NCBI GenBank assembly: GCA_963840935.1
Contig: CAWJAS010000001.1
Coordinates: forward strand, 384,875-448,874
Source: Candidatus Magasanikiibacteriota bacterium
GTDB lineage: Bacteria > Patescibacteriota > Patescibacteriia > Magasanikbacterales > GWA2-37-8
Direction of reading: 5' to 3'
Length of the DNA: 64,000 nt
The position numbers and the translations under genes are program-made. The notes under the pieces were generated by a model that was not told the origin of the DNA, did no database searches, and saw nothing but the letters and a program-made list of their open reading frames with translations. Every line of letters begins with the position of its first letter. Position 1 is the first letter of the stretch. Positions 1-64,000 of the stretch are shown piece by piece.

Positions 1-393
1 ATTTTGGTTGTTATGGGTGTTTTTGCAATTTTGGGACATTTATACGGTACGGAAATTGACACGGCATTTGTTGTCGCCACCTTAACAATTTTGGGTTATT
101 CGGTAAACGACACCATTGTGGTTTATGACCGTATCCGAGAAAGATTGCTCAAAAGAACCGGAGAATCTTTTTCCGATTTGGTAAATATCGGATTGAATCA
201 AACACTATCCAGGTCATTAAATACCGTCTTGACTACCTTATTACCATTAATTGCCTTGTATTTCTTTGGCGGGGCAACAATACATAATTTTGCCTTGGCG
301 CTCATAATTGGTATTGTGAGCGGAGCTTATTCATCAATTTTTATTGCCGGCCCGCTCCTTGCTATGGTTGAAAGACTTCAAAAAAGAGCCTAG
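1..393 (+). CDS. secF: Protein translocase subunit SecF/SecD family, C-terminal part (5' end cut by window edge)
   Basis: ORF 4-393 is in frame from base 1; conserved SecD/SecF C-terminal membrane motifs (VNDTIVVYDRIRE, NQTLSRSLNT, IIGIVSGAYSSIFIAGP); hairpin plus T-run follows. Confidence 0.8.
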   Translation: MLVVMGVFAILGHLYGTEIDTAFVVATLTILGYSVNDTIVVYDRIRERLLKRTGESFSDLVNIGLNQTLSRSLNTVLTTLLPLIALYFFGGATIHNFALALIIGIVSGAYSSIFIAGPLLAMVERLQKRA

Positions 394-414
394 TTTATTG
401 TTATTAGGCAAAAA

Positions 415-447
415 ATCCGCTTTTTAAAGGCGGGTTTTTTGTTTTTT
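415..447 (+). terminator. Rho-independent terminator after secF
   Basis: CCGC(TTT)...(AAAG)GCGG stem followed by a T-run (tttttt gttttttt). Confidence 0.55.
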
Positions 448-490
448 TAATATATGGTATAATAAGTATAAGAAATATATATAAAATTTT

Positions 491-649
491 ATGTCTGACA
501 GTTCAACTCGTCATTTTGTGGCATTCATTATCACCTTGATTGCCTTATTAAGTTTTTTGGCCGGTTATTTTTCCGCCGGATTTAATTGGTGGTGGACTGC
601 TTTTGCGGTTTTAATTGTTTATGGCGGAGTATTTAATGCCCTAAAATAG
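491..649 (+). CDS. Small hydrophobic protein (52 aa, two predicted TM helices), not in ORF track
   Basis: ATG at 491, TAG at 647-649; translation MSDSSTRHFVAFIITLIALLSFLAGYFSAGFNWWWTAFAVLIVYGGVFNALK; fills the secF-to-next-gene gap. Confidence 0.3.
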   Translation: MSDSSTRHFVAFIITLIALLSFLAGYFSAGFNWWWTAFAVLIVYGGVFNALK

Positions 650-654
650 TTCTT

Positions 655-2037
655 ATGCAGCCGTTGCTGATTGACACCCCTTTTGGCATCACTATTGATT
701 TATCCTTTTGGCAGGATTTTATTTTGTTTTCGCCTTATGAAAAAATAATAGCGATTTTTGTGATTGTTTTGTGGTGGATATTAGTAATAGCACTTTTCAC
801 AAAAGCGCTATCCGAATGGCAGAGTGCAAAACAAAAAGAATACACCGATACTTGGAAATGGTCTGTTTTGGCGGTAGATGTTCCCGCACCGTTCATAGGT
901 TCGCCAAAATCAGTTGAACAAATATTTGTTCAACTGTCCGGTGCCCACGTTAATTATGGCGTTTATGAAAGATATTTTTTGGGAAAAGTTCCAAAATGGT
1001 TTAGTTTTGAAATCATTTCCATTGAAGGATATATCCAATTTTTAGTAAGAGTTGAGTCGGAACTTCGAGATTTGGTTGAGGCGGCCATTTACGCGCAATT
1101 TGCTGAAGCTGAAATTACCGAAGTTGAAGATTACACGGCCGGTGTTCCGGATGACATGGCAAAAAACGGATATGAAGCGCAAGGAATAGAATTTTCTTTG
1201 GCTGAAAACGAAGTATATCCGATCCGAACATATCCGGATTTTGAATACTCAATTAGCAAAGATATGGTTTTTACCGACCCGATGGGAGCGATATTGGAAA
1301 ATTTTACCCGAGTGGGGGCCGGTGAACATTTGTGGATGCAGTTAGTGATTGTGCCGGTGGATAACAGTTGGAAGCAGGCGGGTATAAGTTTGGTAAAAAA
1401 AATAATTGCCGGAAAAAAAGAAGCGCCAAAAAGCGGTTTGGCGAGCATGGTTGGTAACGCTCCGGAAGCCATATTAAAAACAGCCATTCAAGCCTGGACA
1501 TATAATTTTGAAACCGATGAAAAGGCAAAGAAAAAAGAAGAGACACCGGGTAAAATTTCTGATTTAACGCCCGGCACCAAAGCGGTGGTTGAATCAATTG
1601 AAGACAAGATTTCCAAAATTGGTTTCAAATCATTTTTGCGCGCGGTTTATGTTTCAAAAAAAGAAAATTTTCAACCTCACAAATGCACGCATGGTTTGAT
1701 TGGTTCAATGAATCAATTCTACATAAATAACCGTAATGGTTTTAAGGCCAAATTAACCTCAGGTGAAAGTATCGTCTCAGCATTCAAAAGCAGGCAATTA
1801 AAGAGTATGGATAAATCGTATGTTTTAAATATTGAAGAACTTGCCACTATTTGGCATTTCCCAATGCCGACCGTAAAAACTCCACTTTTGCAGAAAGCCG
1901 ATATTAAACACGGCGAACCGCCGATTAATTTACCGATGGAAAATTTTGAAGCCCCTTTGAGACGCATACCTGTTATTCAGGGTGCCAAACAAGAAGAGGT
2001 AAAATCCGTTGAAGATGAAGATTTGCCCTACGCTTAA
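655..2037 (+). CDS. Membrane-anchored protein, paralog of the N-terminal ~400 aa of the ATPase encoded at 6502-9042 (no ATPase domain)
   Basis: N-terminal TM helix; shared blocks with the 846-aa protein (FEIISIEGYIQFLVRVESELRDLVEAAIYAQF vs FEIVVKNGKISFYVAVPDKLKEFIEHQINAQY; ELATIWHFPMPTVKTP..PPINLPME vs ELASLWHLPLASTETP..PPLNMPTE). Confidence 0.6.
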   Translation: MQPLLIDTPFGITIDLSFWQDFILFSPYEKIIAIFVIVLWWILVIALFTKALSEWQSAKQKEYTDTWKWSVLAVDVPAPFIGSPKSVEQIFVQLSGAHVNYGVYERYFLGKVPKWFSFEIISIEGYIQFLVRVESELRDLVEAAIYAQFAEAEITEVEDYTAGVPDDMAKNGYEAQGIEFSLAENEVYPIRTYPDFEYSISKDMVFTDPMGAILENFTRVGAGEHLWMQLVIVPVDNSWKQAGISLVKKIIAGKKEAPKSGLASMVGNAPEAILKTAIQAWTYNFETDEKAKKKEETPGKISDLTPGTKAVVESIEDKISKIGFKSFLRAVYVSKKENFQPHKCTHGLIGSMNQFYINNRNGFKAKLTSGESIVSAFKSRQLKSMDKSYVLNIEELATIWHFPMPTVKTPLLQKADIKHGEPPINLPMENFEAPLRRIPVIQGAKQEEVKSVEDEDLPYA

Positions 2038-2043
2038 TTTTAT

Positions 2044-3000
2044 ATGCGCCTGGATTTTAATACTAATAAAAAATTACTCGCTCTCGCTCCAATGGCTGAT
2101 TATACGGATCAGCCATTTTCATTAATTTGCCGTGAAGCGAGCGGTAGTGATTTTGTAATATACAGAGAAATGATTAGCGCGGAGGCTGTTGTTAGAGGGA
2201 ATGAAAAAACGCTGGCAATGTGCAAAATTGCCAAAAAAGAAAGACCGGTTATTATCCAATTATTTGGTGATAAGCCAGAAGTTTTAGCCGAAGCCGTTTC
2301 TATAGTATATAAGGAATTTAAACCGGATGGCATAGACGTTAACATGGGTTGCCCTGTGCCCAAAATTGCTCAAAAAACGCACGCAGGAGCGGCTTTAATG
2401 CGTTATCCGGATTTAGCCGAGGATATTGTCAAAACAATCAAAAAACTCAATTTAAAAGTTCCTTTGTCAATCAAAACTCGCCTTGGCTGGAATGATAGCG
2501 ATGAAATTTTTGATTTTGCCAAGCGAATGGAAAATGCCGGAGTTGATTTTATCACTGTGCACGGGCGAACTAAAGCGCAGGGTTATTCTGGAAAAGCCGA
2601 TTGGAAAAAAATCGCCGAGCTTAAGAAAAAAATTAATTTACCGATAATTGCCAATGGCGATGTCTTAAACGCGATTGACGCAAAAAAATGTTTGGAAATT
2701 ACCGGAGCGGACGGACTGATGATCGGTCGTGGGGCTTTGGGCAATCCATGGGTATTTAAACAAATCGCGAATCCAAAATATATAATTTCAAAAAAAGAAT
2801 TCATTAAGATGATATTACGTCATGCCGATTTGCATTTGGAACGCTATGGCGAAAGGGGAATGGTTACATTCAGAAAACATTTGGTTTGGTATTTTCACGG
2901 TCAAAGAGCGTGTGAAATTGAAAACCTAAAAAAAATTCGCACCCAATTGGTGCGAATATCTTCAAAAGAAGAGCTTAACGCAATTTTATCATCAATTTAA
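2044..3000 (+). CDS. dus: tRNA-dihydrouridine synthase (Dus family)
   Basis: LAPMADYTDQPF, NMGCP catalytic-Cys region, HGRTKAQGYSGKADW, IIANGDV: canonical Dus/TIM-barrel motifs. Confidence 0.9.
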   Translation: MRLDFNTNKKLLALAPMADYTDQPFSLICREASGSDFVIYREMISAEAVVRGNEKTLAMCKIAKKERPVIIQLFGDKPEVLAEAVSIVYKEFKPDGIDVNMGCPVPKIAQKTHAGAALMRYPDLAEDIVKTIKKLNLKVPLSIKTRLGWNDSDEIFDFAKRMENAGVDFITVHGRTKAQGYSGKADWKKIAELKKKINLPIIANGDVLNAIDAKKCLEITGADGLMIGRGALGNPWVFKQIANPKYIISKKEFIKMILRHADLHLERYGERGMVTFRKHLVWYFHGQRACEIENLKKIRTQLVRISSKEELNAILSSI

Positions 3001-3673
3001 AGAATTCAAAAATATCTTTTGACGATAGTTTTGATAGGCCTTTTTTTCTATCCTCAAAAGTAACCGGAATCTCAATGATATTGTTTTTATTTTTTTGGAC
3101 TCGAAATAACATTTCTTCTTGAAAGGCGTAACCATTGCTTTTAATTTCATCCAGGTTTATATTTTTTAATACTGATGAACGGTAGCATCTGAAACCGGAG
3201 GTCACGTCTTTTGTTTTTAATTGCAAAATCAACCTCGCACAAAACATTGCGCCACGGCTGAATAAATGTCGTTTCCAATTCCATCCGATTATTTTTCCGC
3301 CCTTTATACGCCTGGAACCAATGGCTAAATCCGCTCCTTTTTGGCAAGCGAGCAATAAGCGAGTAATATCTTCCGGCACATGAGACAAGTCCGCGTCCAT
3401 CTCAAAGATATAATCGGCATTTAGCGATAAAGCTTTTTTAAATCCTTCAATATAGGCGGAACCAAGGCCGGATTTTTTTGGTCTTTGAATCAGAAAGATT
3501 TCAGGATACGATTGTTTCGCGGTATTTATTATTTGAGCTGTATTATCCGGTGAATTATCGTCGACAAATACAATAAAAAGATTCTCAATTTTTTGGCTGA
3601 AAATTCTTTGAATTAATTCTCCGATGTTTTCTTTTTCGTTGTATGTCGGAATGACTATCGCGATTTTCTGCAT
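2975..3673 (-). CDS. GT2 glycosyltransferase, polyprenol-phosphate mannose/glucose synthase (Dpm1-like)
   Basis: IAIVIPTYNEKENI, VDDNSPDNT, EMDADLSHVPEDI: GT2 DxD signature, Dpm1-like size (232 aa). Confidence 0.85.
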   Translation of the reverse strand: MQKIAIVIPTYNEKENIGELIQRIFSQKIENLFIVFVDDNSPDNTAQIINTAKQSYPEIFLIQRPKKSGLGSAYIEGFKKALSLNADYIFEMDADLSHVPEDITRLLLACQKGADLAIGSRRIKGGKIIGWNWKRHLFSRGAMFCARLILQLKTKDVTSGFRCYRSSVLKNINLDEIKSNGYAFQEEMLFRVQKNKNNIIEIPVTFEDRKKGLSKLSSKDIFEFFKLMIKLR

Positions 3674-3707
3674 ATGTTAATAGGATAACACGAAGATTAT
3701 ATCAAAA

Positions 3708-3741
3708 TCAAATTAAAAAAACCGATACTAATCGGTTTTTG
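3708..3741 (-). terminator. Terminator downstream of tRNA-Gln (minus-strand sense, bidirectional hairpin)
   Basis: ACCGAT-ACTA-ATCGGT hairpin flanked by an A-run and a T-run. Confidence 0.5.
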
Positions 3742-3763
3742 TTTATGCGTATCATCAGCAGGG

Positions 3764-3834
3764 CTCGGGGACCTGGATTCGAACCAAGATAAGCAGATTC
3801 AGAGTCTGCTGTCCTACCATTAGACGATCCCCGA
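3764..3834 (-). tRNA. tRNA-Gln (anticodon CTG)
   Basis: Manual fold of reverse complement: acceptor TCGGGGA/TCCCCGA, anticodon stem GCAGA/TCTGC with loop CTCTGAA, T-arm GGTTCGAATCC. Confidence 0.8.
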
Positions 3835-3861
3835 ACTCTGCTGAAGATAAAAATAATATTT

Positions 3862-4800
3862 TTATTGCCAGATAATGTCTCCGGTTGGCAATTGATCGAG
3901 CCAATCTTTTTGGACTATTTTTACATTTTTCCAAAGCCAGCCGTATTTTTTAAATAAGTCGGGATGAGTGATGTAATGTTTTGCCCCATCTTTTACCAGG
4001 TAAATTCTGTTACTGCCTTCGGCTTTGACTAAAATTTCTATGGTTGAGGTTGTTGTTGCCGGCTTGTTATCAACAAAATTAAGAGGAGTATCGCTTTTTA
4101 TTGCTATGCCGTTTTTTAAAGTATCAAGCAAAGTTTTGCTAACCGACCTAACATTACCCCATTGCCAACCAAATTTCTTAAACAAATCCGGGTGTGTAAT
4201 ATAATATTTTGTGTCGTTGTTCACAAAATAAATTCTGCTACCGCCTTCAACTTTAGCTAATAAATTTCGAATCGTAAAAATTGCTCTTGGCGGCCCATCC
4301 GCTTTGCTGTCCACGTGATTGAAATCATGCAAAGTGTTCATGATTGTATCATATTTGTAGCGAAAGTCAAGACCGTTTATATTACCGGAATCTTGCACGA
4401 TAAACTCGGATTTTTCATCATCAAAACCGCTCAAAACCAGCGTGTGGTATGATGACCCTTCGCGCCTAAAACGCAATGCCGGATTGTTTAAACCAAATCC
4501 ATAATGCATGGTAATCACCGGACGATTTTGCCTGATTTCTTCTTTTATTTGTTCAAGAGTGGGGTTGTCGACCACTGTTGCCTTGAAGGACATTTTTAAA
4601 TTCGCCAATCTGGCGGTTTGTTCAGCGTCAGTATCGGTATTTTTACCGAATAATTTATTTTCTAATTCAAATAAAGGCCAAATTAAATCGCGAGATTTTT
4701 GTGCCGAAATTGTTTTTACACCAAGATAATATTGATCAATCATGGTGATGGCTAGATTCTTCACAAGCATTATTCCATGGTGCCACCCACATTCCATCAA
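3862..4800 (-). CDS. Secreted C39-like (papain-fold) peptidase-domain protein with two C-terminal ~45-aa repeats; N-terminus displaced by a +1 frameshift
   Basis: ITMIDQYYLG following the Cys-containing WNNACEESS segment from the upstream frame resembles the Peptidase_C39_2 active-site region; C-terminal repeat YITHPDLFKK(F/Y)GW.W.NV occurs twice. Confidence 0.65.
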   Translation of the reverse strand: MMECGWHHGIMLVKNLAITMIDQYYLGVKTISAQKSRDLIWPLFELENKLFGKNTDTDAEQTARLANLKMSFKATVVDNPTLEQIKEEIRQNRPVITMHYGFGLNNPALRFRREGSSYHTLVLSGFDDEKSEFIVQDSGNINGLDFRYKYDTIMNTLHDFNHVDSKADGPPRAIFTIRNLLAKVEGGSRIYFVNNDTKYYITHPDLFKKFGWQWGNVRSVSKTLLDTLKNGIAIKSDTPLNFVDNKPATTTSTIEILVKAEGSNRIYLVKDGAKHYITHPDLFKKYGWLWKNVKIVQKDWLDQLPTGDIIWQ

Positions 4801-4910
4801 TTACTTCAGCAATAAAAGGCACCGGCAATTTTACTTTTTCCGTTTCTGCTCCGGCTGATAATGGAAAAAACAAAAAAATGAATATTGATAGTAAAAAAAT
4901 TTTTTTCATA
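4736..4910 (-). other. Out-of-frame N-terminal fragment (Sec signal peptide plus start of peptidase domain) of the 3862-4800 gene
   Basis: ATG at 4910-4908 gives MKKIFLLSIFIFLFFPLSAGAETEKVKLPVPFIAEVIDGMWVAPWNNACEESS then stops; skipping one base near 4750 joins it to ITMIDQYYLG of the main ORF. Confidence 0.55.
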
Positions 4911-4920
4911 TGTAATTTAT

Positions 4921-6456
4921 TTAAGCGACGACTTCTCCGCCAAATTGAGCCGCGAGTATTGTTAAATCACTGTCATTTTTTGCGTTTGATTCTGTGTTTT
5001 CATTTACAACGCATTTTAAAATCACTTTTACGCCAAGTAGTTCACCAAAAACTTCTTCAATTTTGATTTTACATTTAATATCCTCAATCTTTTCTTTATG
5101 AAAAGAGTAGGGGAGAGAAATGATAATTTCGTTATTATTAATTTCTTTTATCTCCGCCATTTTTAGCACAAAAATAAGCGATGGAAAAACGTCGGCAAGC
5201 CGAGTAATCATTTCCGGCCATTTTTCGCGGACGGTTTCTATTTTTAAATCGTTTGTGGATTGAGTGTTAGTTATTTCTTGTTTTTTTTCTTCCTTTACCT
5301 CAGTTTTTTTTGGCGGTTGTTTGTTTTCTTTTTCGTCGTCTTTATTATTGTTTTTTGGATTGTCATTCGTGATTTGTTCAGAAAATTGAACAGCCAATAA
5401 TTCAAGAGGTAATTGCGGTACGGGAGCCAATTTCATTTCCGATTTTCTTTCGATTGCCGAGCCGATAATTTTTATTAGTTTTTCATTGCCGAATTTAACA
5501 GCGAGTTCTTTAATGGATTTCCTGTCTTTTTCCGCGTATTCCGGACCGTACGAGGCATAACCGGATAAAGATATCATACCCGCTCGCAACACTTCAATTA
5601 TTTCCAAAGCGAATTGTTCCAGATTCGAACCGTTTTTGATTAAGTTATCAATCGTTAACAATGCGTCGTCGGTGTGGCCGTCGGCAATGGCTGATAAAAA
5701 ATTAAGCACTTCCTCGATATCGGAAGACGGCAAAATCAATTCCGCGTCGGCTGTTGTAATTTTTTTTAAATTAAGCGATAAAATTTGCCCGAGTAGGCTT
5801 TCGGCGTCGCGCATGCATCCGTCGCTTTTGATGATTATTTTTTTTAATACATCTTTTTCAACTTTTATATTTTCATTCTCGGCGATCGCTTCAAGTTTTT
5901 TTATCATTATATCTTCCGGAATTTTTTTGAAATTAAATCTTTGGCATCTGGAGATTATAGTCATCGGTAGTTTTCGAAGTTCGGTTGTGGCTAAAATAAA
6001 AACCACATGACTGGGCGGTTCCTCCAAGGTTTTTAAAAGCGCGTTGAAAGCGCTGGTTGAAAGCATGTGTACCTCGTCAATGATAAATACTTTGTATTTG
6101 GATTTTGTTGGTTTAAACTGCGCGTTGTCAATAATATTTTCACGAACATTATCAACACCGGTGTTTGAAGCGGCATCAATTTCAATCACGTCGATGTTGC
6201 GCGAAGAAGCGATTTCCGAACATGAAGAGCATTCGTTACATGGTTCAAAATCTCCGGGTTTTCTGTTTTGGCAATTGACCGCTTTGGCCAATAGACGCGC
6301 CATGGTTGTTTTGCCGGTGCCTCGAGGACCGGAAAACAAATAGGCATGAGCTATTTTTTCATCGCTTATTTCATTAACAAGCGTTTGAACCAAATGTTCT
6401 TGGCCGATAAGGTCGGAAAATTTTTGTGGACGGTATTTTCTGTATAGAGTTGACAT
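4921..6456 (-). CDS. dnaX: DNA polymerase III subunit gamma/tau
   Basis: YRKYRPQKFSDLIGQEH, GPRGTGKTT Walker A, CNECSSC zinc module, clamp-loader box. Confidence 0.95.
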   Translation of the reverse strand: MSTLYRKYRPQKFSDLIGQEHLVQTLVNEISDEKIAHAYLFSGPRGTGKTTMARLLAKAVNCQNRKPGDFEPCNECSSCSEIASSRNIDVIEIDAASNTGVDNVRENIIDNAQFKPTKSKYKVFIIDEVHMLSTSAFNALLKTLEEPPSHVVFILATTELRKLPMTIISRCQRFNFKKIPEDIMIKKLEAIAENENIKVEKDVLKKIIIKSDGCMRDAESLLGQILSLNLKKITTADAELILPSSDIEEVLNFLSAIADGHTDDALLTIDNLIKNGSNLEQFALEIIEVLRAGMISLSGYASYGPEYAEKDRKSIKELAVKFGNEKLIKIIGSAIERKSEMKLAPVPQLPLELLAVQFSEQITNDNPKNNNKDDEKENKQPPKKTEVKEEKKQEITNTQSTNDLKIETVREKWPEMITRLADVFPSLIFVLKMAEIKEINNNEIIISLPYSFHKEKIEDIKCKIKIEEVFGELLGVKVILKCVVNENTESNAKNDSDLTILAAQFGGEVVA

Positions 6457-6501
6457 AATATTCGATAATTTATTTTACCCTCCTAAAAAATCCTTGATTT
6501 T

Positions 6502-9042
6502 TTATAAACTTTGTTCGCTGATGGTGTTTTGAGGCATTATTGAACCGAGTTGGGAACGCTCCATAATTTCCGCTTCAACGATTTCACGCGGTCGGCCGTA
6601 TTTGAGTCGAGATAATTCTTTGATTGCTTCACCAAGTTCTTTATTGCCCGGAGTTGGCGGATAGGTGCTCATATTAAACGGTTTTGCCGCGGTGTTGTCA
6701 ATAAGCAATTTAATATAGGCCGTGTATTGCTCAACGTTAATCAAATCATATGATGAAAATACCGGGGCAAATTCCTTTTGCAGTACCTCGGCGTCTTCAA
6801 TACCGATACGGAAAGAAACTATAGTGCCGGCATTGCCGAGAACGGCATCTCGCACGGTTGTTTTGCCCTTGTTGTCTTCAAGTTGCTTCATGTATTGGTG
6901 GGCGATAATCAAATTGAGTTTGTATTTTCGGGCTTCAGAAAGAATAGTGGCGATTGAATCAGTAATAAAGTTTTGAAACTCATCAATGTATAAATAAAAA
7001 TCATGGCGTTGTTCTTCGGGCAAAGATGCGCGTTCAAGAGCGGCCATTTGCAGTTTTGAGACAATAATCATACCAAGCAAGTTGGCATTTATTTCGCCGA
7101 TCAAACCTTTTGATAAATTAACCAAAAGTATTTTCTTTTGGTCCATCACTTCGCGAAAATTAAAACCGGAGCGTGATTGGCCGATAATATTTCGAATCAT
7201 GGAATTTTCTGTGAATCGGCCGACTTTTGAAATCAAGTAGCCAAGCATTTCAGATTTATGAAAGTCAGAAGTTTTGGCCATTTCTTTTTCCCAAAAAGAC
7301 ATTACCACCGGGTCTTTTAATTTCTTTTTCCATGATTCCACAAAGGCATCGTCTGTGAACATTCGTGGAATTTCCGCCACCGTTCCCGGGGTTTCCATAT
7401 CAGACATTAAAGTGAGCATCACATTTCGCATGTTGTGTTCAAACATCGGGCCGATCATTGACGGGTCTGTCACCATTTTATAAAAAATAGAAATCATTTC
7501 TTGGCAGGCAAAATCTTTTTGTTCTTCAGTGTGCACTTCAAGCATGTTCATGCCAATCGGACGGTCTATATCTGCCGGGCTAAAATAAATTACATCTTCA
7601 GCACGTTCTTTGGGCACATGTTGAAGCACATAATCGGCAAAATCTCCATGCGGGTCAATAACACAGACTCCATCCCCGTTCAATATATCTTGAACGGCTA
7701 AATTTTGTATGAAGACGGATTTTCCACTGCCCGATTTACCGATAGTATAAAGATGACGGCGTCGGTCGGGTCGTTTCATTTTTACAATTGTTTCCTCGCC
7801 TCTGTAAACCGCCCGGCCTAGGGTGATGCCCTCAGTCGGCATATTGAGCGGTGGCGGGGCCTTGCGCGCCCCTAGCCAGTCGATATGAGGCGTTTCAGTG
7901 GAAGCAAGGGGCAAGTGCCACAGAGAAGCCAATTCACTGGTATTGGCTACCATATAACCCTTTTCACGCATTGAGCGATAAATGGAATCTCTGATTAGTT
8001 TGGCCGGTTTTGCCGGCACGGCCGCGCCAAAAGAATTGCCATAGCGATAAATGTTGTATTGGCTAAAGGCATTAATTAAGTTTTCCAAATTTAATTTGGC
8101 TTTTTCCGTGTTTGATGAAGAACTAATCAAACGCACGGTTAATTCCAGTCCGCCCTGGCTAATTTTTTCTTCCATGTTTTTGACCATTTCTTCTTCAAGC
8201 TGGGTTAATCTATACGGTTCTTCAGAGCCTTGCTTCATCGGATCTTTTTTGGTGGTTGAAAGAGCTTTGCCGATTTTACCAAGGGATTTGGAAAGGGAGC
8301 TTTTTGATACGACATTTTCAAATTTTTCACCTTTGCGGATCGCTCTAATCATTTGCACACCTTGACTGCGCCAAGCGGTGGTTGCCGGTCTGACCACGTA
8401 TTGAATTAAAGCGCCTTCTTCTTCAAGTAGTTTGCTAAGTGGATTCAATAGCGACGACAGGGGATCGGCATCAAGATTTTTGTATGTTTTTAGTGGGAAG
8501 GCGGATCTTTGTTTGAATTTTAAATACGCGCCGACAATATGACTATTGGGCTTAAAAATATTATAATCCGGCTCAATGGTAATTTGAGCGTGTGGGTATT
8601 GAGCGTTAATTTGATGCTCGATGAATTCTTTTAATTTGTCGGGAACCGCCACATAAAAAGATATTTTTCCGTTTTTGACCACTATTTCAAAAGCTAAATG
8701 ATCGTTTCTGCCCCGAAGCCAGGCCATAAAGCCTTTTTCCGGTCGGAGGCCGGCAATGGTGGCAAAAAGAGTTTCCGCAATGGCGATTTGTTCGCGGATT
8801 TGGCTCATGGAATCGGAAGCGCCGGTGGAATCCCCCTTGTCACCTCCGCGTTCTTTTGGCACCTTAATCAGCATGACTGTTTTTTGAAAGGCCTTGCCCG
8901 TTTTTGCCTTGGCTTTAAAAATCAGTCTGATAATTTTTATAAAAATTACAAACGCGAAAAAAGCCCCGATCGCGGCCGCGGCCATAAGAAATAAATCAGA
9001 ATTTAACAGTGAACTGTCGATTTGTAATATATTCGGCTCCAT
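6502..9042 (-). CDS. Membrane-anchored P-loop ATPase of the VirB4/VirD4/FtsK-HerA (DUF87-like) class
   Basis: N-terminal TM helices; Walker A TIGKSGSGKS; Walker B LYIDEFQNF (DEaw-like); RKYKLNLIIAHQYMKQL (ATQ-like motif); N-terminal domain paralogous to ORF 655-2037. Confidence 0.6.
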   Translation of the reverse strand: MEPNILQIDSSLLNSDLFLMAAAAIGAFFAFVIFIKIIRLIFKAKAKTGKAFQKTVMLIKVPKERGGDKGDSTGASDSMSQIREQIAIAETLFATIAGLRPEKGFMAWLRGRNDHLAFEIVVKNGKISFYVAVPDKLKEFIEHQINAQYPHAQITIEPDYNIFKPNSHIVGAYLKFKQRSAFPLKTYKNLDADPLSSLLNPLSKLLEEEGALIQYVVRPATTAWRSQGVQMIRAIRKGEKFENVVSKSSLSKSLGKIGKALSTTKKDPMKQGSEEPYRLTQLEEEMVKNMEEKISQGGLELTVRLISSSSNTEKAKLNLENLINAFSQYNIYRYGNSFGAAVPAKPAKLIRDSIYRSMREKGYMVANTSELASLWHLPLASTETPHIDWLGARKAPPPLNMPTEGITLGRAVYRGEETIVKMKRPDRRRHLYTIGKSGSGKSVFIQNLAVQDILNGDGVCVIDPHGDFADYVLQHVPKERAEDVIYFSPADIDRPIGMNMLEVHTEEQKDFACQEMISIFYKMVTDPSMIGPMFEHNMRNVMLTLMSDMETPGTVAEIPRMFTDDAFVESWKKKLKDPVVMSFWEKEMAKTSDFHKSEMLGYLISKVGRFTENSMIRNIIGQSRSGFNFREVMDQKKILLVNLSKGLIGEINANLLGMIIVSKLQMAALERASLPEEQRHDFYLYIDEFQNFITDSIATILSEARKYKLNLIIAHQYMKQLEDNKGKTTVRDAVLGNAGTIVSFRIGIEDAEVLQKEFAPVFSSYDLINVEQYTAYIKLLIDNTAAKPFNMSTYPPTPGNKELGEAIKELSRLKYGRPREIVEAEIMERSQLGSIMPQNTISEQSL

Positions 9043-9050
9043 TTAAAAAA

Positions 9051-9545
9051 TTATTTTTTTAAATTTATAATGTGATCGGTTTTTATTTTAGCCTCCTGTT
9101 CCAAAAAAAACCGATTGACGTTCGGAAGGAGAGAAAGCCATTCAAGAATCAGGCGAAATATATTTTTGATTTTTACTTTTGTCGCTTTGAGGAGTTCGCC
9201 TATCTTTGAAGCGGTTTGCTCGCCTTTTAATTTGAATTCTTGCTGAACAATCGGAGGAAGTTTTTTGTAATCTTCTTCAAGTCCTTCGGCTAGTATTTTT
9301 TCTATTTTAATGGTTATTTCATCACGGGGCATGACCGGCAAAGCCGATCTTTTTTTAATCTTTGGCAGGCTAATTTTTGTTTTTTCTTTTTGTTGTTGTT
9401 CTTTTTGGGTTTCAATATCACGGTCACTTGGCTCATTTTCTTTTGAAGATTCTAAATCAACATCTGTTTCAATATTAGCCGGTTTTAATAAATCGGCCTC
9501 AGGACCATGTTGAGAGGGTGTTTTTTCTGTGGCATTTTGGTTCAT
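9051..9545 (-). CDS. Hypothetical charged (Lys/Glu-rich) protein, likely co-transcribed with the flanking genes
   Basis: ORF only; 164 aa; 6-nt gaps to both neighbours on the same strand. Confidence 0.45.
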   Translation of the reverse strand: MNQNATEKTPSQHGPEADLLKPANIETDVDLESSKENEPSDRDIETQKEQQQKEKTKISLPKIKKRSALPVMPRDEITIKIEKILAEGLEEDYKKLPPIVQQEFKLKGEQTASKIGELLKATKVKIKNIFRLILEWLSLLPNVNRFFLEQEAKIKTDHIINLKK

Positions 9546-9550
9546 AACTT

Positions 9551-11881
9551 TTATTTCAGGTTAAACTGGTAAACCTTTCCGGAATCAAGAATGTAGGCCG
9601 TATTTTTTGTTTCTTCAACAACCATGCTTACCGGTGAGGCGAGTTCGTTCGCGGTTATTTGCCGGATCAATGCGCCGTTTTTATCAAAAATAACCATTCG
9701 TTTATTGTTAGCGTCTAGCAAATAAAAATTATCAGCATCATTATATGTCCAAATTTCGTTACCTCCGTTTAATATCGGATCGATTGTTTCAAGCTCAAAC
9801 ATTTGTTCTGTTCCTTGGGTGAATTTATAAATTGCCCCATTTGATTTTTGGACAAATAAATCACCATCAATTGTTATGTCAATTCCATCTCTGATATTTA
9901 TACCGCTTGCCTGAAGCCAATCTTTTCCAATACCAAAACCCCCGATTATATTATCGTGCCTGTAAATTTGATTTGTTTGGGTATCAAGTGAATAAAGCCG
10001 TCTGTTGTAGACAACGATTGATTGGATTTTTGACTCTTGCGCGCTGTAGCTTATTTGAGCTTTTTTGAAAATGTTGGTTTGTGGTTCGTAAACAGCGATG
10101 GATTTGAAATCTGAAGCCAAGAAAGCCACATAATCGTCTTCTTTGGGCACCGTGCCGTCAATAAAACCGCTCAAAGTGTTTTCCGTCGGTTTTACCTCAT
10201 TATTTTCTTTAGTTAACAAATCATAAATTAAAAGAGAATTGGAATTCGGTGAAAATCCGATTATTTTTGTATCAAGCTTAACTATTTTTTGAATATCGGA
10301 AAATCCCATTGAATTCCAGTCCACGATCAGATCAAGTTTTACGGTTTCCATTTTCTGCAGTTTAAGAGATAGTTCGGAAAGACGGCCGTTAATGTCCTCG
10401 CAAGTCGGTTGGTCAATCGGCCTGCATTCAAAGTTGGCGATATAATTATTTGCTTCAACCATTTGGGTTTTTGCGCCTCGTTCATCGCCGTAAATCATGG
10501 CGCTTTCCGCTGAGTCGATTTTATTTTTTATCATTTGTAAGCTTTCTTCATATAGACGATTACTTTCAGTTGCGTTTTTTTGAGCTTGTAAGAATAAAAT
10601 GCTGATAATAAAAACTATAATAAAAATTACTGAAGCGATGGCTAGAATTTTTGTGAGCAATGGAAGGTCTTTGATACTTTGAAAAAAACGACGCCGGCTT
10701 TCCGACCATGATTCCAAAATTGAACGTCGGCGATTTTTGTAGTTAATCAATATAATAAAAAGCATTATAAAAAATCGCCCGATATTAACAATAGCTTTAG
10801 CCAGCGCGAAAAACAGCCAATATATGCCTAATCCGGCATATTTTAGACCTTTCCAGGCGGTTAAAATTATTATTTTTAAATAAACCGATATTTTATCTTC
10901 CGAAGAATTTGATTTTACGTGAGGTTTAATGTGGGGTGAAGAATTATCTTCTTGCTCCTGCCTGACGGCGGATGCAAAAATAATATTTTTATTTGTCGGG
11001 ATAGTTTGTTTTTTATTTGATTGTTGTTCTTCATCTTCTTCGCCATCCTCCTCATCATAATCATCATCGTGCCTTGCGTTCATCATTGTTTTAACTTTAG
11101 AGTTTAGGTCCTCCATTAAAGAAGGGGATAGAGTTCGAGCGGTCTGAGCTTCGGTATCCGATAAATTAGGTTTTTTTGCTTGTTCGGATTTGGTGACGGA
11201 TGAACCGCTGAATTCAGGAGTAAAGTGAGCGACTAGACCACCGTATGAATAACCGTTTTTTATGTTACACAAAACTTTTTCAAGATGTTCCGCGCTTTGC
11301 TCGGCAGTTCTGCCCGTAATAATTTTTTGCAGGCGGTCATGATTGAAACAATTGGCGATGTGCGCGGTGCCGGCAAAAAAATAATCACCGTCGGAAATTT
11401 TACCTTGAATAATTTGTGAAAAAAGCTTGCCGTCGTCGTTCTCTTCTTCGTTGGCCGCGATTAAATCCATTTTTTTGTATTGGCCGAATTTATTTTTGTA
11501 AAAAAGAACCGCTTCCGGAGTACCGCAAAATGAAAAAGTCAGTTCATTGCCTTTGAGGGTGCCGACCAAGCAATTCAACTCAGAGTCATCTCCGGACAAA
11601 ACGAAGTTGTCTTTGTTAATTTCTTCAAAAATTGTTTCAAGAGCGTTTGTTTCCGGCGTGTCCGGTATTTCGTAATAATCGTTTTCGATTTTATCCATTA
11701 ACGCCTGAAGGTTTAATACGTCGTTTTTATCGCTTTTATTAATTTCGCAAATAGCAAAAAAATAACCCTTTTTCTTTTCTTCTTCGGGAGTGGAGGGTTG
11801 TATTATGTGTAATAAAACATGCGACAACTCTTGTTTATCGCCTTCAACAAAAAATTCATTCAATTGTAAAATTGATGCCAT
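9551..11881 (-). CDS. Large membrane protein: cytoplasmic N-domain, central TM helices, C-terminal beta-propeller-like repeat domain
   Basis: 776-aa ORF; hydrophobic segments around aa 330-430; C-terminal repetitive beta-strand-like segments (IYRHDNIIGGFG, LFVQKSNGAIYKF, YLLDANNKRMVIFD). Confidence 0.55.
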   Translation of the reverse strand: MASILQLNEFFVEGDKQELSHVLLHIIQPSTPEEEKKKGYFFAICEINKSDKNDVLNLQALMDKIENDYYEIPDTPETNALETIFEEINKDNFVLSGDDSELNCLVGTLKGNELTFSFCGTPEAVLFYKNKFGQYKKMDLIAANEEENDDGKLFSQIIQGKISDGDYFFAGTAHIANCFNHDRLQKIITGRTAEQSAEHLEKVLCNIKNGYSYGGLVAHFTPEFSGSSVTKSEQAKKPNLSDTEAQTARTLSPSLMEDLNSKVKTMMNARHDDDYDEEDGEEDEEQQSNKKQTIPTNKNIIFASAVRQEQEDNSSPHIKPHVKSNSSEDKISVYLKIIILTAWKGLKYAGLGIYWLFFALAKAIVNIGRFFIMLFIILINYKNRRRSILESWSESRRRFFQSIKDLPLLTKILAIASVIFIIVFIISILFLQAQKNATESNRLYEESLQMIKNKIDSAESAMIYGDERGAKTQMVEANNYIANFECRPIDQPTCEDINGRLSELSLKLQKMETVKLDLIVDWNSMGFSDIQKIVKLDTKIIGFSPNSNSLLIYDLLTKENNEVKPTENTLSGFIDGTVPKEDDYVAFLASDFKSIAVYEPQTNIFKKAQISYSAQESKIQSIVVYNRRLYSLDTQTNQIYRHDNIIGGFGIGKDWLQASGINIRDGIDITIDGDLFVQKSNGAIYKFTQGTEQMFELETIDPILNGGNEIWTYNDADNFYLLDANNKRMVIFDKNGALIRQITANELASPVSMVVEETKNTAYILDSGKVYQFNLK

Positions 11882-11988
11882 ATGCTTTGACTATACTAAC
11901 ATTATACATTATACTATATATTGAAAAAAGCGTCTATTTATTGTGGATAATTATTACATTAAAAAAACATCATAATTTTATCAAAACT

Positions 11989-12573
11989 ATGCTTGAACAC
12001 CTTTTTGGTTCAAAGACCAGAATCAAGCTTTTACAGCTTTTATTAAACAACCCAGAAAAGAATTTTTTTGTCCGTGAATTATCGCGGGCAATTGGCGTGC
12101 AGTTGAATGCCGTAAGGCGAGAAATCCAAAATCTGGAAAAAATTGGTTTAATCATTCAAGTTGAGCCGAACGCCGATAATTATGAATCCGGCGAACGTTG
12201 TAAATATTATAAATTAAAAACAGACAGTTTGCTTTATCCGGAGTTCAAAGAATTAATGACAAAAGTTTCAGTTATTGAAGAAAGAGAATTTGTGGAACAA
12301 TTAAAAAAGCGCGCCGGTAAAATTAAATTTATGCTTTTAACCGGATTTTTTACCGGTGAAAAAAAAGCCGATTCGGACTTGTTGATTGTCGGCGATATTA
12401 AGCCCGCCTCTGTATCAAAAATAATAAGAGATTTTGAAAAAAGTATTAATCGTGAATTGCGTTATACCATCATGGGTGAAAAAGAATACAAGGATAGGCG
12501 CGAAATCGGAGATAAATTTATTTATAATTTGCTTGAGACGAAACATTACATTCCGGTTGACGAATATCGTTAA
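11989..12573 (+). CDS. Winged-helix (ArsR-like) transcriptional regulator with C-terminal nucleotidyltransferase-like domain
   Basis: Start moved to ATG 11989 (track ORF begins inside the upstream gene); IKLLQLLLNNPEKNFFVRELSRAIGVQLNAVRREIQNLEKIGLI is an HTH. Confidence 0.55.
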   Translation: MLEHLFGSKTRIKLLQLLLNNPEKNFFVRELSRAIGVQLNAVRREIQNLEKIGLIIQVEPNADNYESGERCKYYKLKTDSLLYPEFKELMTKVSVIEEREFVEQLKKRAGKIKFMLLTGFFTGEKKADSDLLIVGDIKPASVSKIIRDFEKSINRELRYTIMGEKEYKDRREIGDKFIYNLLETKHYIPVDEYR

Positions 12574-12584
12574 TTTTTACGGTT

Positions 12585-12929
12585 ATGAAGCTTTTGATTG
12601 ACAATAGCGAGGAAAGTGAAGTTATTATTTGCGCAAAAATTCAAAAGTGGAAAAAGTTTGTCATAAAAAACAAAGCGCAAAAACCTCTCTTGGTGATTCT
12701 CAATAATTTTTTATCAAAAAATAAAAAGAAGTTGACAGATATCACCGGTATTGCCGTGGTTGTGGGGAAGGGCCGGTTTACGGCTACGCGCATTGCCGTC
12801 ACAGTTGTAAACACTCTTGGCTACGCCCTCAAAATTCCGGTAGTGTCCGTAATTTCGAATGAGCGAGGAGTTTGCCGAAAAAGCGCTCAAAAAAGCCAAG
12901 TCGGGCGTGTTCGTCAGTGCCAAATATAG
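12585..12929 (+). CDS. tsaB: TsaB (YeaZ)-like t6A biosynthesis protein, short form
   Basis: LLIDNSEESEV and ITGIAVVVGKGRFTATRIAVTVVNTLGYALKIPVVSV match the TsaB N-terminal ASKHA core; C-terminus absent (short form). Confidence 0.5.
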   Translation: MKLLIDNSEESEVIICAKIQKWKKFVIKNKAQKPLLVILNNFLSKNKKKLTDITGIAVVVGKGRFTATRIAVTVVNTLGYALKIPVVSVISNERGVCRKSAQKSQVGRVRQCQI

Positions 12930-12965
12930 CGGTGAAGCTCATATCGGCGGTCAAAAATAATCCAT

Positions 12966-14459
12966 ATGTTTATATCCGATTACCATAAATATCGTTTTTT
13001 TGAAATATTACCCGGATTAAGCATTTGGCTTACTTTAGTACTGACAATTTTATTTTCTTTTATTCGTCCTTTATGGATGATTTATTTTATTATTGTTTTT
13101 GACCTTTATTGGGTTTTGAGAGTGGTCTATTTTTCTTTTTATTTAATATTGTCATGGCGCAGATTTCGCCGAGCCATTAGAATCGACTGGATGGCTCGCT
13201 TGAAAAACGAGTTTACCGACTGGGAGAATAAAAAGAATGTAATATTTTTACCTTTGTACAATGAAGAATTATCGGTTGTTGAGGACACGCTCGAAGCGAT
13301 ACTCCGTTCAACTTATCCGGCCGAAAAGATTTATATTGTTTTATCCGGCGAAGAAAGAAACATGAAGCATTGGCAGAGCCTGCATCCGCAAATTTTTAAC
13401 AAATATAATGGACGGTTCGCGGATTTAATTTTTTATTCTCATCCGGCCGGATTGCCCGATGAAATTCCCGGCAAGGGATCGCATTTAAACTGGATTGAGC
13501 GCCAATTCAAAAAATACGCCGATGATAAAGGTTGGAACTATATAGACATAATTGTTTCGGCTTTTGATGTTGATACCATTGTTCATCCGCAATACTTTGC
13601 CCACCTCAACTATATTTATTGTTCACATCCGAATCCCGAAAGGAGTTCCTTCCAGCCGGTTACTCTTTATAATAATAATCTTTGGGAATCACCGTCGGTT
13701 TTGCGCATTATGGCATTCGGTACTACTTTTTGGACAATGTTTTCTTTGGCGCGTTTGGATAATATGGTCACTTTTTCATCGCATTCCATGAGTTTTAAAG
13801 CGCTGGTTGATTGCGGTGGACACGCCAAAAATATCGTTAGCGAAGATTCAAGAATTTATTATCAATGTTGGTTTACATATAAAGGTAATTACGAAGTGAC
13901 TCCTTTGTATATTCCGGTTTCAATGGATACGGCGCGCGATGATAAATTTTTTAAGAGCATAAAGAATTTATATTATCAGCAAAGACGCTGGGCCTGGGGG
14001 GCGGAACATATTCCATATTTGTTTTGGCAATGGAAAAAATATCCGGATATTTCCAGGTTCAAAAAATTAGCCCTGATATTTCATGAATGGGAAGGTAAGT
14101 GGAGTTGGGCTTTGGTCGCGATTCTTATTACCGTTATCGGTCGTTTGCCTCTTTGGGTGGCCGGAGAAGAGATCCGGCAAAGCGCGCTGTTTTTTAACAC
14201 TCCGCATGTGCTTGAAGTGATGATGACTTTGGCTATGATGGGTTTGTTTTTATCGGCAATTTTAGGTATGCTTATATTACCGAGCAGGCCGGAAGGTCAT
14301 CCTCGCTACAAATATTTGTTTATGGTTTTGCAATGGCTACTTTTGCCTGTTTCATTGATTGTCTTTTCGGCACTGCCATGCATTGACGCGGTTACTCATC
14401 TGATGTTCGGCAAATATTTGGGTTTTAATGTATCCGCAAAAAAAAGAGTTTCCACATAA
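12966..14459 (+). CDS. Integral-membrane GT2 glycosyltransferase, processive type
   Basis: LPLYNEE, FDVDT (D.D), and the QQRRWAWG (QxxRW) motif; TM helices at both ends. Confidence 0.7.
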   Translation: MFISDYHKYRFFEILPGLSIWLTLVLTILFSFIRPLWMIYFIIVFDLYWVLRVVYFSFYLILSWRRFRRAIRIDWMARLKNEFTDWENKKNVIFLPLYNEELSVVEDTLEAILRSTYPAEKIYIVLSGEERNMKHWQSLHPQIFNKYNGRFADLIFYSHPAGLPDEIPGKGSHLNWIERQFKKYADDKGWNYIDIIVSAFDVDTIVHPQYFAHLNYIYCSHPNPERSSFQPVTLYNNNLWESPSVLRIMAFGTTFWTMFSLARLDNMVTFSSHSMSFKALVDCGGHAKNIVSEDSRIYYQCWFTYKGNYEVTPLYIPVSMDTARDDKFFKSIKNLYYQQRRWAWGAEHIPYLFWQWKKYPDISRFKKLALIFHEWEGKWSWALVAILITVIGRLPLWVAGEEIRQSALFFNTPHVLEVMMTLAMMGLFLSAILGMLILPSRPEGHPRYKYLFMVLQWLLLPVSLIVFSALPCIDAVTHLMFGKYLGFNVSAKKRVST

Positions 14460-14462
14460 ATT

Positions 14463-15956
14463 ATGACATTCGCCAGATTTATCAAAATTTCATTCATGGT
14501 ATTAGCGGCGCTTTTGATTGCCACCGCAACTTTTTTCTTTTTATGGTATCGTTCGGGCAATTTACAAATGACTGTTGTATCGGAAATTGGAAAAAGATTT
14601 TTATTAATTGACGCGAATAATTTGCCTCCGGAAAGCGAAGACGGTTCCTTGGTGATTTCGCCAACAGTGGGCGCGAATTTTATTCAGAAATTTTTTGGTT
14701 TGGAAGAGCCTCGAACGTATTTGATTTTATTTTTAAACAACACAGAGCTTCGGCCCGGTGGAGGATTTATCGGCACATACGCGGTGGTAAAAATGGTTAA
14801 TGCCAATCCGGAAATAATAAAAGTTGAAGGCACGGAAATATTAGACAATTTGGCTCCAACGAATTTTGCTTCCGAACCGCCGGCGCCGATAAAAGAATAT
14901 TTGGGAGTGGAAAGATGGTTTTTTAGGGATTCCAATTGGTCACCCGATTTTACTTCTGCCGCGGCCAAATCGCTTGAATTATACAAAAAACAAAAAGGAG
15001 TTGGCGCGGAAGAAATCGATACTGTGATTGCTTTTACCCCAACCGTGATTGAAGGACTTCTGCGTATTATCGGTCCGGTTGAAGTTAACGGTGTTCAATT
15101 CACGGCCGACAATTTTATTGAAAAAATGAATTATGAAGTGGAGTTTGGTTTTGAACAAAGAGGAATCTCGTTTGATGAAAGAAAGTTGATGCTTTTGGAA
15201 ATGACAAAAATAGTGATTCATAATACGGCAAAAAATATTTTCAAACATTGGAACGATTACAAAACATTGGTCGAAAAAATGTTAATTGAAAAACAAGTGG
15301 TGATGTATTCCACTTATCTTGATTCGCAGGTGGTTTTGGAAGCAAAAAATTGGGCCGGCAAAATGTCTGGAGTTAATTATGATTATTTGCTTTGGGCGGA
15401 CGCGAATTTGGGCGCGCTAAAAACCGATGCGGCGATAAAAAGGTCTCTTTCATACGAAATATATCAGAATAACGAAGGAAGATGGATCGGGCGGGCAAAA
15501 ATGACGCTTCAGCATAAAGGCGTGTTTGATTGGCGAACGACTCGTTATCGCGATTATGCCAGAGTTTTTGTGCCCATGGGCAGTGAATTAATCAGAGGAA
15601 TCGGAGTGATGAAAACCGATCGTTCTTCGGAAGCCGGGCCGGTCTCCAAAGGAATTGAAAACGGACGACAATGGTTTGGCGGGTTTATTTCTGTTGAACC
15701 TGGCAAGACCGGCGAAATTGCTTTTGAATACTATTTGGCGTCAGAAGTGGTTGATAGAATAAAAGCCAATAATTATCGCTTATTAGTACAAAAACAAATC
15801 GGTACCAATGATGTAAGGTTGACTCTTGACCTGAATTTTGCTAATAAACTAGTATTCGCGATGCCGGTGGAAAGATCTGATAAATTTGGCGATAATCGTT
15901 ATAACTACAACGCGGTTTTATTAAAAGATATTGATTTTGAAGTGAGAACACAATAA
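14463..15956 (+). CDS. N-terminally membrane-anchored protein of unknown function (DUF4012-like size and topology)
   Basis: ORF plus N-terminal TM helix; adjacent to and likely co-transcribed with the membrane GT2. Confidence 0.45.
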   Translation: MTFARFIKISFMVLAALLIATATFFFLWYRSGNLQMTVVSEIGKRFLLIDANNLPPESEDGSLVISPTVGANFIQKFFGLEEPRTYLILFLNNTELRPGGGFIGTYAVVKMVNANPEIIKVEGTEILDNLAPTNFASEPPAPIKEYLGVERWFFRDSNWSPDFTSAAAKSLELYKKQKGVGAEEIDTVIAFTPTVIEGLLRIIGPVEVNGVQFTADNFIEKMNYEVEFGFEQRGISFDERKLMLLEMTKIVIHNTAKNIFKHWNDYKTLVEKMLIEKQVVMYSTYLDSQVVLEAKNWAGKMSGVNYDYLLWADANLGALKTDAAIKRSLSYEIYQNNEGRWIGRAKMTLQHKGVFDWRTTRYRDYARVFVPMGSELIRGIGVMKTDRSSEAGPVSKGIENGRQWFGGFISVEPGKTGEIAFEYYLASEVVDRIKANNYRLLVQKQIGTNDVRLTLDLNFANKLVFAMPVERSDKFGDNRYNYNAVLLKDIDFEVRTQ

Positions 15957-15958
15957 TT

Positions 15959-16966
15959 ATGTTTATAAAAAAAGTCGGAATTGACTTGGGTACAAATAAC
16001 GCGCGTGTTTACGTTCCAAAAAAGGGAACGGTTATTGATGAACCGTCAGTGGTCGCTATTTCAAAAAACGATGGAAAAATTTTGGCGGTTGGTCTTGAAG
16101 CAAAAGACATGCTTGGTAGAACTCCGGACACAATTTCTGCCGAACACCCGCTCAAAGAAGGTGTAATCGCAAATTACAAAACAACCGAAGCAATGCTCCG
16201 TTATTTTATCAACAAAGCTTTGGGCGGTGTTCATCTTTTTCGGCCCGAAGTAATGGTGGCGGTGCCAAGCGGAATTACTTCAACCGAACGCAGAGCGGTA
16301 ATTGACGCCACAATCGCAGCCGGCGCTCGCGCCGCATATTTGATAAAAGCCCCGTTGGTCGCGGCTATTGGAGCAGATATTCCCATTGGCGCCGCTTCCG
16401 GTCACATGGTGATTGATATTGGAGGAGGCACATCAGAAATCGCCGTAATTTCTCTTGGTGGCATAGTCGCTTCTGGCTCGGTAAGAATCGGCGGTAATAG
16501 ATTTGATTTGGCAATTAGCGATTTTATTCGCAGAAAATATAATTTGGCTATTGGTGTACACACGTCCGAAGAAATAAAAACCAGCGTCGGTTCGGCAATG
16601 TATATGAGTAAACCCCTGACAGTTGATATTAAAGGGCGTGATATGGTCAGCGGACTGCCGAGAATCGTCACTGTAACATCCGATGACGTGACCGAAGCTT
16701 TACAACATGATTTGGAATTGCTTATGAAAGCGATTAAAGAAGTTCTTCACGACACTCCGCCGGAATTATCGGCCGATGTAATGGATAAAGGAATCGTCTT
16801 GACCGGAGGTTCGGCGCAACTCAGAAATATCGCCGAATTGGTCGCCGACACCACCGGAGTCCCAACTTATGTTGCGGAAGACCCGATGTTTTGCGCTGTA
16901 AAAGGCACGGGCATCGCGCTTGAAAATATAGATAATTATAAACGAAGTATTTTAGCCACTAAATAA
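15959..16966 (+). CDS. mreB: Rod-shape determining protein MreB
   Basis: GIDLGTNNARVYV, actin-fold ATPase motifs along the full length. Confidence 0.95.
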   Translation: MFIKKVGIDLGTNNARVYVPKKGTVIDEPSVVAISKNDGKILAVGLEAKDMLGRTPDTISAEHPLKEGVIANYKTTEAMLRYFINKALGGVHLFRPEVMVAVPSGITSTERRAVIDATIAAGARAAYLIKAPLVAAIGADIPIGAASGHMVIDIGGGTSEIAVISLGGIVASGSVRIGGNRFDLAISDFIRRKYNLAIGVHTSEEIKTSVGSAMYMSKPLTVDIKGRDMVSGLPRIVTVTSDDVTEALQHDLELLMKAIKEVLHDTPPELSADVMDKGIVLTGGSAQLRNIAELVADTTGVPTYVAEDPMFCAVKGTGIALENIDNYKRSILATK

Positions 16967-16970
16967 TTCT

Positions 16971-18092
16971 ATGTTGCTCGGGATTGAGGCCAGCCATGCC
17001 AACCGACAAAAACGCACAGGCGTTGAAGAATATTGTTTTCAAATAATCGAGCGCTTGAAAAAAATCATACCCGCGGATACGCGGGTAGTTTTGTATAGTG
17101 AAAAAAAATTGTTATCGCCTTTGTCGGACCTTCCACCGAATTGGGAAGCAAAGGTTATTAAATGGCCTTTCAAAAAGGGTTGGAGCCAATTCGCCCTATC
17201 TAAATATTTTTTGAAAAATTCTCCGGATGTATATTTCGCGCCCGGTCAGCTTGTTCCCTTTATCTGCCCAAAAAATACCGTCACCATGGTCCATGATAGC
17301 GCCTTTAAAGTTTTTCCCAAGGCCTATCGTTTTTTTGGCAGACAATATTTGAAATTAATGAACCGATTAGTATTAAAAAAATCAAAATTAATAATTACCC
17401 CGTCTGAGTTTTCAAAAAATGAATTAATTAGAATTTATAATTTTTCAAATCCGCAAAATATTAAAGTTGTTTATCACGGATATGACAGCCAAAAATACAA
17501 ACAGCGTCAAATAACCGAAAATGAAAAGCAAAAATTATTCGACAAATACAACATAAAAAAACCATTCTATATTTTTATCGGTCGTTTGGAAGAAAAGAAA
17601 AATATAATTAATATTGTCCGCGCTTTTGAACAGATAAAAAATAAAATCGACGGGCAATTGGTATTGGCCGGACAATTCGGCCAAGGTGGCGAAGAAATAA
17701 AATCAGTTATTAATCAAAGCGAATACAAACAAGATATTATTATGCCGGGATGGGTGGACGAAAGCGATTTGCCTTTGCTTTTGAATTTATCTTTAGCTTT
17801 GGTTTTTCCCACAAAATACGAAGGTTTTGGTTTTCCTCTTTTGTATGCCATGGCTTCAGGATGCCCGAATTTGGCTTCAAAAGGCCATAGCTTGGAAGAA
17901 ATAGGGGGTAACGCCTCTATTTATGTGGATAGCAATTCCATCCAACAAATTTCTGAAGCGGTTCAAAAAATCTATTTTGATAAGGATTTTCGCGCTATGA
18001 TGATAAAAAACGGCCTCGAACAAGCCCGTTTATTCTCTTGGGAGAAGTCGGCGCGCGAAACATGGGAGATATTGCGGAATGCCGAGAAATAG
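16971..18092 (+). CDS. GT4 family glycosyltransferase
   Basis: EGFGFPLLYAMASGCP and E..G motif typical of the GT-B/GT4 C-terminal domain. Confidence 0.85.
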   Translation: MLLGIEASHANRQKRTGVEEYCFQIIERLKKIIPADTRVVLYSEKKLLSPLSDLPPNWEAKVIKWPFKKGWSQFALSKYFLKNSPDVYFAPGQLVPFICPKNTVTMVHDSAFKVFPKAYRFFGRQYLKLMNRLVLKKSKLIITPSEFSKNELIRIYNFSNPQNIKVVYHGYDSQKYKQRQITENEKQKLFDKYNIKKPFYIFIGRLEEKKNIINIVRAFEQIKNKIDGQLVLAGQFGQGGEEIKSVINQSEYKQDIIMPGWVDESDLPLLLNLSLALVFPTKYEGFGFPLLYAMASGCPNLASKGHSLEEIGGNASIYVDSNSIQQISEAVQKIYFDKDFRAMMIKNGLEQARLFSWEKSARETWEILRNAEK

Positions 18093-18152
18093 GGTAATCT
18101 AATATGTATGGTTAGCCTAATCGGCAAGACAATTTTTTGAATATAAGGCGCT

Positions 18153-19061
18153 ATGATTATTGGACATTCTAAAAATGTGTGTTTTTTGGAAAATGCGCTA
18201 AAAAGCGGTTGTTTAAGCCATGCTTTTTGTTTTACCGGTCCGGAGCAAGTGGGCAAGCGAACAGTAGCCGAGCATTTGGCGTCATTGGTTTTAAACGTGG
18301 AACCGGAAAAATTATTTTCCCATGGTGATTACCATTATGTTAAACGCGAAGTGGATGAAAAAAAAGATAAGTTGAAAAAAGACATTAGCATTGCCCAAGC
18401 AAAATTAATAAACGCATTTTTGGCCAATCGTTCATGGTTTGGCGGAAGAAAAGTGGTTGTGATTGATGAGGCCGAGACGTTGAATATTGAAGCATCGAAC
18501 GCGCTTTTAAAATCGCTTGAAGAGTCGGTGGAAGATAGTTTGATAATTTTGTTAACTGTCGACGACCGGCTTTTGCCAAGCACCATAAGATCAAGATGCC
18601 AAATGGTTCATTTTTCATTATTATCGCCTGAAGAAATGGCTGAGGGGTTGGGACCGTTAGGTTTTGCCAAAGAAAAAATTCCACAAGCGATTGAATATTC
18701 GTGGGGCCGTCCGGGGCGGGCGATAGACCTGCTATCGGATGAAGAAAAATTTATTAATGAAATAAACGAAATAAACAGAATTAAATCATTGGCCGGCGCC
18801 CCTTTTTATAAAAAATTAGCTGCGATTGAAGATGTTTTTGGCGACAAAGAAGACGCCATACGCGGTCGCGACCGGATTCGGCTGATTATAAATACATGGA
18901 CAATGGTCTGGCGCGATTATTTGCGCGGTGGTTCATTAGATTCAAATTTTGACCGCCGTCAGGCGATAACCGTAATTGATGAATTTGGCCGGATTCAGGA
19001 ATTGATAAAGCAGAATGTTCATCCAAGATTATTAATTGAAAAAATAATTCTAAAAATTTAA
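18153..19061 (+). CDS. holB: DNA polymerase III delta-prime subunit
   Basis: HAFCFTGPEQVGKRT, VVVIDEAETLN, SRC motif (TIRSRCQ). Confidence 0.85.
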   Translation: MIIGHSKNVCFLENALKSGCLSHAFCFTGPEQVGKRTVAEHLASLVLNVEPEKLFSHGDYHYVKREVDEKKDKLKKDISIAQAKLINAFLANRSWFGGRKVVVIDEAETLNIEASNALLKSLEESVEDSLIILLTVDDRLLPSTIRSRCQMVHFSLLSPEEMAEGLGPLGFAKEKIPQAIEYSWGRPGRAIDLLSDEEKFINEINEINRIKSLAGAPFYKKLAAIEDVFGDKEDAIRGRDRIRLIINTWTMVWRDYLRGGSLDSNFDRRQAITVIDEFGRIQELIKQNVHPRLLIEKIILKI

Positions 19062-19069
19062 ATATTTTT

Positions 19070-20152
19070 ATGAAAAAAAATTTGTTGGGTATTTTTTTGG
19101 TCATAGCAACGATTATTTTTGGCGGAGCCGGATGTATTAGTTTTAAAAAAACGGCTGAAGCCGGGCCGATGGGTGTTTATCGTTCGCCGGACAAAGGCGA
19201 AAACTGGGTTCATGCTTCTGTTTTTCCGACAGCCCAGGGCGCAAAGAGTTTGAGCGATATAAAAGTCCACCGTTTATTTGAAGACCCGAGCGATGTTAAC
19301 GCGATGTATTTGGGCAGTCGCGGGCAAGGATTATTTTTTACATACAATAACGGCGATACATGGCAGTCCGTTCCATTTTTTAACGGGCGATTTGTTTACG
19401 CTCTGGCCGTGGACCCGAAAGACAAATGCAATATTTACGCTAGCGACGGCACTAATATTTATAAAACAGAAGATTGCTCCAGAACTTGGCGCCTGGTGTT
19501 CACCGAACAGAGGACGGGGGAAAGACTAACCGCATTAGATATCGACCCGGTTGACGGCACTGTTTGGGGCGCGCTGGTCGGCGGTGATGTGATGGCGAGC
19601 AGAGACAATGGTTACAGCTGGACCGTTACAAAAAGATTTAATTTTAAACTTCAGGATTTGGTGGTTGATAAAAAACAATCAGGCCGTGTTTATGTCGCTG
19701 CCCAAAGAAACGGGCTTTATCGCAGTGATGATGGCGGAATAAATTGGGTTGATTTGCGCGAAGGAATGGAAAGCTTTAAAGACAGCTCCAATTGTTATCG
19801 AATTTATCTTAATCCTTCAAAAGAAAATAGTTTATTTTGGATTTCCAAATACGGCATTTTACGTTCCGATGATTCAGGCGTGACATGGGCTGATTTGAAA
19901 CTTCTAACTCCGCCCGGGTCTGTATCTATTTTTTCGTTCACCACAAATCCAAAAAATCAAAATGAGCTTTATTACACCGGAACAGTACTTGGCGAAAAAG
20001 AAGTTCATGTGCGCTCCACATTCTATAAAAGCGCTGATGGCGGGAACACATGGGTGACAAAAAAATTACCGACCAATTCCATGCCGTTCGCAATGAGAGT
20101 GCATCCGCAAAACGACAGCGTCTTGTTTATCGGTTTTTCGTCGCTTCAATAA
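19070..20152 (+). CDS. Lipoprotein with BNR/Asp-box (sialidase-like) beta-propeller repeats
   Basis: Lipobox LVIATIIFGGAGC; seven S/Y-x-D-x-G-x-T/N-W repeats (SPDKGENW, NNGDTWQ, SRDNGYSW, SDDGGINW, SDDSGVTW, SADGGNTW). Confidence 0.8.
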   Translation: MKKNLLGIFLVIATIIFGGAGCISFKKTAEAGPMGVYRSPDKGENWVHASVFPTAQGAKSLSDIKVHRLFEDPSDVNAMYLGSRGQGLFFTYNNGDTWQSVPFFNGRFVYALAVDPKDKCNIYASDGTNIYKTEDCSRTWRLVFTEQRTGERLTALDIDPVDGTVWGALVGGDVMASRDNGYSWTVTKRFNFKLQDLVVDKKQSGRVYVAAQRNGLYRSDDGGINWVDLREGMESFKDSSNCYRIYLNPSKENSLFWISKYGILRSDDSGVTWADLKLLTPPGSVSIFSFTTNPKNQNELYYTGTVLGEKEVHVRSTFYKSADGGNTWVTKKLPTNSMPFAMRVHPQNDSVLFIGFSSLQ

Positions 20153-20166
20153 ATTATTTAAATATT

Positions 20167-20718
20167 ATGAATTTAGTAGAAAAAAAATCAGATTTTAGCA
20201 AGGCAATTGATTTTTTGAAAAGTGATATCACCGGTTTGCGCACCGGTCGGGCTTCCGGTGCCATGGTTGAAGATTTGCAAGTGGAGGTTTATGGTACCAG
20301 ACAACCGCTCAAAGCGGCCGCTTCCATTTCTGTGTCCGATGCCAAAACCGTGGTGATTGAGCCTTGGGACAAATCTCTTCTCGGCGCCATTGAAAAATCC
20401 ATCAGGGATTCCGGTTTGGGCATAAACCCGGTTAACGACGGTCGTTTGATTCGATTAAGCATGCCCGAACTCACGGTTGAAAGACGGCAAGAGTTGATCA
20501 AAGTTCTGCATTCAAAATTGGAGAACGCGAGGATATCGGTCAGGCAAATCAGAGAAGATATTCGCAATCAAATTGCCGAAGAAGAAAAAAATAAAGAAAT
20601 TAGCGAAGATGAAAAATATCGCATGCAGGAAGAATTAGACAAAATGGTCAAAGATTTTAACGAACAAATCAAACAGATTGGAGACAACAAAGAACAAGAA
20701 ATTACTAGCATAACATAA
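20167..20718 (+). CDS. frr: Ribosome recycling factor
   Basis: Start set to ATG 20167 (MNLVEKK...); full-length RRF similarity (VEVYGTRQPLKAAASISV, RLIRLSMPELTVERR). Confidence 0.9.
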   Translation: MNLVEKKSDFSKAIDFLKSDITGLRTGRASGAMVEDLQVEVYGTRQPLKAAASISVSDAKTVVIEPWDKSLLGAIEKSIRDSGLGINPVNDGRLIRLSMPELTVERRQELIKVLHSKLENARISVRQIREDIRNQIAEEEKNKEISEDEKYRMQEELDKMVKDFNEQIKQIGDNKEQEITSIT

Positions 20719-20719
20719 A

Positions 20720-21358
20720 ATGAAAAATATTTTTTTTACCAAAATTGTTATTTTTGTCGTTTTTACGGCGCTTGTTTTTATGTTTTCCGGTTGTGGTAAA
20801 ACAATCGAAAATAACACCATACAAGAGCCGGAATTTTCGGCTGGTGAATTCAAAGAATTCGGCGACCCAAAATATAATGTTTCAATCAAATATCCGGATG
20901 AATTGATTTCCGACTTCAGTAATGGAGTGTATTATTTGGAATTCCCAGAAGTCTATTCCACAGGCACAAATTTGCTTGGCGCGCTTGTTCGTTTTGACGG
21001 GGAATTGACTGAATGCGAAGGTTTTGGAAGCAATGAAAGCATTTCGACATCGTGGAATAATTCCGAAGCCCTTGAACCTACCGGAAATTTGGCGGAAAAA
21101 TTTATCGTCAATGGAATTGATTTTAAGCGGTTTAAATGCAGTCAAAAATTTGATGACGGTGTTTTTTCTGAATCTGTTTCATATACGGCTAATTTGGAAA
21201 AAGGAAACTATACGCTTTCATTATTTTTTTTCTCGGTTGACCCGGTTGAATGCGACCCTGAAGTATGCAAAAAAAAGTTTGACCCAACGGGATTTGAAAA
21301 GACATTTTTGAGAATATTAAATAGTTTTAAAACATTTAACCCGGAAATTTATGACTGA
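20720..21358 (+). CDS. Lipoprotein, unknown function
   Basis: Signal peptide with lipobox FMFSGC; ORF only. Confidence 0.5.
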   Translation: MKNIFFTKIVIFVVFTALVFMFSGCGKTIENNTIQEPEFSAGEFKEFGDPKYNVSIKYPDELISDFSNGVYYLEFPEVYSTGTNLLGALVRFDGELTECEGFGSNESISTSWNNSEALEPTGNLAEKFIVNGIDFKRFKCSQKFDDGVFSESVSYTANLEKGNYTLSLFFFSVDPVECDPEVCKKKFDPTGFEKTFLRILNSFKTFNPEIYD

Positions 21359-22721
21359 CCTTGAGACAATAGTGTCTTTGTGTAAAAGAAGGGGATTTAT
21401 TTTTCCCGGCTCGGAAATTTATGGAGGGCTCGCCAATAGCTGGGATTACGGTCCTCTCGGTCATTTGCTAAAACAAAATATAAAAAAGGCATGGTGGAAA
21501 TTTTTTGTCCAAAGCAGAGGAGACATGGTGCCTTTTGACTCGGCGGTAATTATGAACCCAAAGGCTTGGGAAGCGTCCGGTCATTTGGAAAATTTTTCCG
21601 ACGAGTTGGTCGAATGCAAAGACTGCCATCATCGATTCCGCGCCGACCACTTGCTTGAAGCAAAAAGTTTGGAGCCAAAATACGACAAAGAAAAGCCGGC
21701 TGATATTTCTGATTTGGTTTGTCCGGATTGCTCGGGCAAATTGACCGCGCCCAAGTCGTTCAATTTAATGTTTAAAACTTTTTTGGGCACAACCGACGAC
21801 AACACAACTGTCGCTTATTTGCGTCCGGAAACAGCCGGTGGCATGTTTATTAATTTCAAAAATGTTCAGCAAGCAACGCGTCGAAAACTGCCTTTTGGCA
21901 TTGCCCAAATCGGCAAATGTTTTCGCAACGAAATTACTCCGGGCAATTTTATTTTCCGCACGCGCGAATTTGAAATTGCCGAATTTGAATATTTTATTAA
22001 GCCCGATCAGTGGGAGCAGATTTTTGAAATGTGGGTAAATGAAATAAAGATTTGGTGGCACGATATTATGAAAGTTAATCCGGATAAATTAGTTTGGCAT
22101 GAAATCGAAAAAGATGATTTGGCTCATTACAGCAAACGCACCATTGACGTGGAATACAAATATCCGTTTGGTCTCAAAGAATTGCACGGCATTGCGTATC
22201 GCACAGATTTTGATCTTTCTCGGCACGAAAAAGTCAGTGGAGAAGATTTGCATTATGCCGATCAGGAGACGGGTGAAAAATATTTACCGCATGTGATTGA
22301 ACCGTCGTTTGGCGTTGATAGAATGCTTTTGGTCGCTTTGTTTGAGGCCTTTCACGAAGAAGAAGCTCCCACGGCCGAAGAAGGAGAAACCGAAAAACGC
22401 GTGGTAATGAAATTCCCGGCCTATTTGGCTCCGTATCAAGTGGCGGTTTTGCCTTTATCCAAAAAAGAAGAATTGTCGGAATTATCACATTCAATTACAG
22501 CTGATTTGCGCAAAGAATTTATGGTTGATTATGATGAAACGCAGAGCATCGGCAAACGCTATAGACGGCAAGATGAAATTGGCACGCCGTTTTGCGTTAC
22601 AGTTGACTTTGATTCGCTTGAGGATGGCAAAGTGACTGTGCGTGACCGCGACTCAATGAAACAAGAGAGAATTAGCAAAGATGAATTATTAAATTATTTA
22701 AAAAGTAAAATTAATTATTAA
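21351..22721 (+). CDS. glyQS: Glycine--tRNA ligase (alpha2 dimeric type)
   Basis: IFPGSEIYGGLANSWDYGPLG, class II aaRS motifs, anticodon-binding C-domain. Confidence 0.95.
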   Translation: MTDLETIVSLCKRRGFIFPGSEIYGGLANSWDYGPLGHLLKQNIKKAWWKFFVQSRGDMVPFDSAVIMNPKAWEASGHLENFSDELVECKDCHHRFRADHLLEAKSLEPKYDKEKPADISDLVCPDCSGKLTAPKSFNLMFKTFLGTTDDNTTVAYLRPETAGGMFINFKNVQQATRRKLPFGIAQIGKCFRNEITPGNFIFRTREFEIAEFEYFIKPDQWEQIFEMWVNEIKIWWHDIMKVNPDKLVWHEIEKDDLAHYSKRTIDVEYKYPFGLKELHGIAYRTDFDLSRHEKVSGEDLHYADQETGEKYLPHVIEPSFGVDRMLLVALFEAFHEEEAPTAEEGETEKRVVMKFPAYLAPYQVAVLPLSKKEELSELSHSITADLRKEFMVDYDETQSIGKRYRRQDEIGTPFCVTVDFDSLEDGKVTVRDRDSMKQERISKDELLNYLKSKINY

Positions 22722-22725
22722 ATAT

Positions 22726-22944
22726 ATGGATAAAACAGAGCAATTTTTTGGATCAAATGTTGGCAGTGAAAATGTTTTTGAGAATGTCGGATTGGCTGAT
22801 AAATACAAAACTCCCGCGGAAGTAAAAGAAGCGATAGCCAAGCTTCAAGAAGTAAAGACTGACTCAACCTCTGACAGCGAGTTTATCGTGGAAAAAATCG
22901 CCGAATTGGAAAAATATCTTAAATTTCTGGAAACTCAAGAATAA
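22726..22944 (+). CDS. Hypothetical small acidic protein
   Basis: ORF only (72 aa), tightly packed between glyQS and the M16 peptidase gene. Confidence 0.4.
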   Translation: MDKTEQFFGSNVGSENVFENVGLADKYKTPAEVKEAIAKLQEVKTDSTSDSEFIVEKIAELEKYLKFLETQE

Positions 22945-22948
22945 GAAA

Positions 22949-24229
22949 ATGAAAAAGATTAAGTTGGAAAATGGATTAACAGTAATAAATATACCGCTTT
23001 CGGGAACCAAAGCAGTCACTTTTTTTGTTTTGGTTCCGATTGGTTCGCGTTATGAAAACGCTCGTATAAGCGGAGCGTCGCATTTTGTTGAACATTTAAT
23101 GTTTAAAGGAACGAAAAAACGGCCCACTTCGCTTGATATTTCGCGCGAACTTGATTCAGTCGGAGCGCAGTTCAACGCTTTCACCGGCAAAGATTACACC
23201 GGTTATTGGATAAAAATTAATAGTATAAAAAATGAATTAGCCCTGGATGTTTTGTCTGACATGCTTTTTAATTCTGTTTTTGACGCCCAAGAAATAAAAA
23301 AAGAAAAAGGAGTGATAATCGAAGAAATAAAAATGTATGAAGACAATCCTTCGTTCGCGGTGGAAAATGTTTTTGATGATTTGATGTTTGCTAATCACCC
23401 GCTTGGCAGAAATATTGCCGGGTCGGCCAATGGCATAAAACAAATTACTCGCGGGCAATTGTATGATTACTACAAGCGAGCATATTGCCCAAAGAATATG
23501 ATTTTGGCCGTTGCCGGCAATCTTGATCGCGGTGTTACAAAGTTAATAAAAAAATATTTTTCCCCCAAAATAAATCAGATATCCGCAATTAACAAAGATG
23601 GTTACCAAAAATTTAATTGGTCAAAAAAAGCATTGCCGATTGAAAAAAGAATAAGTGTTCAAAAAAGAAAAATTGACCAAGCCCATGTTATTATTGGATA
23701 TCCGGGTATTAAAATTACCGATAGGCGACGGCACGCAATGGCGGTGATGCTTAATATTTTGGGTGGAAGCATGAGTTCAAGATTGTTTGTGGAAGTGCGT
23801 GAAAAAAACGGCTTGGCATATAAAATTCGCACAAATAGTTTTGCGCATCGCGATGTTGGTGGAGTGCAAATAGAATCCGGTCTCGACGCAAGCCGTTTGC
23901 CCGAAGCGTTCAAAATAATAAATAGTGAATGCGCCAAAATGAAAAATGAAGAAGTAACAAAAAAAGAATTAAATGACGCCAAAAATAACTTGGCCGGTCG
24001 ACTATCGTTAGCCATGGAAGATTCAAGCACGCAAGCCAACTGGTACGCCTTAAAATATTGGTTTGAAAATGACTTGAATAATTATCAAAAAGAAATTAAA
24101 AAAATTCGGCAAGTTACGGCTAAAGATATAAAAAAATTAGCGAATGAAATATTTGATCAAGCAAAAATTTATTACGCGGTAATTAGTCCCTTTGAAAAAA
24201 AGGAAATAGTTAAATTCATAAAAAACTAA
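22949..24229 (+). CDS. M16 family (pitrilysin/insulinase-like) zinc peptidase
   Basis: HFVEHLMFKGT inverted zinc-binding motif (HxxEH); M16 N- and C-domains. Confidence 0.85.
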   Translation: MKKIKLENGLTVINIPLSGTKAVTFFVLVPIGSRYENARISGASHFVEHLMFKGTKKRPTSLDISRELDSVGAQFNAFTGKDYTGYWIKINSIKNELALDVLSDMLFNSVFDAQEIKKEKGVIIEEIKMYEDNPSFAVENVFDDLMFANHPLGRNIAGSANGIKQITRGQLYDYYKRAYCPKNMILAVAGNLDRGVTKLIKKYFSPKINQISAINKDGYQKFNWSKKALPIEKRISVQKRKIDQAHVIIGYPGIKITDRRRHAMAVMLNILGGSMSSRLFVEVREKNGLAYKIRTNSFAHRDVGGVQIESGLDASRLPEAFKIINSECAKMKNEEVTKKELNDAKNNLAGRLSLAMEDSSTQANWYALKYWFENDLNNYQKEIKKIRQVTAKDIKKLANEIFDQAKIYYAVISPFEKKEIVKFIKN

Positions 24230-24231
24230 AT

Positions 24232-25011
24232 ATGAGCATTGCCAAAAAAATTCATTTATTCGCCAATTGGAAAATGTATTTGGATTATGATGAAAGCAAT
24301 ATTTTGGCCAATGATTTTGCCGATAAGTTCAAAAAAAGACCTGATAACATTAAAATAGCCGTTTTTCCGAGCGCACTTTCACTTTATCCGGTTGGACAGG
24401 TTTTGCGTGATGTGAAAATAGACATTGGCGCTCAAAACGCTTATTGGGTTGACAGGGGAGGATATACCGGTGAAATATCCGCCGAGTCTTTTAAAGATGC
24501 CGGCTGTAATTATTTGCTTATCGGTCATTCGGAACGTCGCCATGTATTTGGCGAAACAAATGAAGAGGTGAGAAAAAAATTGGAATCAGCCATCGCCATT
24601 GGTTTAACCCCGGTTGTTTGTGTTGGTGAAACTGCCGATGAGAGAAAAAATGATCGAGCGGATGACGCGATAGAAATTCAACTACGGGCAGTTTTTGAAA
24701 ACTTGACGGTTAACGGATGCAACTCCATGTTTATTGCCTATGAACCCGTTTGGGCGATCGGCACGGGCGATGCTTGCCCCGCGGAAGAAGCGGAAAGAAT
24801 GCACAAAAAAATAAAAGAAATAACTCAAACATTTTTGCCAAATTTATCTTTAACTTTGTTATACGGCGGTAGCGTAAGACCGGATAATATAGCTGGTTAT
24901 TTATCGGCGCAAGATATTGACGGCGTTTTGATAGGTAACGCTTCGGCAAAAATGGAAACATTCGCTGAAATTTATCAAAAGGCCGTTGCCTTCTTGTCGG
25001 TTTCAAAATAA
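24232..25011 (+). CDS. tpiA: Triosephosphate isomerase
   Basis: ANWKMY, IGHSERR, YEPVWAIGTG, GGSV. Confidence 0.95.
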   Translation: MSIAKKIHLFANWKMYLDYDESNILANDFADKFKKRPDNIKIAVFPSALSLYPVGQVLRDVKIDIGAQNAYWVDRGGYTGEISAESFKDAGCNYLLIGHSERRHVFGETNEEVRKKLESAIAIGLTPVVCVGETADERKNDRADDAIEIQLRAVFENLTVNGCNSMFIAYEPVWAIGTGDACPAEEAERMHKKIKEITQTFLPNLSLTLLYGGSVRPDNIAGYLSAQDIDGVLIGNASAKMETFAEIYQKAVAFLSVSK

Positions 25012-25016
25012 TTTAT

Positions 25017-25922
25017 ATGAATTATATATTCCTAATTATTATTGCCGTTGCTTTTATCACTATTGTTGTGGTGGTGCTTAGAAAATTTCCTATTTTAGCG
25101 AATTTAGATTTGAAAAATTTGGCGGAAGAACAGGAGTCAAGAAAGAAAAAACAACTGCTTTCTCACCGGATTATGGAAAAAGAAAAAGAGGCGGGCGAAA
25201 GTTTTGTTAATAAAATTGAGCCATTAAAAAAATTATGGCATATTGTTCAATCAAAATTTCGTCTTTATGTTGGCAAAATTGAAAAGTTGCTTCATTATGA
25301 AGAGCTGATAAAAAATCGCACAAAAGAAAAACAAATGACCGATGCGGAGAGAACAAATAAATTTAATGAAATGATATTTCAGGCGCAGAATCAATTAGCT
25401 GAAGGTAAATATGAAAGCGCCGAGGAATTTTTTATCGCCGCCATTAAATTAGATAAAAAATCATCGATTGCATACCGAGGACTCGGGGATACGTATATGG
25501 CCAAAGGAGTGGAGGAAGAAGCAATGCAAACTTATGATTTCTTGGCAAAATTAACGCCTGAAGACGATGCTCTTTTGGTAAGATTGTCTGAGTTGTCTGA
25601 AGGCAGAGGTTTGACTAACGACGCGATTGGCTATTTGGAAAGAGCTATCGCCGTTAATGACTCATTATCCACGCGTTTTTTCCGTTTAGCCGAATTATAT
25701 GCCAAAAACGGGCATTTGGATTTGGCGCTTGACGCGGCCGGCCAAGCAGTGGAACTGGAACCAAAGAATCCCAAATACCTTGACTTATTGGTTGAAACTG
25801 CTATAATATGCGGGAATCGAGAAATGGCAGAGAAGAATTTTAATGAATTACGCTTGGTTAACCCGGAAAACAACAAATTAATTGAGCTGAAAGAAAAAAT
25901 AGATAAAATTCCAAAAAATTAA
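25017..25922 (+). CDS. TPR-repeat protein with N-terminal TM anchor
   Basis: Hydrophobic N-terminus; several TPR-like helical repeats (AYRGLGDTYMAKG.., LAELYAKNGHLDLALD..). Confidence 0.65.
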   Translation: MNYIFLIIIAVAFITIVVVVLRKFPILANLDLKNLAEEQESRKKKQLLSHRIMEKEKEAGESFVNKIEPLKKLWHIVQSKFRLYVGKIEKLLHYEELIKNRTKEKQMTDAERTNKFNEMIFQAQNQLAEGKYESAEEFFIAAIKLDKKSSIAYRGLGDTYMAKGVEEEAMQTYDFLAKLTPEDDALLVRLSELSEGRGLTNDAIGYLERAIAVNDSLSTRFFRLAELYAKNGHLDLALDAAGQAVELEPKNPKYLDLLVETAIICGNREMAEKNFNELRLVNPENNKLIELKEKIDKIPKN

Positions 25923-25933
25923 AAAATATCTTT

Positions 25934-26006
25934 GCCGTTGTAGCTCAGTTGGTAGAGCAACGCCATGGTAAGGCGTAGGTCTCGGGTTCAAATCCCGACA
26001 ACGGCT
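25934..26006 (+). tRNA. tRNA-Thr (anticodon GGT)
   Basis: Manual fold: acceptor GCCGTTG/CAACGGC, D-arm TAGCTCAGTTGGTAGAGC, anticodon stem ACGCC/GGCGT with loop ATGGTAA, T-arm TCGGGTTCAAATCCCGA. Confidence 0.85.
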
Positions 26007-26019
26007 CGGAATGAAAAAT

Positions 26020-26092
26020 GCCGCCTTAGCTCAGCTGGCAGAGCAACACTTTTGTAAAGTGAAGGTCCTCGGTTCGAGTCCGAGAGGCGGCT
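26020..26092 (+). tRNA. tRNA-Thr (anticodon TGT)
   Basis: Manual fold: acceptor GCCGCCT/AGGCGGC, anticodon loop TTTGTAA, T-arm CTCGGTTCGAGTCCGAG; the first anticodon-stem pair is an A:A mismatch. Confidence 0.7.
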
Positions 26093-26105
26093 CGGATCGA
26101 AAAAT

Positions 26106-26187
26106 GGGCAGGTACCAAAGTGGTCAACTGGGGCAGACTGTAAATCTGCTGGCTCCGCCTTCGTAGGTTCAAATCCTACCCTGCCCA
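26106..26187 (+). tRNA. tRNA-Tyr (anticodon GTA), class II with long variable arm
   Basis: Acceptor GGGCAGG/CCTGCCC, anticodon stem GCAGA/TCTGC with loop CTGTAAA, 13-nt variable arm, T-arm GTAGGTTCAAATCCTAC. Confidence 0.85.
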
Positions 26188-26229
26188 CAACGCTTAGCGT
26201 TTCTAGTAATAAAAATTAATTAAAAAAAT

Positions 26230-26394
26230 ATGCCATCCAAAGAAAGAGAGAACATGATTAAGTTGGAATGTTCGGAATGCAAGCGAGTGAATTATTTTTC
26301 TCGCAAAAATAAAAAACTTCTCAAGAATCGTTTGGAGTTGATTAAATATTGCCGACATTGCCGAAAGCACGTAATGCATAAAGAAACGAAGTAA
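26230..26394 (+). CDS. rpmG: 50S ribosomal protein L33 (54 aa; absent from supplied ORF track because <60 aa)
   Basis: Translation [54 protein letters not shown] has the L33 zinc-ribbon pattern; RBS-like A-rich leader. Confidence 0.9.
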
Positions 26395-26400
26395 AAAAGA

Positions 26401-26424
26401 ACGCGGGCTTCGCCTGCGTTTTTG
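26401..26424 (+). terminator. Rho-independent terminator after rpmG
   Basis: ACGCGGG-CTTCG-CCTGCGT hairpin followed by TTTTT. Confidence 0.6.
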
Positions 26425-26426
26425 AT

Positions 26427-26484
26427 GGGGGGTTCGTATAGTGGTATAAACCCGTCGCTCGCGAGCGACGGGTGTCTCCAAAAC
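26427..26484 (+). pseudogene. Truncated, diverged copy of the tRNA-Trp 5' part (acceptor, D-arm, anticodon loop) with a 22-nt GC palindrome replacing the 5' strand of the anticodon stem
   Basis: GGGGGGTTCGTATAGTGGTATAA aligns 17/23 to GGGAGCTTAGTTAAGTGGTATAA of the intact tRNA-Trp; GTCTCCAAAAC is identical (11 nt); CCCGTCGCTCGCGAGCGACGGG inserted between them; no T-arm. Confidence 0.55.
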
Positions 26485-26496
26485 AATCCAAATAGT

Positions 26497-26748
26497 ATGC
26501 ATTATGTGTATTTATTAAGAATAAGTGGAATAAAAAATAAAAATTATTATATTGGTTATACTTCTGATTTAAGAAAAAGAATGTTTGAACATTTGTCTGG
26601 CAACACAAAAACAACTTGCGATCGCAAACCGCAGTTATTATATTATGAAGCTTTTAGTGATAAAATATTAGCAATTAGACGTGAAAGAGGTTTAAAAAAT
26701 AGCGGGTCAGTGTATAATGCATTATTAAAAAGATTAGGGTTAAAGTAA
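26497..26748 (+). CDS. Mini GIY-YIG nuclease, UPF0213/YhbQ-like (copy 1 of 3)
   Basis: Start moved to ATG 26497; HYVYLLRISGIKNKNYYIGYTSDLRKRMFEHLSG is the GIY-(10)-YIG block with R and E/H catalytic residues; the track ORF's longer N-terminus overlaps the tRNA-like fragment. Confidence 0.75.
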   Translation: MHYVYLLRISGIKNKNYYIGYTSDLRKRMFEHLSGNTKTTCDRKPQLLYYEAFSDKILAIRRERGLKNSGSVYNALLKRLGLK

Positions 26749-26754
26749 TAATAC

Positions 26755-26825
26755 GGGAGCTTAGTTAAGTGGTATAACTACGGTCTCCAAAACCGTTGTC
26801 GGGGGTTCGATTCCCTCAGCTCCTG
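26755..26825 (+). tRNA. tRNA-Trp (anticodon CCA)
   Basis: Acceptor GGGAGCT/AGCTCCT, D-arm GTTAAGTGGTATAAC, anticodon stem ACGGT/ACCGT with loop CTCCAAA, T-arm GGGGGTTCGATTCCCTC. Confidence 0.85.
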
Positions 26826-26837
26826 CAAAAACAAAAA

Positions 26838-26869
26838 AAGCCCCGATATTATTCGGGGCTTTCTTGTTT
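26838..26869. terminator. Bidirectional rho-independent terminator (after tRNA-Trp; also serves convergent gene 26872-27450)
   Basis: AAAGCCCCGA-TATTAT-TCGGGGCTTT hairpin with an A-run upstream and a T-rich tract downstream. Confidence 0.6.
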
Positions 26870-26871
26870 AT

Positions 26872-27450
26872 TTACCGAGCCAAAGCTCGGAATTTAATGA
26901 TCGGGAAATAGTATATCTCCACCTCATTCAGCAAAGTGTTGATCCAAGCAATGAATTCTGCCGTCGCGTTCATGCTGGTGGCAACTTCATTTGCTCGGCC
27001 AAAGTGATGGGAATATTCATCCTCAGGATTTTCACCTTGCGTGATGGAGGCGATGATGCCGGGGAAGCCAAGGTCATGAAGCCTTTCCACAATATCGAAA
27101 CCGGTCGTCCCTTCCAAATTATTGTCGATAAGAATGATATCCGCCTCGCAAACCGTATTGAGCGAATGAGAAGTATTGCGTTGCTGGGTAGCCGCAACCA
27201 ATATTTCCGTACCCCAACAAGCAGACAGAATTTTGAGCATTCCTTCGATTTTTGAAAAAGAGCTTGTAAAGAACAAAATTTTTACCAATCCGCTTGGATG
27301 GCAACAAAGCGATTTCAAGCGCGAAATATCATGGTCGGAAAGTGCGTTTGCCATTATCTTACCTTTCTTTTGGATTGTTATTGAGCGCATTTTATTGCGA
27401 TGCTTCAATATACAATAAAAAAAACGGGTTGTCAACCCGTCATCAGACAC
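26872..27450 (-). CDS. Receiver (CheY-like) domain protein, atypical N-terminal region
   Basis: ADIILIDNNLEGTTGFDIVERLHDLGFPGIIAS fits the receiver phospho-acceptor loop/alpha-3 region; the acidic pocket (DD) is not obvious, so possibly a pseudo-receiver; true start uncertain. Confidence 0.5.
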   Translation of the reverse strand: MSDDGLTTRFFYCILKHRNKMRSITIQKKGKIMANALSDHDISRLKSLCCHPSGLVKILFFTSSFSKIEGMLKILSACWGTEILVAATQQRNTSHSLNTVCEADIILIDNNLEGTTGFDIVERLHDLGFPGIIASITQGENPEDEYSHHFGRANEVATSMNATAEFIAWINTLLNEVEIYYFPIIKFRALAR

Positions 27451-27455
27451 ATTTT

Positions 27456-28862
27456 TTATTCTTTGTTTGATAATAATTTTTCTAATTTTTCCGCGTGTTT
27501 CTTCATTTTTTCAAAATAAAATGTTTTTTGAAGCGCCATGGCAAATTGACCGGAAAATGTTTGTAAAATTTGACGATCTTCCGGCAAATAAATATCACCT
27601 GATAATTTTTCTCCGATAAAAATTTGCGCCAATGTGTTTGAATCATATTCAGCATTAACAAGCATCGAATCGTCATCAATGGGCAAAATTTCAAAATCAG
27701 CTTCGTTAATAATTGTAATTCTTGAGTTGTGAGAATTTTTTTTGTGTAACAAAATTTTCTCTCTGTTTAAAAATATTTTTATTTCATTAGGTTTAAAAAC
27801 AGTGCAGAGAGTTTCCGCGGTTCTTTTTAATAAATCATGCAAATCCAAACTCAAGTTCATTGCCGAACTTAGCGCGTGGACGGCATCAGTATATGGTACG
27901 CGATCCTTGAAGAATATTTTGGTTGTTTTTTTCTGCAATAATTTTTTTAAGGGAGGGACTCCGATTGCGCCGAATAGCGCGGCGAATAATGAAGCGATGA
28001 AGTGATATTTTATGTCGGTAAAAGTGATTAAACTTGTGATTAAACTAATAAATAATAAATATAATCCGACCACTACTATTATGAGCAACGAGTATATTAA
28101 TGATTTTTGAATTATTATTTTAATATTTAATAATCCATGTTTGAGAATTGAATAGGTGAGTGTAATGCTTAAAAAAACAATGCTCTGGGGCCCGAGAGTG
28201 AAGTAAGATGTATTGCCAAATAATGGTAAAATTGCGTTACAAAACATGGTACAAAGAGACGCGATGCCAAAACCGACAAATATATAACTTATTTGAGCTT
28301 TTTGCGTTATCGTTGCTTTCCGACGCATTTGAATTACCCTGATTAAACTAAATATCCATAATAATACTGTGTAAACAAGCACATAATAATAAAGAGAGCC
28401 GGCGGTGGATTCCGCTACCATATTATATGGGAAATTTATTTCGGATATACTGTATTTTGAATAGGCAAATAAAGATAATATTATTCCCGGAGTATATATT
28501 AAGGCGATTTTAAGCTTGGTGATCGGGTGGCCGGTGAAAACCTCGATAAGATTGGCATACACCGCCATCGCAAAAATTGCTCCGACCAATGATGTGCCGG
28601 CCCAAAAAATAAATAAATTTTCAGTATATGAAATATCGGCAAATACATTTCCCACCAAGCAAATTGTGCTGGTCAAAAAAAGCGCCACCAAGTATCTTGC
28701 CAGCTTAATTTCCCATTTTTTAAAAATAAGAAAAGCCGCAAATCCCAAATTGATTATTACTAGAATTGCGGCTGAATAGGTGAAGGCGAACATAAAAAGT
28801 TTTTGATATATCAACGAAGATAAAACGGGTTGCGATATACAACAATCACCGAGAAATCGCAA
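27456..28862 (-). CDS. Polytopic membrane protein (7-8 TM) with cytoplasmic C-terminal domain; putative sensor
   Basis: Multiple hydrophobic helices over aa 20-300; soluble C-terminal ~170 aa; adjacent to the receiver-like gene. Confidence 0.45.
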   Translation of the reverse strand: MRFLGDCCISQPVLSSLIYQKLFMFAFTYSAAILVIINLGFAAFLIFKKWEIKLARYLVALFLTSTICLVGNVFADISYTENLFIFWAGTSLVGAIFAMAVYANLIEVFTGHPITKLKIALIYTPGIILSLFAYSKYSISEINFPYNMVAESTAGSLYYYVLVYTVLLWIFSLIRVIQMRRKATITQKAQISYIFVGFGIASLCTMFCNAILPLFGNTSYFTLGPQSIVFLSITLTYSILKHGLLNIKIIIQKSLIYSLLIIVVVGLYLLFISLITSLITFTDIKYHFIASLFAALFGAIGVPPLKKLLQKKTTKIFFKDRVPYTDAVHALSSAMNLSLDLHDLLKRTAETLCTVFKPNEIKIFLNREKILLHKKNSHNSRITIINEADFEILPIDDDSMLVNAEYDSNTLAQIFIGEKLSGDIYLPEDRQILQTFSGQFAMALQKTFYFEKMKKHAEKLEKLLSNKE

Positions 28863-29545
28863 CTTTGTGTATCTTTTAAGAAATTGGGGTATATGGTGTA
28901 CATAGAGAGTCCATTCCCCGTATAAAAACCAAGAATAGGATCTGATTTTTCAGGTTCCGGCAGGTCAAGGGCGGGGATGGGAGGGCAGGTAGCATCAAAC
29001 GTTCCGCGGGTTCGTTTTACAGTTTGAGCCGCGTACCAAAGAGCAATTTTAAATTCAGCATCTTTGTCTAACGAGTTCCTATTGATTATACCAAGATTAT
29101 GAATTTTCTCCAAGTAAGCATCAAAACCGGTGATACGCGATGTCCCAATCGCATACGGTTTTCCGCGAGATGTAATGTGCTTACCCAGATTTTTGATCAA
29201 AATTAATCCCACTCCGGGCGATATGGAGTCGAGTGTGATCATGCAAAAAGTGTTGCCATTGGGTTTGTGAGTATTCTTTGAATAACCACAGTCCGTAAGC
29301 TCGTCGTAGGTTTTGCATGAAATTGACTCTCCCGGATTAAAATCAATCAGCTGAAGATAACAGAAAGCCTTTACTTCCTCGTTTTTTTCAGCCACCAAAA
29401 AACCATCGGGATGGGTTTCGAGCCAGCACCTGACATGTTCCTCTCCAAACGGCGTACAGCCGGTGTGGGCAAACAATTGGTTTTCAATACTGACTATACT
29501 TGGAATGTCTTTTTCAGTTCCGTGTCTGATTGTGATACCCGCCAT
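28811..29545 (-). CDS. Hypothetical protein with N-terminal GNAT-like acetyltransferase fold
   Basis: ITIRHGTEKDIPSIVSIENQLF...GFLVAE pattern resembles a GNAT N-terminus; weak. Confidence 0.35.
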   Translation of the reverse strand: MAGITIRHGTEKDIPSIVSIENQLFAHTGCTPFGEEHVRCWLETHPDGFLVAEKNEEVKAFCYLQLIDFNPGESISCKTYDELTDCGYSKNTHKPNGNTFCMITLDSISPGVGLILIKNLGKHITSRGKPYAIGTSRITGFDAYLEKIHNLGIINRNSLDKDAEFKIALWYAAQTVKRTRGTFDATCPPIPALDLPEPEKSDPILGFYTGNGLSMYTIYPNFLKDTQSCDFSVIVVYRNPFYLR

Positions 29546-29672
29546 AGGGTCCTCCTTTTATGAGTTTCAGCTGAGTTATGTTGTGCCTTTTGAGTTTTAA
29601 AAAGAGCAGTCTTGGGATTTATCCACAGGACGGCTTCATTATACCACACTTTTTTTATTTTTTATGCACAGT

Positions 29673-30971
29673 TCAGATTTTGGCAAAAAGCATGGGGATG
29701 CCAAGTCGGCGACGCCCGTTTTCTCCGAGCAGTTTTTCTTTCTGTCGTTCGGATATGTCACCCCTGTCACCCAAGTGCGCGCCGAATTTTTGCGCCTCAA
29801 AACTGGAACCCAAAAAAACCGAGTGTTTGCCGAATCTGCCGGCCAGTTCATCAACACTTTCATAAAGCTTGACCATTTTTTGCATTTTGGCGCCCGAACT
29901 GAAAAGATCGGGTTGAAGTACAGCCGGATTTAAATCAGATAACACAACACCGGTGGCGCGAAAAATTTTACCTTTGCGAATAAGCGAGCCAAAAATATCA
30001 CGCGTTTGAGCGACAATTTCTTGCGGAATATTGGTTGGACGTAACAAGGCCATCTCCGCGCCAAAGTGACGGAAGTCCTGCGTGTGCAAAACAACAGTCG
30101 CCGAGCCGGCGTTCAATTTGTGTCGGCGCGCTTTGATGCAGGCGTTTTCAATATTTTTGGAAAGTTGTGAAAAAATAAAATCAGGATTTTCGGACGGGGG
30201 AGTGAATGTTTTGAATTTTTGAACCGAATAATATGATGACTTTTCTTCCATATGCAAAGGCATAACCGAAGCGCCGTTAAGTTCCTGCCAAATTTCCCAA
30301 AACGGTCGAGCGAGATTGCTCTTTACCCACCACTCATTGGCTCTGGCAAAATCTCCGGCAGTATAAAAATTATGCCGATTCAAAAATGAAGTGGTTGCTT
30401 CACCAATGCCCCAAACTTTTTCTACTGGCCATTTATCCAAAAATTTCCAACGGTCGCGAGTAGTAATAGCAGTCAGTCCGGATGGCTTTTTCCATTTGGA
30501 ACCGACTTTGGCGAGCACCTTGCTTGGCGCGAGCCCCATGGAAAAAGTGAAACCCAATTCACTATCCAAATCTTGTTTAATTTTTTGCGCCAAAGATAAA
30601 TAACCGGAGCCGTGGAGTTTGCCATAGCCGGTTAAGTCGGCAAAGCATTCGTCTATGCCATATTCTTCCACCGCATGCGTGTAGCGACGTACAATGGCGT
30701 ACAAACGGCGGGAGAGCAGGGAATAGGTTTCATAGTCGGACGGCAAAATGACTGCCTCAGGACAAATTCTGCGGATTTGAAATAACGGCATTCCGCGGGT
30801 GACCCCACGCGCCTTGGCTTCATAACTCATCGAAGAGGCAATCCCACGCTCCTTGCCGGTCACCACGGGTCGGCCTTTTAATTCCGGCCGGCGCGACTGT
30901 TCGCAAGAAGCAAAAAAAGCATCGCCGTCGACGTGCATAATCGCTTTTGGATAAGAAGATATGGCGAACAT
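29673..30971 (-). CDS. Y-family translesion DNA polymerase (DinB/UmuC-like)
   Basis: IMHVDGDAFFASCEQ (catalytic DxD...E), SMSYEAKARGV, VWGIG; immediately downstream of lexA on the same strand. Confidence 0.9.
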   Translation of the reverse strand: MFAISSYPKAIMHVDGDAFFASCEQSRRPELKGRPVVTGKERGIASSMSYEAKARGVTRGMPLFQIRRICPEAVILPSDYETYSLLSRRLYAIVRRYTHAVEEYGIDECFADLTGYGKLHGSGYLSLAQKIKQDLDSELGFTFSMGLAPSKVLAKVGSKWKKPSGLTAITTRDRWKFLDKWPVEKVWGIGEATTSFLNRHNFYTAGDFARANEWWVKSNLARPFWEIWQELNGASVMPLHMEEKSSYYSVQKFKTFTPPSENPDFIFSQLSKNIENACIKARRHKLNAGSATVVLHTQDFRHFGAEMALLRPTNIPQEIVAQTRDIFGSLIRKGKIFRATGVVLSDLNPAVLQPDLFSSGAKMQKMVKLYESVDELAGRFGKHSVFLGSSFEAQKFGAHLGDRGDISERQKEKLLGENGRRRLGIPMLFAKI

Positions 30972-30984
30972 AATTTTTTATTTC

Positions 30985-31046
30985 CCTCTCCTTTATAAGG
31001 AGAGGGTTAGGGTGAGGTAAATTTGTTTCCCCCTCTTACAAAGAGG
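30985..31046. repeat. Two adjacent GC-rich perfect hairpins (CCCTCTCCTT-TATA-AGGAGAGGG and CCCCCTCTT-ACA-AAGAGGGGG), each followed by TTAGGG(G)(T)GAG
   Basis: Read directly in the lexA / Y-polymerase intergenic region; related motif GGGAAGAGGGTTGGGGTGAGG recurs at 38243-38262. Confidence 0.6.
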
Positions 31047-31064
31047 GGGTTAGGGGGAGTCGAA

Positions 31065-31637
31065 TTATACTCTATATTTCCTCACCATTCCCACCACCAC
31101 CGCGGCGATATTTAATTCCTCGGTCGGCACAATCGGGCGATAACGGCGGTTGGCCGGAGCGAGCATGATTTTTTGACCGCTTTTGCGAAAATATTTGAGC
31201 GTCCAAGCATGATCAACTTCAGCCACCACCACATCGCCTTCGCGTGGTTGGCGTCCGCGTTCAACAAGCACCAAATCACCCGGCATGATTCCGGCTTCAA
31301 TCATGGAGTCGCCCGTAACTTTCAGCATATAGGTTGCTTCTTTGCGATTGATTAAATATTCTTCCAAATTCATGGTGTCGCATAATTCTTCTTCAGCCGG
31401 AGTGGGGAAGCCGGCGGCGATGTCGCCCAATAATGGCAATTCCAAAAATCTGCGACCCGGGGCAAGCCGTCCGCCGTCATCACGGCGCAAAAAACCTTCG
31501 TCAGCCAGTTTGGCCACGATTTTGTGCACCGCGTTTGTTGATTTGAGCCCGGCTTCGGCCATAAATTCGCGGTAGCTGGGCAATCGGCGATGTCTTTTAT
31601 AAAATTTGGTGAAGGTTGCCAGGTAATTTTTTCCCAT
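31065..31637 (-). CDS. lexA: LexA repressor (S24 peptidase)
   Basis: N-terminal HTH; cleavage-site AG in LGDIAAGFP; S24 catalytic region GDSMIEAGIMPGDLVLVER...K. Confidence 0.9.
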   Translation of the reverse strand: MGKNYLATFTKFYKRHRRLPSYREFMAEAGLKSTNAVHKIVAKLADEGFLRRDDGGRLAPGRRFLELPLLGDIAAGFPTPAEEELCDTMNLEEYLINRKEATYMLKVTGDSMIEAGIMPGDLVLVERGRQPREGDVVVAEVDHAWTLKYFRKSGQKIMLAPANRRYRPIVPTEELNIAAVVVGMVRKYRV

Positions 31638-31696
31638 ATAATTAATAGTTGTGTATAATTAGCATTGCTCACTTCATTCCCATGTGGTAGTATAGT

Positions 31697-31708
31697 GAAC
31701 ATGTGTTC
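31697..31708. promoter_or_regulatory. Cheo-box-type LexA operator GAAC-N4-GTTC within the palindrome GTGAACATGTGTTCAC
   Basis: Located in the divergent intergenic region between lexA (minus) and the Pif1-like helicase gene (plus); matches the Gram-positive-type SOS box consensus. Confidence 0.6.
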
Positions 31709-31745
31709 ACCTTGTCAATGTGGATAACTTTACCCCCAAAAAATT

Positions 31746-33137
31746 ATGTACAAAAAATACGCCAAGAAAAAGAAAAAAGAAAAGGCCTATGTCAGCCGGC
31801 CGACCAAAGAAGACCCCAATCGTTTTGACCATTTAATAATTAACGATGAATGGCAGACGGTTCTTGACGCGCTTGAAAACAGTCCGGAAAATATTTTTAT
31901 CACCGGACGGGCCGGCACCGGCAAATCCACCTTGCTTGATTATTGGCGGGCGCAAACCAAACAAAATATTGTGGTGCTCGCGCCAACAGGCGTAGCGGCG
32001 CTTAATGTTCGCGGTCAAACCATTCATTCATTTTTTGTGTTTCATCCGGGTATTACTCCGGCTGATGTGCGCCGTTATCCCACAAAAAAAGACGGTGAAA
32101 GCATTTACAAAAAAATCGACACCATTGTGATTGACGAAGTTTCCATGGTCAGAGCCGACCTTCTTGATTGCGTGGATAAATTTATGCGCTTGAACGGCCG
32201 AGACAAAGGCAAAGCTTTTGGCGGAGCGCGTCTCGTTGTTTTTGGCGATTTGCACCAGCTTCCGCCCGTTGTCACCGAAGCTGAGCGCGAAGCGTTTTTT
32301 TCACTTTATCGCACGCCGTATTTTTTTTCCGCCAATGTTTTGTGCGACCGTCGTTTAATCCAAATGGATAATGATTTTATCAAATATGAATTAACAGAAA
32401 TTCATCGTCAAAAAGACGCCAATTTTATCAAGCTATTAAATCGCGTGCGCGACAATGAAGCCACGGCCGAAGACCTATCAGAGCTTAATCAAAGACATGA
32501 CCCGGAATTCATATTTGACGAAGACGATTACCGAATTTATCTCACTGCCACCAATTATGTGGCGGCAGAAATAAACAACGCTCGCCTTAATCGTTTGTCC
32601 GAAAAACCGCAAATTTTTAAAGCCGATAAGTACGGGCACTTTGACGACCGAGTTCATCCGACCGACGAAGTTCTGCAACTCAAAGTCGGCGCGCAAGTGA
32701 TGCTTATCAACAACGATTCGGCCAAGCGATGGGTCAATGGCACAATCGGTCGAGTGGCGGAATTAAAAAAAGACACCTACAACTTGCCAATCGTAAAAGT
32801 AAAATTATCGGACGGTGAAGTGGTGGAAGTGGAGCCGTTCACCTGGAAATCGCATCGCTATCATTTTAATGTTTCAGCGCAAAAAGTGGAAGCCGAAGAA
32901 ATCGGTTCGTTCACTCAATTGCCTATCAAATTGGCTTGGGCGGTAACTATTCACAAAGCGCAGGGCAAAACTTTTGACCGTGTGGCTTTGGATATCGGCC
33001 GTGGCGCCTTTGCTTCGGGTCAACTCTATGTGGCGCTTTCGCGCTGTACCTCGCTTGAAGGATTAACCTTGGTCGCTCCGTTAATGCCACGCGACATCAT
33101 TACCGACCCGGTGGTGGTGGAATTTTTGCGCGGATAA
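31746..33137 (+). CDS. Pif1/RecD-family 5'-3' DNA helicase
   Basis: IFITGRAGTGKST Walker A, VVLAPTGVAALNV, VIDEVSM Walker B, AVTIHKAQGKTFDRV C-terminal motif. Confidence 0.85.
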   Translation: MYKKYAKKKKKEKAYVSRPTKEDPNRFDHLIINDEWQTVLDALENSPENIFITGRAGTGKSTLLDYWRAQTKQNIVVLAPTGVAALNVRGQTIHSFFVFHPGITPADVRRYPTKKDGESIYKKIDTIVIDEVSMVRADLLDCVDKFMRLNGRDKGKAFGGARLVVFGDLHQLPPVVTEAEREAFFSLYRTPYFFSANVLCDRRLIQMDNDFIKYELTEIHRQKDANFIKLLNRVRDNEATAEDLSELNQRHDPEFIFDEDDYRIYLTATNYVAAEINNARLNRLSEKPQIFKADKYGHFDDRVHPTDEVLQLKVGAQVMLINNDSAKRWVNGTIGRVAELKKDTYNLPIVKVKLSDGEVVEVEPFTWKSHRYHFNVSAQKVEAEEIGSFTQLPIKLAWAVTIHKAQGKTFDRVALDIGRGAFASGQLYVALSRCTSLEGLTLVAPLMPRDIITDPVVVEFLRG

Positions 33138-33181
33138 ATATTAATAATAAAAACCCTGTTAAATAATTTAACAGGGTAAAC

Positions 33182-33217
33182 AAAAACCCCTCTACCAGTT
33201 GGCGGAGGGGTTTTTTT
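33182..33217. terminator. Bidirectional terminator between the helicase gene and csp
   Basis: CCCCTC-TACCAGTTGGCG-GAGGGG hairpin flanked by an A-run and a T-run. Confidence 0.6.
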
Positions 33218-33227
33218 GAAATCATTA

Positions 33228-33431
33228 TTAGGCGCGAGCGACATTGATGGCGCGCGGACCTTTTTCTGATTGCTCAACCTCAAAGGTTACAGCGTCTCCT
33301 TCACGTAATTCGTTGAAGGTGACACCTTGAAGAGATGAAGAATGAAAGAAAAGATCTTTTCCTTCTTCACCACCTTCAGTGGCGATAAAACCAAACCCTT
33401 TGTCGGTCAATCTTGCGATTTTTCCGTTCAT
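33228..33431 (-). CDS. csp: Cold-shock protein (CspA family)
   Basis: KGFGFI RNP1 motif and VFFHSS RNP2-like motif; 67 aa. Confidence 0.9.
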   Translation of the reverse strand: MNGKIARLTDKGFGFIATEGGEEGKDLFFHSSSLQGVTFNELREGDAVTFEVEQSEKGPRAINVARA

Positions 33432-33575
33432 AGATAGATTTTAGTGAACTAAGCTGCAAAGAAGGCCTCTGCAGAAATTCGACTAATTTCCACGTGGAAG
33501 CTTACTTTTTAGGTGTTTATTATAGCATAAAAATGGGGTTTTGTCAAGGGGGGCAACTAAAATATACCAATATTA

Positions 33576-33603
33576 TTGACATTCCTTCATAAAACTGTAT
33601 AAT
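33576..33603 (+). promoter_or_regulatory. Sigma-70-like promoter for the 33659 gene: TTGACA -N16- TATAAT
   Basis: Perfect consensus hexamers at 33576-33581 and 33598-33603; AGGAG RBS precedes ATG 33659. Confidence 0.5.
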
Positions 33604-33658
33604 CAAACCAAACGTTCATTACAAAAATACGGTAAAACACAGCAGAATAGGAGCAAAT

Positions 33659-34843
33659 ATGACAGGAATTGTAGCAAAGGTTCCGTGGGTAGAATTCGGT
33701 CATAAATTCAGGGAGACAGCGTTCGCTTTGATTAGGTGTGGAAATATTATTAGTTGGCCATTTTTTTCCAAAAAGGCCGGCAAGACCTACTGCGAATATA
33801 TGGCGGGTGAGTATGGCTTGGATATCGCGGATTTTTCCGGTGCCGTGGCCATGCTTGAAGCCTCTGACTTGTCTGATGGTTTGACTGAATTCGACATTTT
33901 GGTAGCGGATCTTTACGCCGGTCTTATCAAGGATGAGGTTCGGCCATCGCCTTTGGAGTTTATGGAAATTCTAGAAAAAACGATGAACCGACTCGAGCTT
34001 GGTACACCCGAACCGGAAGAGGATAAAGAGCCGGAGGGTGACATCGTTTTTAATGCGGTGTACGATGAGCAGTCTTTTTCTATAGCATGTTGCCGTTTTG
34101 TGGCAGACCACAACGGCCAGAAAATTTCTACTGAGCCGTTTTTTTCCCGGAATGCCGGCGATAGGATTATTATGAACATGAGAGATAATCTCAACATGTC
34201 GCGGGGTGCCATGAAGCGGATGGTTCGTGAACTCAACAGCAAGGGTTTGCCCATTCGAACAACCGAAATGGACTTGGCTCTCAGAAATTTTATCGCCTTT
34301 ACTCATCTTTGCAGAAGGTCAAAGCAGGCCAATAGACATTTGGAGACTTTGATTAAGGAAGATATGATGCTCAACCTTTTTGGGCCAAGGGGTTGGGGGA
34401 TTGACCAAGCGCCGGTATTGGATTTGTCTTTTGCTAACGGTAAACAAGGTATGATCGTCGGTCATGTTGACGACGGCGCTCCTGCTGATGTTTCGGAAGA
34501 TATTTGTCTTATGATTGAAAACAGCGTTGTGCTGTACGGCGTGCTCAAATGTGGCAATGTTCAGACTCAACCCTTCTTTTCCAAGCACTGCGCTTGGAAT
34601 TGTCTTACAGCCATGGTTTCTCAGTACGAGTTGAATGAAGACGATGTTGCCAAGACAGAGGTTGCTATTAATATGCTGGATATTTTTCCAGAAGAACCGG
34701 TCAATTATGATCGCGCGGCTTCCAGATTCATTCAGTTGTGTATAAAAACGAATCGGTCCAATCAAGCCTTTAACCACATATACAAACTGATAGAACTAGG
34801 TATCTTTTTAGATATGTTCGGCGACGAAAGCGATCCGTCGTAG
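33659..34843 (+). CDS. Hypothetical protein (394 aa) with internal duplication, no recognisable family; GC-richer than surroundings
   Basis: Repeats CGNIISWPFFSKKAGKTYCEYMAGEYGLD and CGNVQTQPFFSKHCAWNCLTAMVSQYELN; strong promoter, RBS and terminator. Confidence 0.5.
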   Translation: MTGIVAKVPWVEFGHKFRETAFALIRCGNIISWPFFSKKAGKTYCEYMAGEYGLDIADFSGAVAMLEASDLSDGLTEFDILVADLYAGLIKDEVRPSPLEFMEILEKTMNRLELGTPEPEEDKEPEGDIVFNAVYDEQSFSIACCRFVADHNGQKISTEPFFSRNAGDRIIMNMRDNLNMSRGAMKRMVRELNSKGLPIRTTEMDLALRNFIAFTHLCRRSKQANRHLETLIKEDMMLNLFGPRGWGIDQAPVLDLSFANGKQGMIVGHVDDGAPADVSEDICLMIENSVVLYGVLKCGNVQTQPFFSKHCAWNCLTAMVSQYELNEDDVAKTEVAINMLDIFPEEPVNYDRAASRFIQLCIKTNRSNQAFNHIYKLIELGIFLDMFGDESDPS

Positions 34844-34879
34844 CCGTTAAATTAATTCGTTCATTTTTTGAAAGTTTTG

Positions 34880-34909
34880 TGCCTGCGGGGTAACCGCAGG
34901 CGTTTTTTT
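34880..34909 (+). terminator. Rho-independent terminator of the 33659-34843 gene
   Basis: GCCTGCGG-GGTAA-CCGCAGGC followed by TTTTTTTT. Confidence 0.65.
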
Positions 34910-34943
34910 TAAAAAACCCCCACAACTTTTTAAAGCAGTGGGG
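34910..34943 (-). terminator. Terminator for the minus-strand gene 35014-35223
   Basis: CCCCCAC...GTGGGGG hairpin with a T-run on the minus strand (A-run 34910-34915 on plus). Confidence 0.55.
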
Positions 34944-35013
34944 GATTGTTTGCCCTTTGCGGGGGCAAAAATTGTCGAGCAAAATGATTTGCTGAATGAA
35001 CGGAAGGGGCGAA

Positions 35014-35223
35014 CTAGAACTCCATGATCCTGTCGTTCGGGCAGTGGATGCGGAAGTGCGCCGGTTCGGGGCAGGTGATTTTCCGATAACGCAGGAATTC
35101 CTTGTGCCGTTCCAAAAATTCCTTTTTGGCTTCGGCCAGGCTTTCGGCCTTGAGCGCACCGCTCATTCCACAAGCGTGGCAGTTGTAAAGGTAGTAACCG
35201 CTATATTCATTTTTGCTTTCCAT
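35014..35223 (-). CDS. Small Cys-rich (CxxC...C/H...C zinc-ribbon-like) protein, copy A
   Basis: 69 aa; CHAC..., CPEPAHFRIHC; paralog of 35370-35588; both end in EF and share 3' UTR CCCGCAAAG(G/A)GCAAACA plus terminator. Confidence 0.5.
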   Translation of the reverse strand: MESKNEYSGYYLYNCHACGMSGALKAESLAEAKKEFLERHKEFLRYRKITCPEPAHFRIHCPNDRIMEF

Positions 35224-35369
35224 TGCGCGAACCTCCTTTCAAATGAATATTTTTAACCTAGCATATTTTTTGTGTTTTGTAAAGCATTGGCGGATGAATG
35301 AGGAAAACGGCATAAAAGAAAAACCCCGCTTGTTTACGGGGTTTGTTTGCTCTTTGCGGGCAAGAAAGG

Positions 35370-35588
35370 TCAGAACTCGGTCGATGTTCCGTCAGGACTT
35401 TTGCAACGGTAGTGCGTAGCATCGCAGTGCGGGGCCTTGTGCACCATGTTGAAGTCGTCATGCAGGCGGAAGAACTTCACCTTGGCGGTATCAATATCCG
35501 AAGCATTATCAACGGTAACTCGCAGTCCGCATCCAATGCAAAAGAAAAAATACGAACCAATCTCGGCCGATTCATTCTCCATCGCCAT
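35370..35588 (-). CDS. Small Cys-rich zinc-ribbon-like protein, copy B
   Basis: 72 aa; CIGC..., HCDATHYRC; alignable to copy A (C.xCG...AK..F..H..F...C....H.RC). Confidence 0.5.
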   Translation of the reverse strand: MAMENESAEIGSYFFFCIGCGLRVTVDNASDIDTAKVKFFRLHDDFNMVHKAPHCDATHYRCKSPDGTSTEF

Positions 35589-35610
35589 TCTCCTTGTAAA
35601 ATGAACGTGT

Positions 35611-36096
35611 TTAAAGAGCGCGCCTTTTCATTTCTTCTTTGGCGCTGTTTAGCTTCTTATTGTACGATTCAAATTCCTTGGCCAAGATAATGTTCGCCCC
35701 TATCCAAATAATGACAGCAACCACGCAAGCCTGGATACCGCTCATTATTTCTTGGGTTACAAAATCATAAACCACAAAAGTAGTGAACATAGTAAAACAC
35801 AGCATCGCGCCGGCAATCATTCCCGTTGTCAGTCTATCAAGCGTAAACTTGTACGCTCCATCGCGATATTTACTTCTTGAATAAAAAGCCCGCAATAATC
35901 CGACAAACATACAAATGCAAAATAAAAAAATATAAGATGTACCAGAAAATGGTGGAGTGGTGTCAGCCGACTGTTGAAATATTCTATCAAGGATGGTTCT
36001 GGTTATGAAAATTGTAGGCAAAATAGTCAGCATCATAGTAATTTCTTCCAACAGAAAGATTTCCCAAGCCAACCGGCCGAGTTTTTTATTATCCAT
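35611..36096 (-). CDS. Small polytopic membrane protein (about 4 TM)
   Basis: ORF plus hydrophobicity; last gene of the minus-strand trio. Confidence 0.45.
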   Translation of the reverse strand: MDNKKLGRLAWEIFLLEEITMMLTILPTIFITRTILDRIFQQSADTTPPFSGTSYIFLFCICMFVGLLRAFYSRSKYRDGAYKFTLDRLTTGMIAGAMLCFTMFTTFVVYDFVTQEIMSGIQACVVAVIIWIGANIILAKEFESYNKKLNSAKEEMKRRAL

Positions 36097-36266
36097 TTTG
36101 GGCCCCTTTTCCTTTTTTTAAAGGAATTTGAAATGTAAAAGTGCAAAAACACATAAGCAAATTAGCAATTATTAAGGCTTTTGTCAATAGAGCATCTTTT
36201 GACTTTTTGGGTTCAAAAGAGTATAATTAACACAAGTTTTCATTATAAATAAGCTAAAAAAGGCCT

Positions 36267-37208
36267 ATGGAAAGACCAAGAGAGTTTGTGCCACTCGACC
36301 GCCTAAAACCGCGCCAATCACCGGAAAAAAGAAAATCTCCGGAATTTTTTGCCAACCAACTTTTGGGAATGATGAAAAAAATTTCCGAACAAGTGAATAA
36401 AGAAGTTGAGAAAAAATACGGCTTGAATAATTTTTTGAATTCCGACGGCTCACTCAACATGAACGGCTATGCCGAGGGCCCACACACAGCCAAACAAGTC
36501 AAAGAAGATAAAGAATGGGTGCGCGAAAGGGAAGTGGAATTCAGTCGAGCCAAAGTCCCGCAAGTGCAATTATTTTACCGCGAGAAATTCGGCGACAAAA
36601 CCGAAGAAGCAATTGTGGAGCGTTGGCGACAAGAAAAAGCCAAAAACAAAAACGGATTGATGGAAATGGCGGTCACCGGATTGTTCCACAAAATTTTGAA
36701 AGATGATTTTTTGGTGGTGCGCGCTTCGGCCTATGATGATTACAACAAAAATGGCGGAGTGGACAATATTATTGTGAACAAAAGCACCGGCGAGGCGATT
36801 TGCGCTTTTGACGAAGTGCATGAAGGCGGAGCCGGCGAGCGCACGGGCGAGAAGATTAAAAAAATTAAAGAAGTGGCGGGTCGGGGCGGAGCCAGAGTGC
36901 GCTATGGTATCAAATTGGAAAACAACAAGCTCAAACGCGCCGAAATGACCACATTGCCGGTTTTCTATTTGGGATTGAAAAGCGCGGAGCTGGAAGAATT
37001 GCTCGCGAATATGAATTGCGACCCGGACAGCAAAGTGACAAACGCGGAATACCAGGTCTTTGCCAAATTGACGGCATCGCTCAAAGAACAAAAACAAATT
37101 TTGGATGGAACCAACGCCACGCCGGCGGTCAGAAACAAGTTGGAAACATTCGAGGGCTTGCTCGCGGAGTTCGAGGAACGGTGCGAGGGTTTTGATATGG
37201 CGGCGTAA
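36267..37208 (+). CDS. Hypothetical protein (313 aa), no recognisable family; GC-richer
   Basis: ORF only; charged, Lys/Glu-rich. Confidence 0.45.
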   Translation: MERPREFVPLDRLKPRQSPEKRKSPEFFANQLLGMMKKISEQVNKEVEKKYGLNNFLNSDGSLNMNGYAEGPHTAKQVKEDKEWVREREVEFSRAKVPQVQLFYREKFGDKTEEAIVERWRQEKAKNKNGLMEMAVTGLFHKILKDDFLVVRASAYDDYNKNGGVDNIIVNKSTGEAICAFDEVHEGGAGERTGEKIKKIKEVAGRGGARVRYGIKLENNKLKRAEMTTLPVFYLGLKSAELEELLANMNCDPDSKVTNAEYQVFAKLTASLKEQKQILDGTNATPAVRNKLETFEGLLAEFEERCEGFDMAA

Positions 37209-37231
37209 GGGGTAGCCATTATTTTTTATCT

Positions 37232-38200
37232 ATGGCCAAAAAAAGAACAAACAAAAATCAAATCGTAATTTATCAATCAAAAAATGGTGGGATTGAAATT
37301 AAAAAAGACATAAATCTGGATACTCTTTGGGCTACTCAGGTGGATATTGGTAAATTATTTGAAAAAGACCAATCGGTAATTTCGCGTCATATCAAGGGTA
37401 TTTTCAAAGATAAAGAAATAGACCAAAAAAGCAATATGCAAAAAATGCATATTGCAAATTCGGATAAACCGGTTGTTTTCTATAGTTTGGACATTATTTT
37501 AGCCGTCGGTTATCGCGCTAATTCAAAACGAGCGATTGAATTTCGCAGATGGGCAACTAAAATTTTGAAAGCGCACATCACCAAGGGCTTCACCATTAAC
37601 CCCAAAGTAATAAAAAACAATTACGCCGAATTTCAAAAAGCGATAGAAAATATTAAACAATTATTACCCGCGAGTTCAAGTGTTGACCGCGAAAGCGTTT
37701 TGGAATTGGTTTCCGCTTTTGCCGACACCTGGCTGTCTCTTGAAGCGTATGATAAAGACGATTTGATCGGCAAGGGCGAAACAAAAAAATCAGTGGACTT
37801 AACAGCCAAACAATTGCATGAAGCGCTTGTTCAATTCAAAAATGAATTGCAAAAGAATAAAACAATATCAAAAATCTTTGCGCTGGAAAAACAAAGTGGT
37901 TCCGTTGATGGCATTGTCGGTAATATCATGCAGTCATTCGGGGGTAAACAATTTTATGCGACCGTGGAAGAAAAAGCGGCTCATCTTTTGTATTTTATGG
38001 TCAAAAATCATCCTTTTACAGACGGCAACAAGCGTTGCGGAGCTTTTGCTTTCGCCTGGTTTTTGAAAAAGGCCGGTTTGCTTGAATCCCGCCAAATCAC
38101 TTCTCCGGCATTAACCGCGTTGACTATTATTGTGGCGGAAAGCGCGCCCAAACAAAAAGAAAAAATTATTCGCCTGATTCTTCAATTGTTGAAAAAATAA
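37232..38200 (+). CDS. RhuM-family N-terminal domain fused to a Fic/Doc (death-on-curing-type) domain
   Basis: N-terminus IVIYQSKNGGIEI...FYSLDIILAVGYRANSKRAIEFRRWATKIL (RhuM-like); C-terminus HPFTDGNKRCG matches the Doc/Fic core motif HxFx(D/N)GNKR. Confidence 0.75.
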   Translation: MAKKRTNKNQIVIYQSKNGGIEIKKDINLDTLWATQVDIGKLFEKDQSVISRHIKGIFKDKEIDQKSNMQKMHIANSDKPVVFYSLDIILAVGYRANSKRAIEFRRWATKILKAHITKGFTINPKVIKNNYAEFQKAIENIKQLLPASSSVDRESVLELVSAFADTWLSLEAYDKDDLIGKGETKKSVDLTAKQLHEALVQFKNELQKNKTISKIFALEKQSGSVDGIVGNIMQSFGGKQFYATVEEKAAHLLYFMVKNHPFTDGNKRCGAFAFAWFLKKAGLLESRQITSPALTALTIIVAESAPKQKEKIIRLILQLLKK

Positions 38201-38207
38201 CCCTCCT

Positions 38208-38262
38208 CTCCTAAACAAGGCGAAGTCCCGCATTCATTGCGGGAAGAGGGTTGGGGTGAGGT
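38208..38262. repeat. GC-rich hairpin element related to 30985-31046 (contains CCCGCATTCATTGCGGG and GGGAAGAGGGTTGGGGTGAGG)
   Basis: Read directly; lies immediately 3' of the Doc-like gene. Confidence 0.5.
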
Positions 38263-38280
38263 CTGGGGGTCAAAAAATTT

Positions 38281-38308
38281 CAACACTTCACCCTAGGGTG
38301 AAGTGTTT
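38281..38308. repeat. 26-28-nt perfect palindrome AACACTTCACCCTAGGGTGAAGTGTT flanked by an A-run and a T-run (bidirectional terminator-like); copy 1 of 2
   Basis: Read directly; a near-identical copy lies at 43479-43508. Confidence 0.65.
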
Positions 38309-38367
38309 GTTTTGGCTTGAATTATTGATGATCTGGGGGTATGATATATTAGATTAAATATTCAGGC

Positions 38368-38997
38368 ATGTCATACATAAAACGAAAAATCGCAAAATAT
38401 GATTTTATTCATAGTATTGTAGTGACCGTTTTAGTAATGGGCGCATTACTTTTTGGCAAATATTTTTTTACTTCTGATTGGCATTCGTTTCTTTATTACA
38501 TTCAGATTTTTATTTTGGCAGTTGGCTCGGTTATTTTGATAGAATTTGTTTTGCGTCTTGTTAATAAAGCCAAAAATTATGAAAAAGGCAAAGAGGGCGA
38601 AGATTATGTTGAAAAAATATTAAAAAATATTTCGAATTTGGAATACACAAGAAATTTTAGAACAAAAAATGGTGATTTGGATTTTTTGGTGAAAAAGAAT
38701 GGAAAATATTATGGTCTAGAAGTAAAAAATTGGTCAGGCAGAATAACTTATTGCGCGGAAGATGATATTATAGAAAAAAATGGATATCCGCAGAATGTTA
38801 TAAAACAAGTAAAAACTGCTTCAAAAAAAGCGCAACAAAAATTGGCAAAAGAAAATCCCGCAATAACATTTGTGCAACCGGTAATAGTTTTTTGCGACCA
38901 TGTGGCATGTGTGGATATGCCGGGTAATATTATCAAATACGATAATATGGAGGTTTATGCGATTGGGTCGAGTCAGATAAATAATTTTTTTAGATAA
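38368..38997 (+). CDS. NERD (nuclease-related domain) protein with N-terminal TM helices
   Basis: GKEGEDYVEKILK...FRTKNGDLDFLVKKNGKYYGLEVKNW fits the NERD PD-(D/E)xK-like core; two N-terminal hydrophobic helices. Confidence 0.7.
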   Translation: MSYIKRKIAKYDFIHSIVVTVLVMGALLFGKYFFTSDWHSFLYYIQIFILAVGSVILIEFVLRLVNKAKNYEKGKEGEDYVEKILKNISNLEYTRNFRTKNGDLDFLVKKNGKYYGLEVKNWSGRITYCAEDDIIEKNGYPQNVIKQVKTASKKAQQKLAKENPAITFVQPVIVFCDHVACVDMPGNIIKYDNMEVYAIGSSQINNFFR

Positions 38998-39001
38998 AAA
39001 T

Positions 39002-42000
39002 ATGACAAATAATTGCGTATCTGAATTTGTAAAATCAGTAATAGAAAAATATAAATCAGGTCAAGCCAAAGAGCATGCTTATCGTCCGGCTTTAGAAAAG
39101 TTGTTCGGCGACATCTCTGGCCTTAATGTGATCAACGACCCCAAACGGAGCGAATACGGTGCGCCGGATTTTGTGTTTATGAAAGGAAAAGTGGCCGCCG
39201 CCTATGCCGAAGCCAAAGATATAGGCGTATCGCTTGGCGAAACAGAAAAAGGTGAACAACTTGCTCGTTATTTTGGCTATTCCAATTTAATTCTCACGGA
39301 TTGTTTAGAGTTTCGTTTTTTTCGCAACGGTCAAAAATACGAAACAGTGAAGATCGCCGAAATAAAGGACGGTGAAATAGTGGCGGACGAAAACAATTTT
39401 TCGCATTTAGAAGATACAATTAAAGAATTTATCAATGAAGCCAAAGAACCGATAAAATCCGGCGCCGTACTCGCCAAAGTCATGGCCGGCAAGGCGCGTC
39501 GCATTCGAGACAACATCAAAAAGTATCTGAACGAAAAAAACGAAGTTAAGAACGCGAGTTTATTGTCAATATACAATGCTATAAAAAATTTGTTACTCAA
39601 TGATTTGGATTATGAAAAATTTGCAGACATGTACGCGCAGACGGTTGTTTATGGTTTGTTTGTCGCTCGTTTTCACGACCAAACACCCGACACTTTCTCT
39701 CGGCAAGAAGCGCGCGATTTAGTGCCGAAATCCAATCCATTTTTACGTAAATTTTTTGACCATATCACCGGCGAGGATTTTGATGAACGCATCGGCTTTA
39801 TTGTTACGGAACTGTGTGAGGAATTCGTGCACGCCGATGTTCGCGCGATAATAAACAATTATTACAAAGTGGAAAAAGACGATAGCCGCGACCCCATTAT
39901 TCATTTCTACGAAGATTTTTTGCAGGAATATGATCCGGCGGAACGCAAGAAAATGGGTGTGTTTTATACGCCATTGCCGGTGGTACGATTTATCGTGCGC
40001 GCAATAGACGAAATTTTAAAAATCGAATTTGGCTTGAGCGGACTTGTCGATGCTATGAAAGAGGACATTGTTAAGGAGTCTCAGGGTAAAAAATACAAAG
40101 ACAAGATCCATAAAGTTCAAATTCTAGATCCAGCCACCGGCACAGGGACATTTTTGAATGAGGTCATTAGGCAAATCAAAGAATCGTTTAAGGGCCAGGA
40201 GGGTCGTTGGCAGAGTTATATCAAAGAGGACTTAATCCCGCGGCTTTATGGTTTTGAATTAATGATGGCGCCGTACACTATCGCGCATTTAAAAATCTCT
40301 TCTTTTTTGAAAGAGAACGGTGTTCATATCGGCGACGAACGGATCGGTCTGTATCTCACAAATTCTCTTGAAAAAGGCGACAAAGAACACGACACCCTTT
40401 TTGATTTTGGTTTGGCCAAAGCAATTTCTGATAAATCCAGAAAAGCTAACATTATTAAAGTTAAGGTGCCGATAATGGTAGTTTTAGGAAATCCGCCGTA
40501 TTCTGGTGAGTCTAGTAATAATTTTGAGAGTGCGAATAGATTAGTAGACAAATATAAATTTGAGCCAGGAGGCTTACTTAAATTAAAAGAAAAAAATCCA
40601 AAATGGTTAAATGATGATTATGTTAAGTTTATTGCCTTTTCAGAAAATTTAATAGATAAAAACGGTGAAGGCGTTTTAGGGTTTATTACTAATCATAGTT
40701 ATCTGGACAATACAACCTTTAGAGGAATGCGTTGGGAACTTGCACAGACTTTTGATGAAATTCATATAGTAGATCTTCACGGAAATGTTAAGAAAAAAGA
40801 AAAGCACCCAGATGGAAGTGTAGACGAAAATATTTTCGGTATACAGCAGGGTGTAGCTATTATAATTGCTGTGAAAAAGAAAAATAAAGGCGCTAAAAAG
40901 GATGCCAAGGTTTTCGTCTCTGATTTGTACGGTACGAAAAAGGTTAAATTTAATGCATTGAATAATGACGAAATAAAATATACAGAAATTAAATTAGATC
41001 AGCATCAGTACTATTTTGTAAACAAAAATTTTCAAGGAAAAGATGAATACGATAAGGGGTTTTTTGTAAATGATTTGTTTATTGTTTCTAATGTTGGCAT
41101 TGTCACTTCGGCTGATAGTATTTTGGTGGCACCAACTAAAGAGGAATTACTCAAACAATTATATAGCGCTAAAGAGGAAAATAGCGCTAAGAAAACAATT
41201 CAAAAGTTGAAAAATGAATCTATCGAAGAAAGAAAAATGCAAAAAGTAACTTATAGGCCATTTGATAATCAGTATGTTTATTATGAACCAAATGTTATTG
41301 AACGTGCCCGGTATAAAGTGATGAAAAATTTTATAGCCAAAGATAATGTTGGTCTAATATTTATGAGAGGTGGTATAGAGGTAAAATCCTCACCAATTTT
41401 CCTTTCTAAATATATTAGCAAATCCAGGAGCTGGTCGCGTCCAGGAATGCAAGGTGTCAAATCATTAGCACCACTTTATTTATATATGGAAGATGGATCA
41501 AAAATTCCAAATTTCAATAAAGAGATCGTAAAGCAAATAGAAAAAATTATTGGGCAAGCGACTCCCGAAAACATATTTGATTATATATACGCGATTTTGA
41601 ACAGTCCGAGTTATGGTGAAAAATATAAAGAGTTTTTGAAAATAGATTTTCCGCGCGTGCCGTACCCGAAAGATGAAAAACAATTTTTTGATTTAGCAAA
41701 ATTGGGCGAGGAATTGCGCCATTTGCATTTGTTTGAGAGTCCAAAAATAAATAATTTTATCACGACCTATTCAGAACCCGGCGATAATTTGGTTGAAAAG
41801 GTTATTTATAATGAAGAAAATGTGTTTATTAACAAAGCACAATTTTTTGGCGATGTTCCTAAAATCGCCTGGGAATTTTACATCGGTGGCTATCAACCTG
41901 CCCAAAAATGGCTCAAAGATCGCAAAGGTCGCAATTTATCAAACTCCGATATTGAACATTATCAAAAAATTATCGTGGCGCTTGTTGAGACAGGTAGAAT

Positions 42001-42034
42001 AATGAAAGAAATTGATAAAATTAAATATGAATAA
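39002..42034 (+). CDS. Type IIG restriction-modification enzyme (fused PD-ExK endonuclease + N6-adenine methyltransferase + specificity domain), MmeI/Eco57I-like
   Basis: N-terminal APDFVF...EAKD (PD-ExK); FYTP motif I; VLGNPPYSG motif IV (NPPY); 1010 aa single polypeptide. Confidence 0.85.
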   Translation: MTNNCVSEFVKSVIEKYKSGQAKEHAYRPALEKLFGDISGLNVINDPKRSEYGAPDFVFMKGKVAAAYAEAKDIGVSLGETEKGEQLARYFGYSNLILTDCLEFRFFRNGQKYETVKIAEIKDGEIVADENNFSHLEDTIKEFINEAKEPIKSGAVLAKVMAGKARRIRDNIKKYLNEKNEVKNASLLSIYNAIKNLLLNDLDYEKFADMYAQTVVYGLFVARFHDQTPDTFSRQEARDLVPKSNPFLRKFFDHITGEDFDERIGFIVTELCEEFVHADVRAIINNYYKVEKDDSRDPIIHFYEDFLQEYDPAERKKMGVFYTPLPVVRFIVRAIDEILKIEFGLSGLVDAMKEDIVKESQGKKYKDKIHKVQILDPATGTGTFLNEVIRQIKESFKGQEGRWQSYIKEDLIPRLYGFELMMAPYTIAHLKISSFLKENGVHIGDERIGLYLTNSLEKGDKEHDTLFDFGLAKAISDKSRKANIIKVKVPIMVVLGNPPYSGESSNNFESANRLVDKYKFEPGGLLKLKEKNPKWLNDDYVKFIAFSENLIDKNGEGVLGFITNHSYLDNTTFRGMRWELAQTFDEIHIVDLHGNVKKKEKHPDGSVDENIFGIQQGVAIIIAVKKKNKGAKKDAKVFVSDLYGTKKVKFNALNNDEIKYTEIKLDQHQYYFVNKNFQGKDEYDKGFFVNDLFIVSNVGIVTSADSILVAPTKEELLKQLYSAKEENSAKKTIQKLKNESIEERKMQKVTYRPFDNQYVYYEPNVIERARYKVMKNFIAKDNVGLIFMRGGIEVKSSPIFLSKYISKSRSWSRPGMQGVKSLAPLYLYMEDGSKIPNFNKEIVKQIEKIIGQATPENIFDYIYAILNSPSYGEKYKEFLKIDFPRVPYPKDEKQFFDLAKLGEELRHLHLFESPKINNFITTYSEPGDNLVEKVIYNEENVFINKAQFFGDVPKIAWEFYIGGYQPAQKWLKDRKGRNLSNSDIEHYQKIIVALVETGRIMKEIDKIKYE

Positions 42035-42287
42035 ACATGAAAAAATATATCCGACACAAGGATATTCCGATAAAGAATTAATTACTCAGGTTGGTGATTA
42101 TGCGAATCAGGTAGTTGGTGATCCGAATAAAAAAACAGAAATACTTATGCAACATTTTGCAAAGGCGAATGTCGGAGTCGCGGAGTTGCAAAGACGCTAC
42201 ACTAAAAGAGCTTTATATATTGCCTTTTTTGCTTTGTTGCTAAGTGTCGCATCCATTATACTGTCTTTATTTGATAAATTTTTTTAA
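42012..42287 (+). CDS. Small protein with C-terminal TM helix
   Basis: ORF only; overlaps the R-M gene end by 23 nt. Confidence 0.3.
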   Translation: MIKLNMNKHEKIYPTQGYSDKELITQVGDYANQVVGDPNKKTEILMQHFAKANVGVAELQRRYTKRALYIAFFALLLSVASIILSLFDKFF

Positions 42288-42299
42288 AATATTAATTTT

Positions 42300-42653
42300 A
42301 TGCCTCTCACCCTCGTCATCCTATTCGCCATCATCATCATCCTCGCCGGATTTAAAATCTATACCCTTAAGCGCGAGGTGCTTGCCTTGAGCAGAGAGCT
42401 TGAAGATGAAAAAAAGGAATTTGCCGAAGTTGCCGTGTACAACGAAAGGCAAAAGGAAATCAAAAATCAGAACAAGGCAAAAGTGATGGCTTTGTTTGAA
42501 CACCAAAAAAAGATTGCCAACAATGATGTGCAAAAAGAATTGGGCATTTCGAGCGCCACCGCCTTCCGCTATTTGGAGGAATTGGAGAAGGAAGGTAAAT
42601 TAAAGCAGAATAATAAATTTGGGAGGTTTGTTTATTATACGAAAGCAAGTTAA
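42300..42653 (+). CDS. N-terminal TM plus C-terminal winged-helix DNA-binding protein
   Basis: Hydrophobic N-terminus; KKIANNDVQKELGISSATAFRYLEELEKEGKL is an HTH. Confidence 0.5.
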   Translation: MPLTLVILFAIIIILAGFKIYTLKREVLALSRELEDEKKEFAEVAVYNERQKEIKNQNKAKVMALFEHQKKIANNDVQKELGISSATAFRYLEELEKEGKLKQNNKFGRFVYYTKAS

Positions 42654-42686
42654 TTGAAATATTGCAATATTATAAAAATATGAATT

Positions 42687-43301
42687 ATGCTTGTTTTTAT
42701 TGACGACTCTGGCGATCCGGGCTTTAAATTAAACAAAGGTTCCACCAGATATTTTCTAATCGCTCTCGTAATTTTTGAAGATGAATTAGAGGCGGAAAAA
42801 ACAGCAGTCGCGATTAAGGAGCTTAAAAGGGGATTAAAATTTCCTGATGATATGGAATTTAAATTTTTTAAATCAAGCAAAGATGTCAGAATGAAATTTT
42901 TATCGACAGTAAAAAAGTTTAATTTTTATTATAGATGCTTGGCGATAGATAAGATGGTAATTAAAAGCGATGAATTAAAAAATAACAAAAGCTCATTTTA
43001 CAGTTATGCTATTAAAACCGTATTAAAGCATAGTAATGCCATTAATAACGCCAAGGTCAAAATTGATGGAAGCGGAGACAGGGTTTTCCGAAAAAATTTT
43101 TTGGCATATTTAAAAAAACAATTAAACAGTGGAGATAAAAAAATAATTAAAAATTGTAAATTGGTCGATTCAAAAGGCAATCAACTTATCCAATTGGCTG
43201 ATATGATTGCTGGTAGTGTTCGGCGGTCTTTTGAAGCGAATGATTATATTTATAGGAATCTTATAAAAAATAAGGAGAATGATGTTTGGAATTTTAAATA
43301 A
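42687..43301 (+). CDS. DUF3800 family protein
   Basis: N-terminal MLVFIDDSGDPG and C-terminal QLADMIAG are the hallmark DUF3800 segments. Confidence 0.7.
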   Translation: MLVFIDDSGDPGFKLNKGSTRYFLIALVIFEDELEAEKTAVAIKELKRGLKFPDDMEFKFFKSSKDVRMKFLSTVKKFNFYYRCLAIDKMVIKSDELKNNKSSFYSYAIKTVLKHSNAINNAKVKIDGSGDRVFRKNFLAYLKKQLNSGDKKIIKNCKLVDSKGNQLIQLADMIAGSVRRSFEANDYIYRNLIKNKENDVWNFK

Positions 43302-43478
43302 AAAACAACCCCTTACGGGGTGTTTCCAACCATGCATTCTATACTGGTTGTCCCAGTCACGCCACCGTCCGGTGACAGTTCGATATGCAGGTTTAGGTAT
43401 TTCCATTATAGCATAAAACTCGTAAAATTGGAATAGGTTTGTGTGTATAACTATATATTTATTTAATTTTAGCCAAAA

Positions 43479-43508
43479 ATCAACACTTCACCCTAGGCTG
43501 AAGTGTTG
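43479..43508. repeat. Palindrome CAACACTTCACCCTAGGCTGAAGTGTTG, copy 2 of the 38281-38308 element (one central mismatch)
   Basis: Read directly; A-run upstream. Confidence 0.6.
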
Positions 43509-43582
43509 AAATTAGTTAAATTTACATATAATTTTCGAGAGGAATGTGCAAAAAATGCACAATCCAAAAAATCAAACGTAAA

Positions 43583-43800
43583 AGAAATAAAAAAGTCCTG
43601 GCTGGACATTGCACAAGTCGTTTTTGACACGCGCCCTCTCGTCCAGCCAGAACAAAGGAATATATCATAAAACGAGCTATTTGTCAATATGAAATAAAAA
43701 AGTCCTGGCTGGGACAGTATTTATATCGTGTCAAACAGAACTACCTTCGTCCAGCCAGGACAGAGAAGTATATGATAATATAATTATTTTGTCAATATTA
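43583..43800 (+). repeat. Two tandem ~110-nt structured units, each a 13-bp inverted repeat (GTCCTGGCTGG(G)AC ... GTCCAGCCAG(A/G)AC) enclosing a ~33-nt divergent loop, followed by the conserved tail TATTTTGTCAATAT(G/T)AAATAAAA; candidate small RNAs
   Basis: Read directly; unit 1 at 43583-43690, unit 2 at 43692-43800; immediately followed by a strong terminator. Confidence 0.55.
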
Positions 43801-43804
43801 AATA

Positions 43805-43836
43805 AAACCCCGCAATCGCGGGGCTTCATTTTTTTT
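43805..43836 (+). terminator. Rho-independent terminator directly after the tandem structured repeats
   Basis: CCCCGC-AATC-GCGGGG then CTTCATTTTTTTT; no protein gene upstream on this strand. Confidence 0.6.
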
Positions 43837-43893
43837 AAGCTTGTCCAAAGGCAATAAAAGTGGGATAATATATAAAATTAGCTATAAAAATCT

Positions 43894-45345
43894 ATGCTAA
43901 CAAAATCCAATTTTAATCTATATATCAAATGCCCGATTTGGTTGTGGTTGAAAATTCATCGACCGGATTTGTTGCCGGCAGATTCGCTGGATACATTGCG
44001 CCGGTTTGCGGAGGGCAGGGAGGTGGATGTGCTGTCGCGCCAAGTTTATCCGGGTGGAGTTGAAGCAAAAGGTTTCAATAAAGAGGGTTTCAAAAACACA
44101 AAAGAGCTTTTGAGTGGCACGGCCAAAGTGATTTACCAGCCCACGATTATGACCGAGTTTTTGACTTGCCGGGCGGATATTTTGACACGCGATGGCGAGA
44201 AGTGGGATTTGCGCGAAGTAAAAATGACAACTAAAGTAAAACCGGAGCATATTTATGATGTTGGTTTTCAGCGGATTTGTTTTGAAGAGGCGGGCGTAAA
44301 AATCGGCCGAACTTTTTTGGTCCATTTGAATAATGAGTATGTTCGACATGGCGCGATTGAACCGGAAAAATTATTTATCAGTGAAGATATTACCGACGAA
44401 GTTTTGGAAAAAATGGATGAAATAAAAGAAGAAATAAACAAGGCGCTTGCGATGTTTGAATGGCGGGAAGCGCCGGACAAGCGTTTGATTGAATTGTGTG
44501 CCACTCCCAAAAATTGCGAGTATATCAAATATTATTGTGAGGGTGTGGGCGGTGTGGCGGAAATGGCCGAGCAAATTGACCCCAAAAAATTATTGATTTT
44601 GTTGAGGCGGGGGATTGTGGCGCCGGAAAATTTGTCTGATGATTTGCTTGATCGGATCGGGTACGCGCCGGAAGAGCCGTTCACAAAAATAAACGCGCCG
44701 GTCATTCGGCGGGAATTGGAAAAGCTGGAATATCCGTTGTATTTTTTTGATTATGAAACTTATGGTGTGGCCATCCCTTTGTTTGATGGCACGCGTCCGT
44801 ATCAGGCCATCCCTTTCCAATATTCTTTGCATGTGCAAGACAAGCCCGATGGTGAAATTAAACACTTGGAATTTTTGGCCACAAAGTTTGAGAATCCGGT
44901 GCCGGAATTGCTCGCGCAATTGAAGCGAGACATTGGGCCGGTTGGCAGTGTGATTGTGTGGTTCAAAAATTTTGAAAAGACGCGCAATGAAGAAATGGCA
45001 AAAATGATGCCCGAGTACGCTGATTTTTTGGATGATGTGAATGAACGGATTTTTGATTTGTATGATATCTTTAAAATAAAGAATGAGATGTATGCTGACA
45101 GCGAGTTTCAAGGTAGCGCTTCGCTGAAGTCGGTTTTGCCTGTTCTTTGCCCCGAACTTTCATACAAATCTTTGGCCATTCAAGAAGGCGGGACGGCTTC
45201 GGCCAGTTGGCCGGTTTTGACCAGTGAAAAAACGCCGGAAGCCGAGCGAGAGAAATTAAAAAATGACATGTTGGCGTATTGCGAGCGCGATACCGAAGCG
45301 ATGGTTGGCATTCTTGAGAAGTTGAAAAGGGAGATTGAAAATTAA
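43894..45345 (+). CDS. DUF2779 family protein (predicted RecB/Cas4-like PD-(D/E)xK nuclease with C-terminal Cys cluster and exonuclease-like domain)
   Basis: N-terminus MLTKSNFNLYIKCPIWLWLK typical of DUF2779; D..E.K triad (RADILTRDGEKWDLREVK); CEYIKYYCEG. Confidence 0.65.
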   Translation: MLTKSNFNLYIKCPIWLWLKIHRPDLLPADSLDTLRRFAEGREVDVLSRQVYPGGVEAKGFNKEGFKNTKELLSGTAKVIYQPTIMTEFLTCRADILTRDGEKWDLREVKMTTKVKPEHIYDVGFQRICFEEAGVKIGRTFLVHLNNEYVRHGAIEPEKLFISEDITDEVLEKMDEIKEEINKALAMFEWREAPDKRLIELCATPKNCEYIKYYCEGVGGVAEMAEQIDPKKLLILLRRGIVAPENLSDDLLDRIGYAPEEPFTKINAPVIRRELEKLEYPLYFFDYETYGVAIPLFDGTRPYQAIPFQYSLHVQDKPDGEIKHLEFLATKFENPVPELLAQLKRDIGPVGSVIVWFKNFEKTRNEEMAKMMPEYADFLDDVNERIFDLYDIFKIKNEMYADSEFQGSASLKSVLPVLCPELSYKSLAIQEGGTASASWPVLTSEKTPEAEREKLKNDMLAYCERDTEAMVGILEKLKREIEN

Positions 45346-45420
45346 TGCAGTTGTGGTCTTTATGTTTCATGAATAGGTCTGGCACTGTGCAAAGTTAAGA
45401 AAATATTAAATGTTATTTTC

Positions 45421-47907
45421 ATGGATTTAATATATTTATTGATCGTAATTGCCGTAGTATTGGGTTTATTTATAGTACGCCTTGTTTATATTCACCAAAG
45501 AGATAATGAACTATTGTTAATTTTAAATGATTATAGAGACGATTTCGAACAAGCACTAAAGGAATTCGATGAATTATTATCGAATTCTTTTTATTTATCA
45601 GACATGCAATATCAATTATGGCGTGGCACGCACAATCATTTATACGAGTTAATTCCTACAAAATTTGAAAAAATAAAAAATAAGAATCCCCTGATTTTGA
45701 AAGTACGAACCTTTTTAGATTGTTATTTGCGAGGTCGAGAATTATTTATTGACCCGCATAATACTAATTTTGTTCAGAATGAAATCCCAATCATTAAGCA
45801 TGTATTGAATGAAAAGAAAATTCCTTGTAATAACGACCAATTAAACGCGATTGCATCTGATGAAAATAATACCTTGCTCGTTGCGGGTGCCGGTACCGGA
45901 AAAACCACAACGATAATTGGCAAACTGGCTTATTTAATTGAACGGCTGGATGTTCAGCCGAAAGATATTTTGCTATTATCCTTTACTGGTCGCGCCGTTA
46001 ATGAGTTATCAGAAAGAGTCATAAAAAAATTCGGTAATAAAAATTTGGAAGTCCGCACTTTCCATAGCTTCGGCTTGTCTGTAATAGGGCAGGTTCGCGG
46101 TAAAAAGCCTGAGATGGCTTTTGACGGCGACAGTTTAAAACGCAGAATTTTTTTGAATAACAAATTTAATAATTTATTATCGGACAAATCATACATATGG
46201 AATGTTTTGCAATATTTTGCTTATTATTTTAAACCGATTAATGCCGAGCCTGTATTTGAAAACCTTGATGAATATTATCAAAAGAATTTAGTAAAAGAAT
46301 ATATTTCTTTAAAAAATGAAAAAATGAAAAGCCAGCAGGAGGTGATGATTGCCAATTATTTGTTTATAAACGGCATTAATTATATATATGAAGCGCCGTA
46401 CAAGCATGAAACGGCGACAAAATTTTTTCGCCAATATAAGCCGGATTTTTATTTGCCTGATTTTGATATTTATCTAGAACATTTTGGCATCAATAAAAAT
46501 GGCATGGTTCATTTTACTCGCAACGAAGAACAGAATTATAAAGAATCTATTAAATATCGTGCTGATATGGAATGGAAACGCAACCTGCATAAGCAGTATC
46601 AAACTAAATTAATTGAAACCTATAGTTATGATTTTTTTGAAAATGATTGGGAAAAAATTTTAAAGGAGAAATTATTATCGGAAAAAGTTTTGATAAAAAG
46701 CATGAGTACAGAGGAAATAATTTCGATTATCAAAAAGGAAAATTATGATATTAAGAAAATAGCGGAATTGTTTGCGACATTTTTGGATTTAAGCAAATCA
46801 AGGTGTTACACGCCGGAAATATTGAGAGAAAAAATTATAGAAAGGCAGAGCCCGAGAGAGATGGCTTTTTTGAAAATCTTCGTACCTCTATATGAGGAGT
46901 ACGAAAATTATATTAAGGAATCCGGCACTGTTGATTTTCACGACATGCTTCTTGAAGCGGCGAATTATATTTCTGATGGTCGTTATCCGATTAATTTTAA
47001 GTATGTTATTATCGATGAATTTCAGGATTTTTCAGAGAGTAAATCAAAATTAATCAAGGCAATTTGCGCGCAAAATCCGTTTGTAAAATTATTTTGCGTG
47101 GGAGATGATTGGCAATCTATTTTCCGTTTCGCTGGTTCAGATGTTTCTTTAATGTCCGAATTTCAAGATAATTATGGATTTACAAGAAAAAATCAGCTTG
47201 CTGTCACAAATCGATTTAATAATCAATTGGCAATTATTTCTAATCAGTTTATTTTGAAAAACCCCAGTCAAATTCATAAAGAAGTTTGTTCCGGTACTAT
47301 TGTAAATTTTGATCCTATTAAAATAATACATGAAAAAAATTATAATGATACCATTTATTTTTTGCGTGAGATATTGAGTGATTTAAATAAACAAGCAAAG
47401 TGCGCGAATAAGAAAGTTTCTGTTTTACTTTTAGGGCGTTATAGACATAACGCACCTGAAAATTGGCAAAAATTCAATAACGAGTTTGGTAATTTATCAG
47501 TCGAATTTCTTACTATACACGCCGCTAAAGGTTCTGAGGCGGATTATGTTATAATACTTGATGTAAATTCCGGTAGGCTTGGTTTTCCCTCGGAGATATC
47601 CGATGACCCTATTTTGGATATTGTTTTAAGCAAGCGTGAAGGATATCCGAATGCTGAGGAAAGGCGCTTGATGTATGTTGCCATGACCCGAGCGAAGCAA
47701 AAGGTTTTTATTATGACAAAAGATGGCGCTGAATCAATATTTGTGATGGAATTGGAGCGGTCGAATAAGAAAAATAAGGAAAAAATAATTTGTCCGGAAT
47801 GCGGTGGTAATATGGTTCGTCGCAAAGGTCCTTATGGGGTATTCCTTAGTTGTAAGAATTTTCCAAAATGTAAATACAAAATAAATATTAGGCGCTATAA
47901 TGTATGA
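45421..47907 (+). CDS. UvrD/Rep-family SF1 helicase with N-terminal TM, inserted nuclease-like domain and C-terminal topoisomerase-type C4 zinc ribbon (helicase IV-like)
   Basis: LVAGAGTGKTTTIIGKLAYLI Walker A; VIIDEFQDF Walker B; HAAKGSEADYVII; LMYVAMTRAKQ; CPECGGNMVRRKG...CKNFPKCKY. Confidence 0.8.
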   Translation: MDLIYLLIVIAVVLGLFIVRLVYIHQRDNELLLILNDYRDDFEQALKEFDELLSNSFYLSDMQYQLWRGTHNHLYELIPTKFEKIKNKNPLILKVRTFLDCYLRGRELFIDPHNTNFVQNEIPIIKHVLNEKKIPCNNDQLNAIASDENNTLLVAGAGTGKTTTIIGKLAYLIERLDVQPKDILLLSFTGRAVNELSERVIKKFGNKNLEVRTFHSFGLSVIGQVRGKKPEMAFDGDSLKRRIFLNNKFNNLLSDKSYIWNVLQYFAYYFKPINAEPVFENLDEYYQKNLVKEYISLKNEKMKSQQEVMIANYLFINGINYIYEAPYKHETATKFFRQYKPDFYLPDFDIYLEHFGINKNGMVHFTRNEEQNYKESIKYRADMEWKRNLHKQYQTKLIETYSYDFFENDWEKILKEKLLSEKVLIKSMSTEEIISIIKKENYDIKKIAELFATFLDLSKSRCYTPEILREKIIERQSPREMAFLKIFVPLYEEYENYIKESGTVDFHDMLLEAANYISDGRYPINFKYVIIDEFQDFSESKSKLIKAICAQNPFVKLFCVGDDWQSIFRFAGSDVSLMSEFQDNYGFTRKNQLAVTNRFNNQLAIISNQFILKNPSQIHKEVCSGTIVNFDPIKIIHEKNYNDTIYFLREILSDLNKQAKCANKKVSVLLLGRYRHNAPENWQKFNNEFGNLSVEFLTIHAAKGSEADYVIILDVNSGRLGFPSEISDDPILDIVLSKREGYPNAEERRLMYVAMTRAKQKVFIMTKDGAESIFVMELERSNKKNKEKIICPECGGNMVRRKGPYGVFLSCKNFPKCKYKINIRRYNV

Positions 47908-48299
47908 TTAAAATCCCACCATCCGAACTCCGCGTCACATTTGCTCGGTCATCGGGTGCGGGCGGGCAGAATGTGAATAAGACATCGACCAAAGCGACTG
48001 TGCATTGGCCGGTGGGGCGTTCGCGGGTTTTGTCTGACGATGAAAAAGCGAGGGTGCGGGTGAAATTGACGAGCCGGATTAATTCAAACGACGAGGTGGT
48101 GGTAATGTCGGAAGAAGAGAGAACGCAACCGCAAAATCGCGCCTTGGCCGTTGCTCGGTTGCAGGCGCTCGTTGTCCGCGCTTTGCATGTGCCAAAAAAG
48201 CGCAAAGCGACCCGACCGACCTTGGCTTCCAAATTACGCCGATTGGAATCCAAAACACGTCGGTCGCGGGTGAAGGCAGGAAGACGTCAAACCGAATAA
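47904..48299 (+). CDS. arfB: Alternative ribosome-rescue factor ArfB (peptidyl-tRNA hydrolase, YaeJ family)
   Basis: GAGGQNVNKTSTKA GGQ motif; basic C-terminal tail; ~131 aa; ATG overlaps helicase stop (ATGTATGA). Confidence 0.85.
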   Translation: MIKIPPSELRVTFARSSGAGGQNVNKTSTKATVHWPVGRSRVLSDDEKARVRVKLTSRINSNDEVVVMSEEERTQPQNRALAVARLQALVVRALHVPKKRKATRPTLASKLRRLESKTRRSRVKAGRRQTE

Positions 48300-48316
48300 T
48301 TTTTTAATTTAGGAAT

Positions 48317-48409
48317 ATGATTATTATAATTGGCGTGGTGTTGCTCATTGTAGTCGTCATTATTTTGGCCATTGTTCATGAGCACGACCAGAATCCAACA
48401 CAAAAATAA
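48317..48409 (+). CDS. Possible 30-aa hydrophobic micro-protein (single TM)
   Basis: MIIIIGVVLLIVVVIILAIVHEHDQNPTQK with AGGAAT 6 nt upstream; below ORF-track cutoff; speculative. Confidence 0.2.
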   Translation: MIIIIGVVLLIVVVIILAIVHEHDQNPTQK

Positions 48410-48412
48410 ATT

Positions 48413-48658
48413 ATGTATTATTTGTATATTGTTGAATGCGCCGATAAAACGTTATATACTGGAGTTACGGTTGATGTGGAAAGGCGCGTGCGCGAACATA
48501 ATAATTTGAAGCTTGGCGCAAAATACACACGCGCTCGACGGCCGGTGAAATTGGTTTACGTGAAAAAGTTTCGTAATCGCTCGCTTGCTTCCAAAGCCGA
48601 GTGCAAAATAAAAAATTTATCGCGCGAAGAGAAGTTGAAGATGATTAAAAATATTTAA
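48413..48658 (+). CDS. Mini GIY-YIG nuclease, UPF0213/YhbQ-like (copy 2 of 3; free-standing)
   Basis: YYLYIVECADKTLYTGVTVDVERRVREHN is the GIY...YTG...R...EH core; 81 aa. Confidence 0.8.
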   Translation: MYYLYIVECADKTLYTGVTVDVERRVREHNNLKLGAKYTRARRPVKLVYVKKFRNRSLASKAECKIKNLSREEKLKMIKNI

Positions 48659-48674
48659 TTTAATTTATTTATCT

Positions 48675-49205
48675 ATGACCAAAAAAATCATATTCGCCCT
48701 TGTTGGCGTGGTGGTAGTGGCGGTCGTGTCATTTTTTTTGATGCGATTTGATAAAGCCAAGGAGCCGGCCGATGAACAGGCAGTGCAAACCACCGAAGAG
48801 AATGGCGCGACTCCGGAGGTTGCGGACGAGGAACAAACTTCGCCGGTTGGTTTGGCTAATCCGGCGAGTGTGAACTGCGCAGAAAAAGGCGGGAATTTAT
48901 CTATACAAAAAAGACCCGACGGTGGAGAATATGGAGTATGTTATTTTGAAGACAACCGACAGTGCGAAGAATGGGCGTTATTCCGTGGCGAATGTCCGGT
49001 GGGCGGAGTAAAAGTCACCGGATACGAAGATGAAGCTCAGGTATATTGCGCCATTACCGGCGGAGAGGTGCAAGGTGTTGGCACGGAAATACCGATGTGC
49101 AAACGCATAGATGGCACCCTTTGCAACGCGCAAGCGAATTTTGAAGGGGCTTGTCCCGATCCGCACGACCCGAATCCGAGCGCCGGGAATGTTGAAGCGC
49201 CGTAA
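48675..49205 (+). CDS. Membrane-anchored protein with two DUF333 (putative hemolysin-like Cys-containing) domains
   Basis: N-terminal TM; duplicated NCAEKGG...GVCYFEDNRQCEEWALFRGEC and YCAITGGEVQG...CKRIDGTLCNAQANFEGAC. Confidence 0.65.
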   Translation: MTKKIIFALVGVVVVAVVSFFLMRFDKAKEPADEQAVQTTEENGATPEVADEEQTSPVGLANPASVNCAEKGGNLSIQKRPDGGEYGVCYFEDNRQCEEWALFRGECPVGGVKVTGYEDEAQVYCAITGGEVQGVGTEIPMCKRIDGTLCNAQANFEGACPDPHDPNPSAGNVEAP

Positions 49206-49215
49206 AATTTTGGTT

Positions 49216-49698
49216 ATGCGACAATTGTTCGACATTTCCAAATCCGAACAAAAAATTTTCAAAAACCTGCGGACACCCATCAAAATCCAGGATTTTTTGG
49301 ACACAATTCCGATGAACCACGAGAAAAACGGTGAAACATATATGTCGCCCCGATTCTCACTCAAAGCGCGCAAAATGCATTGTTTGGAGGGTGCGCTTGT
49401 GGCAGCCGTGGCTCTTTGGTATCATGGCAAAAAACCGTTACTTCTTGACCTCAAAACAAAGGGCGACGATGATCATGTGGTTGTGCTTTTTCGGCAAAAC
49501 GGATATTGGGGGGCTATTAGCAAAACCAACCACGCGGTTCTGCGTTTCCGCGACCCGGTGCACAAAACAATTCGCGAGTTGGTCTTGTCGTATTTTCATG
49601 AATATTTCAAGAACAGCGATGGTAAAAAAGTGCTCGTTAGTTATTCGGCAAAGCCGTTTGATTTGCGTCAGATTCAAAACCGATTGGGTAACATCTGA
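49216..49698 (+). CDS. Hypothetical protein (160 aa)
   Basis: Start moved to ATG 49216 (the track ORF's earlier part overlaps the previous gene); no recognisable motifs. Confidence 0.45.
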   Translation: MRQLFDISKSEQKIFKNLRTPIKIQDFLDTIPMNHEKNGETYMSPRFSLKARKMHCLEGALVAAVALWYHGKKPLLLDLKTKGDDDHVVVLFRQNGYWGAISKTNHAVLRFRDPVHKTIRELVLSYFHEYFKNSDGKKVLVSYSAKPFDLRQIQNRLGNI

Positions 49699-49857
49699 TA
49701 AAAATTTGCACTATATTGCCGAAGCGATTGACAGGGCTCTGCACAAGCGGATTTATCCCAAAAAGAATCAAAAATATTTGCGTCTGGCCGACAAAATGGA
49801 ACGCCGAGCCGGCCGGATTATTGAGTGGAATAAATCCGATAAAAGAACATAATTAAT

Positions 49858-50544
49858 ATGCCAAAAAAGTTCGCCATATTTGATGTTGACGGAACGATAT
49901 TTCGTTCCAGTTTGTTGATTGAAATTACCGAAGCCATGGTGCAAGATGGATTGTTTCCGATTGAGGCGCGCTGTGCTTACGAAAAGGCCTACAAAAAATG
50001 GTCGGACCGACAGGGGGGCTATGAAAAATATTTGTTTGCGGTGGTTCGTTCGTTTGAAAAGCACATCAAAGGAATTAAGCATGATGATTTTATTAAAATT
50101 GTGGAAAGTGTCGCCAAGTTCCATAAAAATCGCGTGTATCGTCACACCAGAGGCTTGGTCAAAAAATTAAAAAAGCAAAAATATTTTCTTTTAGCCATTT
50201 CCGGTTCGCCGTTTGAATTGGTTAATCGATTTTGCGTCGGTTGGGGTTTTGATAAAGTTTATGGCCGTGTTTTTGAAATGGATAAAAATAAAAAATACAC
50301 CGGTCGTGTTTTGCGAGAAGAGCTTATTGGCGACAAAGAAAAAATTTTGAAGCGAGCGATAAAAAAAGAGAATTTGACTCTTGCCGGTTCAATCGGAGTG
50401 GGCGACTCGGAAGTGGACATCGCTTTTTTGAAAATGGTTGAAAATCCGATTTGCTTTAATCCCAACAAAAAATTATATATTTATGCTCGCCGAGCCGGTT
50501 GGGATATCGCGGTTGAAAGAAAAGATGTGGTGTATAAAATTTAA
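49858..50544 (+). CDS. HAD-superfamily hydrolase, subfamily IB (phosphoserine phosphatase-like)
   Basis: FAIFDVDGTI (motif I DxDGT), ISGS (motif II), GVGDSEVD (motif IV). Confidence 0.8.
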   Translation: MPKKFAIFDVDGTIFRSSLLIEITEAMVQDGLFPIEARCAYEKAYKKWSDRQGGYEKYLFAVVRSFEKHIKGIKHDDFIKIVESVAKFHKNRVYRHTRGLVKKLKKQKYFLLAISGSPFELVNRFCVGWGFDKVYGRVFEMDKNKKYTGRVLREELIGDKEKILKRAIKKENLTLAGSIGVGDSEVDIAFLKMVENPICFNPNKKLYIYARRAGWDIAVERKDVVYKI

Positions 50545-50609
50545 AAAAAATGTGGTATAATAAACAAGTTGGAAAAACAATAATTTTTAATAACTTCTAA
50601 TTTTTTTAT

Positions 50610-51146
50610 ATGGAGAAAAAGGAGGCAAAAAAAAGCGCGCCCTCGAGCGCGTCAAAATGTTGCGTGGCGGAGACGTCAATCGGGCATTTTGTGATCAAAA
50701 TGTTTTTGGCATTGGTGATGATTGGACTTGGTTTGGTTGTTGCTATCGTTGTGGTGATGAGTATGGGCAAGGGGTGGAAGCCCGCTTGCAAGAATTATGC
50801 CTATTTGAAAGCCGGTGGCGCGTCGCCAGTGAGCATGACGGGCGAGAGATTTGAAGGCAAAATAATGATGCAGGACGGTTCGGGTATGATGTATAATTTA
50901 GCAAAAGAAGATTCGGAATTACCGGTGAGAATATTCGGCAGTATATTAAATATTGAATCAAACCGAATTACCATTTTGAATAATGCGTCTGAAGCGCAAG
51001 TTGTTTTGTCGGAAGCCGGCACGATAATTGTTACTTCTTCAACCGAAGTCGGTTTGTCCGCTTTGGCTCCTGGTCAAAATATTATCGTTTTTGGGTCAAA
51101 GAACGATGAAGAAGTGTTGGTAGCAAAAATGATAAATATTCAATAA
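50610..51146 (+). CDS. Membrane-anchored hypothetical protein
   Basis: ORF plus one TM helix (VIKMFLALVMIGLGLVVAIVVVM). Confidence 0.45.
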   Translation: MEKKEAKKSAPSSASKCCVAETSIGHFVIKMFLALVMIGLGLVVAIVVVMSMGKGWKPACKNYAYLKAGGASPVSMTGERFEGKIMMQDGSGMMYNLAKEDSELPVRIFGSILNIESNRITILNNASEAQVVLSEAGTIIVTSSTEVGLSALAPGQNIIVFGSKNDEEVLVAKMINIQ

Positions 51147-51160
51147 GTAAATAGAAAATA

Positions 51161-51193
51161 AATCCCGTCATTGAAAAGTGGCGGGATTTTTGT
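51161..51193 (+). terminator. Rho-independent terminator
   Basis: ATCCCGTCA...TGGCGGGAT hairpin followed by TTTTTG. Confidence 0.5.
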
Positions 51194-51232
51194 TATGCTT
51201 AAATAAAGTTTATTCAATATATAATATTTTAT

Positions 51233-51763
51233 ATGAAAAAAATACTGGTTTTTTTGCCGGTTTTTATTATATTTGTGGGAGCGGGTTGCAGGACCGAACC
51301 GGTTGTGAAAGAGCCGGCTCAGGAAAGTAAAGTCGTTTGTTCGGAGTTTACGGTTGAGGCCTGCCCCGACAATTGCGTTGTTTGCCCGCCTTGTGATTAT
51401 TGCAGTTCGATTAGTTGCCAAACAGAAGAATTCTGCGCGAATATGGGTTTTGACAAAGATTGGTATGATGAAAATGTGTTTAAACCGGGTGATGGAGACG
51501 ATGAGCCGGTTGCTTCGGACGATTGCGGAATCGAAAATTGCCACGGTATGGATATTGTTTGTGGGCCGAATCCGGCCGAGGTTTGCACCGAGATATATAT
51601 GCTTGGCGATAAATGTCGACAGTTCGCCTCTTGCGGTATGGTTCAGGGTGAGTGCGAGCTGATTTTGAGCGATGAATTTGTCGCCTGCAAGGCGTGTGTA
51701 GAAAATTGCGCTTCCGAGTATGGCGATGCAATAGAAATGTTTAATTGCGAAAGCAATTGTTAA
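51233..51763 (+). CDS. Secreted Cys-rich lipoprotein (about 20 Cys)
   Basis: Signal peptide with lipobox FVGAGC; many CxxC/CxC pairs. Confidence 0.5.
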   Translation: MKKILVFLPVFIIFVGAGCRTEPVVKEPAQESKVVCSEFTVEACPDNCVVCPPCDYCSSISCQTEEFCANMGFDKDWYDENVFKPGDGDDEPVASDDCGIENCHGMDIVCGPNPAEVCTEIYMLGDKCRQFASCGMVQGECELILSDEFVACKACVENCASEYGDAIEMFNCESNC

Positions 51764-51788
51764 TTAGATAATTAATTTTTTTATATAT

Positions 51789-52010
51789 ATGTGTTTTAGA
51801 AAAAAAATCACACCGCTCTATTTTATTAAAAATATTGGCACAGTTATTGGGCTAGTGTTAATTTGGCGCGGTATTTGGTATGTATTTGATGCTTTTGATT
51901 ATTTTGTGATGAATGGCGAGCATATTTACAGCGCGGTGGGTGGAATTATAATCGGCCTTGCCATATTGTATTTTCCGGACAAAGATTTAAAGGAAATTGA
52001 AAAATTATGA
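51789..52010 (+). CDS. Small membrane protein (two TM)
   Basis: ORF plus hydrophobicity; overlaps the next gene by 4 nt (ATGA). Confidence 0.35.
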   Translation: MCFRKKITPLYFIKNIGTVIGLVLIWRGIWYVFDAFDYFVMNGEHIYSAVGGIIIGLAILYFPDKDLKEIEKL

Positions 52011-52336
52011 GGGTTTGGGATATTGCCCCAAAACATTTGTGTCGAGAGCACCTGCTCGGCGAGCATCGTGAGGTGCACGCCATTTGGACGGTTTTAATTG
52101 AAAATAAAAAGGGGTACAGTCAGCATCCGGAAACTCTGCGCTGGCGTGGAAAATTAAAAGCGTTATTTTTGCGTCATGAGAAATTGGTTAAAGAAATGGC
52201 GCGTCGAGGGTATAGCCACAATTCACCGCTTGATAAAAAATTTGCCAAAGGCAAAGCGGTTCAGGTAAAATACTTGCATACGCCCCGGCAACAAAAAGAA
52301 ATTTTGCGCAAAAAGCCGTGTGGGTGTTTTGTTTGA
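52007..52336 (+). CDS. Pyrimidine-dimer DNA glycosylase (T4 endonuclease V / DenV-like)
   Basis: MRVWDIAPKHLCREHLLGEHREVHAIWTVL..HPETLRWRGKL..LFLRHEKLVKEMARRGYSHNSPL matches the Pyr_excise family signature. Confidence 0.75.
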   Translation: MRVWDIAPKHLCREHLLGEHREVHAIWTVLIENKKGYSQHPETLRWRGKLKALFLRHEKLVKEMARRGYSHNSPLDKKFAKGKAVQVKYLHTPRQQKEILRKKPCGCFV

Positions 52337-52380
52337 TAATATTAATTTGGATTTTTTAATATTAATTTAACTCGGTAAAT

Positions 52381-52956
52381 ATGCTCAAAAAATATATTTT
52401 TGGAGCGATGGCTCTCACAATGGCCATAACACTTGCCGGTTGTGGTGGTCCGCCGTCCGGTGGTCCGGGTCCTGAACCGGGCAAAGAAACCGCGGAGAAA
52501 AGTAAAGGGCTTTCGGCCATGGAAGATGTTTGTAAATATTTTCCAAAAGAAATTGTTGAAGAGGCGATTGGCAAGCCGATCGTTAGAGCGGCAGACGATA
52601 GTATGGTGAGCGACGCTATTTGCAGTTATTATACAGAATACAGCGAAGATTTTGACCATACACCGTATGGCGATAAACCGGGTGGCCCGCATATTATTGT
52701 GGTGCTTAACGATGAAAACGAAGCGGATGAAAGAATGGAGTATGAAAAAAAAGGTTATAAATTTGAAAAAGATGAAAGTTATTCGTGGGAGCATTATCTG
52801 GTTACCTCGAGAGGCAGTAAAACGCCTTTCCGAGTTGATTTGTTGATTGACGAAAATCATTATTATATGATTAAGTCCAATCATTTTGGAGCGACTGATG
52901 AAGAAATAGTGAAAATTGGCAAGAGGTTATCGGAGAGAATGAAAAACGGAAAATAA
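52381..52956 (+). CDS. Lipoprotein, unknown function
   Basis: Lipobox ITLAGCGG; ORF only. Confidence 0.5.
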   Translation: MLKKYIFGAMALTMAITLAGCGGPPSGGPGPEPGKETAEKSKGLSAMEDVCKYFPKEIVEEAIGKPIVRAADDSMVSDAICSYYTEYSEDFDHTPYGDKPGGPHIIVVLNDENEADERMEYEKKGYKFEKDESYSWEHYLVTSRGSKTPFRVDLLIDENHYYMIKSNHFGATDEEIVKIGKRLSERMKNGK

Positions 52957-52969
52957 TCATAATAAAATC

Positions 52970-53881
52970 ATGTCGATAGACAAAATTACGAGTAAAAAAT
53001 GTAGTTGGATTCATATTAGCGAGGTGGATGAAAAAACCGCAGATTTTTTGAAAGAGAATTACAAATTCCACACTCTTGATATTGAAGATGTAATGTCGGA
53101 ATGGCAAAGACCGAAGGTAGAAATTTATAAATACTATTTATTCTTGATTGCTGTTTTACCTTACTATGATACTGAAAGAAGAAAAATTCGTGGACGTGAG
53201 GTTGATATATTTTTGACTAAAGATTGCTTAATAACTATTTGTAAAAACCCTAACCCATATCTGGATCATATTTTTGAAAGAGTTACACAGAGCGCGAAAA
53301 TAAAAAAAATGTGGTTTGGCAAGGGGTCGAGCTATTTGCTTTATGTTCTTCTGGAAAAACTTTTTCGAGAAGCAAATTCATGTTTGAAGATAATCGCTAA
53401 AGATTTATCCGAAGCCGAAGATGATGTTTATGAAAATGAATTACGAAGTGTGGCGCGAGAATTGGCCTTGACTCGTCGTTCTGTTTTGACCACCAGGCGC
53501 ATTTTGGAACCACAGCGTTTTACAATGAATATTATGGCGAGCGTTGATCGAGAATTTTTGCCAAAAGAATTAAATAATTATTTTGATAATGTGCGCGATG
53601 AAATTGAAAAAATGTGGTCGGAAGCCAACGGTTATAGGGATGTAATTGAAGGATTGCACCGTGTAAACGCCACCCTTGTTTCGGAACGAACTAATCGGGT
53701 TATCACTATTTTAACCGTTATTTCAGCTTTTCTTTTGCCAATGACTTTGCTCTCTGGAATTTATGGAATGAATTTGATAAGATTACCTTGGCAAAATGAA
53801 CCGCAAATTGTATTGGGTTTGTTTATTACGGTTTCTGTTTTTACAGCGGGAATTATCGCTTATATTTTTAGAAAAAAATAA
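52970..53881 (+). CDS. corA: CorA-family Mg2+/Co2+ transporter
   Basis: YGMN signature (SGIYGMNLI) before two C-terminal TM helices. Confidence 0.85.
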   Translation: MSIDKITSKKCSWIHISEVDEKTADFLKENYKFHTLDIEDVMSEWQRPKVEIYKYYLFLIAVLPYYDTERRKIRGREVDIFLTKDCLITICKNPNPYLDHIFERVTQSAKIKKMWFGKGSSYLLYVLLEKLFREANSCLKIIAKDLSEAEDDVYENELRSVARELALTRRSVLTTRRILEPQRFTMNIMASVDREFLPKELNNYFDNVRDEIEKMWSEANGYRDVIEGLHRVNATLVSERTNRVITILTVISAFLLPMTLLSGIYGMNLIRLPWQNEPQIVLGLFITVSVFTAGIIAYIFRKK

Positions 53882-53900
53882 TTTATTTATTTATACACAT

Positions 53901-54587
53901 ATGACCAAAAAAATCATGGTGTTCGCGCTTGCCTTTGGTTTGATTTTTTTTGCCGTTGGTTGCGGTAAAAAGGAAGCCAAGACAGGAGAAGAAAATTTAA
54001 AAGGCACGGCCGAATCTTCGGTTGAAGAATTCCAATCAACGATTGAGGATATGGCAAAATCCGGTAAGCCATACAAATGCAATTACTCAATGAAAATTGA
54101 GAATATTAGCCAAGAAGGAGTTTTGTATTTTGGTGGTAAAGATATGATGCGTGGCGATATCGCGATTGATATGCCGGAAATTGGCAAAAATAACACACAT
54201 TTCATTAAAACCGGCGAGACTCAATATGTGTGGACTGACGAACAGCCGAACAGCGGTATTAAAATGACTATTACCGAGGAAGAGATGGAAGAAATGCAGG
54301 CTGAAGCCGATGAATATCAACAGCAAGGTGTTGATATGGACACAATCATGGATTTAAAATGTGTTAAGTGGTCGCCGGACGCCAATATGTTCAAACCGCC
54401 GAGCAATGTTCAATTTCAGGATTTGTCGGCCATGATGGAAGGTATGGGGGCTTCAATGGGTTCGGGCGGGTCAGGTTACCAGGGTGGTTCGGCGCCTTCG
54501 GCCGATGAAATTGATATGTGCTATATTTGCGCGCAAATTCCGGCCGGTTCAGCCAGAGATGCTTGCATGAAAGAAAATTGCAATTAA
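53901..54587 (+). CDS. Lipoprotein, unknown function (Met/Gly-rich C-terminus)
   Basis: Start moved to ATG 53901 giving MTKKIMVFALAFGLIFFAVGCGKK (lipobox); the track ORF begins inside corA. Confidence 0.5.
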   Translation: MTKKIMVFALAFGLIFFAVGCGKKEAKTGEENLKGTAESSVEEFQSTIEDMAKSGKPYKCNYSMKIENISQEGVLYFGGKDMMRGDIAIDMPEIGKNNTHFIKTGETQYVWTDEQPNSGIKMTITEEEMEEMQAEADEYQQQGVDMDTIMDLKCVKWSPDANMFKPPSNVQFQDLSAMMEGMGASMGSGGSGYQGGSAPSADEIDMCYICAQIPAGSARDACMKENCN

Positions 54588-54588
54588 T

Positions 54589-55185
54589 ATGAATAAAAAG
54601 TTTTTATTCGGGCTTGCGGTGGCGCTCGTTATTTTGGGAGCCGGCATCACAATTGGCTGGCTCGTGGGGCGTGATTCAAAAAATGCGCGTCAAGTTTCCG
54701 GTCAGACCATTATCTCGGCTTTTCAGGAGAAAGGATTTTTGGTGACAGAAACCGCCGTGTCGATGGTGTCCGCCACAATCAGCACAGATAACAGCAGTAT
54801 TTGGCGAAAGTTATTGTGGGGGCAAGAGATAAAAGCATCGGGAGTAGTTGAAGTGAATGTTGGCGTGGATTTGACCAAGACTTCGGCTGATGATATTCAA
54901 GTTTCCGGCAAAAAAATATCAGTCGCCATTGCTTCTTCGGAAATATTCAATTCACGGTTGGTTGGAGACATTAATGTTGAGAACAAACAGGGGATATTCA
55001 AGCGAATTTTGGAAAACGACGATGGTTACAACCAAGCAATGACAGAATTGGTTAAACAAGCTGATGAGGCGGCGATATCGGCTCAAACGATTGAAATGGC
55101 AAATGGCAAAGCCATTGAAGAAATAAAGCGCTTGGTTGAGTATATGGCGCCGGATAAAGAAGTAATCGTAACTATTAAAGAGTAA
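54589..55185 (+). CDS. N-terminally membrane-anchored hypothetical protein
   Basis: ORF plus TM helix. Confidence 0.45.
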   Translation: MNKKFLFGLAVALVILGAGITIGWLVGRDSKNARQVSGQTIISAFQEKGFLVTETAVSMVSATISTDNSSIWRKLLWGQEIKASGVVEVNVGVDLTKTSADDIQVSGKKISVAIASSEIFNSRLVGDINVENKQGIFKRILENDDGYNQAMTELVKQADEAAISAQTIEMANGKAIEEIKRLVEYMAPDKEVIVTIKE

Positions 55186-55204
55186 AGAAGATTATAATTA
55201 TAAA

Positions 55205-55236
55205 AAACCGCCATGATTTGAATGGCGGTTTTTTGA
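55205..55236 (+). terminator. Rho-independent terminator
   Basis: AACCGCCAT-GATTTGA-ATGGCGGTT followed by TTTTTG. Confidence 0.65.
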
Positions 55237-55301
55237 TTGACATTTTTTGTAAAAAATGCTATTTTTTGAATTAATGGATAAAACAAAAAGGAGGGAGCAT
55301 A

Positions 55302-55916
55302 ATGTTGTTTGAAATTTCTTCCAAGGAATTGCTGGCCGGCACAAGAGCTCACCGGCGAAACCATCCGGAGGAAAAGGAACAAAGATTGGCGTGGCTTCGT
55401 CGGGAGCGTAGCGCCAACGCTTCTTTTGACGAACCGGATGTGAAGGAGTTTTTGAATATTTATGGCGTAGATCTTTTAGAGGCCGTGGCAAGGGAAGCGG
55501 AGGAGCCATATGACCTGCTTGCACAGTGTGCCACGCCGATCGATCGAATCGAGATTCAGTTCTGGCTTAGCCAGTTGAGGAATCCGGAATCTCGCCGAGC
55601 ACTCTATTCTCTTTTTAACGATCGTGTCGTGGTACTGTATTGCCTTCTCGGCGGAAGGCAGATATTGTCTTTTGTTCAAGGCCGTGTTTATCCATCACTT
55701 TCCCCCTATTGCGTCTACCCGCCGGATACGTCAACCGATTTTTTGGCGGATGATTTTGAAGAGGTTGTCGATTACGACCGTTTCTGCGAGCCGGCCGATT
55801 ACAACCATATTCTTTCGGCGATTTTCGCCGAGTGGGTGAATGGTCGTCCGAAGAGCGCTTTCGCTCGCGATTTCATCTGTACGGCGTGCGAACGAGTCGA
55901 AAACACAGGGTGCTGA
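55302..55916 (+). CDS. Hypothetical protein (204 aa), GC-richer, no family recognised
   Basis: ORF with RBS GGAGGGAG upstream and terminator downstream. Confidence 0.4.
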   Translation: MLFEISSKELLAGTRAHRRNHPEEKEQRLAWLRRERSANASFDEPDVKEFLNIYGVDLLEAVAREAEEPYDLLAQCATPIDRIEIQFWLSQLRNPESRRALYSLFNDRVVVLYCLLGGRQILSFVQGRVYPSLSPYCVYPPDTSTDFLADDFEEVVDYDRFCEPADYNHILSAIFAEWVNGRPKSAFARDFICTACERVENTGC

Positions 55917-55938
55917 ATAGTTCATTTTTGTAGCATAA

Positions 55939-55967
55939 CCGGCAGGTTTCTCTGCCGGTTTTTTTAT
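55939..55967 (+). terminator. Rho-independent terminator
   Basis: CCGGCAG-GTTTCT-CTGCCGG followed by TTTTTTTAT. Confidence 0.65.
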
Positions 55968-56027
55968 TTTTCCCGAATTATGGTATAATTATATATACAA
56001 GGCCTTTATTAATCAGCTTGATTATTT

Positions 56028-59000
56028 ATGGCATCATTTCCTTTTGAACAAGAGAAAAAAATCGATAAAAACGAGATTTCTTGTGATATCAGCAAGGAAT
56101 ATTTTTTGAATTTTATAAACAGCATATTGGACGGAGTGGCGGTAATTGATTTTAAAGGAACCATTACTTTTTTTAATGATTCTGCGGCAAAAATTTTGGA
56201 AATAGAAAAACCAAAAAAATGGATTGGCAAAAATATTATTGAATTTTTGCCTAAAGAAACCCACGGTGAAGTAATAAAAGATATGATTAAGGTCAAGCTC
56301 GGAAAGGGCGGTTATTTGAGAACATATAAAATGAAAACTGCCAAAGGCAGAGAAGTTTATATCGAAAATATCGGTACCAAAACCACTTTTTTTAATCGTT
56401 CTGTAATTTTAATTTCTTTTCGCGACGTGTCGGAGCGTGTTCAAAATGAATTAAATTTAAAAAAAGAGATAGAACAATCAAATTTTTTAAGAGACATTAT
56501 TTTTTCGGTTAATAAATTCGATAATTTGAATTTATTGCTTGATAACATATTAAATTTGGTAATTAAATTTTTTGATTTTGACGGCGGTGGAATTTATTTG
56601 ATTGATAAAAATAAAAAAATGGCAACGGTGGTAGTTGACCATAATCTGCCAAAAAAATTTTTGGAACAGGTAAGATGCGTTCCAATTAATAAAAAACCGT
56701 ATAACCAAATATTTGTTAAGGGTAAGCCGATAGTTTCAGAAAATTATTCGGAAGTTCATCGGGAACGGGCCAAGAAATTCGGCTTTAAATCATTAGCGAG
56801 CATACCGCTTATCGCAGGCACAGAAATTATCGGAGCTTTAAATATAACTAGCATGAGGCGATCGTTTTTTACTGACTCCGAAAAACAGCTTCTTTCTTCC
56901 GTTGGGAATCAATTGGGTGGAGCAATTAAACGAACTTGGTCTGAGATTGAACTGAAACACAGTAAAGAAAGGTATAAAATGATATTGGATAATATTATGG
57001 ACATTGTTTATTCGATTGACACTTCAGGCAAGATAATTTTTATCAGTCCAAATGTATCTTTATGGGGCTATCGAATGGAGGATATTTTAGGCAGAAATAT
57101 GAACGATTTTGTTCACCCGGACGATATTAAGATTGTTCAAAAATCGCTCAAGAAATCTTTGGTGGACAACAAGCCTTTTTACACGACTTTTCGGTTATTA
57201 AAAAAAGATGGAACCTCGATTTATGCGGAAGAATTTGGTCGTGCCGCCCTAAATGAAAAGGGTGAATTTATTATGTTTTCCGGTATTATTCGCGACGTAT
57301 CAGAAAGGTACGCTTTTATGGAGCAGTTAAAAAATTATAATAATCGTTTAAGAATTATTTTTGAAAATGCGCCGGAACCTTATTACTTGAGCGACATGAA
57401 AGGCGTTTTGATAGACGGAAATATTGCGGCTCAAAAGTTATTGGGTTACAAAAAAGAAGAGTTGGTCGGTCAAAGTTTTTTAAAAATGAAAAGATTGCTG
57501 GCACCGGGGCAAACTTTAAAAATTATTTCCTTATTAAGGCATAATAAACGCGGTAAATCGACCGGTCCCGATGAATTTGTTTTATTAAAAAAGAATGGGG
57601 AGCCGATTACGGTGGAAATAAGCACTCACCCTGTTATTATTGATGGTAAAAAACTTGTTTTGGGGATTGCCAGAGATATCAGCGCTCGCAAACAAGCGGA
57701 AATTGCTTTGCAATACGAACGAGACAGAAATGCTCTTTATTTGAATATTGTGGGAGTGATGATCGTTATTATTGGTGCTGATGGTAAAGTTATTTCCGTC
57801 AATCGAAAGACCTGTGAGATTTTGGGTTATTCGGAAGACAAAATAATCGGGAAAGATTGGTTTGATAATTTTATACCAAAAAAGTACCGCAAAGATGTTG
57901 GTGGTTTATTTAGGATGATTTTATCCGGAAAAAAAGAAATGCCTAATTTTCATGAAAATTCCATTCTGACGGCAGACGGAAATGAAAGAGTGACAGCGTG
58001 GAACAATACCGTAATTAAGGATGTTAATGGGAAAATTATTGCTTCCCTGAGTTCCGGCGAAGATATAACTGAAAGAAAAAAATCGGAAGAAATATTGGCG
58101 CGGCATGTGAATGATTTGGAAAAAACAAAAAATACCTTAAGTTCAGCTCTTGCTGAAGTAAAACGTGAAAAAATAATTTCTGAAAATTTGGCTTCCGATT
58201 TGAAAAAATTCAAATTAGCTGTTGATGGCGCATCTGACCATATAATTATAACTGATATTGATTCCAATATCGTTTATGCTAATGGAGCGGCTGAAAGAAT
58301 TACCGGATATAAGATTAGCGAAATGATTGGCAATAATCCGGGTAAATTATGGGGCGGACAAATGAAAAAAGAATTTTTTAAACAAATGTGGCGAATAATT
58401 AAGGAAGAAAAAAAGATTTACAGCGGAGAGTTAAAAAATAAACGAAAAAATGGCGAAATATACGATGCGGAGGTGAGGATTTCTCCGATTAAAGACAAAA
58501 AAAATAATGTTTTATTTTTTGTTGGAATTGAAAGAGATATAACCGAAGCAAAAAATATTGACCAGGCAAAAACCGAGTTCATCTCTATTGCCTCGCATCA
58601 ATTGCGAACCCCTTTAACCGGAATTAAATGGTTTGCCGAATTGCTTTTATCAGATGAAGGTCAATTAACAGACAAGCAACACGATTATATTAAAAAAATA
58701 TACAATAGCAATCAAAAAATGCTTAATTTAGTAAAAGATTTGCTTGATGTATCTCATATCGAAAGCGGGAAAAAATTCAGCATTCAAAAGAAAAATATTA
58801 ATTTGGCGCTTGTTATTAAGCGAGCGGTCAGCGATCATATGCAGGCGGGAAAAGTTAAAAGAGTCACAATAGAGAAGGTCCAATTGTCAAAATCGTTGCC
58901 AATTTATGCCGATGGCGATAAAATATACCAAGTGTTGCAGAATTTACTTACCAATGCCATAAAGTACTCAAAAATTGGAGGTACAATTGAAATTGGGGTT

Positions 59001-59201
59001 CAAAAAAATAAAAACTCATATTTATTATTCGTGCGCGATTATGGCTTGGGAATTCCCGCGACTTCAAAAGATAAAATTTTTGATAAATTTTATCGAGCAA
59101 AAAATGTTGTTGAAGCGGGTAGTGCCGGAACGGGACTTGGTCTTTATATTGCCAAATCAATTGTTGTGGCACATGGCGGAAAAATTTGGTTTGAAATTTG
59201 A
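56028..59201 (+). CDS. Multi-PAS/GAF sensor histidine kinase (1057 aa, cytoplasmic)
   Basis: Several PAS-like repeats plus a GAF-like segment; H-box ASHQLRTPLTGI; HATPase_c G-boxes (GTGLGLYIAKSIVVAHGGKIW). Confidence 0.9.
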   Translation: MASFPFEQEKKIDKNEISCDISKEYFLNFINSILDGVAVIDFKGTITFFNDSAAKILEIEKPKKWIGKNIIEFLPKETHGEVIKDMIKVKLGKGGYLRTYKMKTAKGREVYIENIGTKTTFFNRSVILISFRDVSERVQNELNLKKEIEQSNFLRDIIFSVNKFDNLNLLLDNILNLVIKFFDFDGGGIYLIDKNKKMATVVVDHNLPKKFLEQVRCVPINKKPYNQIFVKGKPIVSENYSEVHRERAKKFGFKSLASIPLIAGTEIIGALNITSMRRSFFTDSEKQLLSSVGNQLGGAIKRTWSEIELKHSKERYKMILDNIMDIVYSIDTSGKIIFISPNVSLWGYRMEDILGRNMNDFVHPDDIKIVQKSLKKSLVDNKPFYTTFRLLKKDGTSIYAEEFGRAALNEKGEFIMFSGIIRDVSERYAFMEQLKNYNNRLRIIFENAPEPYYLSDMKGVLIDGNIAAQKLLGYKKEELVGQSFLKMKRLLAPGQTLKIISLLRHNKRGKSTGPDEFVLLKKNGEPITVEISTHPVIIDGKKLVLGIARDISARKQAEIALQYERDRNALYLNIVGVMIVIIGADGKVISVNRKTCEILGYSEDKIIGKDWFDNFIPKKYRKDVGGLFRMILSGKKEMPNFHENSILTADGNERVTAWNNTVIKDVNGKIIASLSSGEDITERKKSEEILARHVNDLEKTKNTLSSALAEVKREKIISENLASDLKKFKLAVDGASDHIIITDIDSNIVYANGAAERITGYKISEMIGNNPGKLWGGQMKKEFFKQMWRIIKEEKKIYSGELKNKRKNGEIYDAEVRISPIKDKKNNVLFFVGIERDITEAKNIDQAKTEFISIASHQLRTPLTGIKWFAELLLSDEGQLTDKQHDYIKKIYNSNQKMLNLVKDLLDVSHIESGKKFSIQKKNINLALVIKRAVSDHMQAGKVKRVTIEKVQLSKSLPIYADGDKIYQVLQNLLTNAIKYSKIGGTIEIGVQKNKNSYLLFVRDYGLGIPATSKDKIFDKFYRAKNVVEAGSAGTGLGLYIAKSIVVAHGGKIWFEI

Positions 59202-59270
59202 CGAAAATAAAGAAACAACTTTTTATTTTGAATTGCCGAAAAAATAAAATTTATTTATTTATATTTTTTT

Positions 59271-59645
59271 ATGAAAAAAATATTAATTGTGGAGGATGAA
59301 ATTGATTTGTGCGACATTATCGCGGATCAGTTTAAACATGAATCGTTTGATGTTTTAGTCGCTCGCGACGGAGAAGAGGGGTTGGAAAAAGCTATAAAGC
59401 ATCATCCCGATATTACTTTGCTTGATATTGTTATGCCAAAAATGGATGGATTATCGATGCTTAAAAAATTACGTGAAGATAAATGGGGGGCAACTGCCAA
59501 CGTGATATTACTCACTAATTTAAGCGATAATGAAAAAGTGGCGGAAGCGATGAAAAATAAAACTTATGATTATCTGGTTAAATCCGATTGGAATATTAAG
59601 GATGTTGTAAAATTGGTTAGCGAAAAATTGGCAAAACAAAAATAG
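59271..59645 (+). CDS. Stand-alone response-regulator receiver domain (CheY-like)
   Basis: KILIVEDE, phospho-acceptor D in ITLLDIVMPKMDG, conserved K (LVKSD). Confidence 0.85.
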   Translation: MKKILIVEDEIDLCDIIADQFKHESFDVLVARDGEEGLEKAIKHHPDITLLDIVMPKMDGLSMLKKLREDKWGATANVILLTNLSDNEKVAEAMKNKTYDYLVKSDWNIKDVVKLVSEKLAKQK

Positions 59646-59687
59646 TTGCCTTGTTCGCTTCCTTTTGGTATAGTTGAACCGTATTTT

Positions 59688-59993
59688 ATGGCTTTATCAA
59701 TTGCAGAAATTAAGAAAATTGCTTTTTTAGCGCGCCTTAATTTGACTCCGGAAGAAGAAGCGCGCCACGCCGAAACTATTTCGGCGGTTTTGAATTACAT
59801 GGAATTATTGGATGAAGTTGACACGGAGAAAATTGAGCCGACTTTTACCGTGACGGGTCTTGTTAATATAGTGCGCGACGATGAACCGGAGCCTTCTTTG
59901 AATAAAGAACAGCTTATTGGTGCCATGCCAAAAGTTAAAGCGGGTTTGCTGGAAGTGCCTGGTGTTTTTAAAAACGAGGATAATTCGCATTGA
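59688..59993 (+). CDS. gatC: Asp/Glu-tRNA amidotransferase subunit C
   Basis: Start set to ATG 59688 (MALSIAEIKKIAFLARLNLTPEE...); GatC-length (101 aa); stop TGA overlaps gatA ATG (TGATATG). Confidence 0.8.
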   Translation: MALSIAEIKKIAFLARLNLTPEEEARHAETISAVLNYMELLDEVDTEKIEPTFTVTGLVNIVRDDEPEPSLNKEQLIGAMPKVKAGLLEVPGVFKNEDNSH

Positions 59994-59994
59994 T

Positions 59995-61426
59995 ATGAAT
60001 TTGAATGAACTGACAATCAAGGAAGCTGGAACGGGCTTGCGAAAGAAGGAGTTTAGCGCTTTAGAATTAACCGAGGCTTGTTTAAAACGGGCTAAAAAAA
60101 GTAGTAAAGATTTAAATAATTACATTACCATCGTCGACGAAGACGCTGTAATGGCGGCTAAAAATGCCGATGAGATATTAAAAAACAAAAAGGCCGGTGC
60201 CTTGGTCGGAATTCCATTTTCTGTCAAAGATGCTATTTGCACTATAGGCGTGCGTTCAACTGGTTCGGCAAAAATTCTTGATAATTACGTTCCTCCCTAT
60301 GAAGCCACTGTAATTAAAAAAATTCGGCAAAGCGGGGGAGTATTAATCGGAAAAAATAATTGCGATGCTTTTGGGCACGGAGCCAGCAATGAAAACAGCA
60401 TGTACGGTCCGGTTAAAAATCCTCATGATTTAAAAAAAGTTGCCGGAGGTTCAAGTGGCGGTTCAGCGGCGGCCGTTGCTGATAATTCTTGTTTGTATGC
60501 AATTGCTGAAGACACCGGAGGCTCTATCAGACAACCAGCTTCATTTTGCGGTGTTGCCGGTTTACGCCCAAGCTATGGACGTAATTCCAGATATGGCATA
60601 ATGCCGATGGCTTCATCGCTTGATACGGTCGGACCGATTGCCAAAACAGTTGAAGATATTGCTATAATCATGGAAGAAATCGCCGGTGTTGATCGCAAAA
60701 GATGCTACCACCGCGCACGCACCGGTGCCAAAATATTCGGAATTAATTGATAAAAAAATTGACGGGCTGGTAATAGGTGTGCCAAAAGAATATTTTGAAA
60801 TCGCGGGAATGGATAATGAAGTGGCCGAAAGAACCGGCCTTGCCATTGAAACGCTAAAAAAGCTTGGTTGTAAAATTATGCCGGTTAGTCTGCCTCATAC
60901 AAAATATGCTATTGCTGTTTACTATATAATTGTGCCGTCTGAAGATAGTTCAAATTTGGCGCGTTTAGATGGTGTGCGTTACGGTGTTCGCGTTCCTAGT
61001 GATGACCTGTTTAATTTATACGCCCAATCGCGAGCGACCGGTTTCCCGGAAGAAGTAAAGCGCAGAATTCTTATTGGTGCGTACGCATTATCGGCCGGAT
61101 ATTATGATGCCTATTACAAAAAAGCGCAAAAAGTTAGAACGTTAATTATTGATGATTTTAAAAAAGTGTTCAAAAAAGTTGACGCTTTGATTACGCCTAC
61201 TTCTCCTTTTCCGGCTTTTAATATTGGAGAAAAAATTAATGACCCGATATCTTTGTATTTATCGGATGCCATGGTTTCGCCGGCAGCTGTTGCCGGAATG
61301 CCGGCTTTGTCTGTTCCGGCAGGTACCACAAAAAAAGGTTTGCCAATCGGAGTACAAATTATCGGCAGTAGCTTGGATGAAACGACAGTGCTTAATGTCG
61401 GTCATTGGCTTCAAAAAAGTTTATAA
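59995..61426 (+). CDS. gatA: Asp/Glu-tRNA amidotransferase subunit A, interrupted by a +1 frameshift in an AAAA run at 60697-60700
   Basis: N-part (59995-60750) and C-part (60686-61426) are both clear amidase-signature GatA halves (GGSSGGSAAAVA, catalytic Ser region); deleting one A restores IAGVDRKDATTAHAPVPKY. Confidence 0.85.
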
Positions 61427-61443
61427 ATTTAATTATTTATAAG

Positions 61444-62793
61444 ATGAAAGATTCAAATAAAAAAATTGAAGAAGAAAACCTTGGCTCATCGGAAGCGCCT
61501 TTGATTACGGCCGGTGCCATGGTTGATTATCGTGAATCATGGAGAGTGTTCAAAATAATGTCCGAATTTGTGGAAGGTTATCATTTTTTGGGTGAATTAA
61601 AAAACGAAGTGACTATTTTGGGTTCCGCCAGATTGGCGCCAAACAATAAATATTACAAAATTGCCGTTGATTTAGGGCGTTTACTTGGTAAAAACGGTTT
61701 TACCACCATAACGGGCGGAGGCCCCGGAATTATGGAAGCGGCAAATCGCGGTGCTTATGAAGTCGGCGGTGAATTGGTTGGAATCAATATTCAATTGCCG
61801 TTTGAACAACGCATCAACCCTTATGTAAAAAAATCAGTTGCTTTTTATTATTTTTTCACTCGCAAGGTAATGTTGACGGCGCCGGCTAACGCGTTTGTCT
61901 TTTTTCCCGGTGGTTTTGGTACTTTAGATGAATTTTTTGAAGTCGTTGATTTGATAGAACAAGGATATTTGCCTGATTCGCCGATTATATTGGTGGGTTC
62001 GGAATTTTGGCAACCGGTTTTGAATTTTTTGAAGGACAAATCATTAAAAATGATCAATGCGATTTCCGAAGAGAATATGGCAAATTGGTATTTGGTTGAT
62101 ACCGCGGAAGACGCATTTGAGCACATAAAAGACACGGCCGACCGTCCGAATACCTATAGTCCGGCTTTGGGTCCGGATCAATCTCGCGAGGCCGAGTGGA
62201 GAATATTTCGAATAATGTCCGAGTTGGTTGAAGGTTTTGATTTTTTGAGTGGATTAAAAAATAATATCAGTGTTTTGGGAACAAAAAGCATCACCTCAAA
62301 ATCAAAGTATTACGAAGTTGCTTTAGAAATGGGACGCCATTTTGCCAAAGCGGGGTATTCCGTAGCGACCGGCGGGGGGCCGGGCATCATGGAAGCGGCA
62401 AATCGCGGAGCTTATGAAGCCGGTGGCGAGAGTATCGGGATAAATATGCATGTCAGCGGTCTTGAGAGAAGAAATAAATATTTAACGTCCTCGGCCAGTT
62501 TTTCTTATCCTTTTGTTAGAAAATTAATTATCACCACTCCGTCAAACGGTTTTATATTTTTTCCGGGAGGATTTGGAACTTTGCATCAACTTTTTGAATT
62601 ATTAACATTGGTAGAAACGGGTAAAATCAAAAAGATTCCCTTGTGTTTATATGACAGTGATTTTTGGAAGCCACTTCAAGATTTAATAAATAAAATGTTT
62701 GTTGATTTTCACACAATTAGCACCGGAGACAGGGATTTGTGCAAGATTGTAGAAAATATCGAGGAGGCATATAACTGTTTTGATTCCAAATGA
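61444..62793 (+). CDS. Tandem fusion of two LOG-family (TIGR00730, cytokinin riboside 5'-monophosphate phosphoribohydrolase-like) domains
   Basis: Two copies of GGGPGIMEAANRGAYE...PGGFGTL(D/H)E; start set to ATG 61444 to avoid overlap with gatA. Confidence 0.8.
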   Translation: MKDSNKKIEEENLGSSEAPLITAGAMVDYRESWRVFKIMSEFVEGYHFLGELKNEVTILGSARLAPNNKYYKIAVDLGRLLGKNGFTTITGGGPGIMEAANRGAYEVGGELVGINIQLPFEQRINPYVKKSVAFYYFFTRKVMLTAPANAFVFFPGGFGTLDEFFEVVDLIEQGYLPDSPIILVGSEFWQPVLNFLKDKSLKMINAISEENMANWYLVDTAEDAFEHIKDTADRPNTYSPALGPDQSREAEWRIFRIMSELVEGFDFLSGLKNNISVLGTKSITSKSKYYEVALEMGRHFAKAGYSVATGGGPGIMEAANRGAYEAGGESIGINMHVSGLERRNKYLTSSASFSYPFVRKLIITTPSNGFIFFPGGFGTLHQLFELLTLVETGKIKKIPLCLYDSDFWKPLQDLINKMFVDFHTISTGDRDLCKIVENIEEAYNCFDSK

Positions 62794-63566
62794 TACCTTA
62801 TTTTTCTTGGCAAACAATAAGTTTGGGCCCGTTGACTTTTCAAGTTTGGGGTATTTTTGTTTCGCTCGGTTTTTTGGTTGCTTTGCTTTTGGGATTGCAT
62901 TTTGTGAAAAAAAGAAATTTAGATAAAGAAATTTTGACTGATTTATTTATTTGGCTATTACTTGGCGGGATATTGATGGCGAGAGTTTTCCATATTATTT
63001 TTTACGAACCCGCTTATTATATTAATTATCCTTCGGAAATTTTGAAATTTTGGAATGGCGGAGCCTCGTCGCTCGGTGGGCTTGTCGGCGCTTTTGCCGC
63101 GCTGTTGATTTATGCCAGAGTAAAAAAATTTAGTTTTAGAGAGTTTTTGCCATATGGCGATATTATCGGCCTTGTTTTTTGGCTCGGTTGGGGAATAGGC
63201 AGGATTGGTTGTTTTTTTATTCACGATCACCCCGGCAGATTAACTGACTTTTTTTTGGCGGTTAATTTTCCGTCAGGCGCGCGGTTTGATATGGGACTTA
63301 TGGAATCAATTCTTTCTTTTGCTATTTTTGCCGTTGTTTATGTTTTGTATAAAAAAATTCATAATACAATACCGGGAATGTCATTGCTTGCCGGTTTTTG
63401 GATATATTTTGCGGTTCGGTTTTTTATGGATTTTTTGCGCGCTGATGATTTGACTATGGCTGACGCGAGATATTTTTATTTAACCCCGGCGCAATGGGGG
63501 ATGGGAATATTATTTTTTACGTTGACGGCGTTGTATTTGCGTGTTAGAATGCGACAGCAAAATTAA
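62790..63566 (+). CDS. lgt: Prolipoprotein diacylglyceryl transferase
   Basis: Seven-TM profile; Lgt signature GRIGCFFIHDHPG and G-rich loop GGASSLGGLVGA. Confidence 0.85.
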   Translation: MIPYFSWQTISLGPLTFQVWGIFVSLGFLVALLLGLHFVKKRNLDKEILTDLFIWLLLGGILMARVFHIIFYEPAYYINYPSEILKFWNGGASSLGGLVGAFAALLIYARVKKFSFREFLPYGDIIGLVFWLGWGIGRIGCFFIHDHPGRLTDFFLAVNFPSGARFDMGLMESILSFAIFAVVYVLYKKIHNTIPGMSLLAGFWIYFAVRFFMDFLRADDLTMADARYFYLTPAQWGMGILFFTLTALYLRVRMRQQN

Positions 63567-63602
63567 CCCTGGAGGGTTCGCCTAGTGGTCGATGGCGCAC
63601 GT
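63559..63602 (+). repeat. Direct repeat copy 1 (44 bp: 12 bp upstream + first 31-32 nt of tRNA-Ser), identical to 63900-63943
   Basis: AAAATTAACCCTGGAGGGTTCGCCTAGTGGTCGATGGCGCACG read at both positions. Confidence 0.85.
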
Positions 63603-63659
63603 CCCGAAGGGACCCCCTTGGGGTCCCGAAGGGATCCCTTCGGGACTTGGAAAGCTTGT
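63571..63659 (+). pseudogene. Truncated tRNA-Ser copy (acceptor, D-arm, anticodon arm, start of variable arm) with a 45-nt GC-rich insert (63602-63646, including the perfect 24-nt palindrome GTCCCGAAGGGATCCCTTCGGGAC) in the 5' strand of the anticodon stem; no T-arm
   Basis: After the insert, CTTGGAAAGCTTGTAT matches the intact tRNA's CTTGGAAAGCGTGTAT; the sequence then diverges into the GIY-YIG ORF, whose ATG (63660) lies where the variable arm would be. Confidence 0.6.
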
Positions 63660-63926
63660 ATGAAATTTTATTTGTATATAATATTTAGTCAAAGCGCCAA
63701 TCGATGGTATGTTGGCTCATCGAATAATATACAAGATAGGTTAAGACGTCATAATTCCGGTAGTAGTAAATCAACAAAACCGTATTGCCCATGGGTACTG
63801 GCTTATTTTGAAGAGTACAATACTCGTTCTGAGGCCGTAAGAAGAGAATATTATTTAAAATCAACAAAAGGATATAAGGATTTATTAGAAATTAAATATA
63901 AAATTAACCCTGGAGGGTTCGCCTAG
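63660..63926 (+). CDS. Mini GIY-YIG nuclease, UPF0213/YhbQ-like (copy 3 of 3)
   Basis: Start set to ATG 63660: MKFYLYIIFSQSANRWYVGSSNNIQDRLRRHNSG has the GIY-YIG core; the stop codon TAG lies inside the D-arm of the downstream intact tRNA-Ser. Confidence 0.7.
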   Translation: MKFYLYIIFSQSANRWYVGSSNNIQDRLRRHNSGSSKSTKPYCPWVLAYFEEYNTRSEAVRREYYLKSTKGYKDLLEIKYKINPGGFA

Positions 63927-63996
63927 TGGTCGATGGCGCACGCTTGGAAAGCGTGTATACCGAAAGGTATCGAGAGTTCGAATCTCTCACCCTCCG
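63912..63996 (+). tRNA. tRNA-Ser (anticodon GGA), class II
   Basis: Acceptor GGAGGGT/ACCCTCC, anticodon stem CACGC/GCGTG with loop TTGGAAA, 16-nt variable arm TATACCGAAAGGTATC, T-arm GAGAGTTCGAATCTCTC. Confidence 0.85.
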
Positions 63997-64000
63997 CTTA

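What the first reader, a model, noticed from the sequence alone, without database searches (positions are those of the whole stretch)
43583..43836. Two tandem ~110-nt structured repeat units with their own terminator: candidate small RNAs or invertible elements
Each unit begins AAAAAAGTCCTGGCTGG(G)AC and, after ~33 nt, has the reverse-complement arm GTCCAGCCAG(A/G)AC (a 13-bp stem). It then has the conserved tail ...TATTTTGTCAATAT(G/T)AAATAAAA. The loop sequences differ, but each contains GTGTCAAA or its complement (loop 1 has TTTTTGACAC, loop 2 has CGTGTCAAAC). This is what would be seen if the segment between the inverted repeats were inverted in one copy relative to the other. A strong rho-independent terminator follows the second unit even though no protein gene precedes it on that strand. 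The array sits between DUF3800 and the DUF2779 nuclease.
Basis: seen in the sequence. Interest (0 to 1): 0.55.

Follow-up and report, generated by a model that had tools for sequence, protein, structure and literature searches.

The report
Two tandem hairpin small-RNA genes (orphan)
The repeat is real, but it reads best on the opposite strand, as two back-to-back mini-genes in a Patescibacteria (CPR) genome, each with a strong promoter, a ~60-nt hairpin and its own terminator; they sit beside a known DUF3800-IX RNA, have no relatives elsewhere, and their function is unknown.

Summary
Two ~108-nt units lie at 43583-43807. Each has a 13-14 bp stem around a 33-nt loop that differs between units, and a GC-rich terminator follows at 43808-43836.

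The units read best on the minus strand. Each has a near-consensus sigma-70 promoter (TTGACA-N17-TATACT / TATATT, 11 of 12). The stem starts 6 nt after the -10 box and is followed by UUUUUUAUUU. So each unit carries its own terminator, and the 43808-43836 terminator lies upstream of them. Promoter boxes, stems and U-tracts are 46/49 identical between units; spacers and loops are 30/60 (p=3e-7).

The hairpin units belong to no Rfam family. They are absent from 81 DUF3800 loci, 5 DUF2779 loci, 185,579 species genomes, viral contigs, phages and plasmids. The only other copy is in one contig that is 98% identical over this block. Covariation therefore cannot be tested.

Inversion is not supported: the segment is 33 bp, no recombinase lies within 10 kb, and orientation is the same in both genomes.

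Leads only: the two loops are mutually complementary (p~0.005), and loop 1 matches 12 nt inside the adjacent DUF2779 gene (p 0.006-0.33).

Best reading: an orphan pair of paralogous hairpin sRNAs.

The parts
43767..43795 (-). Promoter of unit 2: TTGACA-N17-TATACT, with an AT-rich upstream region
   Evidence: It matches 11 of 12 consensus positions. It is one of only 11 sites at 11/12 or better on both strands of the 64-kb window, and most of the others lie upstream of ORFs or tRNAs.
43692..43761 (-). Predicted hairpin RNA 2 (~65-70 nt). 5' stem 43761-43749, 33-nt loop 43748-43716, 3' stem 43715-43702 with one bulged C, U-tract UUUUUUAUUU 43701-43692.
   Evidence: Minimum free energy is -26.5 kcal/mol, z -5.1. 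The stem starts 6 nt after the -10 box.
43659..43687 (-). Promoter of unit 1: TTGACA-N17-TATATT, with TG before the -10 box
   Evidence: It matches 11 of 12 consensus positions.
43585..43653 (-). Predicted hairpin RNA 1 (~65-70 nt). 14-bp stem including a U.G and a G.U pair, 31-33-nt loop with an inner hairpin (GCGCG.GUC/GAC.UGUGC), then the U-tract.
   Evidence: Minimum free energy is -35.1 kcal/mol, z -6.6. The U.G pair is a C.A mismatch on the + strand, where the fold reaches only -25.1 kcal/mol.
43808..43836 (.). Bidirectional GC-rich intrinsic terminator (A-tract, CCCCGCAATCGCGGGG, T8). It lies upstream of the units in their direction of transcription.
43324..43393 (-). DUF3800-IX RNA (Rfam RF02968). 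It has its own extended -10 promoter (TGC-TATAAT, 43405-43413) and a terminator at 43321-43308. Context only; not part of the repeat.
   Evidence: It scores 46.3 bits against a gathering score of 36.8. The same arrangement was found in 33 of 33 related DUF3800 loci scanned.
42687..43301 (+). DUF3800 protein gene (RNase H-like fold), convergent with DUF3800-IX
   Evidence: Pfam PF12686, E=1e-15. PADLOC PDC-M04A. Homologues are 60-70% identical across Patescibacteria.
43480..43509 (-). Terminator-like palindromic hairpin between unit 1 and DUF3800-IX. A paralogous copy lies at window 38276-38324.
43545..43559 (.). Operator-like palindrome TGTGCA-N-TGCACA. Related TGTGCA/TGCACA motifs occupy the same position in L015.
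   Evidence: read directly from the sequence.
43894..45345 (+). DUF2779 / Cas4-like nuclease gene, with promoter TTGTCC-N17-GATAAT at 43841-43869. It contains a 12-nt site, TTTTGACACGCG (44180-44191), complementary to the loop of RNA 1.
   Evidence: Pfam. 12-mer match, with p=0.0055 for this gene alone, 0.026 for three neighbouring genes and 0.33 window-wide.

Best explanation
The two units are paralogous, independently transcribed small-RNA genes on the minus strand of a Patescibacteria (CPR) chromosome. Each has a near-consensus sigma-70 promoter. Transcription should start at or within 1-2 nt of the first stem base. The product is a ~65-70-nt RNA whose 5' and 3' ends pair in a 13-14 bp GC-rich stem around a 33-nt loop. 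The stem plus UUUUUUAUUU also acts as the unit's own intrinsic terminator.

The stem, promoter boxes and U-tract are held constant between the copies, and the loops have diverged. The loop is therefore the likely specificity-bearing part, and the stem is the scaffold, stability element or protein handle.

The mechanism I consider most likely is antisense pairing through the exposed loop. RNA 1's loop can pair with 12 nt of the adjacent DUF2779 nuclease mRNA and with the loop of RNA 2, which carries the same word as that mRNA and so could act as competitor or partner.

What is shown: repeat anatomy, promoter and terminator matches, fold stability, strand asymmetry, the selective conservation pattern, and the absence of homologues. 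What is inferred: transcription itself, the RNA ends and the antisense mechanism.

The confidence of 0.55 is for 'minus-strand hairpin sRNA genes'. The specific antisense circuit with DUF2779 is about 0.15.
For: 1. Promoters. TTGACA-N17-TATACT and TTGACA-N17-TATATT match 11 of 12 positions. Only 11 such sites exist on both strands of the 64-kb window, and most of the others lie upstream of ORFs or tRNAs, so the consensus is meaningful in this organism.
2. Hairpin placement. In both units the hairpin starts 6 nt after the -10 box and ends in U6AU3.
3. Fold stability. -35.1 and -26.5 kcal/mol, z -6.6 and -5.1.
4. Strand. Pair 3 of unit 1 (U.G) and the closing G14.U46 pair of both units are wobble pairs on the minus strand but C.A / A.C mismatches on the plus strand. 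The plus-strand fold of unit 1 is 10 kcal/mol weaker. No T-run follows the hairpins on the + strand.
5. Selective conservation between the paralogues. The -35 box, -10 box, both stem arms and the U-tract are 46/49 identical; spacer, discriminator, loop and upstream edge are 30/60 (Fisher p=3e-7). With only the promoter boxes and U-tract, which are defined independently of the repeat, the figures are 21/22 vs 30/60, p=9e-5.
6. Retention. Both units are nearly unchanged in L096, where the neighbouring DUF3800 lacks residues 1-46 and its RNA falls below the Rfam threshold.
7. Inner-stem change. One of the two loop differences in L096 turns a G.U pair of RNA 1's inner stem into G-C.
8. Loop complementarity. 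Loop 1 pairs with loop 2 over 16 nt (13 Watson-Crick pairs and 1 G.U, -15.6 kcal/mol). Loop 1 also pairs with DUF2779 codons D-I-L-T-R-D over 12 nt exactly.
Against: - There are no expression data.
- There is no covariation: 14 pairs, of which 13 are invariant and 1 changes on one side. No diverged homologue exists to supply any.
- Model R1 finds nothing in 81 DUF3800 loci, in the DUF2779 locus L097 or elsewhere in the window.
- The stem pattern gives only chance hits in 185,579 species genomes. Nothing was found in viral contigs, phages or plasmids.
- A 33-nt loop is far larger than in typical intrinsic terminators, so the terminator scan did not call these hairpins.
- The 12-mer match to DUF2779 lies 287 nt inside the ORF, not at the ribosome-binding site. 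It is not exceptional by duplex energy across the window, and its p-value is post hoc (0.33 window-wide).
- The loops show no notable pairing with DUF3800-IX, the tRNAs or the start regions of neighbouring genes.
- L096 looks like an error-prone long-read assembly with fragmented genes, so its small differences may be errors.
Confidence: 0.55

Rival explanations
1. Decaying or neutral leftovers. A promoter-terminator junction was duplicated once, for example at the edge of the 6.3-kb segment inserted here relative to L015. It persists in one lineage without any RNA function.
For: The units are confined to one lineage: the window and the 98%-identical block in L096. They sit exactly at a synteny break. 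L015 goes from DUF3800-IX straight to the HAD gene, whose orthologue here is at 49858. There is no covariation.
Against: Neutral positions between the copies are near saturation (30/60 identical), while promoter boxes, stems and U-tracts are 46/49 identical. That pattern is hard to get without selection or very targeted gene conversion. CPR genomes are compact: most DUF3800 loci leave only 160-200 nt after the gene.
Confidence: 0.17
2. A DNA-level element. The 13-bp inverted repeats are binding sites for a dimeric protein, or they form cruciforms or ssDNA hairpins that serve as recombination, replication or nuclease-loading sites for the adjacent DUF2779 nuclease and UvrD/helicase IV-like pair.
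For: The arms are perfect or near-perfect 13-bp inverted repeats. The units travel with the 5' part of DUF2779 in the 98% block shared with L096. An HTH gene (42300-42653) and a nuclease-helicase pair are adjacent.
Against: This does not explain the consensus promoter placed 6 nt before each stem, the U-tract after it, or the G.U versus A.C strand asymmetry. Five other DUF2779 loci (L097-L101) have nothing comparable upstream. There the gene follows another gene by about 20 nt or less, or a divergent gene.
Confidence: 0.1
3. Plus-strand structured RNAs ending at the strong terminator 43808-43836. They could be the 3' UTR or a read-through transcript of DUF3800.
For: The + strand also folds (-25.1 and -25.9 kcal/mol, z -3.6 and -4.3). 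The + strand terminator is strong. The DUF3800 terminator has a weak T-run in the + direction, so read-through is plausible.
Against: There is no good + strand promoter upstream of the units; the best candidates match 9-10 of 12 and are not conserved between units. The + strand stems carry C.A / A.C mismatches where the minus strand has wobble pairs. The conserved 'tail' has no + strand function, yet on the minus strand it is a perfect -35 box.
Confidence: 0.08
4. Invertible or phase-variable segments: the 33-bp loops flip between the inverted repeats.
For: The central 9 nt (16 nt at 81%) of loop 1 is the reverse complement of loop 2, shuffle p=0.003-0.008. From my own knowledge, short hairpin-loop inversions by template switching are known in chloroplast non-coding DNA, so one ancient flip is conceivable.
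Against: From my own knowledge, 33 bp is far below the size of known recombinase-driven invertible segments. No recombinase was detected by Pfam or PADLOC in the larger ORFs examined between 31.7 and 51.1 kb. Both loops have the same orientation in L096. Only the centre is inverted, and the loop edges and a UGUnnnAnACGA register align directly, 14/33, p=0.02.
Confidence: 0.03

Closest known systems
Tandem paralogous trans-acting sRNA genes (e.g. OmrA/OmrB, PrrF1/PrrF2, Qrr1-5, AbcR1/2, LhrC1-5). This comparison rests on my own knowledge.
   Same: They are adjacent duplicated genes. Each has its own sigma-70 promoter and intrinsic terminator. The scaffold ends are conserved and an internal segment has diverged.
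   Different: Here almost the whole RNA is a single hairpin whose 5' end is paired. The variable part is a closed 33-nt loop rather than a single-stranded 5' seed. The host is a CPR bacterium. No targets, chaperone or homologues are known.
Loop-loop ('kissing') antisense RNAs of plasmids and toxin-antitoxin loci (CopA/CopT, RNAI/RNAII, Sok/hok). This comparison rests on my own knowledge.
   Same: They are short stem-loop RNAs made from strong promoters. Their specificity lies in the loop, and they end in a U-tract.
   Different: Those are cis-encoded opposite their target and have 5-8-nt loops. Here no gene lies antisense to the units, and the candidate target site is 430-590 nt away on the other strand inside DUF2779.
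DUF3800-IX RNA (Rfam RF02968) and the other DUF3800-associated motifs (Weinberg et al. 2017, PMC5737381)
   Same: A true DUF3800-IX RNA lies 190 nt away on the same strand, also with its own promoter and terminator. The function of these motifs is unknown, and DUF3800 has an RNase H-like fold (PMC10910872, PMC7736814).
   Different: The hairpin units match no DUF3800 motif. They are absent from 81 other DUF3800 loci, including all 33 Rfam-scanned loci shown to carry DUF3800-IX. They are not part of that module.
Type III toxin-antitoxin RNA repeats (ToxI-like). This comparison rests on my own knowledge.
   Same: They are tandem structured RNA repeats beside a nuclease-type gene in a defence-rich neighbourhood.
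   Different: ToxI-type repeats are ~36 nt, share one promoter, and sit directly upstream of the toxin gene on the same strand. These units are 108 nt, each has its own promoter and terminator, and they lie on the strand opposite both neighbouring genes.
Invertible promoter switches and integron attC sites. This comparison rests on my own knowledge.
   Same: Inverted repeats flank a variable segment, and one arm has a bulged base.
   Different: There is no recombinase or integrase. The segment is 33 bp. The cores do not fit RYYYAAC/GTTRRRY. There is no cassette ORF.

Membership tests
Any Rfam 15 family, including DUF3800-I..XI, Y RNA, Rsm/Csr and ribozymes | Covariance-model score at or above the family's gathering score | tested here: not met
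   The gathering scan of the whole window finds only 6 tRNAs and DUF3800-IX at 43324-43393. The permissive scan of 43350-43950 gives only sub-threshold hits over the units, best 28.6 bits against a gathering score of 47.
DUF3800-IX RNA (RF02968): the neighbouring element, not the repeat | Score of at least 36.8 bits and a position next to a DUF3800 gene | tested here: met
   46.3 bits at 43324-43393 (-), 22 nt after the DUF3800 stop. The same layout occurs in 33 of 33 related DUF3800 loci scanned.
Independent sigma-70 transcription unit | -35 and -10 hexamers at 16-18 nt spacing, placed just upstream of the RNA | tested here: met
   Both units match 11 of 12 positions at 17-nt spacing, and only 11 such sites occur in 128 kb of sequence.
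Independent sigma-70 transcription unit | An actual transcript with the predicted 5' and 3' ends | not testable with these tools
   No expression data are available.
Intrinsic (Rho-independent) terminator | GC-rich stem immediately followed by a U-run | tested here: met
   A 13-14 bp stem is followed by UUUUUUAUUU on the minus strand.
Intrinsic (Rho-independent) terminator | Short loop (3-8 nt in the scanning definition) | tested here: not met
   The loops are 31-33 nt, so the scan did not call these hairpins. RNA 1's loop forms an inner hairpin; RNA 2's loop is largely open.
Structured RNA supported by covariation | Compensatory base changes across homologues | tested here: inconclusive
   Of 14 pairs, 13 are invariant and 1 changes on one side (C-G to U.G). 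No diverged homologues were found.
Recombinase-driven invertible DNA switch | A site-specific recombinase encoded nearby | tested here: not met
   Pfam and PADLOC scans of the larger ORFs examined between 31.7 and 51.1 kb detect no recombinase, integrase or invertase; five of these ORFs match no family at all.
Recombinase-driven invertible DNA switch | Both orientations of the segment present in populations or relatives | tested here: inconclusive
   The only other genome (L096) has both loops in the same orientation as the window. No read-level data were available.
Integron attC site | R''/R' cores RYYYAAC ... GTTRRRY, and an integron integrase with cassettes | tested here: not met
   The arms are GT(C/T)CTGGCTGGAC / GTCC(C)AGCCAGGAC, which do not fit the cores. 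There is no integrase or cassette ORF.
Type III TA antitoxin RNA array | Short tandem repeats, co-oriented with and directly upstream of the toxin gene, under one promoter | tested here: not met
   The units are 108 nt with individual promoters and terminators. They lie on the strand opposite both neighbouring genes.
Type I TA module | A small toxin ORF overlapping or adjacent to the antisense RNA, conserved between repeats | tested here: not met
   Only unit 1 is overlapped by ORFs (43493-43687, 43503-43670, 43522-43668), and these run through promoters or terminators. Unit 2 has no equivalent.
CRISPR array | Direct repeats separated by spacers, plus cas genes | tested here: not met
   The repeats flanking each 33-nt variable segment are inverted, not direct, and each unit has its own promoter. 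The only Cas-like signal is a weak Cas4 domain in DUF2779.

The most novel reading that the evidence does not exclude
The conserved 13-bp stem is a protein handle and the 33-nt loops are exchangeable specificity segments. The pair would form a small regulatory or guide circuit for the adjacent nuclease-helicase (DUF2779 with the UvrD/helicase IV-like gene) or for the RNase H-like DUF3800. RNA 1 would pair with the catalytic-motif codons of the DUF2779 mRNA or DNA. RNA 2 carries the same word and would act as its sponge, or would address the opposite strand. This would be a previously undescribed hairpin-loop RNA control or guide system in CPR bacteria.
Probability: 0.07. Interest if true: 0.7.

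Novelty: new member of a known kind. Interest (0 to 1): 0.33.

Why it matters
Small RNAs of Patescibacteria (CPR) are almost unstudied, and their genomes (~0.8 Mb here) leave little non-coding space. This 590-nt gap appears to hold three strong-promoter RNA genes in a defence-rich island (type IIG restriction-modification enzyme, Fic, DUF3800, nuclease-helicase).

If the hairpin RNAs are expressed, they offer a simple and testable case: two paralogues with a fixed scaffold and different loops, plus a concrete candidate target 12 nt long in the neighbouring nuclease gene.

The result also corrects the annotation. The region contains a known but functionally unexplained DUF3800-IX RNA, which is invariably paired with DUF3800 in CPR. 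The new units are not part of that module.

If they are not expressed, this is just a lineage-specific duplication.

Tried and rejected
- **Rfam.** A gathering scan of the window and a permissive scan of the locus gave no family for the units.
- **Stem pattern in 185,579 species genomes.** It produced 14 loci, all chance hits in high-GC genomes with unrelated flanks.
- **Covariance model R1 built from the two units.** It found nothing in 81 DUF3800 loci, in L097 or elsewhere in the window with filters off.
- **Other collections.** The viral-contig pattern scan, phage BLAST and plasmid BLAST found nothing. The single 43-nt plasmid hit lies over the terminator, not the units.
- **Exact-protein look-ups of the window's DUF3800 and DUF2779.** These gave no usable contig.
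- **A generic hairpin + T-run scan of all loci.** It was too noisy in AT-rich DNA to be informative.
- **Long gaps after DUF3800-IX in other loci.** They are explained by tRNA genes or unrelated repeats, not by analogous hairpin units.
- **Loop pairing with DUF3800-IX, six tRNAs and the start regions of four neighbouring genes.** None was better than shuffles.
- **Small-ORF / type I toxin idea.** No ORF is conserved between the units.
- **attC, CRISPR, ToxI and invertible-switch readings.** Each has defining features that are not met (see the membership table).
- **Motif resemblances recalled from memory.** These were CsrA GGA motifs, Y RNA, Chi-like GCGCGTG in loop 1, and CCWGG in the stems. 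I treated them as untested leads only. The only support for any of them was a weak RsmY hit of 16.6 bits.
- **TRF.** It reports no tandem array because the two copies are too diverged overall.

Full report
**1. What is in the sequence.**

- Two units lie 107-108 nt apart between 43583 and 43807.
- Each contains 13-nt inverted arms (GTCCTGGCTGGAC / GTCCAGCCAG(A/G)AC) around 33 nt that differ between units. Unit 2 has one bulged base.
- Each ends in TTGTCAATAT(G/T)AAATAAAA.
- A GC-rich hairpin with a T8 run follows at 43808-43836.
- The stem word occurs four times in the window, all in the four stem arms. Shuffles expect 0.21.

**2. The units read best on the minus strand.**

On the minus strand the conserved 'tail' becomes ATATTGACAAA, a perfect -35 box. 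It is followed 17 nt later by TATACT (unit 2, 43795-43767) or TATATT (unit 1, 43687-43659), which is 11 of 12 consensus positions in both units.

Only 11 sites this good exist on both strands of the whole window, and most of the others lie upstream of ORFs or a tRNA cluster. The sigma-70 consensus therefore appears to apply in this organism.

The first stem base (G) is the 6th nt after the -10 box in both units. The 3' arm is followed directly by UUUUUUAUUU. Each unit is thus promoter + hairpin + U-tract, predicting RNAs of ~65-70 nt at 43761-43692 and 43653-43585.

These RNAs fold at -26.5 and -35.1 kcal/mol, z -5.1 and -6.6.

Two observations favour the minus strand:
- The U.G pair in unit 1 and the closing G.U pair in both units are C.A / A.C mismatches on the + strand.
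- Unit 1 folds 10 kcal/mol less well on the + strand.

The strong terminator at 43808-43836 therefore lies upstream of the units. It is bidirectional. It most plausibly stops + strand read-through from DUF3800, whose own terminator has a weak T-run in that direction. It could also insulate the DUF2779 promoter (TTGTCC-N17-GATAAT, 43841-43869).

**3. Selective conservation between the two copies.**

| Segment | Identical / total |
|---|---|
| -35 box | 6/6 |
| -10 box | 5/6 |
| Stem arms | 12/13 and 13/14 |
| U-tract | 10/10 |
| Promoter spacer | 9/17 |
| Discriminator | 3/5 |
| Loop | 14/33 |

Functional elements together are 46/49 identical. The rest, including the upstream edge (4/5), is 30/60 (Fisher p=3e-7). 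Using only the promoter boxes and U-tract, which are defined independently of the repeat, gives 21/22 vs 30/60, p=9e-5.

This is what an old duplication looks like when the transcription signals and the stem are under purifying selection and the loop is not. It is the strongest argument that the units are functional genes rather than debris.

**4. Context.**

The organism is a member of the Patescibacteria (CPR).
- DUF3800 homologues at 60-70% identity come from Kuenen-, Taylor-, Azam-, Portnoy- and Giovannonibacteria.
- The best named DUF2779 hit is Magasanikbacteria, at 75%.

Genes around the locus:

| Coordinates | Strand | Gene |
|---|---|---|
| 37232-38200 | + | Fic/RhuM |
| 38368-38997 | + | NERD |
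| 39002-42034 | + | Type IIG/ISP restriction-modification enzyme |
| 42300-42653 | + | Winged-HTH protein |
| 42687-43301 | + | DUF3800 |
| 43894-45345 | + | DUF2779 / Cas4-like nuclease |
| 45421-47907 | + | UvrD/helicase IV-like with zinc ribbon |
| 47904-48299 | + | ArfB |

It starts 22 nt after the DUF3800 stop and has its own extended -10 promoter and terminator.

All 33 related DUF3800 loci that I scanned carry this RNA in the same convergent position. Its function is unknown (PMC5737381). DUF3800 has an RNase H-like fold (PMC10910872, PMC7736814).

**5. The units belong to neither neighbouring module.**

- Model R1 finds no unit in 81 DUF3800 loci.
- In most of those loci the next ORF starts 160-200 nt after DUF3800, which leaves room only for DUF3800-IX. 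Longer gaps hold tRNAs or unrelated repeats.
- The closest DUF3800 relative (L015, 88% identity) goes from DUF3800-IX straight to a HAD gene, whose orthologue here is at 49858. So 43.5-49.8 kb, with the units at its left edge, is extra in this genome.
- Five DUF2779 loci (60-74% identity) have nothing comparable upstream.
- Nothing was found in species-representative genomes, viral contigs, phages or plasmids.

The only other occurrence is contig L096. Its positions 6935-9243 match window 42824-45141 at 98.4%, while the flanks are 74% identical or unrelated. Both units are present there in the same order and orientation.

In L096, DUF3800 lacks residues 1-46 and the DUF3800-IX RNA drops below the Rfam threshold, yet the units are nearly intact. 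That assembly has fragmented genes, so I give its small differences little weight.

Consequently covariation cannot be assessed: of 14 pairs, 13 are invariant and one changes on one side.

**6. The loops.**

The reverse-complement match between the loops (CGTGTCAAA / TTTGACACG, 16 nt at 81%) beats shuffles, p=0.003-0.008. In-register direct identity is also above chance (14/33, p=0.02), and the loop edges align directly.

Active inversion is unlikely, for four reasons:
- The segment is only 33 bp.
- Pfam and PADLOC detected no recombinase in the larger ORFs examined between 31.7 and 51.1 kb.
- Orientation is identical in L096.
- Only the loop centre is inverted.

The same observation can be read another way: the two RNAs can pair loop-to-loop (-15.6 kcal/mol).

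Loop 1 is also exactly complementary to 12 nt (TTTTGACACGCG, 44180-44191) in the adjacent DUF2779 gene, at the D-I-L-T-R-D codons of its PD-(D/E)xK motif. RNA 2 carries the same-sense word. The chance estimate is 0.0055 for that gene alone, 0.026 for the three neighbouring genes and 0.33 for the whole window. The duplex energy is not exceptional window-wide. This is a lead, not a finding.

The loops show no notable pairing with DUF3800-IX, the tRNAs or the start regions of nearby genes.

**7. Verdict.**

The 'small RNA' interpretation is supported in a corrected form: minus strand, each unit with its own promoter and terminator. The 'invertible element' interpretation is not supported.

The best explanation is an orphan pair of paralogous hairpin sRNA genes whose loops carry specificity. 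Their mechanism is probably antisense pairing, possibly involving the DUF2779 mRNA and each other.

Nothing ties them to a known family, and nothing beyond sequence anatomy shows that they are expressed. They are a new, lineage-restricted example of an ordinary kind of element (tandem sRNA genes), of modest interest. The small-probability upside is that the fixed stem and variable loops form a guide-like or regulatory module for the neighbouring nucleases.

Noticed in passing
window 43324-43393 (-), with promoter ~43405-43433 and terminator 43321-43308: A bona fide Rfam DUF3800-IX RNA (46.3 bits, gathering score 36.8) lies 22 nt after the DUF3800 stop codon and is convergent with that gene. 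The same gene-RNA pair in the same geometry is present in 33 of 33 related Patescibacteria DUF3800 loci scanned, so it is a strict two-part module of unknown function.
   Followed up: partly
window 43480-43509 and 38276-38324: A palindromic terminator-like hairpin (TCAACACTTCA..CCTAGG..TGAAGTGTTGA plus a T-run) occurs twice in the window, at ~88-91% identity. One copy lies between unit 1 and DUF3800-IX, the other between the Fic and NERD genes. It looks like a small repeated terminator or REP-like element.
   Followed up: partly
window 43545-43559; L015 ~3640-3690: An operator-like palindrome (GATTGTGCA-TTTTT-TGCACATTC) sits just upstream of the DUF3800-IX side of the gap. The 88%-related locus L015 has TGTGCA/TGCACA motifs at the equivalent place. 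This may be a binding site for an HTH regulator, such as the 117-aa winged-HTH protein at 42300-42653.
   Followed up: no
L096 6935-9243 vs window 42824-45141: A 2.3-kb block is 98.4% identical between two otherwise diverged genomes. It comprises the 3' three-quarters of DUF3800, DUF3800-IX, both hairpin units and the 5' 85% of DUF2779. The flanks are 74% identical or unrelated. In L096, DUF3800 lacks residues 1-46 and its genes are fragmented. This is either recent recombination or transfer of the block, or a poor long-read assembly.
   Followed up: partly
window 43510-49857 vs L015: Relative to the closest DUF3800 locus (L015), about 6.3 kb is inserted between DUF3800-IX and the HAD gene. 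The insert holds the hairpin units, DUF2779, the UvrD/helicase IV-like gene, ArfB, a DUF333 gene and other ORFs. The upstream side also differs: a type IIG restriction-modification enzyme and an HTH gene here, hydrolase and acetyltransferase genes there. The DUF3800 module therefore sits at a variable, defence-island-like spot.
   Followed up: partly
L039, L040, L042, L060 (downstream of DUF3800-IX); L037 2961-3031 and 4656-4724: In several related loci, tRNA genes lie directly upstream of DUF3800-IX on the same strand. One locus (L037) carries two DUF3800-IX copies 1.7 kb apart.
   Followed up: no
L070 5140-5330: Next to a DUF3800-IX RNA there is a different GC-rich tandem repeat (two ~97-nt units, 82% identical over 39 nt) with internal inverted repeats. 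It is unrelated in sequence to the units studied here.
   Followed up: no
window 44155-44191 (+): The DUF2779 coding sequence contains GTTTTTGAC (44157-44165) and TTTTGACACGCG (44180-44191). Both are sub-strings of the + strand complement of RNA 1's loop (GTCGTTTTTGACACGCGCC). The 74%-identical homologue L097 encodes the same peptide motif (RADILTR) without this nucleotide word.
   Followed up: partly

Follow-up and report, generated by a model that had tools for sequence, protein, structure and literature searches.

In fungal mitochondria, mobile endonuclease ORFs insert in a gene, bring a duplicate of the end of that gene with them and leave a remnant behind, and the AT-rich mitochondrial DNA of Allomyces carries short G+C-rich double-hairpin elements that are dispersed genome-wide. 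Among bacteriophages, the Seg proteins of T4-like phages are free-standing GIY-YIG homing endonucleases, and the gene for SegB lies in the T4 tRNA gene cluster (PMC2330249). Here we characterize a bacterial locus, within a 64-kb stretch of DNA that was analysed as a whole (the window), at which a stand-alone GIY-YIG nuclease gene is lodged in a tRNA transcription unit, accompanied by an incomplete tRNA copy. In this copy, a conserved TCCC(G)...(C)GGGA hairpin interrupts the anticodon-arm region or takes its place. We favour, with a probability of roughly 0.55, the reading that this is a compact, homing-endonuclease-like selfish cassette that colonizes tRNA genes by recombination through tRNA-derived homology. 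The cassette class is apparently widespread and undescribed; no description of tRNA-linked mini GIY-YIG cassettes was found in the full-text literature, in which subscription journals are thinly covered, so an earlier description is possible.

The conserved upstream neighbour of the cassette is lgt (prolipoprotein diacylglyceryl transferase; 62790–63566, + strand; PF01790, E = 6.6e-39). A repeat finder run over the 64-kb window returned an exact (100%) direct repeat at 63559–63601 and 63900–63942 (both + strand; spacing of 341 nt), where an earlier note on this DNA had placed it; the length is 43 nt rather than the 44 bp given there, and the expectation of an exact 43-mer pair arising by chance in 64 kb is ~1e-17. 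The repeat is made up of a 12-nt leader (AAAATTAACCCT) and positions 1–31 of tRNA-Ser(GGA), and the stretch repeated upstream is thus tRNA sequence in the intact copy, as had been proposed. Copy 1, into which the final 8 nt of lgt fall, comprises the leader and a truncated tRNA-Ser copy (63571–63601; 31/31 identical to the remnant of the relative L137). Copy 2 comprises an ORF-borne leader and the first 31 positions of an intact tRNA-Ser(GGA), the functional copy (+ strand; 63912–63997 with ARAGORN, 63912–63996 with Infernal), a complete cloverleaf that passed the gathering threshold of Rfam RF00005 (55.3 bits) and is 98% identical to the L137 tRNA. This was the single intact tRNA-Ser(GGA) that the two programs called over the locus: the upstream copy (63571–63661) gave no tRNA match even at E ≤ 10 and is therefore not a tRNA. 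It retains an anticodon loop and 3′ anticodon-stem strand (CTTGGAAAGCTTGTAT; 63646–63661, + strand), which runs into the start codon of the ORF and matches the intact tRNA at 15 of 16 positions (94%), in agreement with the one mismatch described before. The 341-bp unit is ordered as truncated tRNA 5′ copy, 44-nt GC insert, anticodon-loop piece and 88-aa GIY-YIG ORF. It splits the promoter from the body of the tRNA-Ser gene, and the duplicated front end makes the tRNA whole; because the cassette brings its own partial tRNA copy, one complete tRNA is kept, displaced by 341 nt from its promoter.

The ORF (63660–63926, + strand; 88 aa) encodes a stand-alone GIY-YIG nuclease domain (PF01541, E = 1.6e-18; 67.2 bits against a cut-off of 22.6 bits, residues 2–71 of 88). 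The GIY-YIG catalytic residues are kept—Y17, G19, R27, H31 and E63 were invariant among 14 homologues and Y6 nearly so—and comparison with L137 (pN 0.11, pS 0.72) indicates that the ORF is under strong purifying selection. The tRNA-linked GIY-YIG subgroup has its own signature (RHNxGxSKSTKxxxPW), and the nearest PDB entries, matching over residues 1–72, are the UPF0213 proteins 1zg2 (E = 4e-5) and 1ywl (E = 1.3e-4). Beyond PF01541, the 88-aa protein contained no further Pfam domain and no DNA-binding domain, and the group I intron endonuclease model TIGR01453 matched only the first ~36 residues (24.7 bits against a cut-off of 56.05). The proposal of a homing-like GIY-YIG cassette at tRNA genes is upheld as regards insertion (empty sites) and recurrence (many tRNAs and phyla, arrays and decayed copies), both described below, but not as regards a site-specific homing endonuclease. 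None of the three GIY-YIG ORFs in the window matched a PADLOC defence-system family at E ≤ 1e-3, and membership of an anti-phage defence system was rejected; the YhbQ-like ORF among the GIY-YIG ORFs of the window (48413–48658) has no tRNA and no hairpin nearby.

The TAG stop codon of the ORF (63924–63926) forms positions 13–15 of the intact tRNA, in its D-loop, which places it inside the D-arm as previously reported, and the last five codons together with TAG are encoded by tRNA positions 1–15. With its stop codon inside the tRNA, the ORF would lose that codon on cleavage by RNase P, and expression would stay low. A promoter-like site (TTGACG-17-TAGAAT, TG-extended; 10/12 positions) is located inside the 3′ end of lgt (63522–63550, + strand), and empty and filled relatives alike have a conserved −10 box, TAnAAT, 17–23 nt ahead of the point at which the tRNA or remnant starts. 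On sequence grounds, the site is probably the native tRNA-Ser promoter. Given its conservation upstream of the remnant, at both empty and filled loci, this native promoter now most likely reads through the cassette, and the ORF is most likely transcribed within the pre-tRNA leader.

The GC insert (63602–63645, + strand) sits between tRNA positions 30 and 31 and is composed of four 11-nt mini hairpins that make up two double-hairpin units (TCCCGAAGGGA CCCCCTTGGGG TCCCGAAGGGA TCCCTTCGGGA). Its length is 44 nt, and reaches the 45 nt of the earlier description only if the ambiguous C31 is counted; its G+C richness (70% versus 39% for the window) and the perfect 24-nt palindrome within its region (63623–63646) stand as described. 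The two-mini-hairpin structure covaries (100% paired, 4/8 pairs compensatory, 0/500 shuffles). One long hairpin or palindrome found no support in covariation, with 0 compensatory pairs and no better result than shuffles; the thermodynamic fold of the window insert favours the long hairpin, but with a z-score of only −1.7. Rejected for this window was a dispersed genomic repeat (MITE- or REP-like), as TCCCGAAGGGA occurs only inside the cassette. Rfam searches with the remnant and hairpin gave only chance miRNA-like hairpin matches far below threshold, and searches of 12 related loci gave tRNA matches only.

The same layout recurs at tRNA-Trp, as had been claimed, with remnant, hairpin, GIY-YIG ORF and tRNA at 26420–26826. 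The upstream part (26420–26496, + strand) comprises the leader TTTTGAT, a tRNA-Trp 5′ remnant starting at ~26427, a 24-nt hairpin (ACCCGTCGCTCGCGAGCGACGGGT; 26450–26473) and an anticodon-loop piece. The second GIY-YIG ORF follows (26497–26748, + strand; 83 aa; PF01541, E = 2.1e-12, 47.6 bits), which is 32% identical to the Ser-locus ORF and whose homologues always lie between rpmG and tRNA-Trp; 6 nt downstream of it is an intact tRNA-Trp(CCA) (26755–26826, + strand; ARAGORN and Infernal). Identity to the relative L138 is 93% for the remnant and 100% for the hairpin. The L138 remnant repeats 30 nt of the resident tRNA-Trp exactly; the remnant in the window is not an exact repeat of the tRNA-Trp there. 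An 'escape' allele as the explanation for the divergent resident tRNA-Trp was not supported, since tRNA-Thr(TGT) differs equally between the same two genomes.

Across bacteria, we retrieved 80 GTDB loci using internal protein motifs only. A same-strand tRNA lay within 60 nt of the ORF in 54 of the 80, and ORF–tRNA pairs numbered 62 on the same strand and 0 on opposite strands, against a background of 0.034 tRNA per kb. Many bacterial phyla have such cassettes next to tRNA genes. Most loci show direct repeats of tRNA origin on the two sides of the ORF, and the layout comes in two mirror forms: the complete tRNA is downstream of the ORF here and upstream of it in many other phyla, where the hairpin is downstream of the ORF. 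Tandem arrays have periods of 290–365 nt, with 100%-identical units in four loci; ORFs that are 54–67% identical reside together at one tRNA in four loci; decayed (truncated) ORFs were seen in five; and proteins that cluster at ≥60% identity sit at different tRNAs (Ser, Pro, Ala and Asp) and in both layouts. Many contigs in the locus set begin no more than a few hundred bases from the cassette ORF. Members of the family are all but missing from collections of phages and plasmids (one viral contig, three weak phage hits and one plasmid yazA hit), so that no transfer vehicle is known. Given that tRNA genes are duplication-prone and that arrays of identical units exist, the arrangement might be a passive by-product of tandem tRNA duplication and decay, with an unrelated small ORF between the copies and a terminator or chance palindrome as the hairpin. 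This is strongly disfavoured, and we hold it to be extremely improbable: the ORF family, polarity, hairpin motif and position within the tRNA recur from phylum to phylum and from one tRNA type to another, no T-run follows the window hairpins, the stems covary and the ORF is under purifying selection.

In 52 of the 80 loci, a TCCC...GGGA hairpin breaks into the anticodon arm of the non-functional tRNA copy or stands in its place; the hairpin is 17 times denser beside the ORF than in the flanks. The base of its stem is conserved in sequence; the stem interior and loop vary, with compensatory changes, and stem length is variable. Far from being a local oddity, the GC insert is a hairpin motif that is conserved, covaries and is the mark of the entire cassette class. 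The earlier reading of the locus had not recognized it as class-wide. Hairpin-substituted tRNA copies are mis-called as odd tRNAs, including tRNA-Ile(GAT), 'Stop(TTA)' and ones with four-base 'anticodons'. The hairpin is in every case directly adjoined by a tRNA-identical segment, which lies 5′ of it in one layout and 3′ of it in the other.

The density of the hairpin beside the ORF and the compensatory changes around its conserved stem base are consistent with a GIY-YIG domain that recognizes the TCCCG...CGGGA hairpin—as folded single-stranded DNA, a cruciform or RNA—and acts beside it like REP/RAYT or IS200/IS605 enzymes, or that is guided by the adjacent, perfectly tRNA-matching segment, in which case the carried fragment would programme the choice of target. 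The variable stem length speaks against a double-stranded site bound by a dimer, and both the constant abutment of the tRNA-identical segment, on a side that depends on the layout, and the service of several tRNAs by one protein lineage fit such recognition. However, no precedent is known for guided targeting by so small a domain (88 aa), the Trp remnant of the window no longer matches the resident tRNA and yet its ORF is intact, and some cassettes (L140) have an unrelated AT-rich palindrome in place of the hairpin; we consider recognition of this kind rather improbable. In its most specific form, the hairpin would be a protein handle and the abutting tRNA-matching segment a guide (RNA or folded single-stranded DNA), and the 80–90-aa GIY-YIG protein a minimal guided or hairpin-directed nuclease with its target set by the carried tRNA fragment. 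That would explain how a single lineage can serve tRNA genes for Ser, Pro, Ala and Asp, in either polarity, and we regard it as a long shot.

Synteny of lgt and tRNA-Ser(GGA) was found in at least 25 related contigs. In ~14 relatives, an intact tRNA-Ser(GGA) follows lgt after 3–150 nt with neither ORF nor remnant, and six junctions, those of the window and L137 among them, are filled. The empty sites on which the mobility model of the earlier note depended thus exist, and they support the view that the cassette was inserted and that its arrangement is not fixed in synteny. Three lineages have the site filled; the cassettes there belong to two different GIY-YIG lineages, whose junctions differ (anticodon stem versus D-loop). 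This presence/absence polymorphism at a conserved site is between distant relatives only: no closely related empty/filled pair was found among these contigs, and the nearest empty sites have an lgt that is at most ~57–64% identical to that of filled ones. The window and L137, whose lgt genes are 72% identical, are both filled, and synonymous sites between them are saturated, so the cassette has undergone long vertical retention under purifying selection. The remnant and hairpin are 93–100% conserved relative to L137 and L138, compared with 76–91% for flanking coding sequence, and the conservation of the remnant holds at the Trp locus too, where it departs from the resident tRNA.

Such retention, together with the conserved remnant and hairpin, would be expected of a domesticated operon gene with a tRNA-derived leader—a cellular nuclease (for example, in DNA repair or tRNA-locus maintenance) that is inherited vertically and not now mobile, the remnant and hairpin being its 5′ UTR or a processing or stability element. 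Read-through from the native promoter, the strict strand polarity and the constant position of the Trp-family ORFs at rpmG and tRNA-Trp point the same way. Nevertheless, we think domestication unlikely, because the cassette is patchy among the lgt–tRNA-Ser relatives, two unrelated cassette lineages occupy one site, divergent ORFs share one tRNA, arrays with identical units and decayed copies exist, and one protein cluster is found at different tRNAs in both layouts; a hairpin downstream of the ORF, as in the upstream-tRNA layout, is also a poor fit to a 5′ UTR role. The tRNA-like leader offered in the earlier note as an alternative, which belongs to this reading, nonetheless holds in part: a promoter-like site lies upstream of the remnant, and remnant and hairpin are conserved at least as well as neighbouring coding sequence.

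For the selfish, homing-like cassette that we prefer, the following course can be proposed. The native tRNA promoter would yield one precursor containing the remnant, hairpins, ORF and tRNA, from which a little nuclease would be made that nicks or breaks tRNA-gene DNA. Repair of the break by recombination, with the tRNA-derived repeats on either side of the ORF as homology arms, would then copy the cassette into unoccupied tRNA genes, enlarge arrays or restore lost copies. Several points weigh against this proposal: a purely selfish homing gene that has reached fixation is not usually retained vertically for so long under purifying selection, the protein is without a DNA-binding domain, and any target within the tRNA persists in the complete tRNA, which leaves self-cleavage unexplained. 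A simple homing model also predicts no sequence-conserved hairpin, the nearest empty sites are distant, and no phage or plasmid vehicle is known. The mechanism is directly testable, since two of the carriers, Pontibacter flavimaris S10-8 and Mucilaginibacter sp. OK268, are in culture.

If the proposal is true, few self-contained mobile or selfish units known from bacteria would be as small as the cassettes (~300–350 bp), and the cassettes would provide a biological context for the large family of stand-alone UPF0213-like GIY-YIG proteins. They would also represent a splicing-free way for a nuclease gene to live in an essential gene, in which a spare segment is carried and the leftover copy is capped by a hairpin. 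The cassettes shift tRNA genes hundreds of bases from their promoters, and, given the conserved hairpin beside a segment that matches the tRNA, a programmable mini-nuclease is a testable possibility.

Among described systems, the Seg genes share with the cassette a GIY-YIG domain, a location among or next to tRNA genes and presence/absence polymorphism; their spread is expected to occur via break repair with co-conversion of flanks, a likeness that holds by analogy. Unlike Seg and I-TevI proteins (200–250 aa, with a C-terminal DNA-binding domain for site specificity), the 88-aa ORF product is a catalytic domain only. Moreover, the cassette is chromosomal and essentially absent from phages, and lies inside a tRNA transcription unit. 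It has a conserved hairpin and a second copy of part of the tRNA, two features that have not been described for Seg genes. The UPF0213/YhbQ-like proteins (1zg2, BH0048; 1ywl, EF2693) are of the same size, have a single domain and are the best solved-structure matches; they have no assigned function and, in contrast to the cassette proteins, no tRNA linkage reported in the literature searched. Integrative elements that target tRNA genes (islands and prophages) similarly insert at a tRNA, supply a replacement tRNA segment and are bounded by tRNA-derived direct repeats, but the 341-bp unit carries only the 88-aa ORF; an integrase island was rejected, as the unit has no tyrosine or serine recombinase and no room for one. 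The cassette also duplicates the 5′ part of the tRNA, where theirs is usually the 3′ part, and differs in its remnant with an added hairpin and in its tandem arrays of 290–365 nt. As in group I introns with GIY-YIG ORFs (I-TevI type), which are found in phage genes or in the anticodon loops of bacterial tRNAs, the nuclease ORF is tied to the tRNA anticodon region. A group I intron was rejected, given that no Rfam intron family matched at the gathering threshold or at E ≤ 10 and that the 341 bp are almost all ORF; the tRNA is continuous after the ORF, so no splicing is needed. By analogy, the rescue of an interrupted gene by a duplicate segment, with a remnant left, recalls the fungal mitochondrial endonuclease ORFs, and the short GC-rich double hairpins in an AT-rich genome recall the Allomyces elements. 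The fungal elements are organellar and target protein-coding genes, and the Allomyces hairpins are dispersed, whereas in this window the hairpin occurs only inside the cassette, at a set position in the tRNA.

The tRNA-Ser(GGA) gene of the window (63912–63997) is intact, and both ARAGORN and Infernal call it as the only tRNA at this position. It is preceded by a 341-bp cassette delimited by an exact 43-nt direct repeat (63559–63601 and 63900–63942; spacing, 341 nt), which comprises a 12-nt leader (AAAATTAACCCT) and tRNA positions 1–31. The truncated upstream copy (the remnant) went unrecognized as a tRNA in Rfam/Infernal searches even at E ≤ 10. After position 30 it is followed by a conspicuous GC-rich insert of 44 nt (63602–63645; 70% G+C vs 39% for the window) that contains a perfect 24-nt palindrome, and then continues as CTTGGAAAGCTTGTAT, of which 15 of 16 positions match the anticodon loop and 3′ stem. 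An 88-codon GIY-YIG ORF (PF01541, E = 1.6e-18) opens with an ATG at 63660 and closes with a TAG that coincides with positions 13–15 of the intact tRNA, in its D-arm. The layout read from the sequence in an earlier note was correct wherever the repeat finder, ARAGORN, Infernal and Pfam could check it, with lengths of 43 and 44 nt for the repeat and insert that had been given as 44 bp and 45 nt. The public annotation has a 113-aa product here (P0001; 63585–63926) with a GTG start within the remnant D-loop, in a frame that stays open across the insert; alignment of homologues assigns the true start to the ATG at 63660.

Using the upstream gene lgt (prolipoprotein diacylglyceryl transferase; PF01790) as bait, we retrieved 53 related metagenome loci. 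Approximately 14 of these are empty junctions (L084, L086, L087, L090–L093, L095, L096, L098, L099, L101, L102 and L114), in which the lgt stop is followed within 3–150 nt by an intact tRNA-Ser(GGA) and both ORF and remnant are absent. Filled junctions are those of the window, its closest relative L137 (amino-acid identity of 72% for lgt and 78% for the GIY-YIG protein), L083/L001, L002 (two cassettes in tandem) and L085/L089. The last carries a different GIY-YIG lineage, with the double hairpin in the D-loop of the remnant instead of the anticodon stem; in L003, double hairpins occupy the two positions at once. Identical synteny everywhere, which the earlier note held to be incompatible with mobility, was looked for, and these empty junctions were found. 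As judged from sequence comparison, the cassette is an insertion at this site. Filled and empty lineages are distant (lgt identity of 50–64%), and the polymorphism is therefore one seen between genera, not within one population.

Within the end of lgt is a TG-extended promoter-like site, TTGACG-17-TAGAAT (63522–63550). A TAnAAT box precedes the tRNA start by 17–23 nt in empty loci and likewise precedes the remnant start in filled ones, and this shared position indicates that the remnant marks the former tRNA start. The functional tRNA-Ser is now 341 nt further from the promoter and the ORF lies within the pre-tRNA leader. Given the known role of RNase P, a cut at the mature 5′ end (63911/63912) would leave the ORF without its final five codons and stop, which would favour non-stop decay and keep nuclease levels low. 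Because the ORF-proximal leader of L137 (AAAGTCAACCCT) is unlike the leader of its remnant, the extra 12-nt identity in the window is best explained by a putative gene conversion of the ORF-proximal copy onto the lgt end.

Sequence conservation indicates that the ORF and remnant are under constraint. The ORF has conserved catalytic residues (Y6, Y17, G19, R27, H31 and E63), with pN of 0.11 and pS of 0.72 between the window and L137, and 0.10 and 0.55 between the two L002 ORFs. The window and L137 are identical at 31 of 31 remnant positions, compared with 84% for the insert, 76% for lgt and 78% for the ORF. That the arrangement is a passive duplication artefact is very unlikely.

The same layout had been noticed at tRNA-Trp, and a second cassette of this design (remnant, 24-nt hairpin and 83-aa GIY-YIG ORF at 26497–26748) does precede that gene. 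Its ORF is 32% identical to that at the Ser locus, and its family has a different palindrome (GTCGCTCGCGAGCGAC) that accompanies the ORF even after loss of the tRNA remnant (L143–L147). Identity to L138, a close relative, is 93% for the remnant and 100% for the hairpin, against 91% for rpmG, 86% for the ORF and 78% for the resident tRNA-Trp. The L138 remnant is an exact 30-nt repeat of its own resident tRNA-Trp; the window remnant keeps this allele and the resident tRNA-Trp of the window is a different allele. We draw no conclusion from this difference, because tRNA-Thr(TGT) differs as much between the two genomes. At 81% nucleotide identity overall, tRNA-Tyr is 100%, tRNA-Thr(TGT) 81% and tRNA-Trp 78% identical, and the differences in the latter two (window 26020–26093 and 26755–26826) include compensatory stem changes; this suggests possible allele replacement of single tRNA genes between these genomes. 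A third, stand-alone GIY-YIG ORF (48413–48658, + strand; 81 aa, YhbQ-like), near which no tRNA, tRNA remnant or TCCC..GGGA hairpin was found, offers a contrast, from within the window, to the two cassettes linked to tRNAs. Another small ORF/structured-RNA pairing in the same genome is an Rfam DUF3800-IX RNA (43324–43393, − strand; 46.3 bits, above the gathering score) located 23 nt downstream of, and on the opposite strand to, a 204-aa DUF3800-like ORF beginning MLVFIDDSGDPGF (42687–43301, + strand).

The tRNA-linked pattern is general. GTDB (one genome per species) was scanned with two peptide motifs, SKSTK..W and E.Y.TRSEAV, that are internal to the protein, so that the scan has no bias toward tRNAs. 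Of the 106 relatives it yielded, we kept 80; these represent Patescibacteria, Ignavibacteriota/Chlorobiota, Bacteroidota, Acidobacteriota, Planctomycetota, Nitrospirota and Verrucomicrobiota. In 54 of the 80 loci, a bona fide tRNA is located ≤60 nt from the ORF (background, 0.034 tRNA per kb), with 62 ORF–tRNA pairs on the same strand and 0 on opposite strands; the remaining loci are mostly contig ends or have tRNA-like copies alongside. Units are 290–365 nt long, and most loci have tRNA-derived direct repeats on both sides of the ORF. In the window-type layout (5′ tRNA fragment upstream, intact tRNA downstream), the ORF stop is 15–44 nt into the tRNA (Ser, Pro, Gln, Met or Cys) in approximately 60% of cases. 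The mirror layout, seen typically at tRNA-Ala(GGC) genes of Bacteroidota and Acidobacteriota, has the intact tRNA upstream, and the ORF enters a second tRNA-like copy, again ending at the D-loop TAG. This copy is identical to the real tRNA in variable loop, T arm, 3′ end and sometimes flank, and its anticodon arm is exactly substituted by a hairpin. Some tRNAs are flanked by cassettes on both sides (L010 and L016).

As a class, the cassettes share a conserved hairpin. One starting with TCCC and ending with GGGA adjoins the ORF in 52 of the 80 loci, at 17 times the density of the flanks, either immediately 5′ of the retained anticodon loop (window layout) or replacing the entire anticodon arm (mirror layout). 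The stem base (TCCCG/CGGGA) shows sequence conservation; the interior and loop are of variable length and show covariation (for example, GAA..TTC, GGT..ACC, GAT..ATC and GTCAGC..GCTGAC). Stems of such variable length speak against binding of a protein dimer to a double-stranded site and favour a hairpin that would act as a folded strand, DNA or RNA. The window insert consists of two copies of a 22-nt double mini-hairpin, found nowhere else within the 64-kb window. In 11 units taken from Ser and Pro cassettes, the two 4-bp stems of this motif show pairing in 100% of cells, with compensatory changes in 4 of 8 stem pairs, and 0 of 500 shuffles reach the observed values. Covariation gives no support to a single long hairpin, even though thermodynamic folding of the window copy has this form as its optimum. 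No Rfam family covers the remnant or hairpin.

These cassettes give rise to spurious annotations of odd tRNAs. ARAGORN labels hairpin-substituted copies as tRNA-Ile(GAT), tRNA-Stop(TTA) or as having a four-base anticodon (agca) (L063, 2894–2970 and 3226–3300; L018; L041, 2886–2961 and 3432–3507), and several exceed the Rfam tRNA threshold (L004, L028 and L045). An isolated double mini-hairpin (TCCCGAAGGGATCCCTTTGGGA; L015, 5102–5123) lies approximately 1.8 kb downstream of a cassette with no GIY-YIG ORF alongside; it may have been left behind by a cassette since lost, or have inserted independently.

Units that are 100% identical within arrays (L022, L041, L045 and L061) point to recent amplification, and co-resident ORFs that are merely 54–67% identical at one tRNA (L010, L016, L048 and L051) point to independent arrivals. 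Truncated ORFs, a further sign of turnover, also occur (L006, L012, L026, L034 and L079). Protein clusters at ≥60% identity (single-linkage, in which chaining is possible) bring together proteins from Ser, Pro, Ala and Asp tRNA loci and from both layouts. In many metagenome-assembled genomes, the contig begins no more than a few hundred bases ahead of the ORF (L004, L007, L008, L018, L020, L025, L031, L033, L035, L042, L052, L070 and L072–L076); tRNA-derived repeats and tandem units may break short-read assemblies at cassettes.

Of the readings considered, the best supported is that of a compact selfish cassette, one that colonizes tRNA genes and keeps one tRNA intact by means of a spare tRNA segment. 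It would spread or be maintained by recombination at the tRNA-derived repeats, with its predicted nuclease as the presumed trigger. The distribution is like that of homing elements. Several facts count against simple homing: the ORF has no DNA-binding domain, any tRNA-internal target is still present in the intact tRNA, the window/L137 lineage indicates long vertical retention under purifying selection, a sequence-conserved hairpin is not predicted by such a model, and the family is essentially absent from phage and plasmid collections. The sole match in the viral collection is an IMG/VR contig (L136, 1895–1970 and 2240–2400), with tRNA-Ala(GGC) upstream of the ORF on the opposite strand and two tRNA-like copies after it, each with a TCCCG..CGGGA hairpin replacing the anticodon arm and a second within the T-loop. 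The facts against simple homing keep alive two rivals, a domesticated gene that is co-transcribed with the tRNA behind a structured leader, akin to the alternative in the earlier note, and a hairpin-directed, possibly guided, mechanism. As a class, these cassettes are widespread, very small and amenable to experiment, and they provide a context for a large family of nucleases without assigned function.

Among known systems, a group I intron (Rfam, including E ≤ 10), an integrase island and a known defence system (no PADLOC family at E ≤ 1e-3 for any of the three GIY-YIG ORFs of the window) were rejected, and a full-text literature search found no description of a tRNA-linked mini GIY-YIG arrangement. 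The protein belongs to the GIY-YIG superfamily (PF01541) and resembles the stand-alone UPF0213/YhbQ proteins, which have no assigned function; it lacks the architecture that defines the I-TevI/Seg homing endonucleases. The nearest conceptual parallels include endonuclease ORFs of mitochondria that carry a duplicate gene end with them, along with GC-rich double-hairpin elements. Another is T4 SegB, which is located in a tRNA cluster (PMC2330249).
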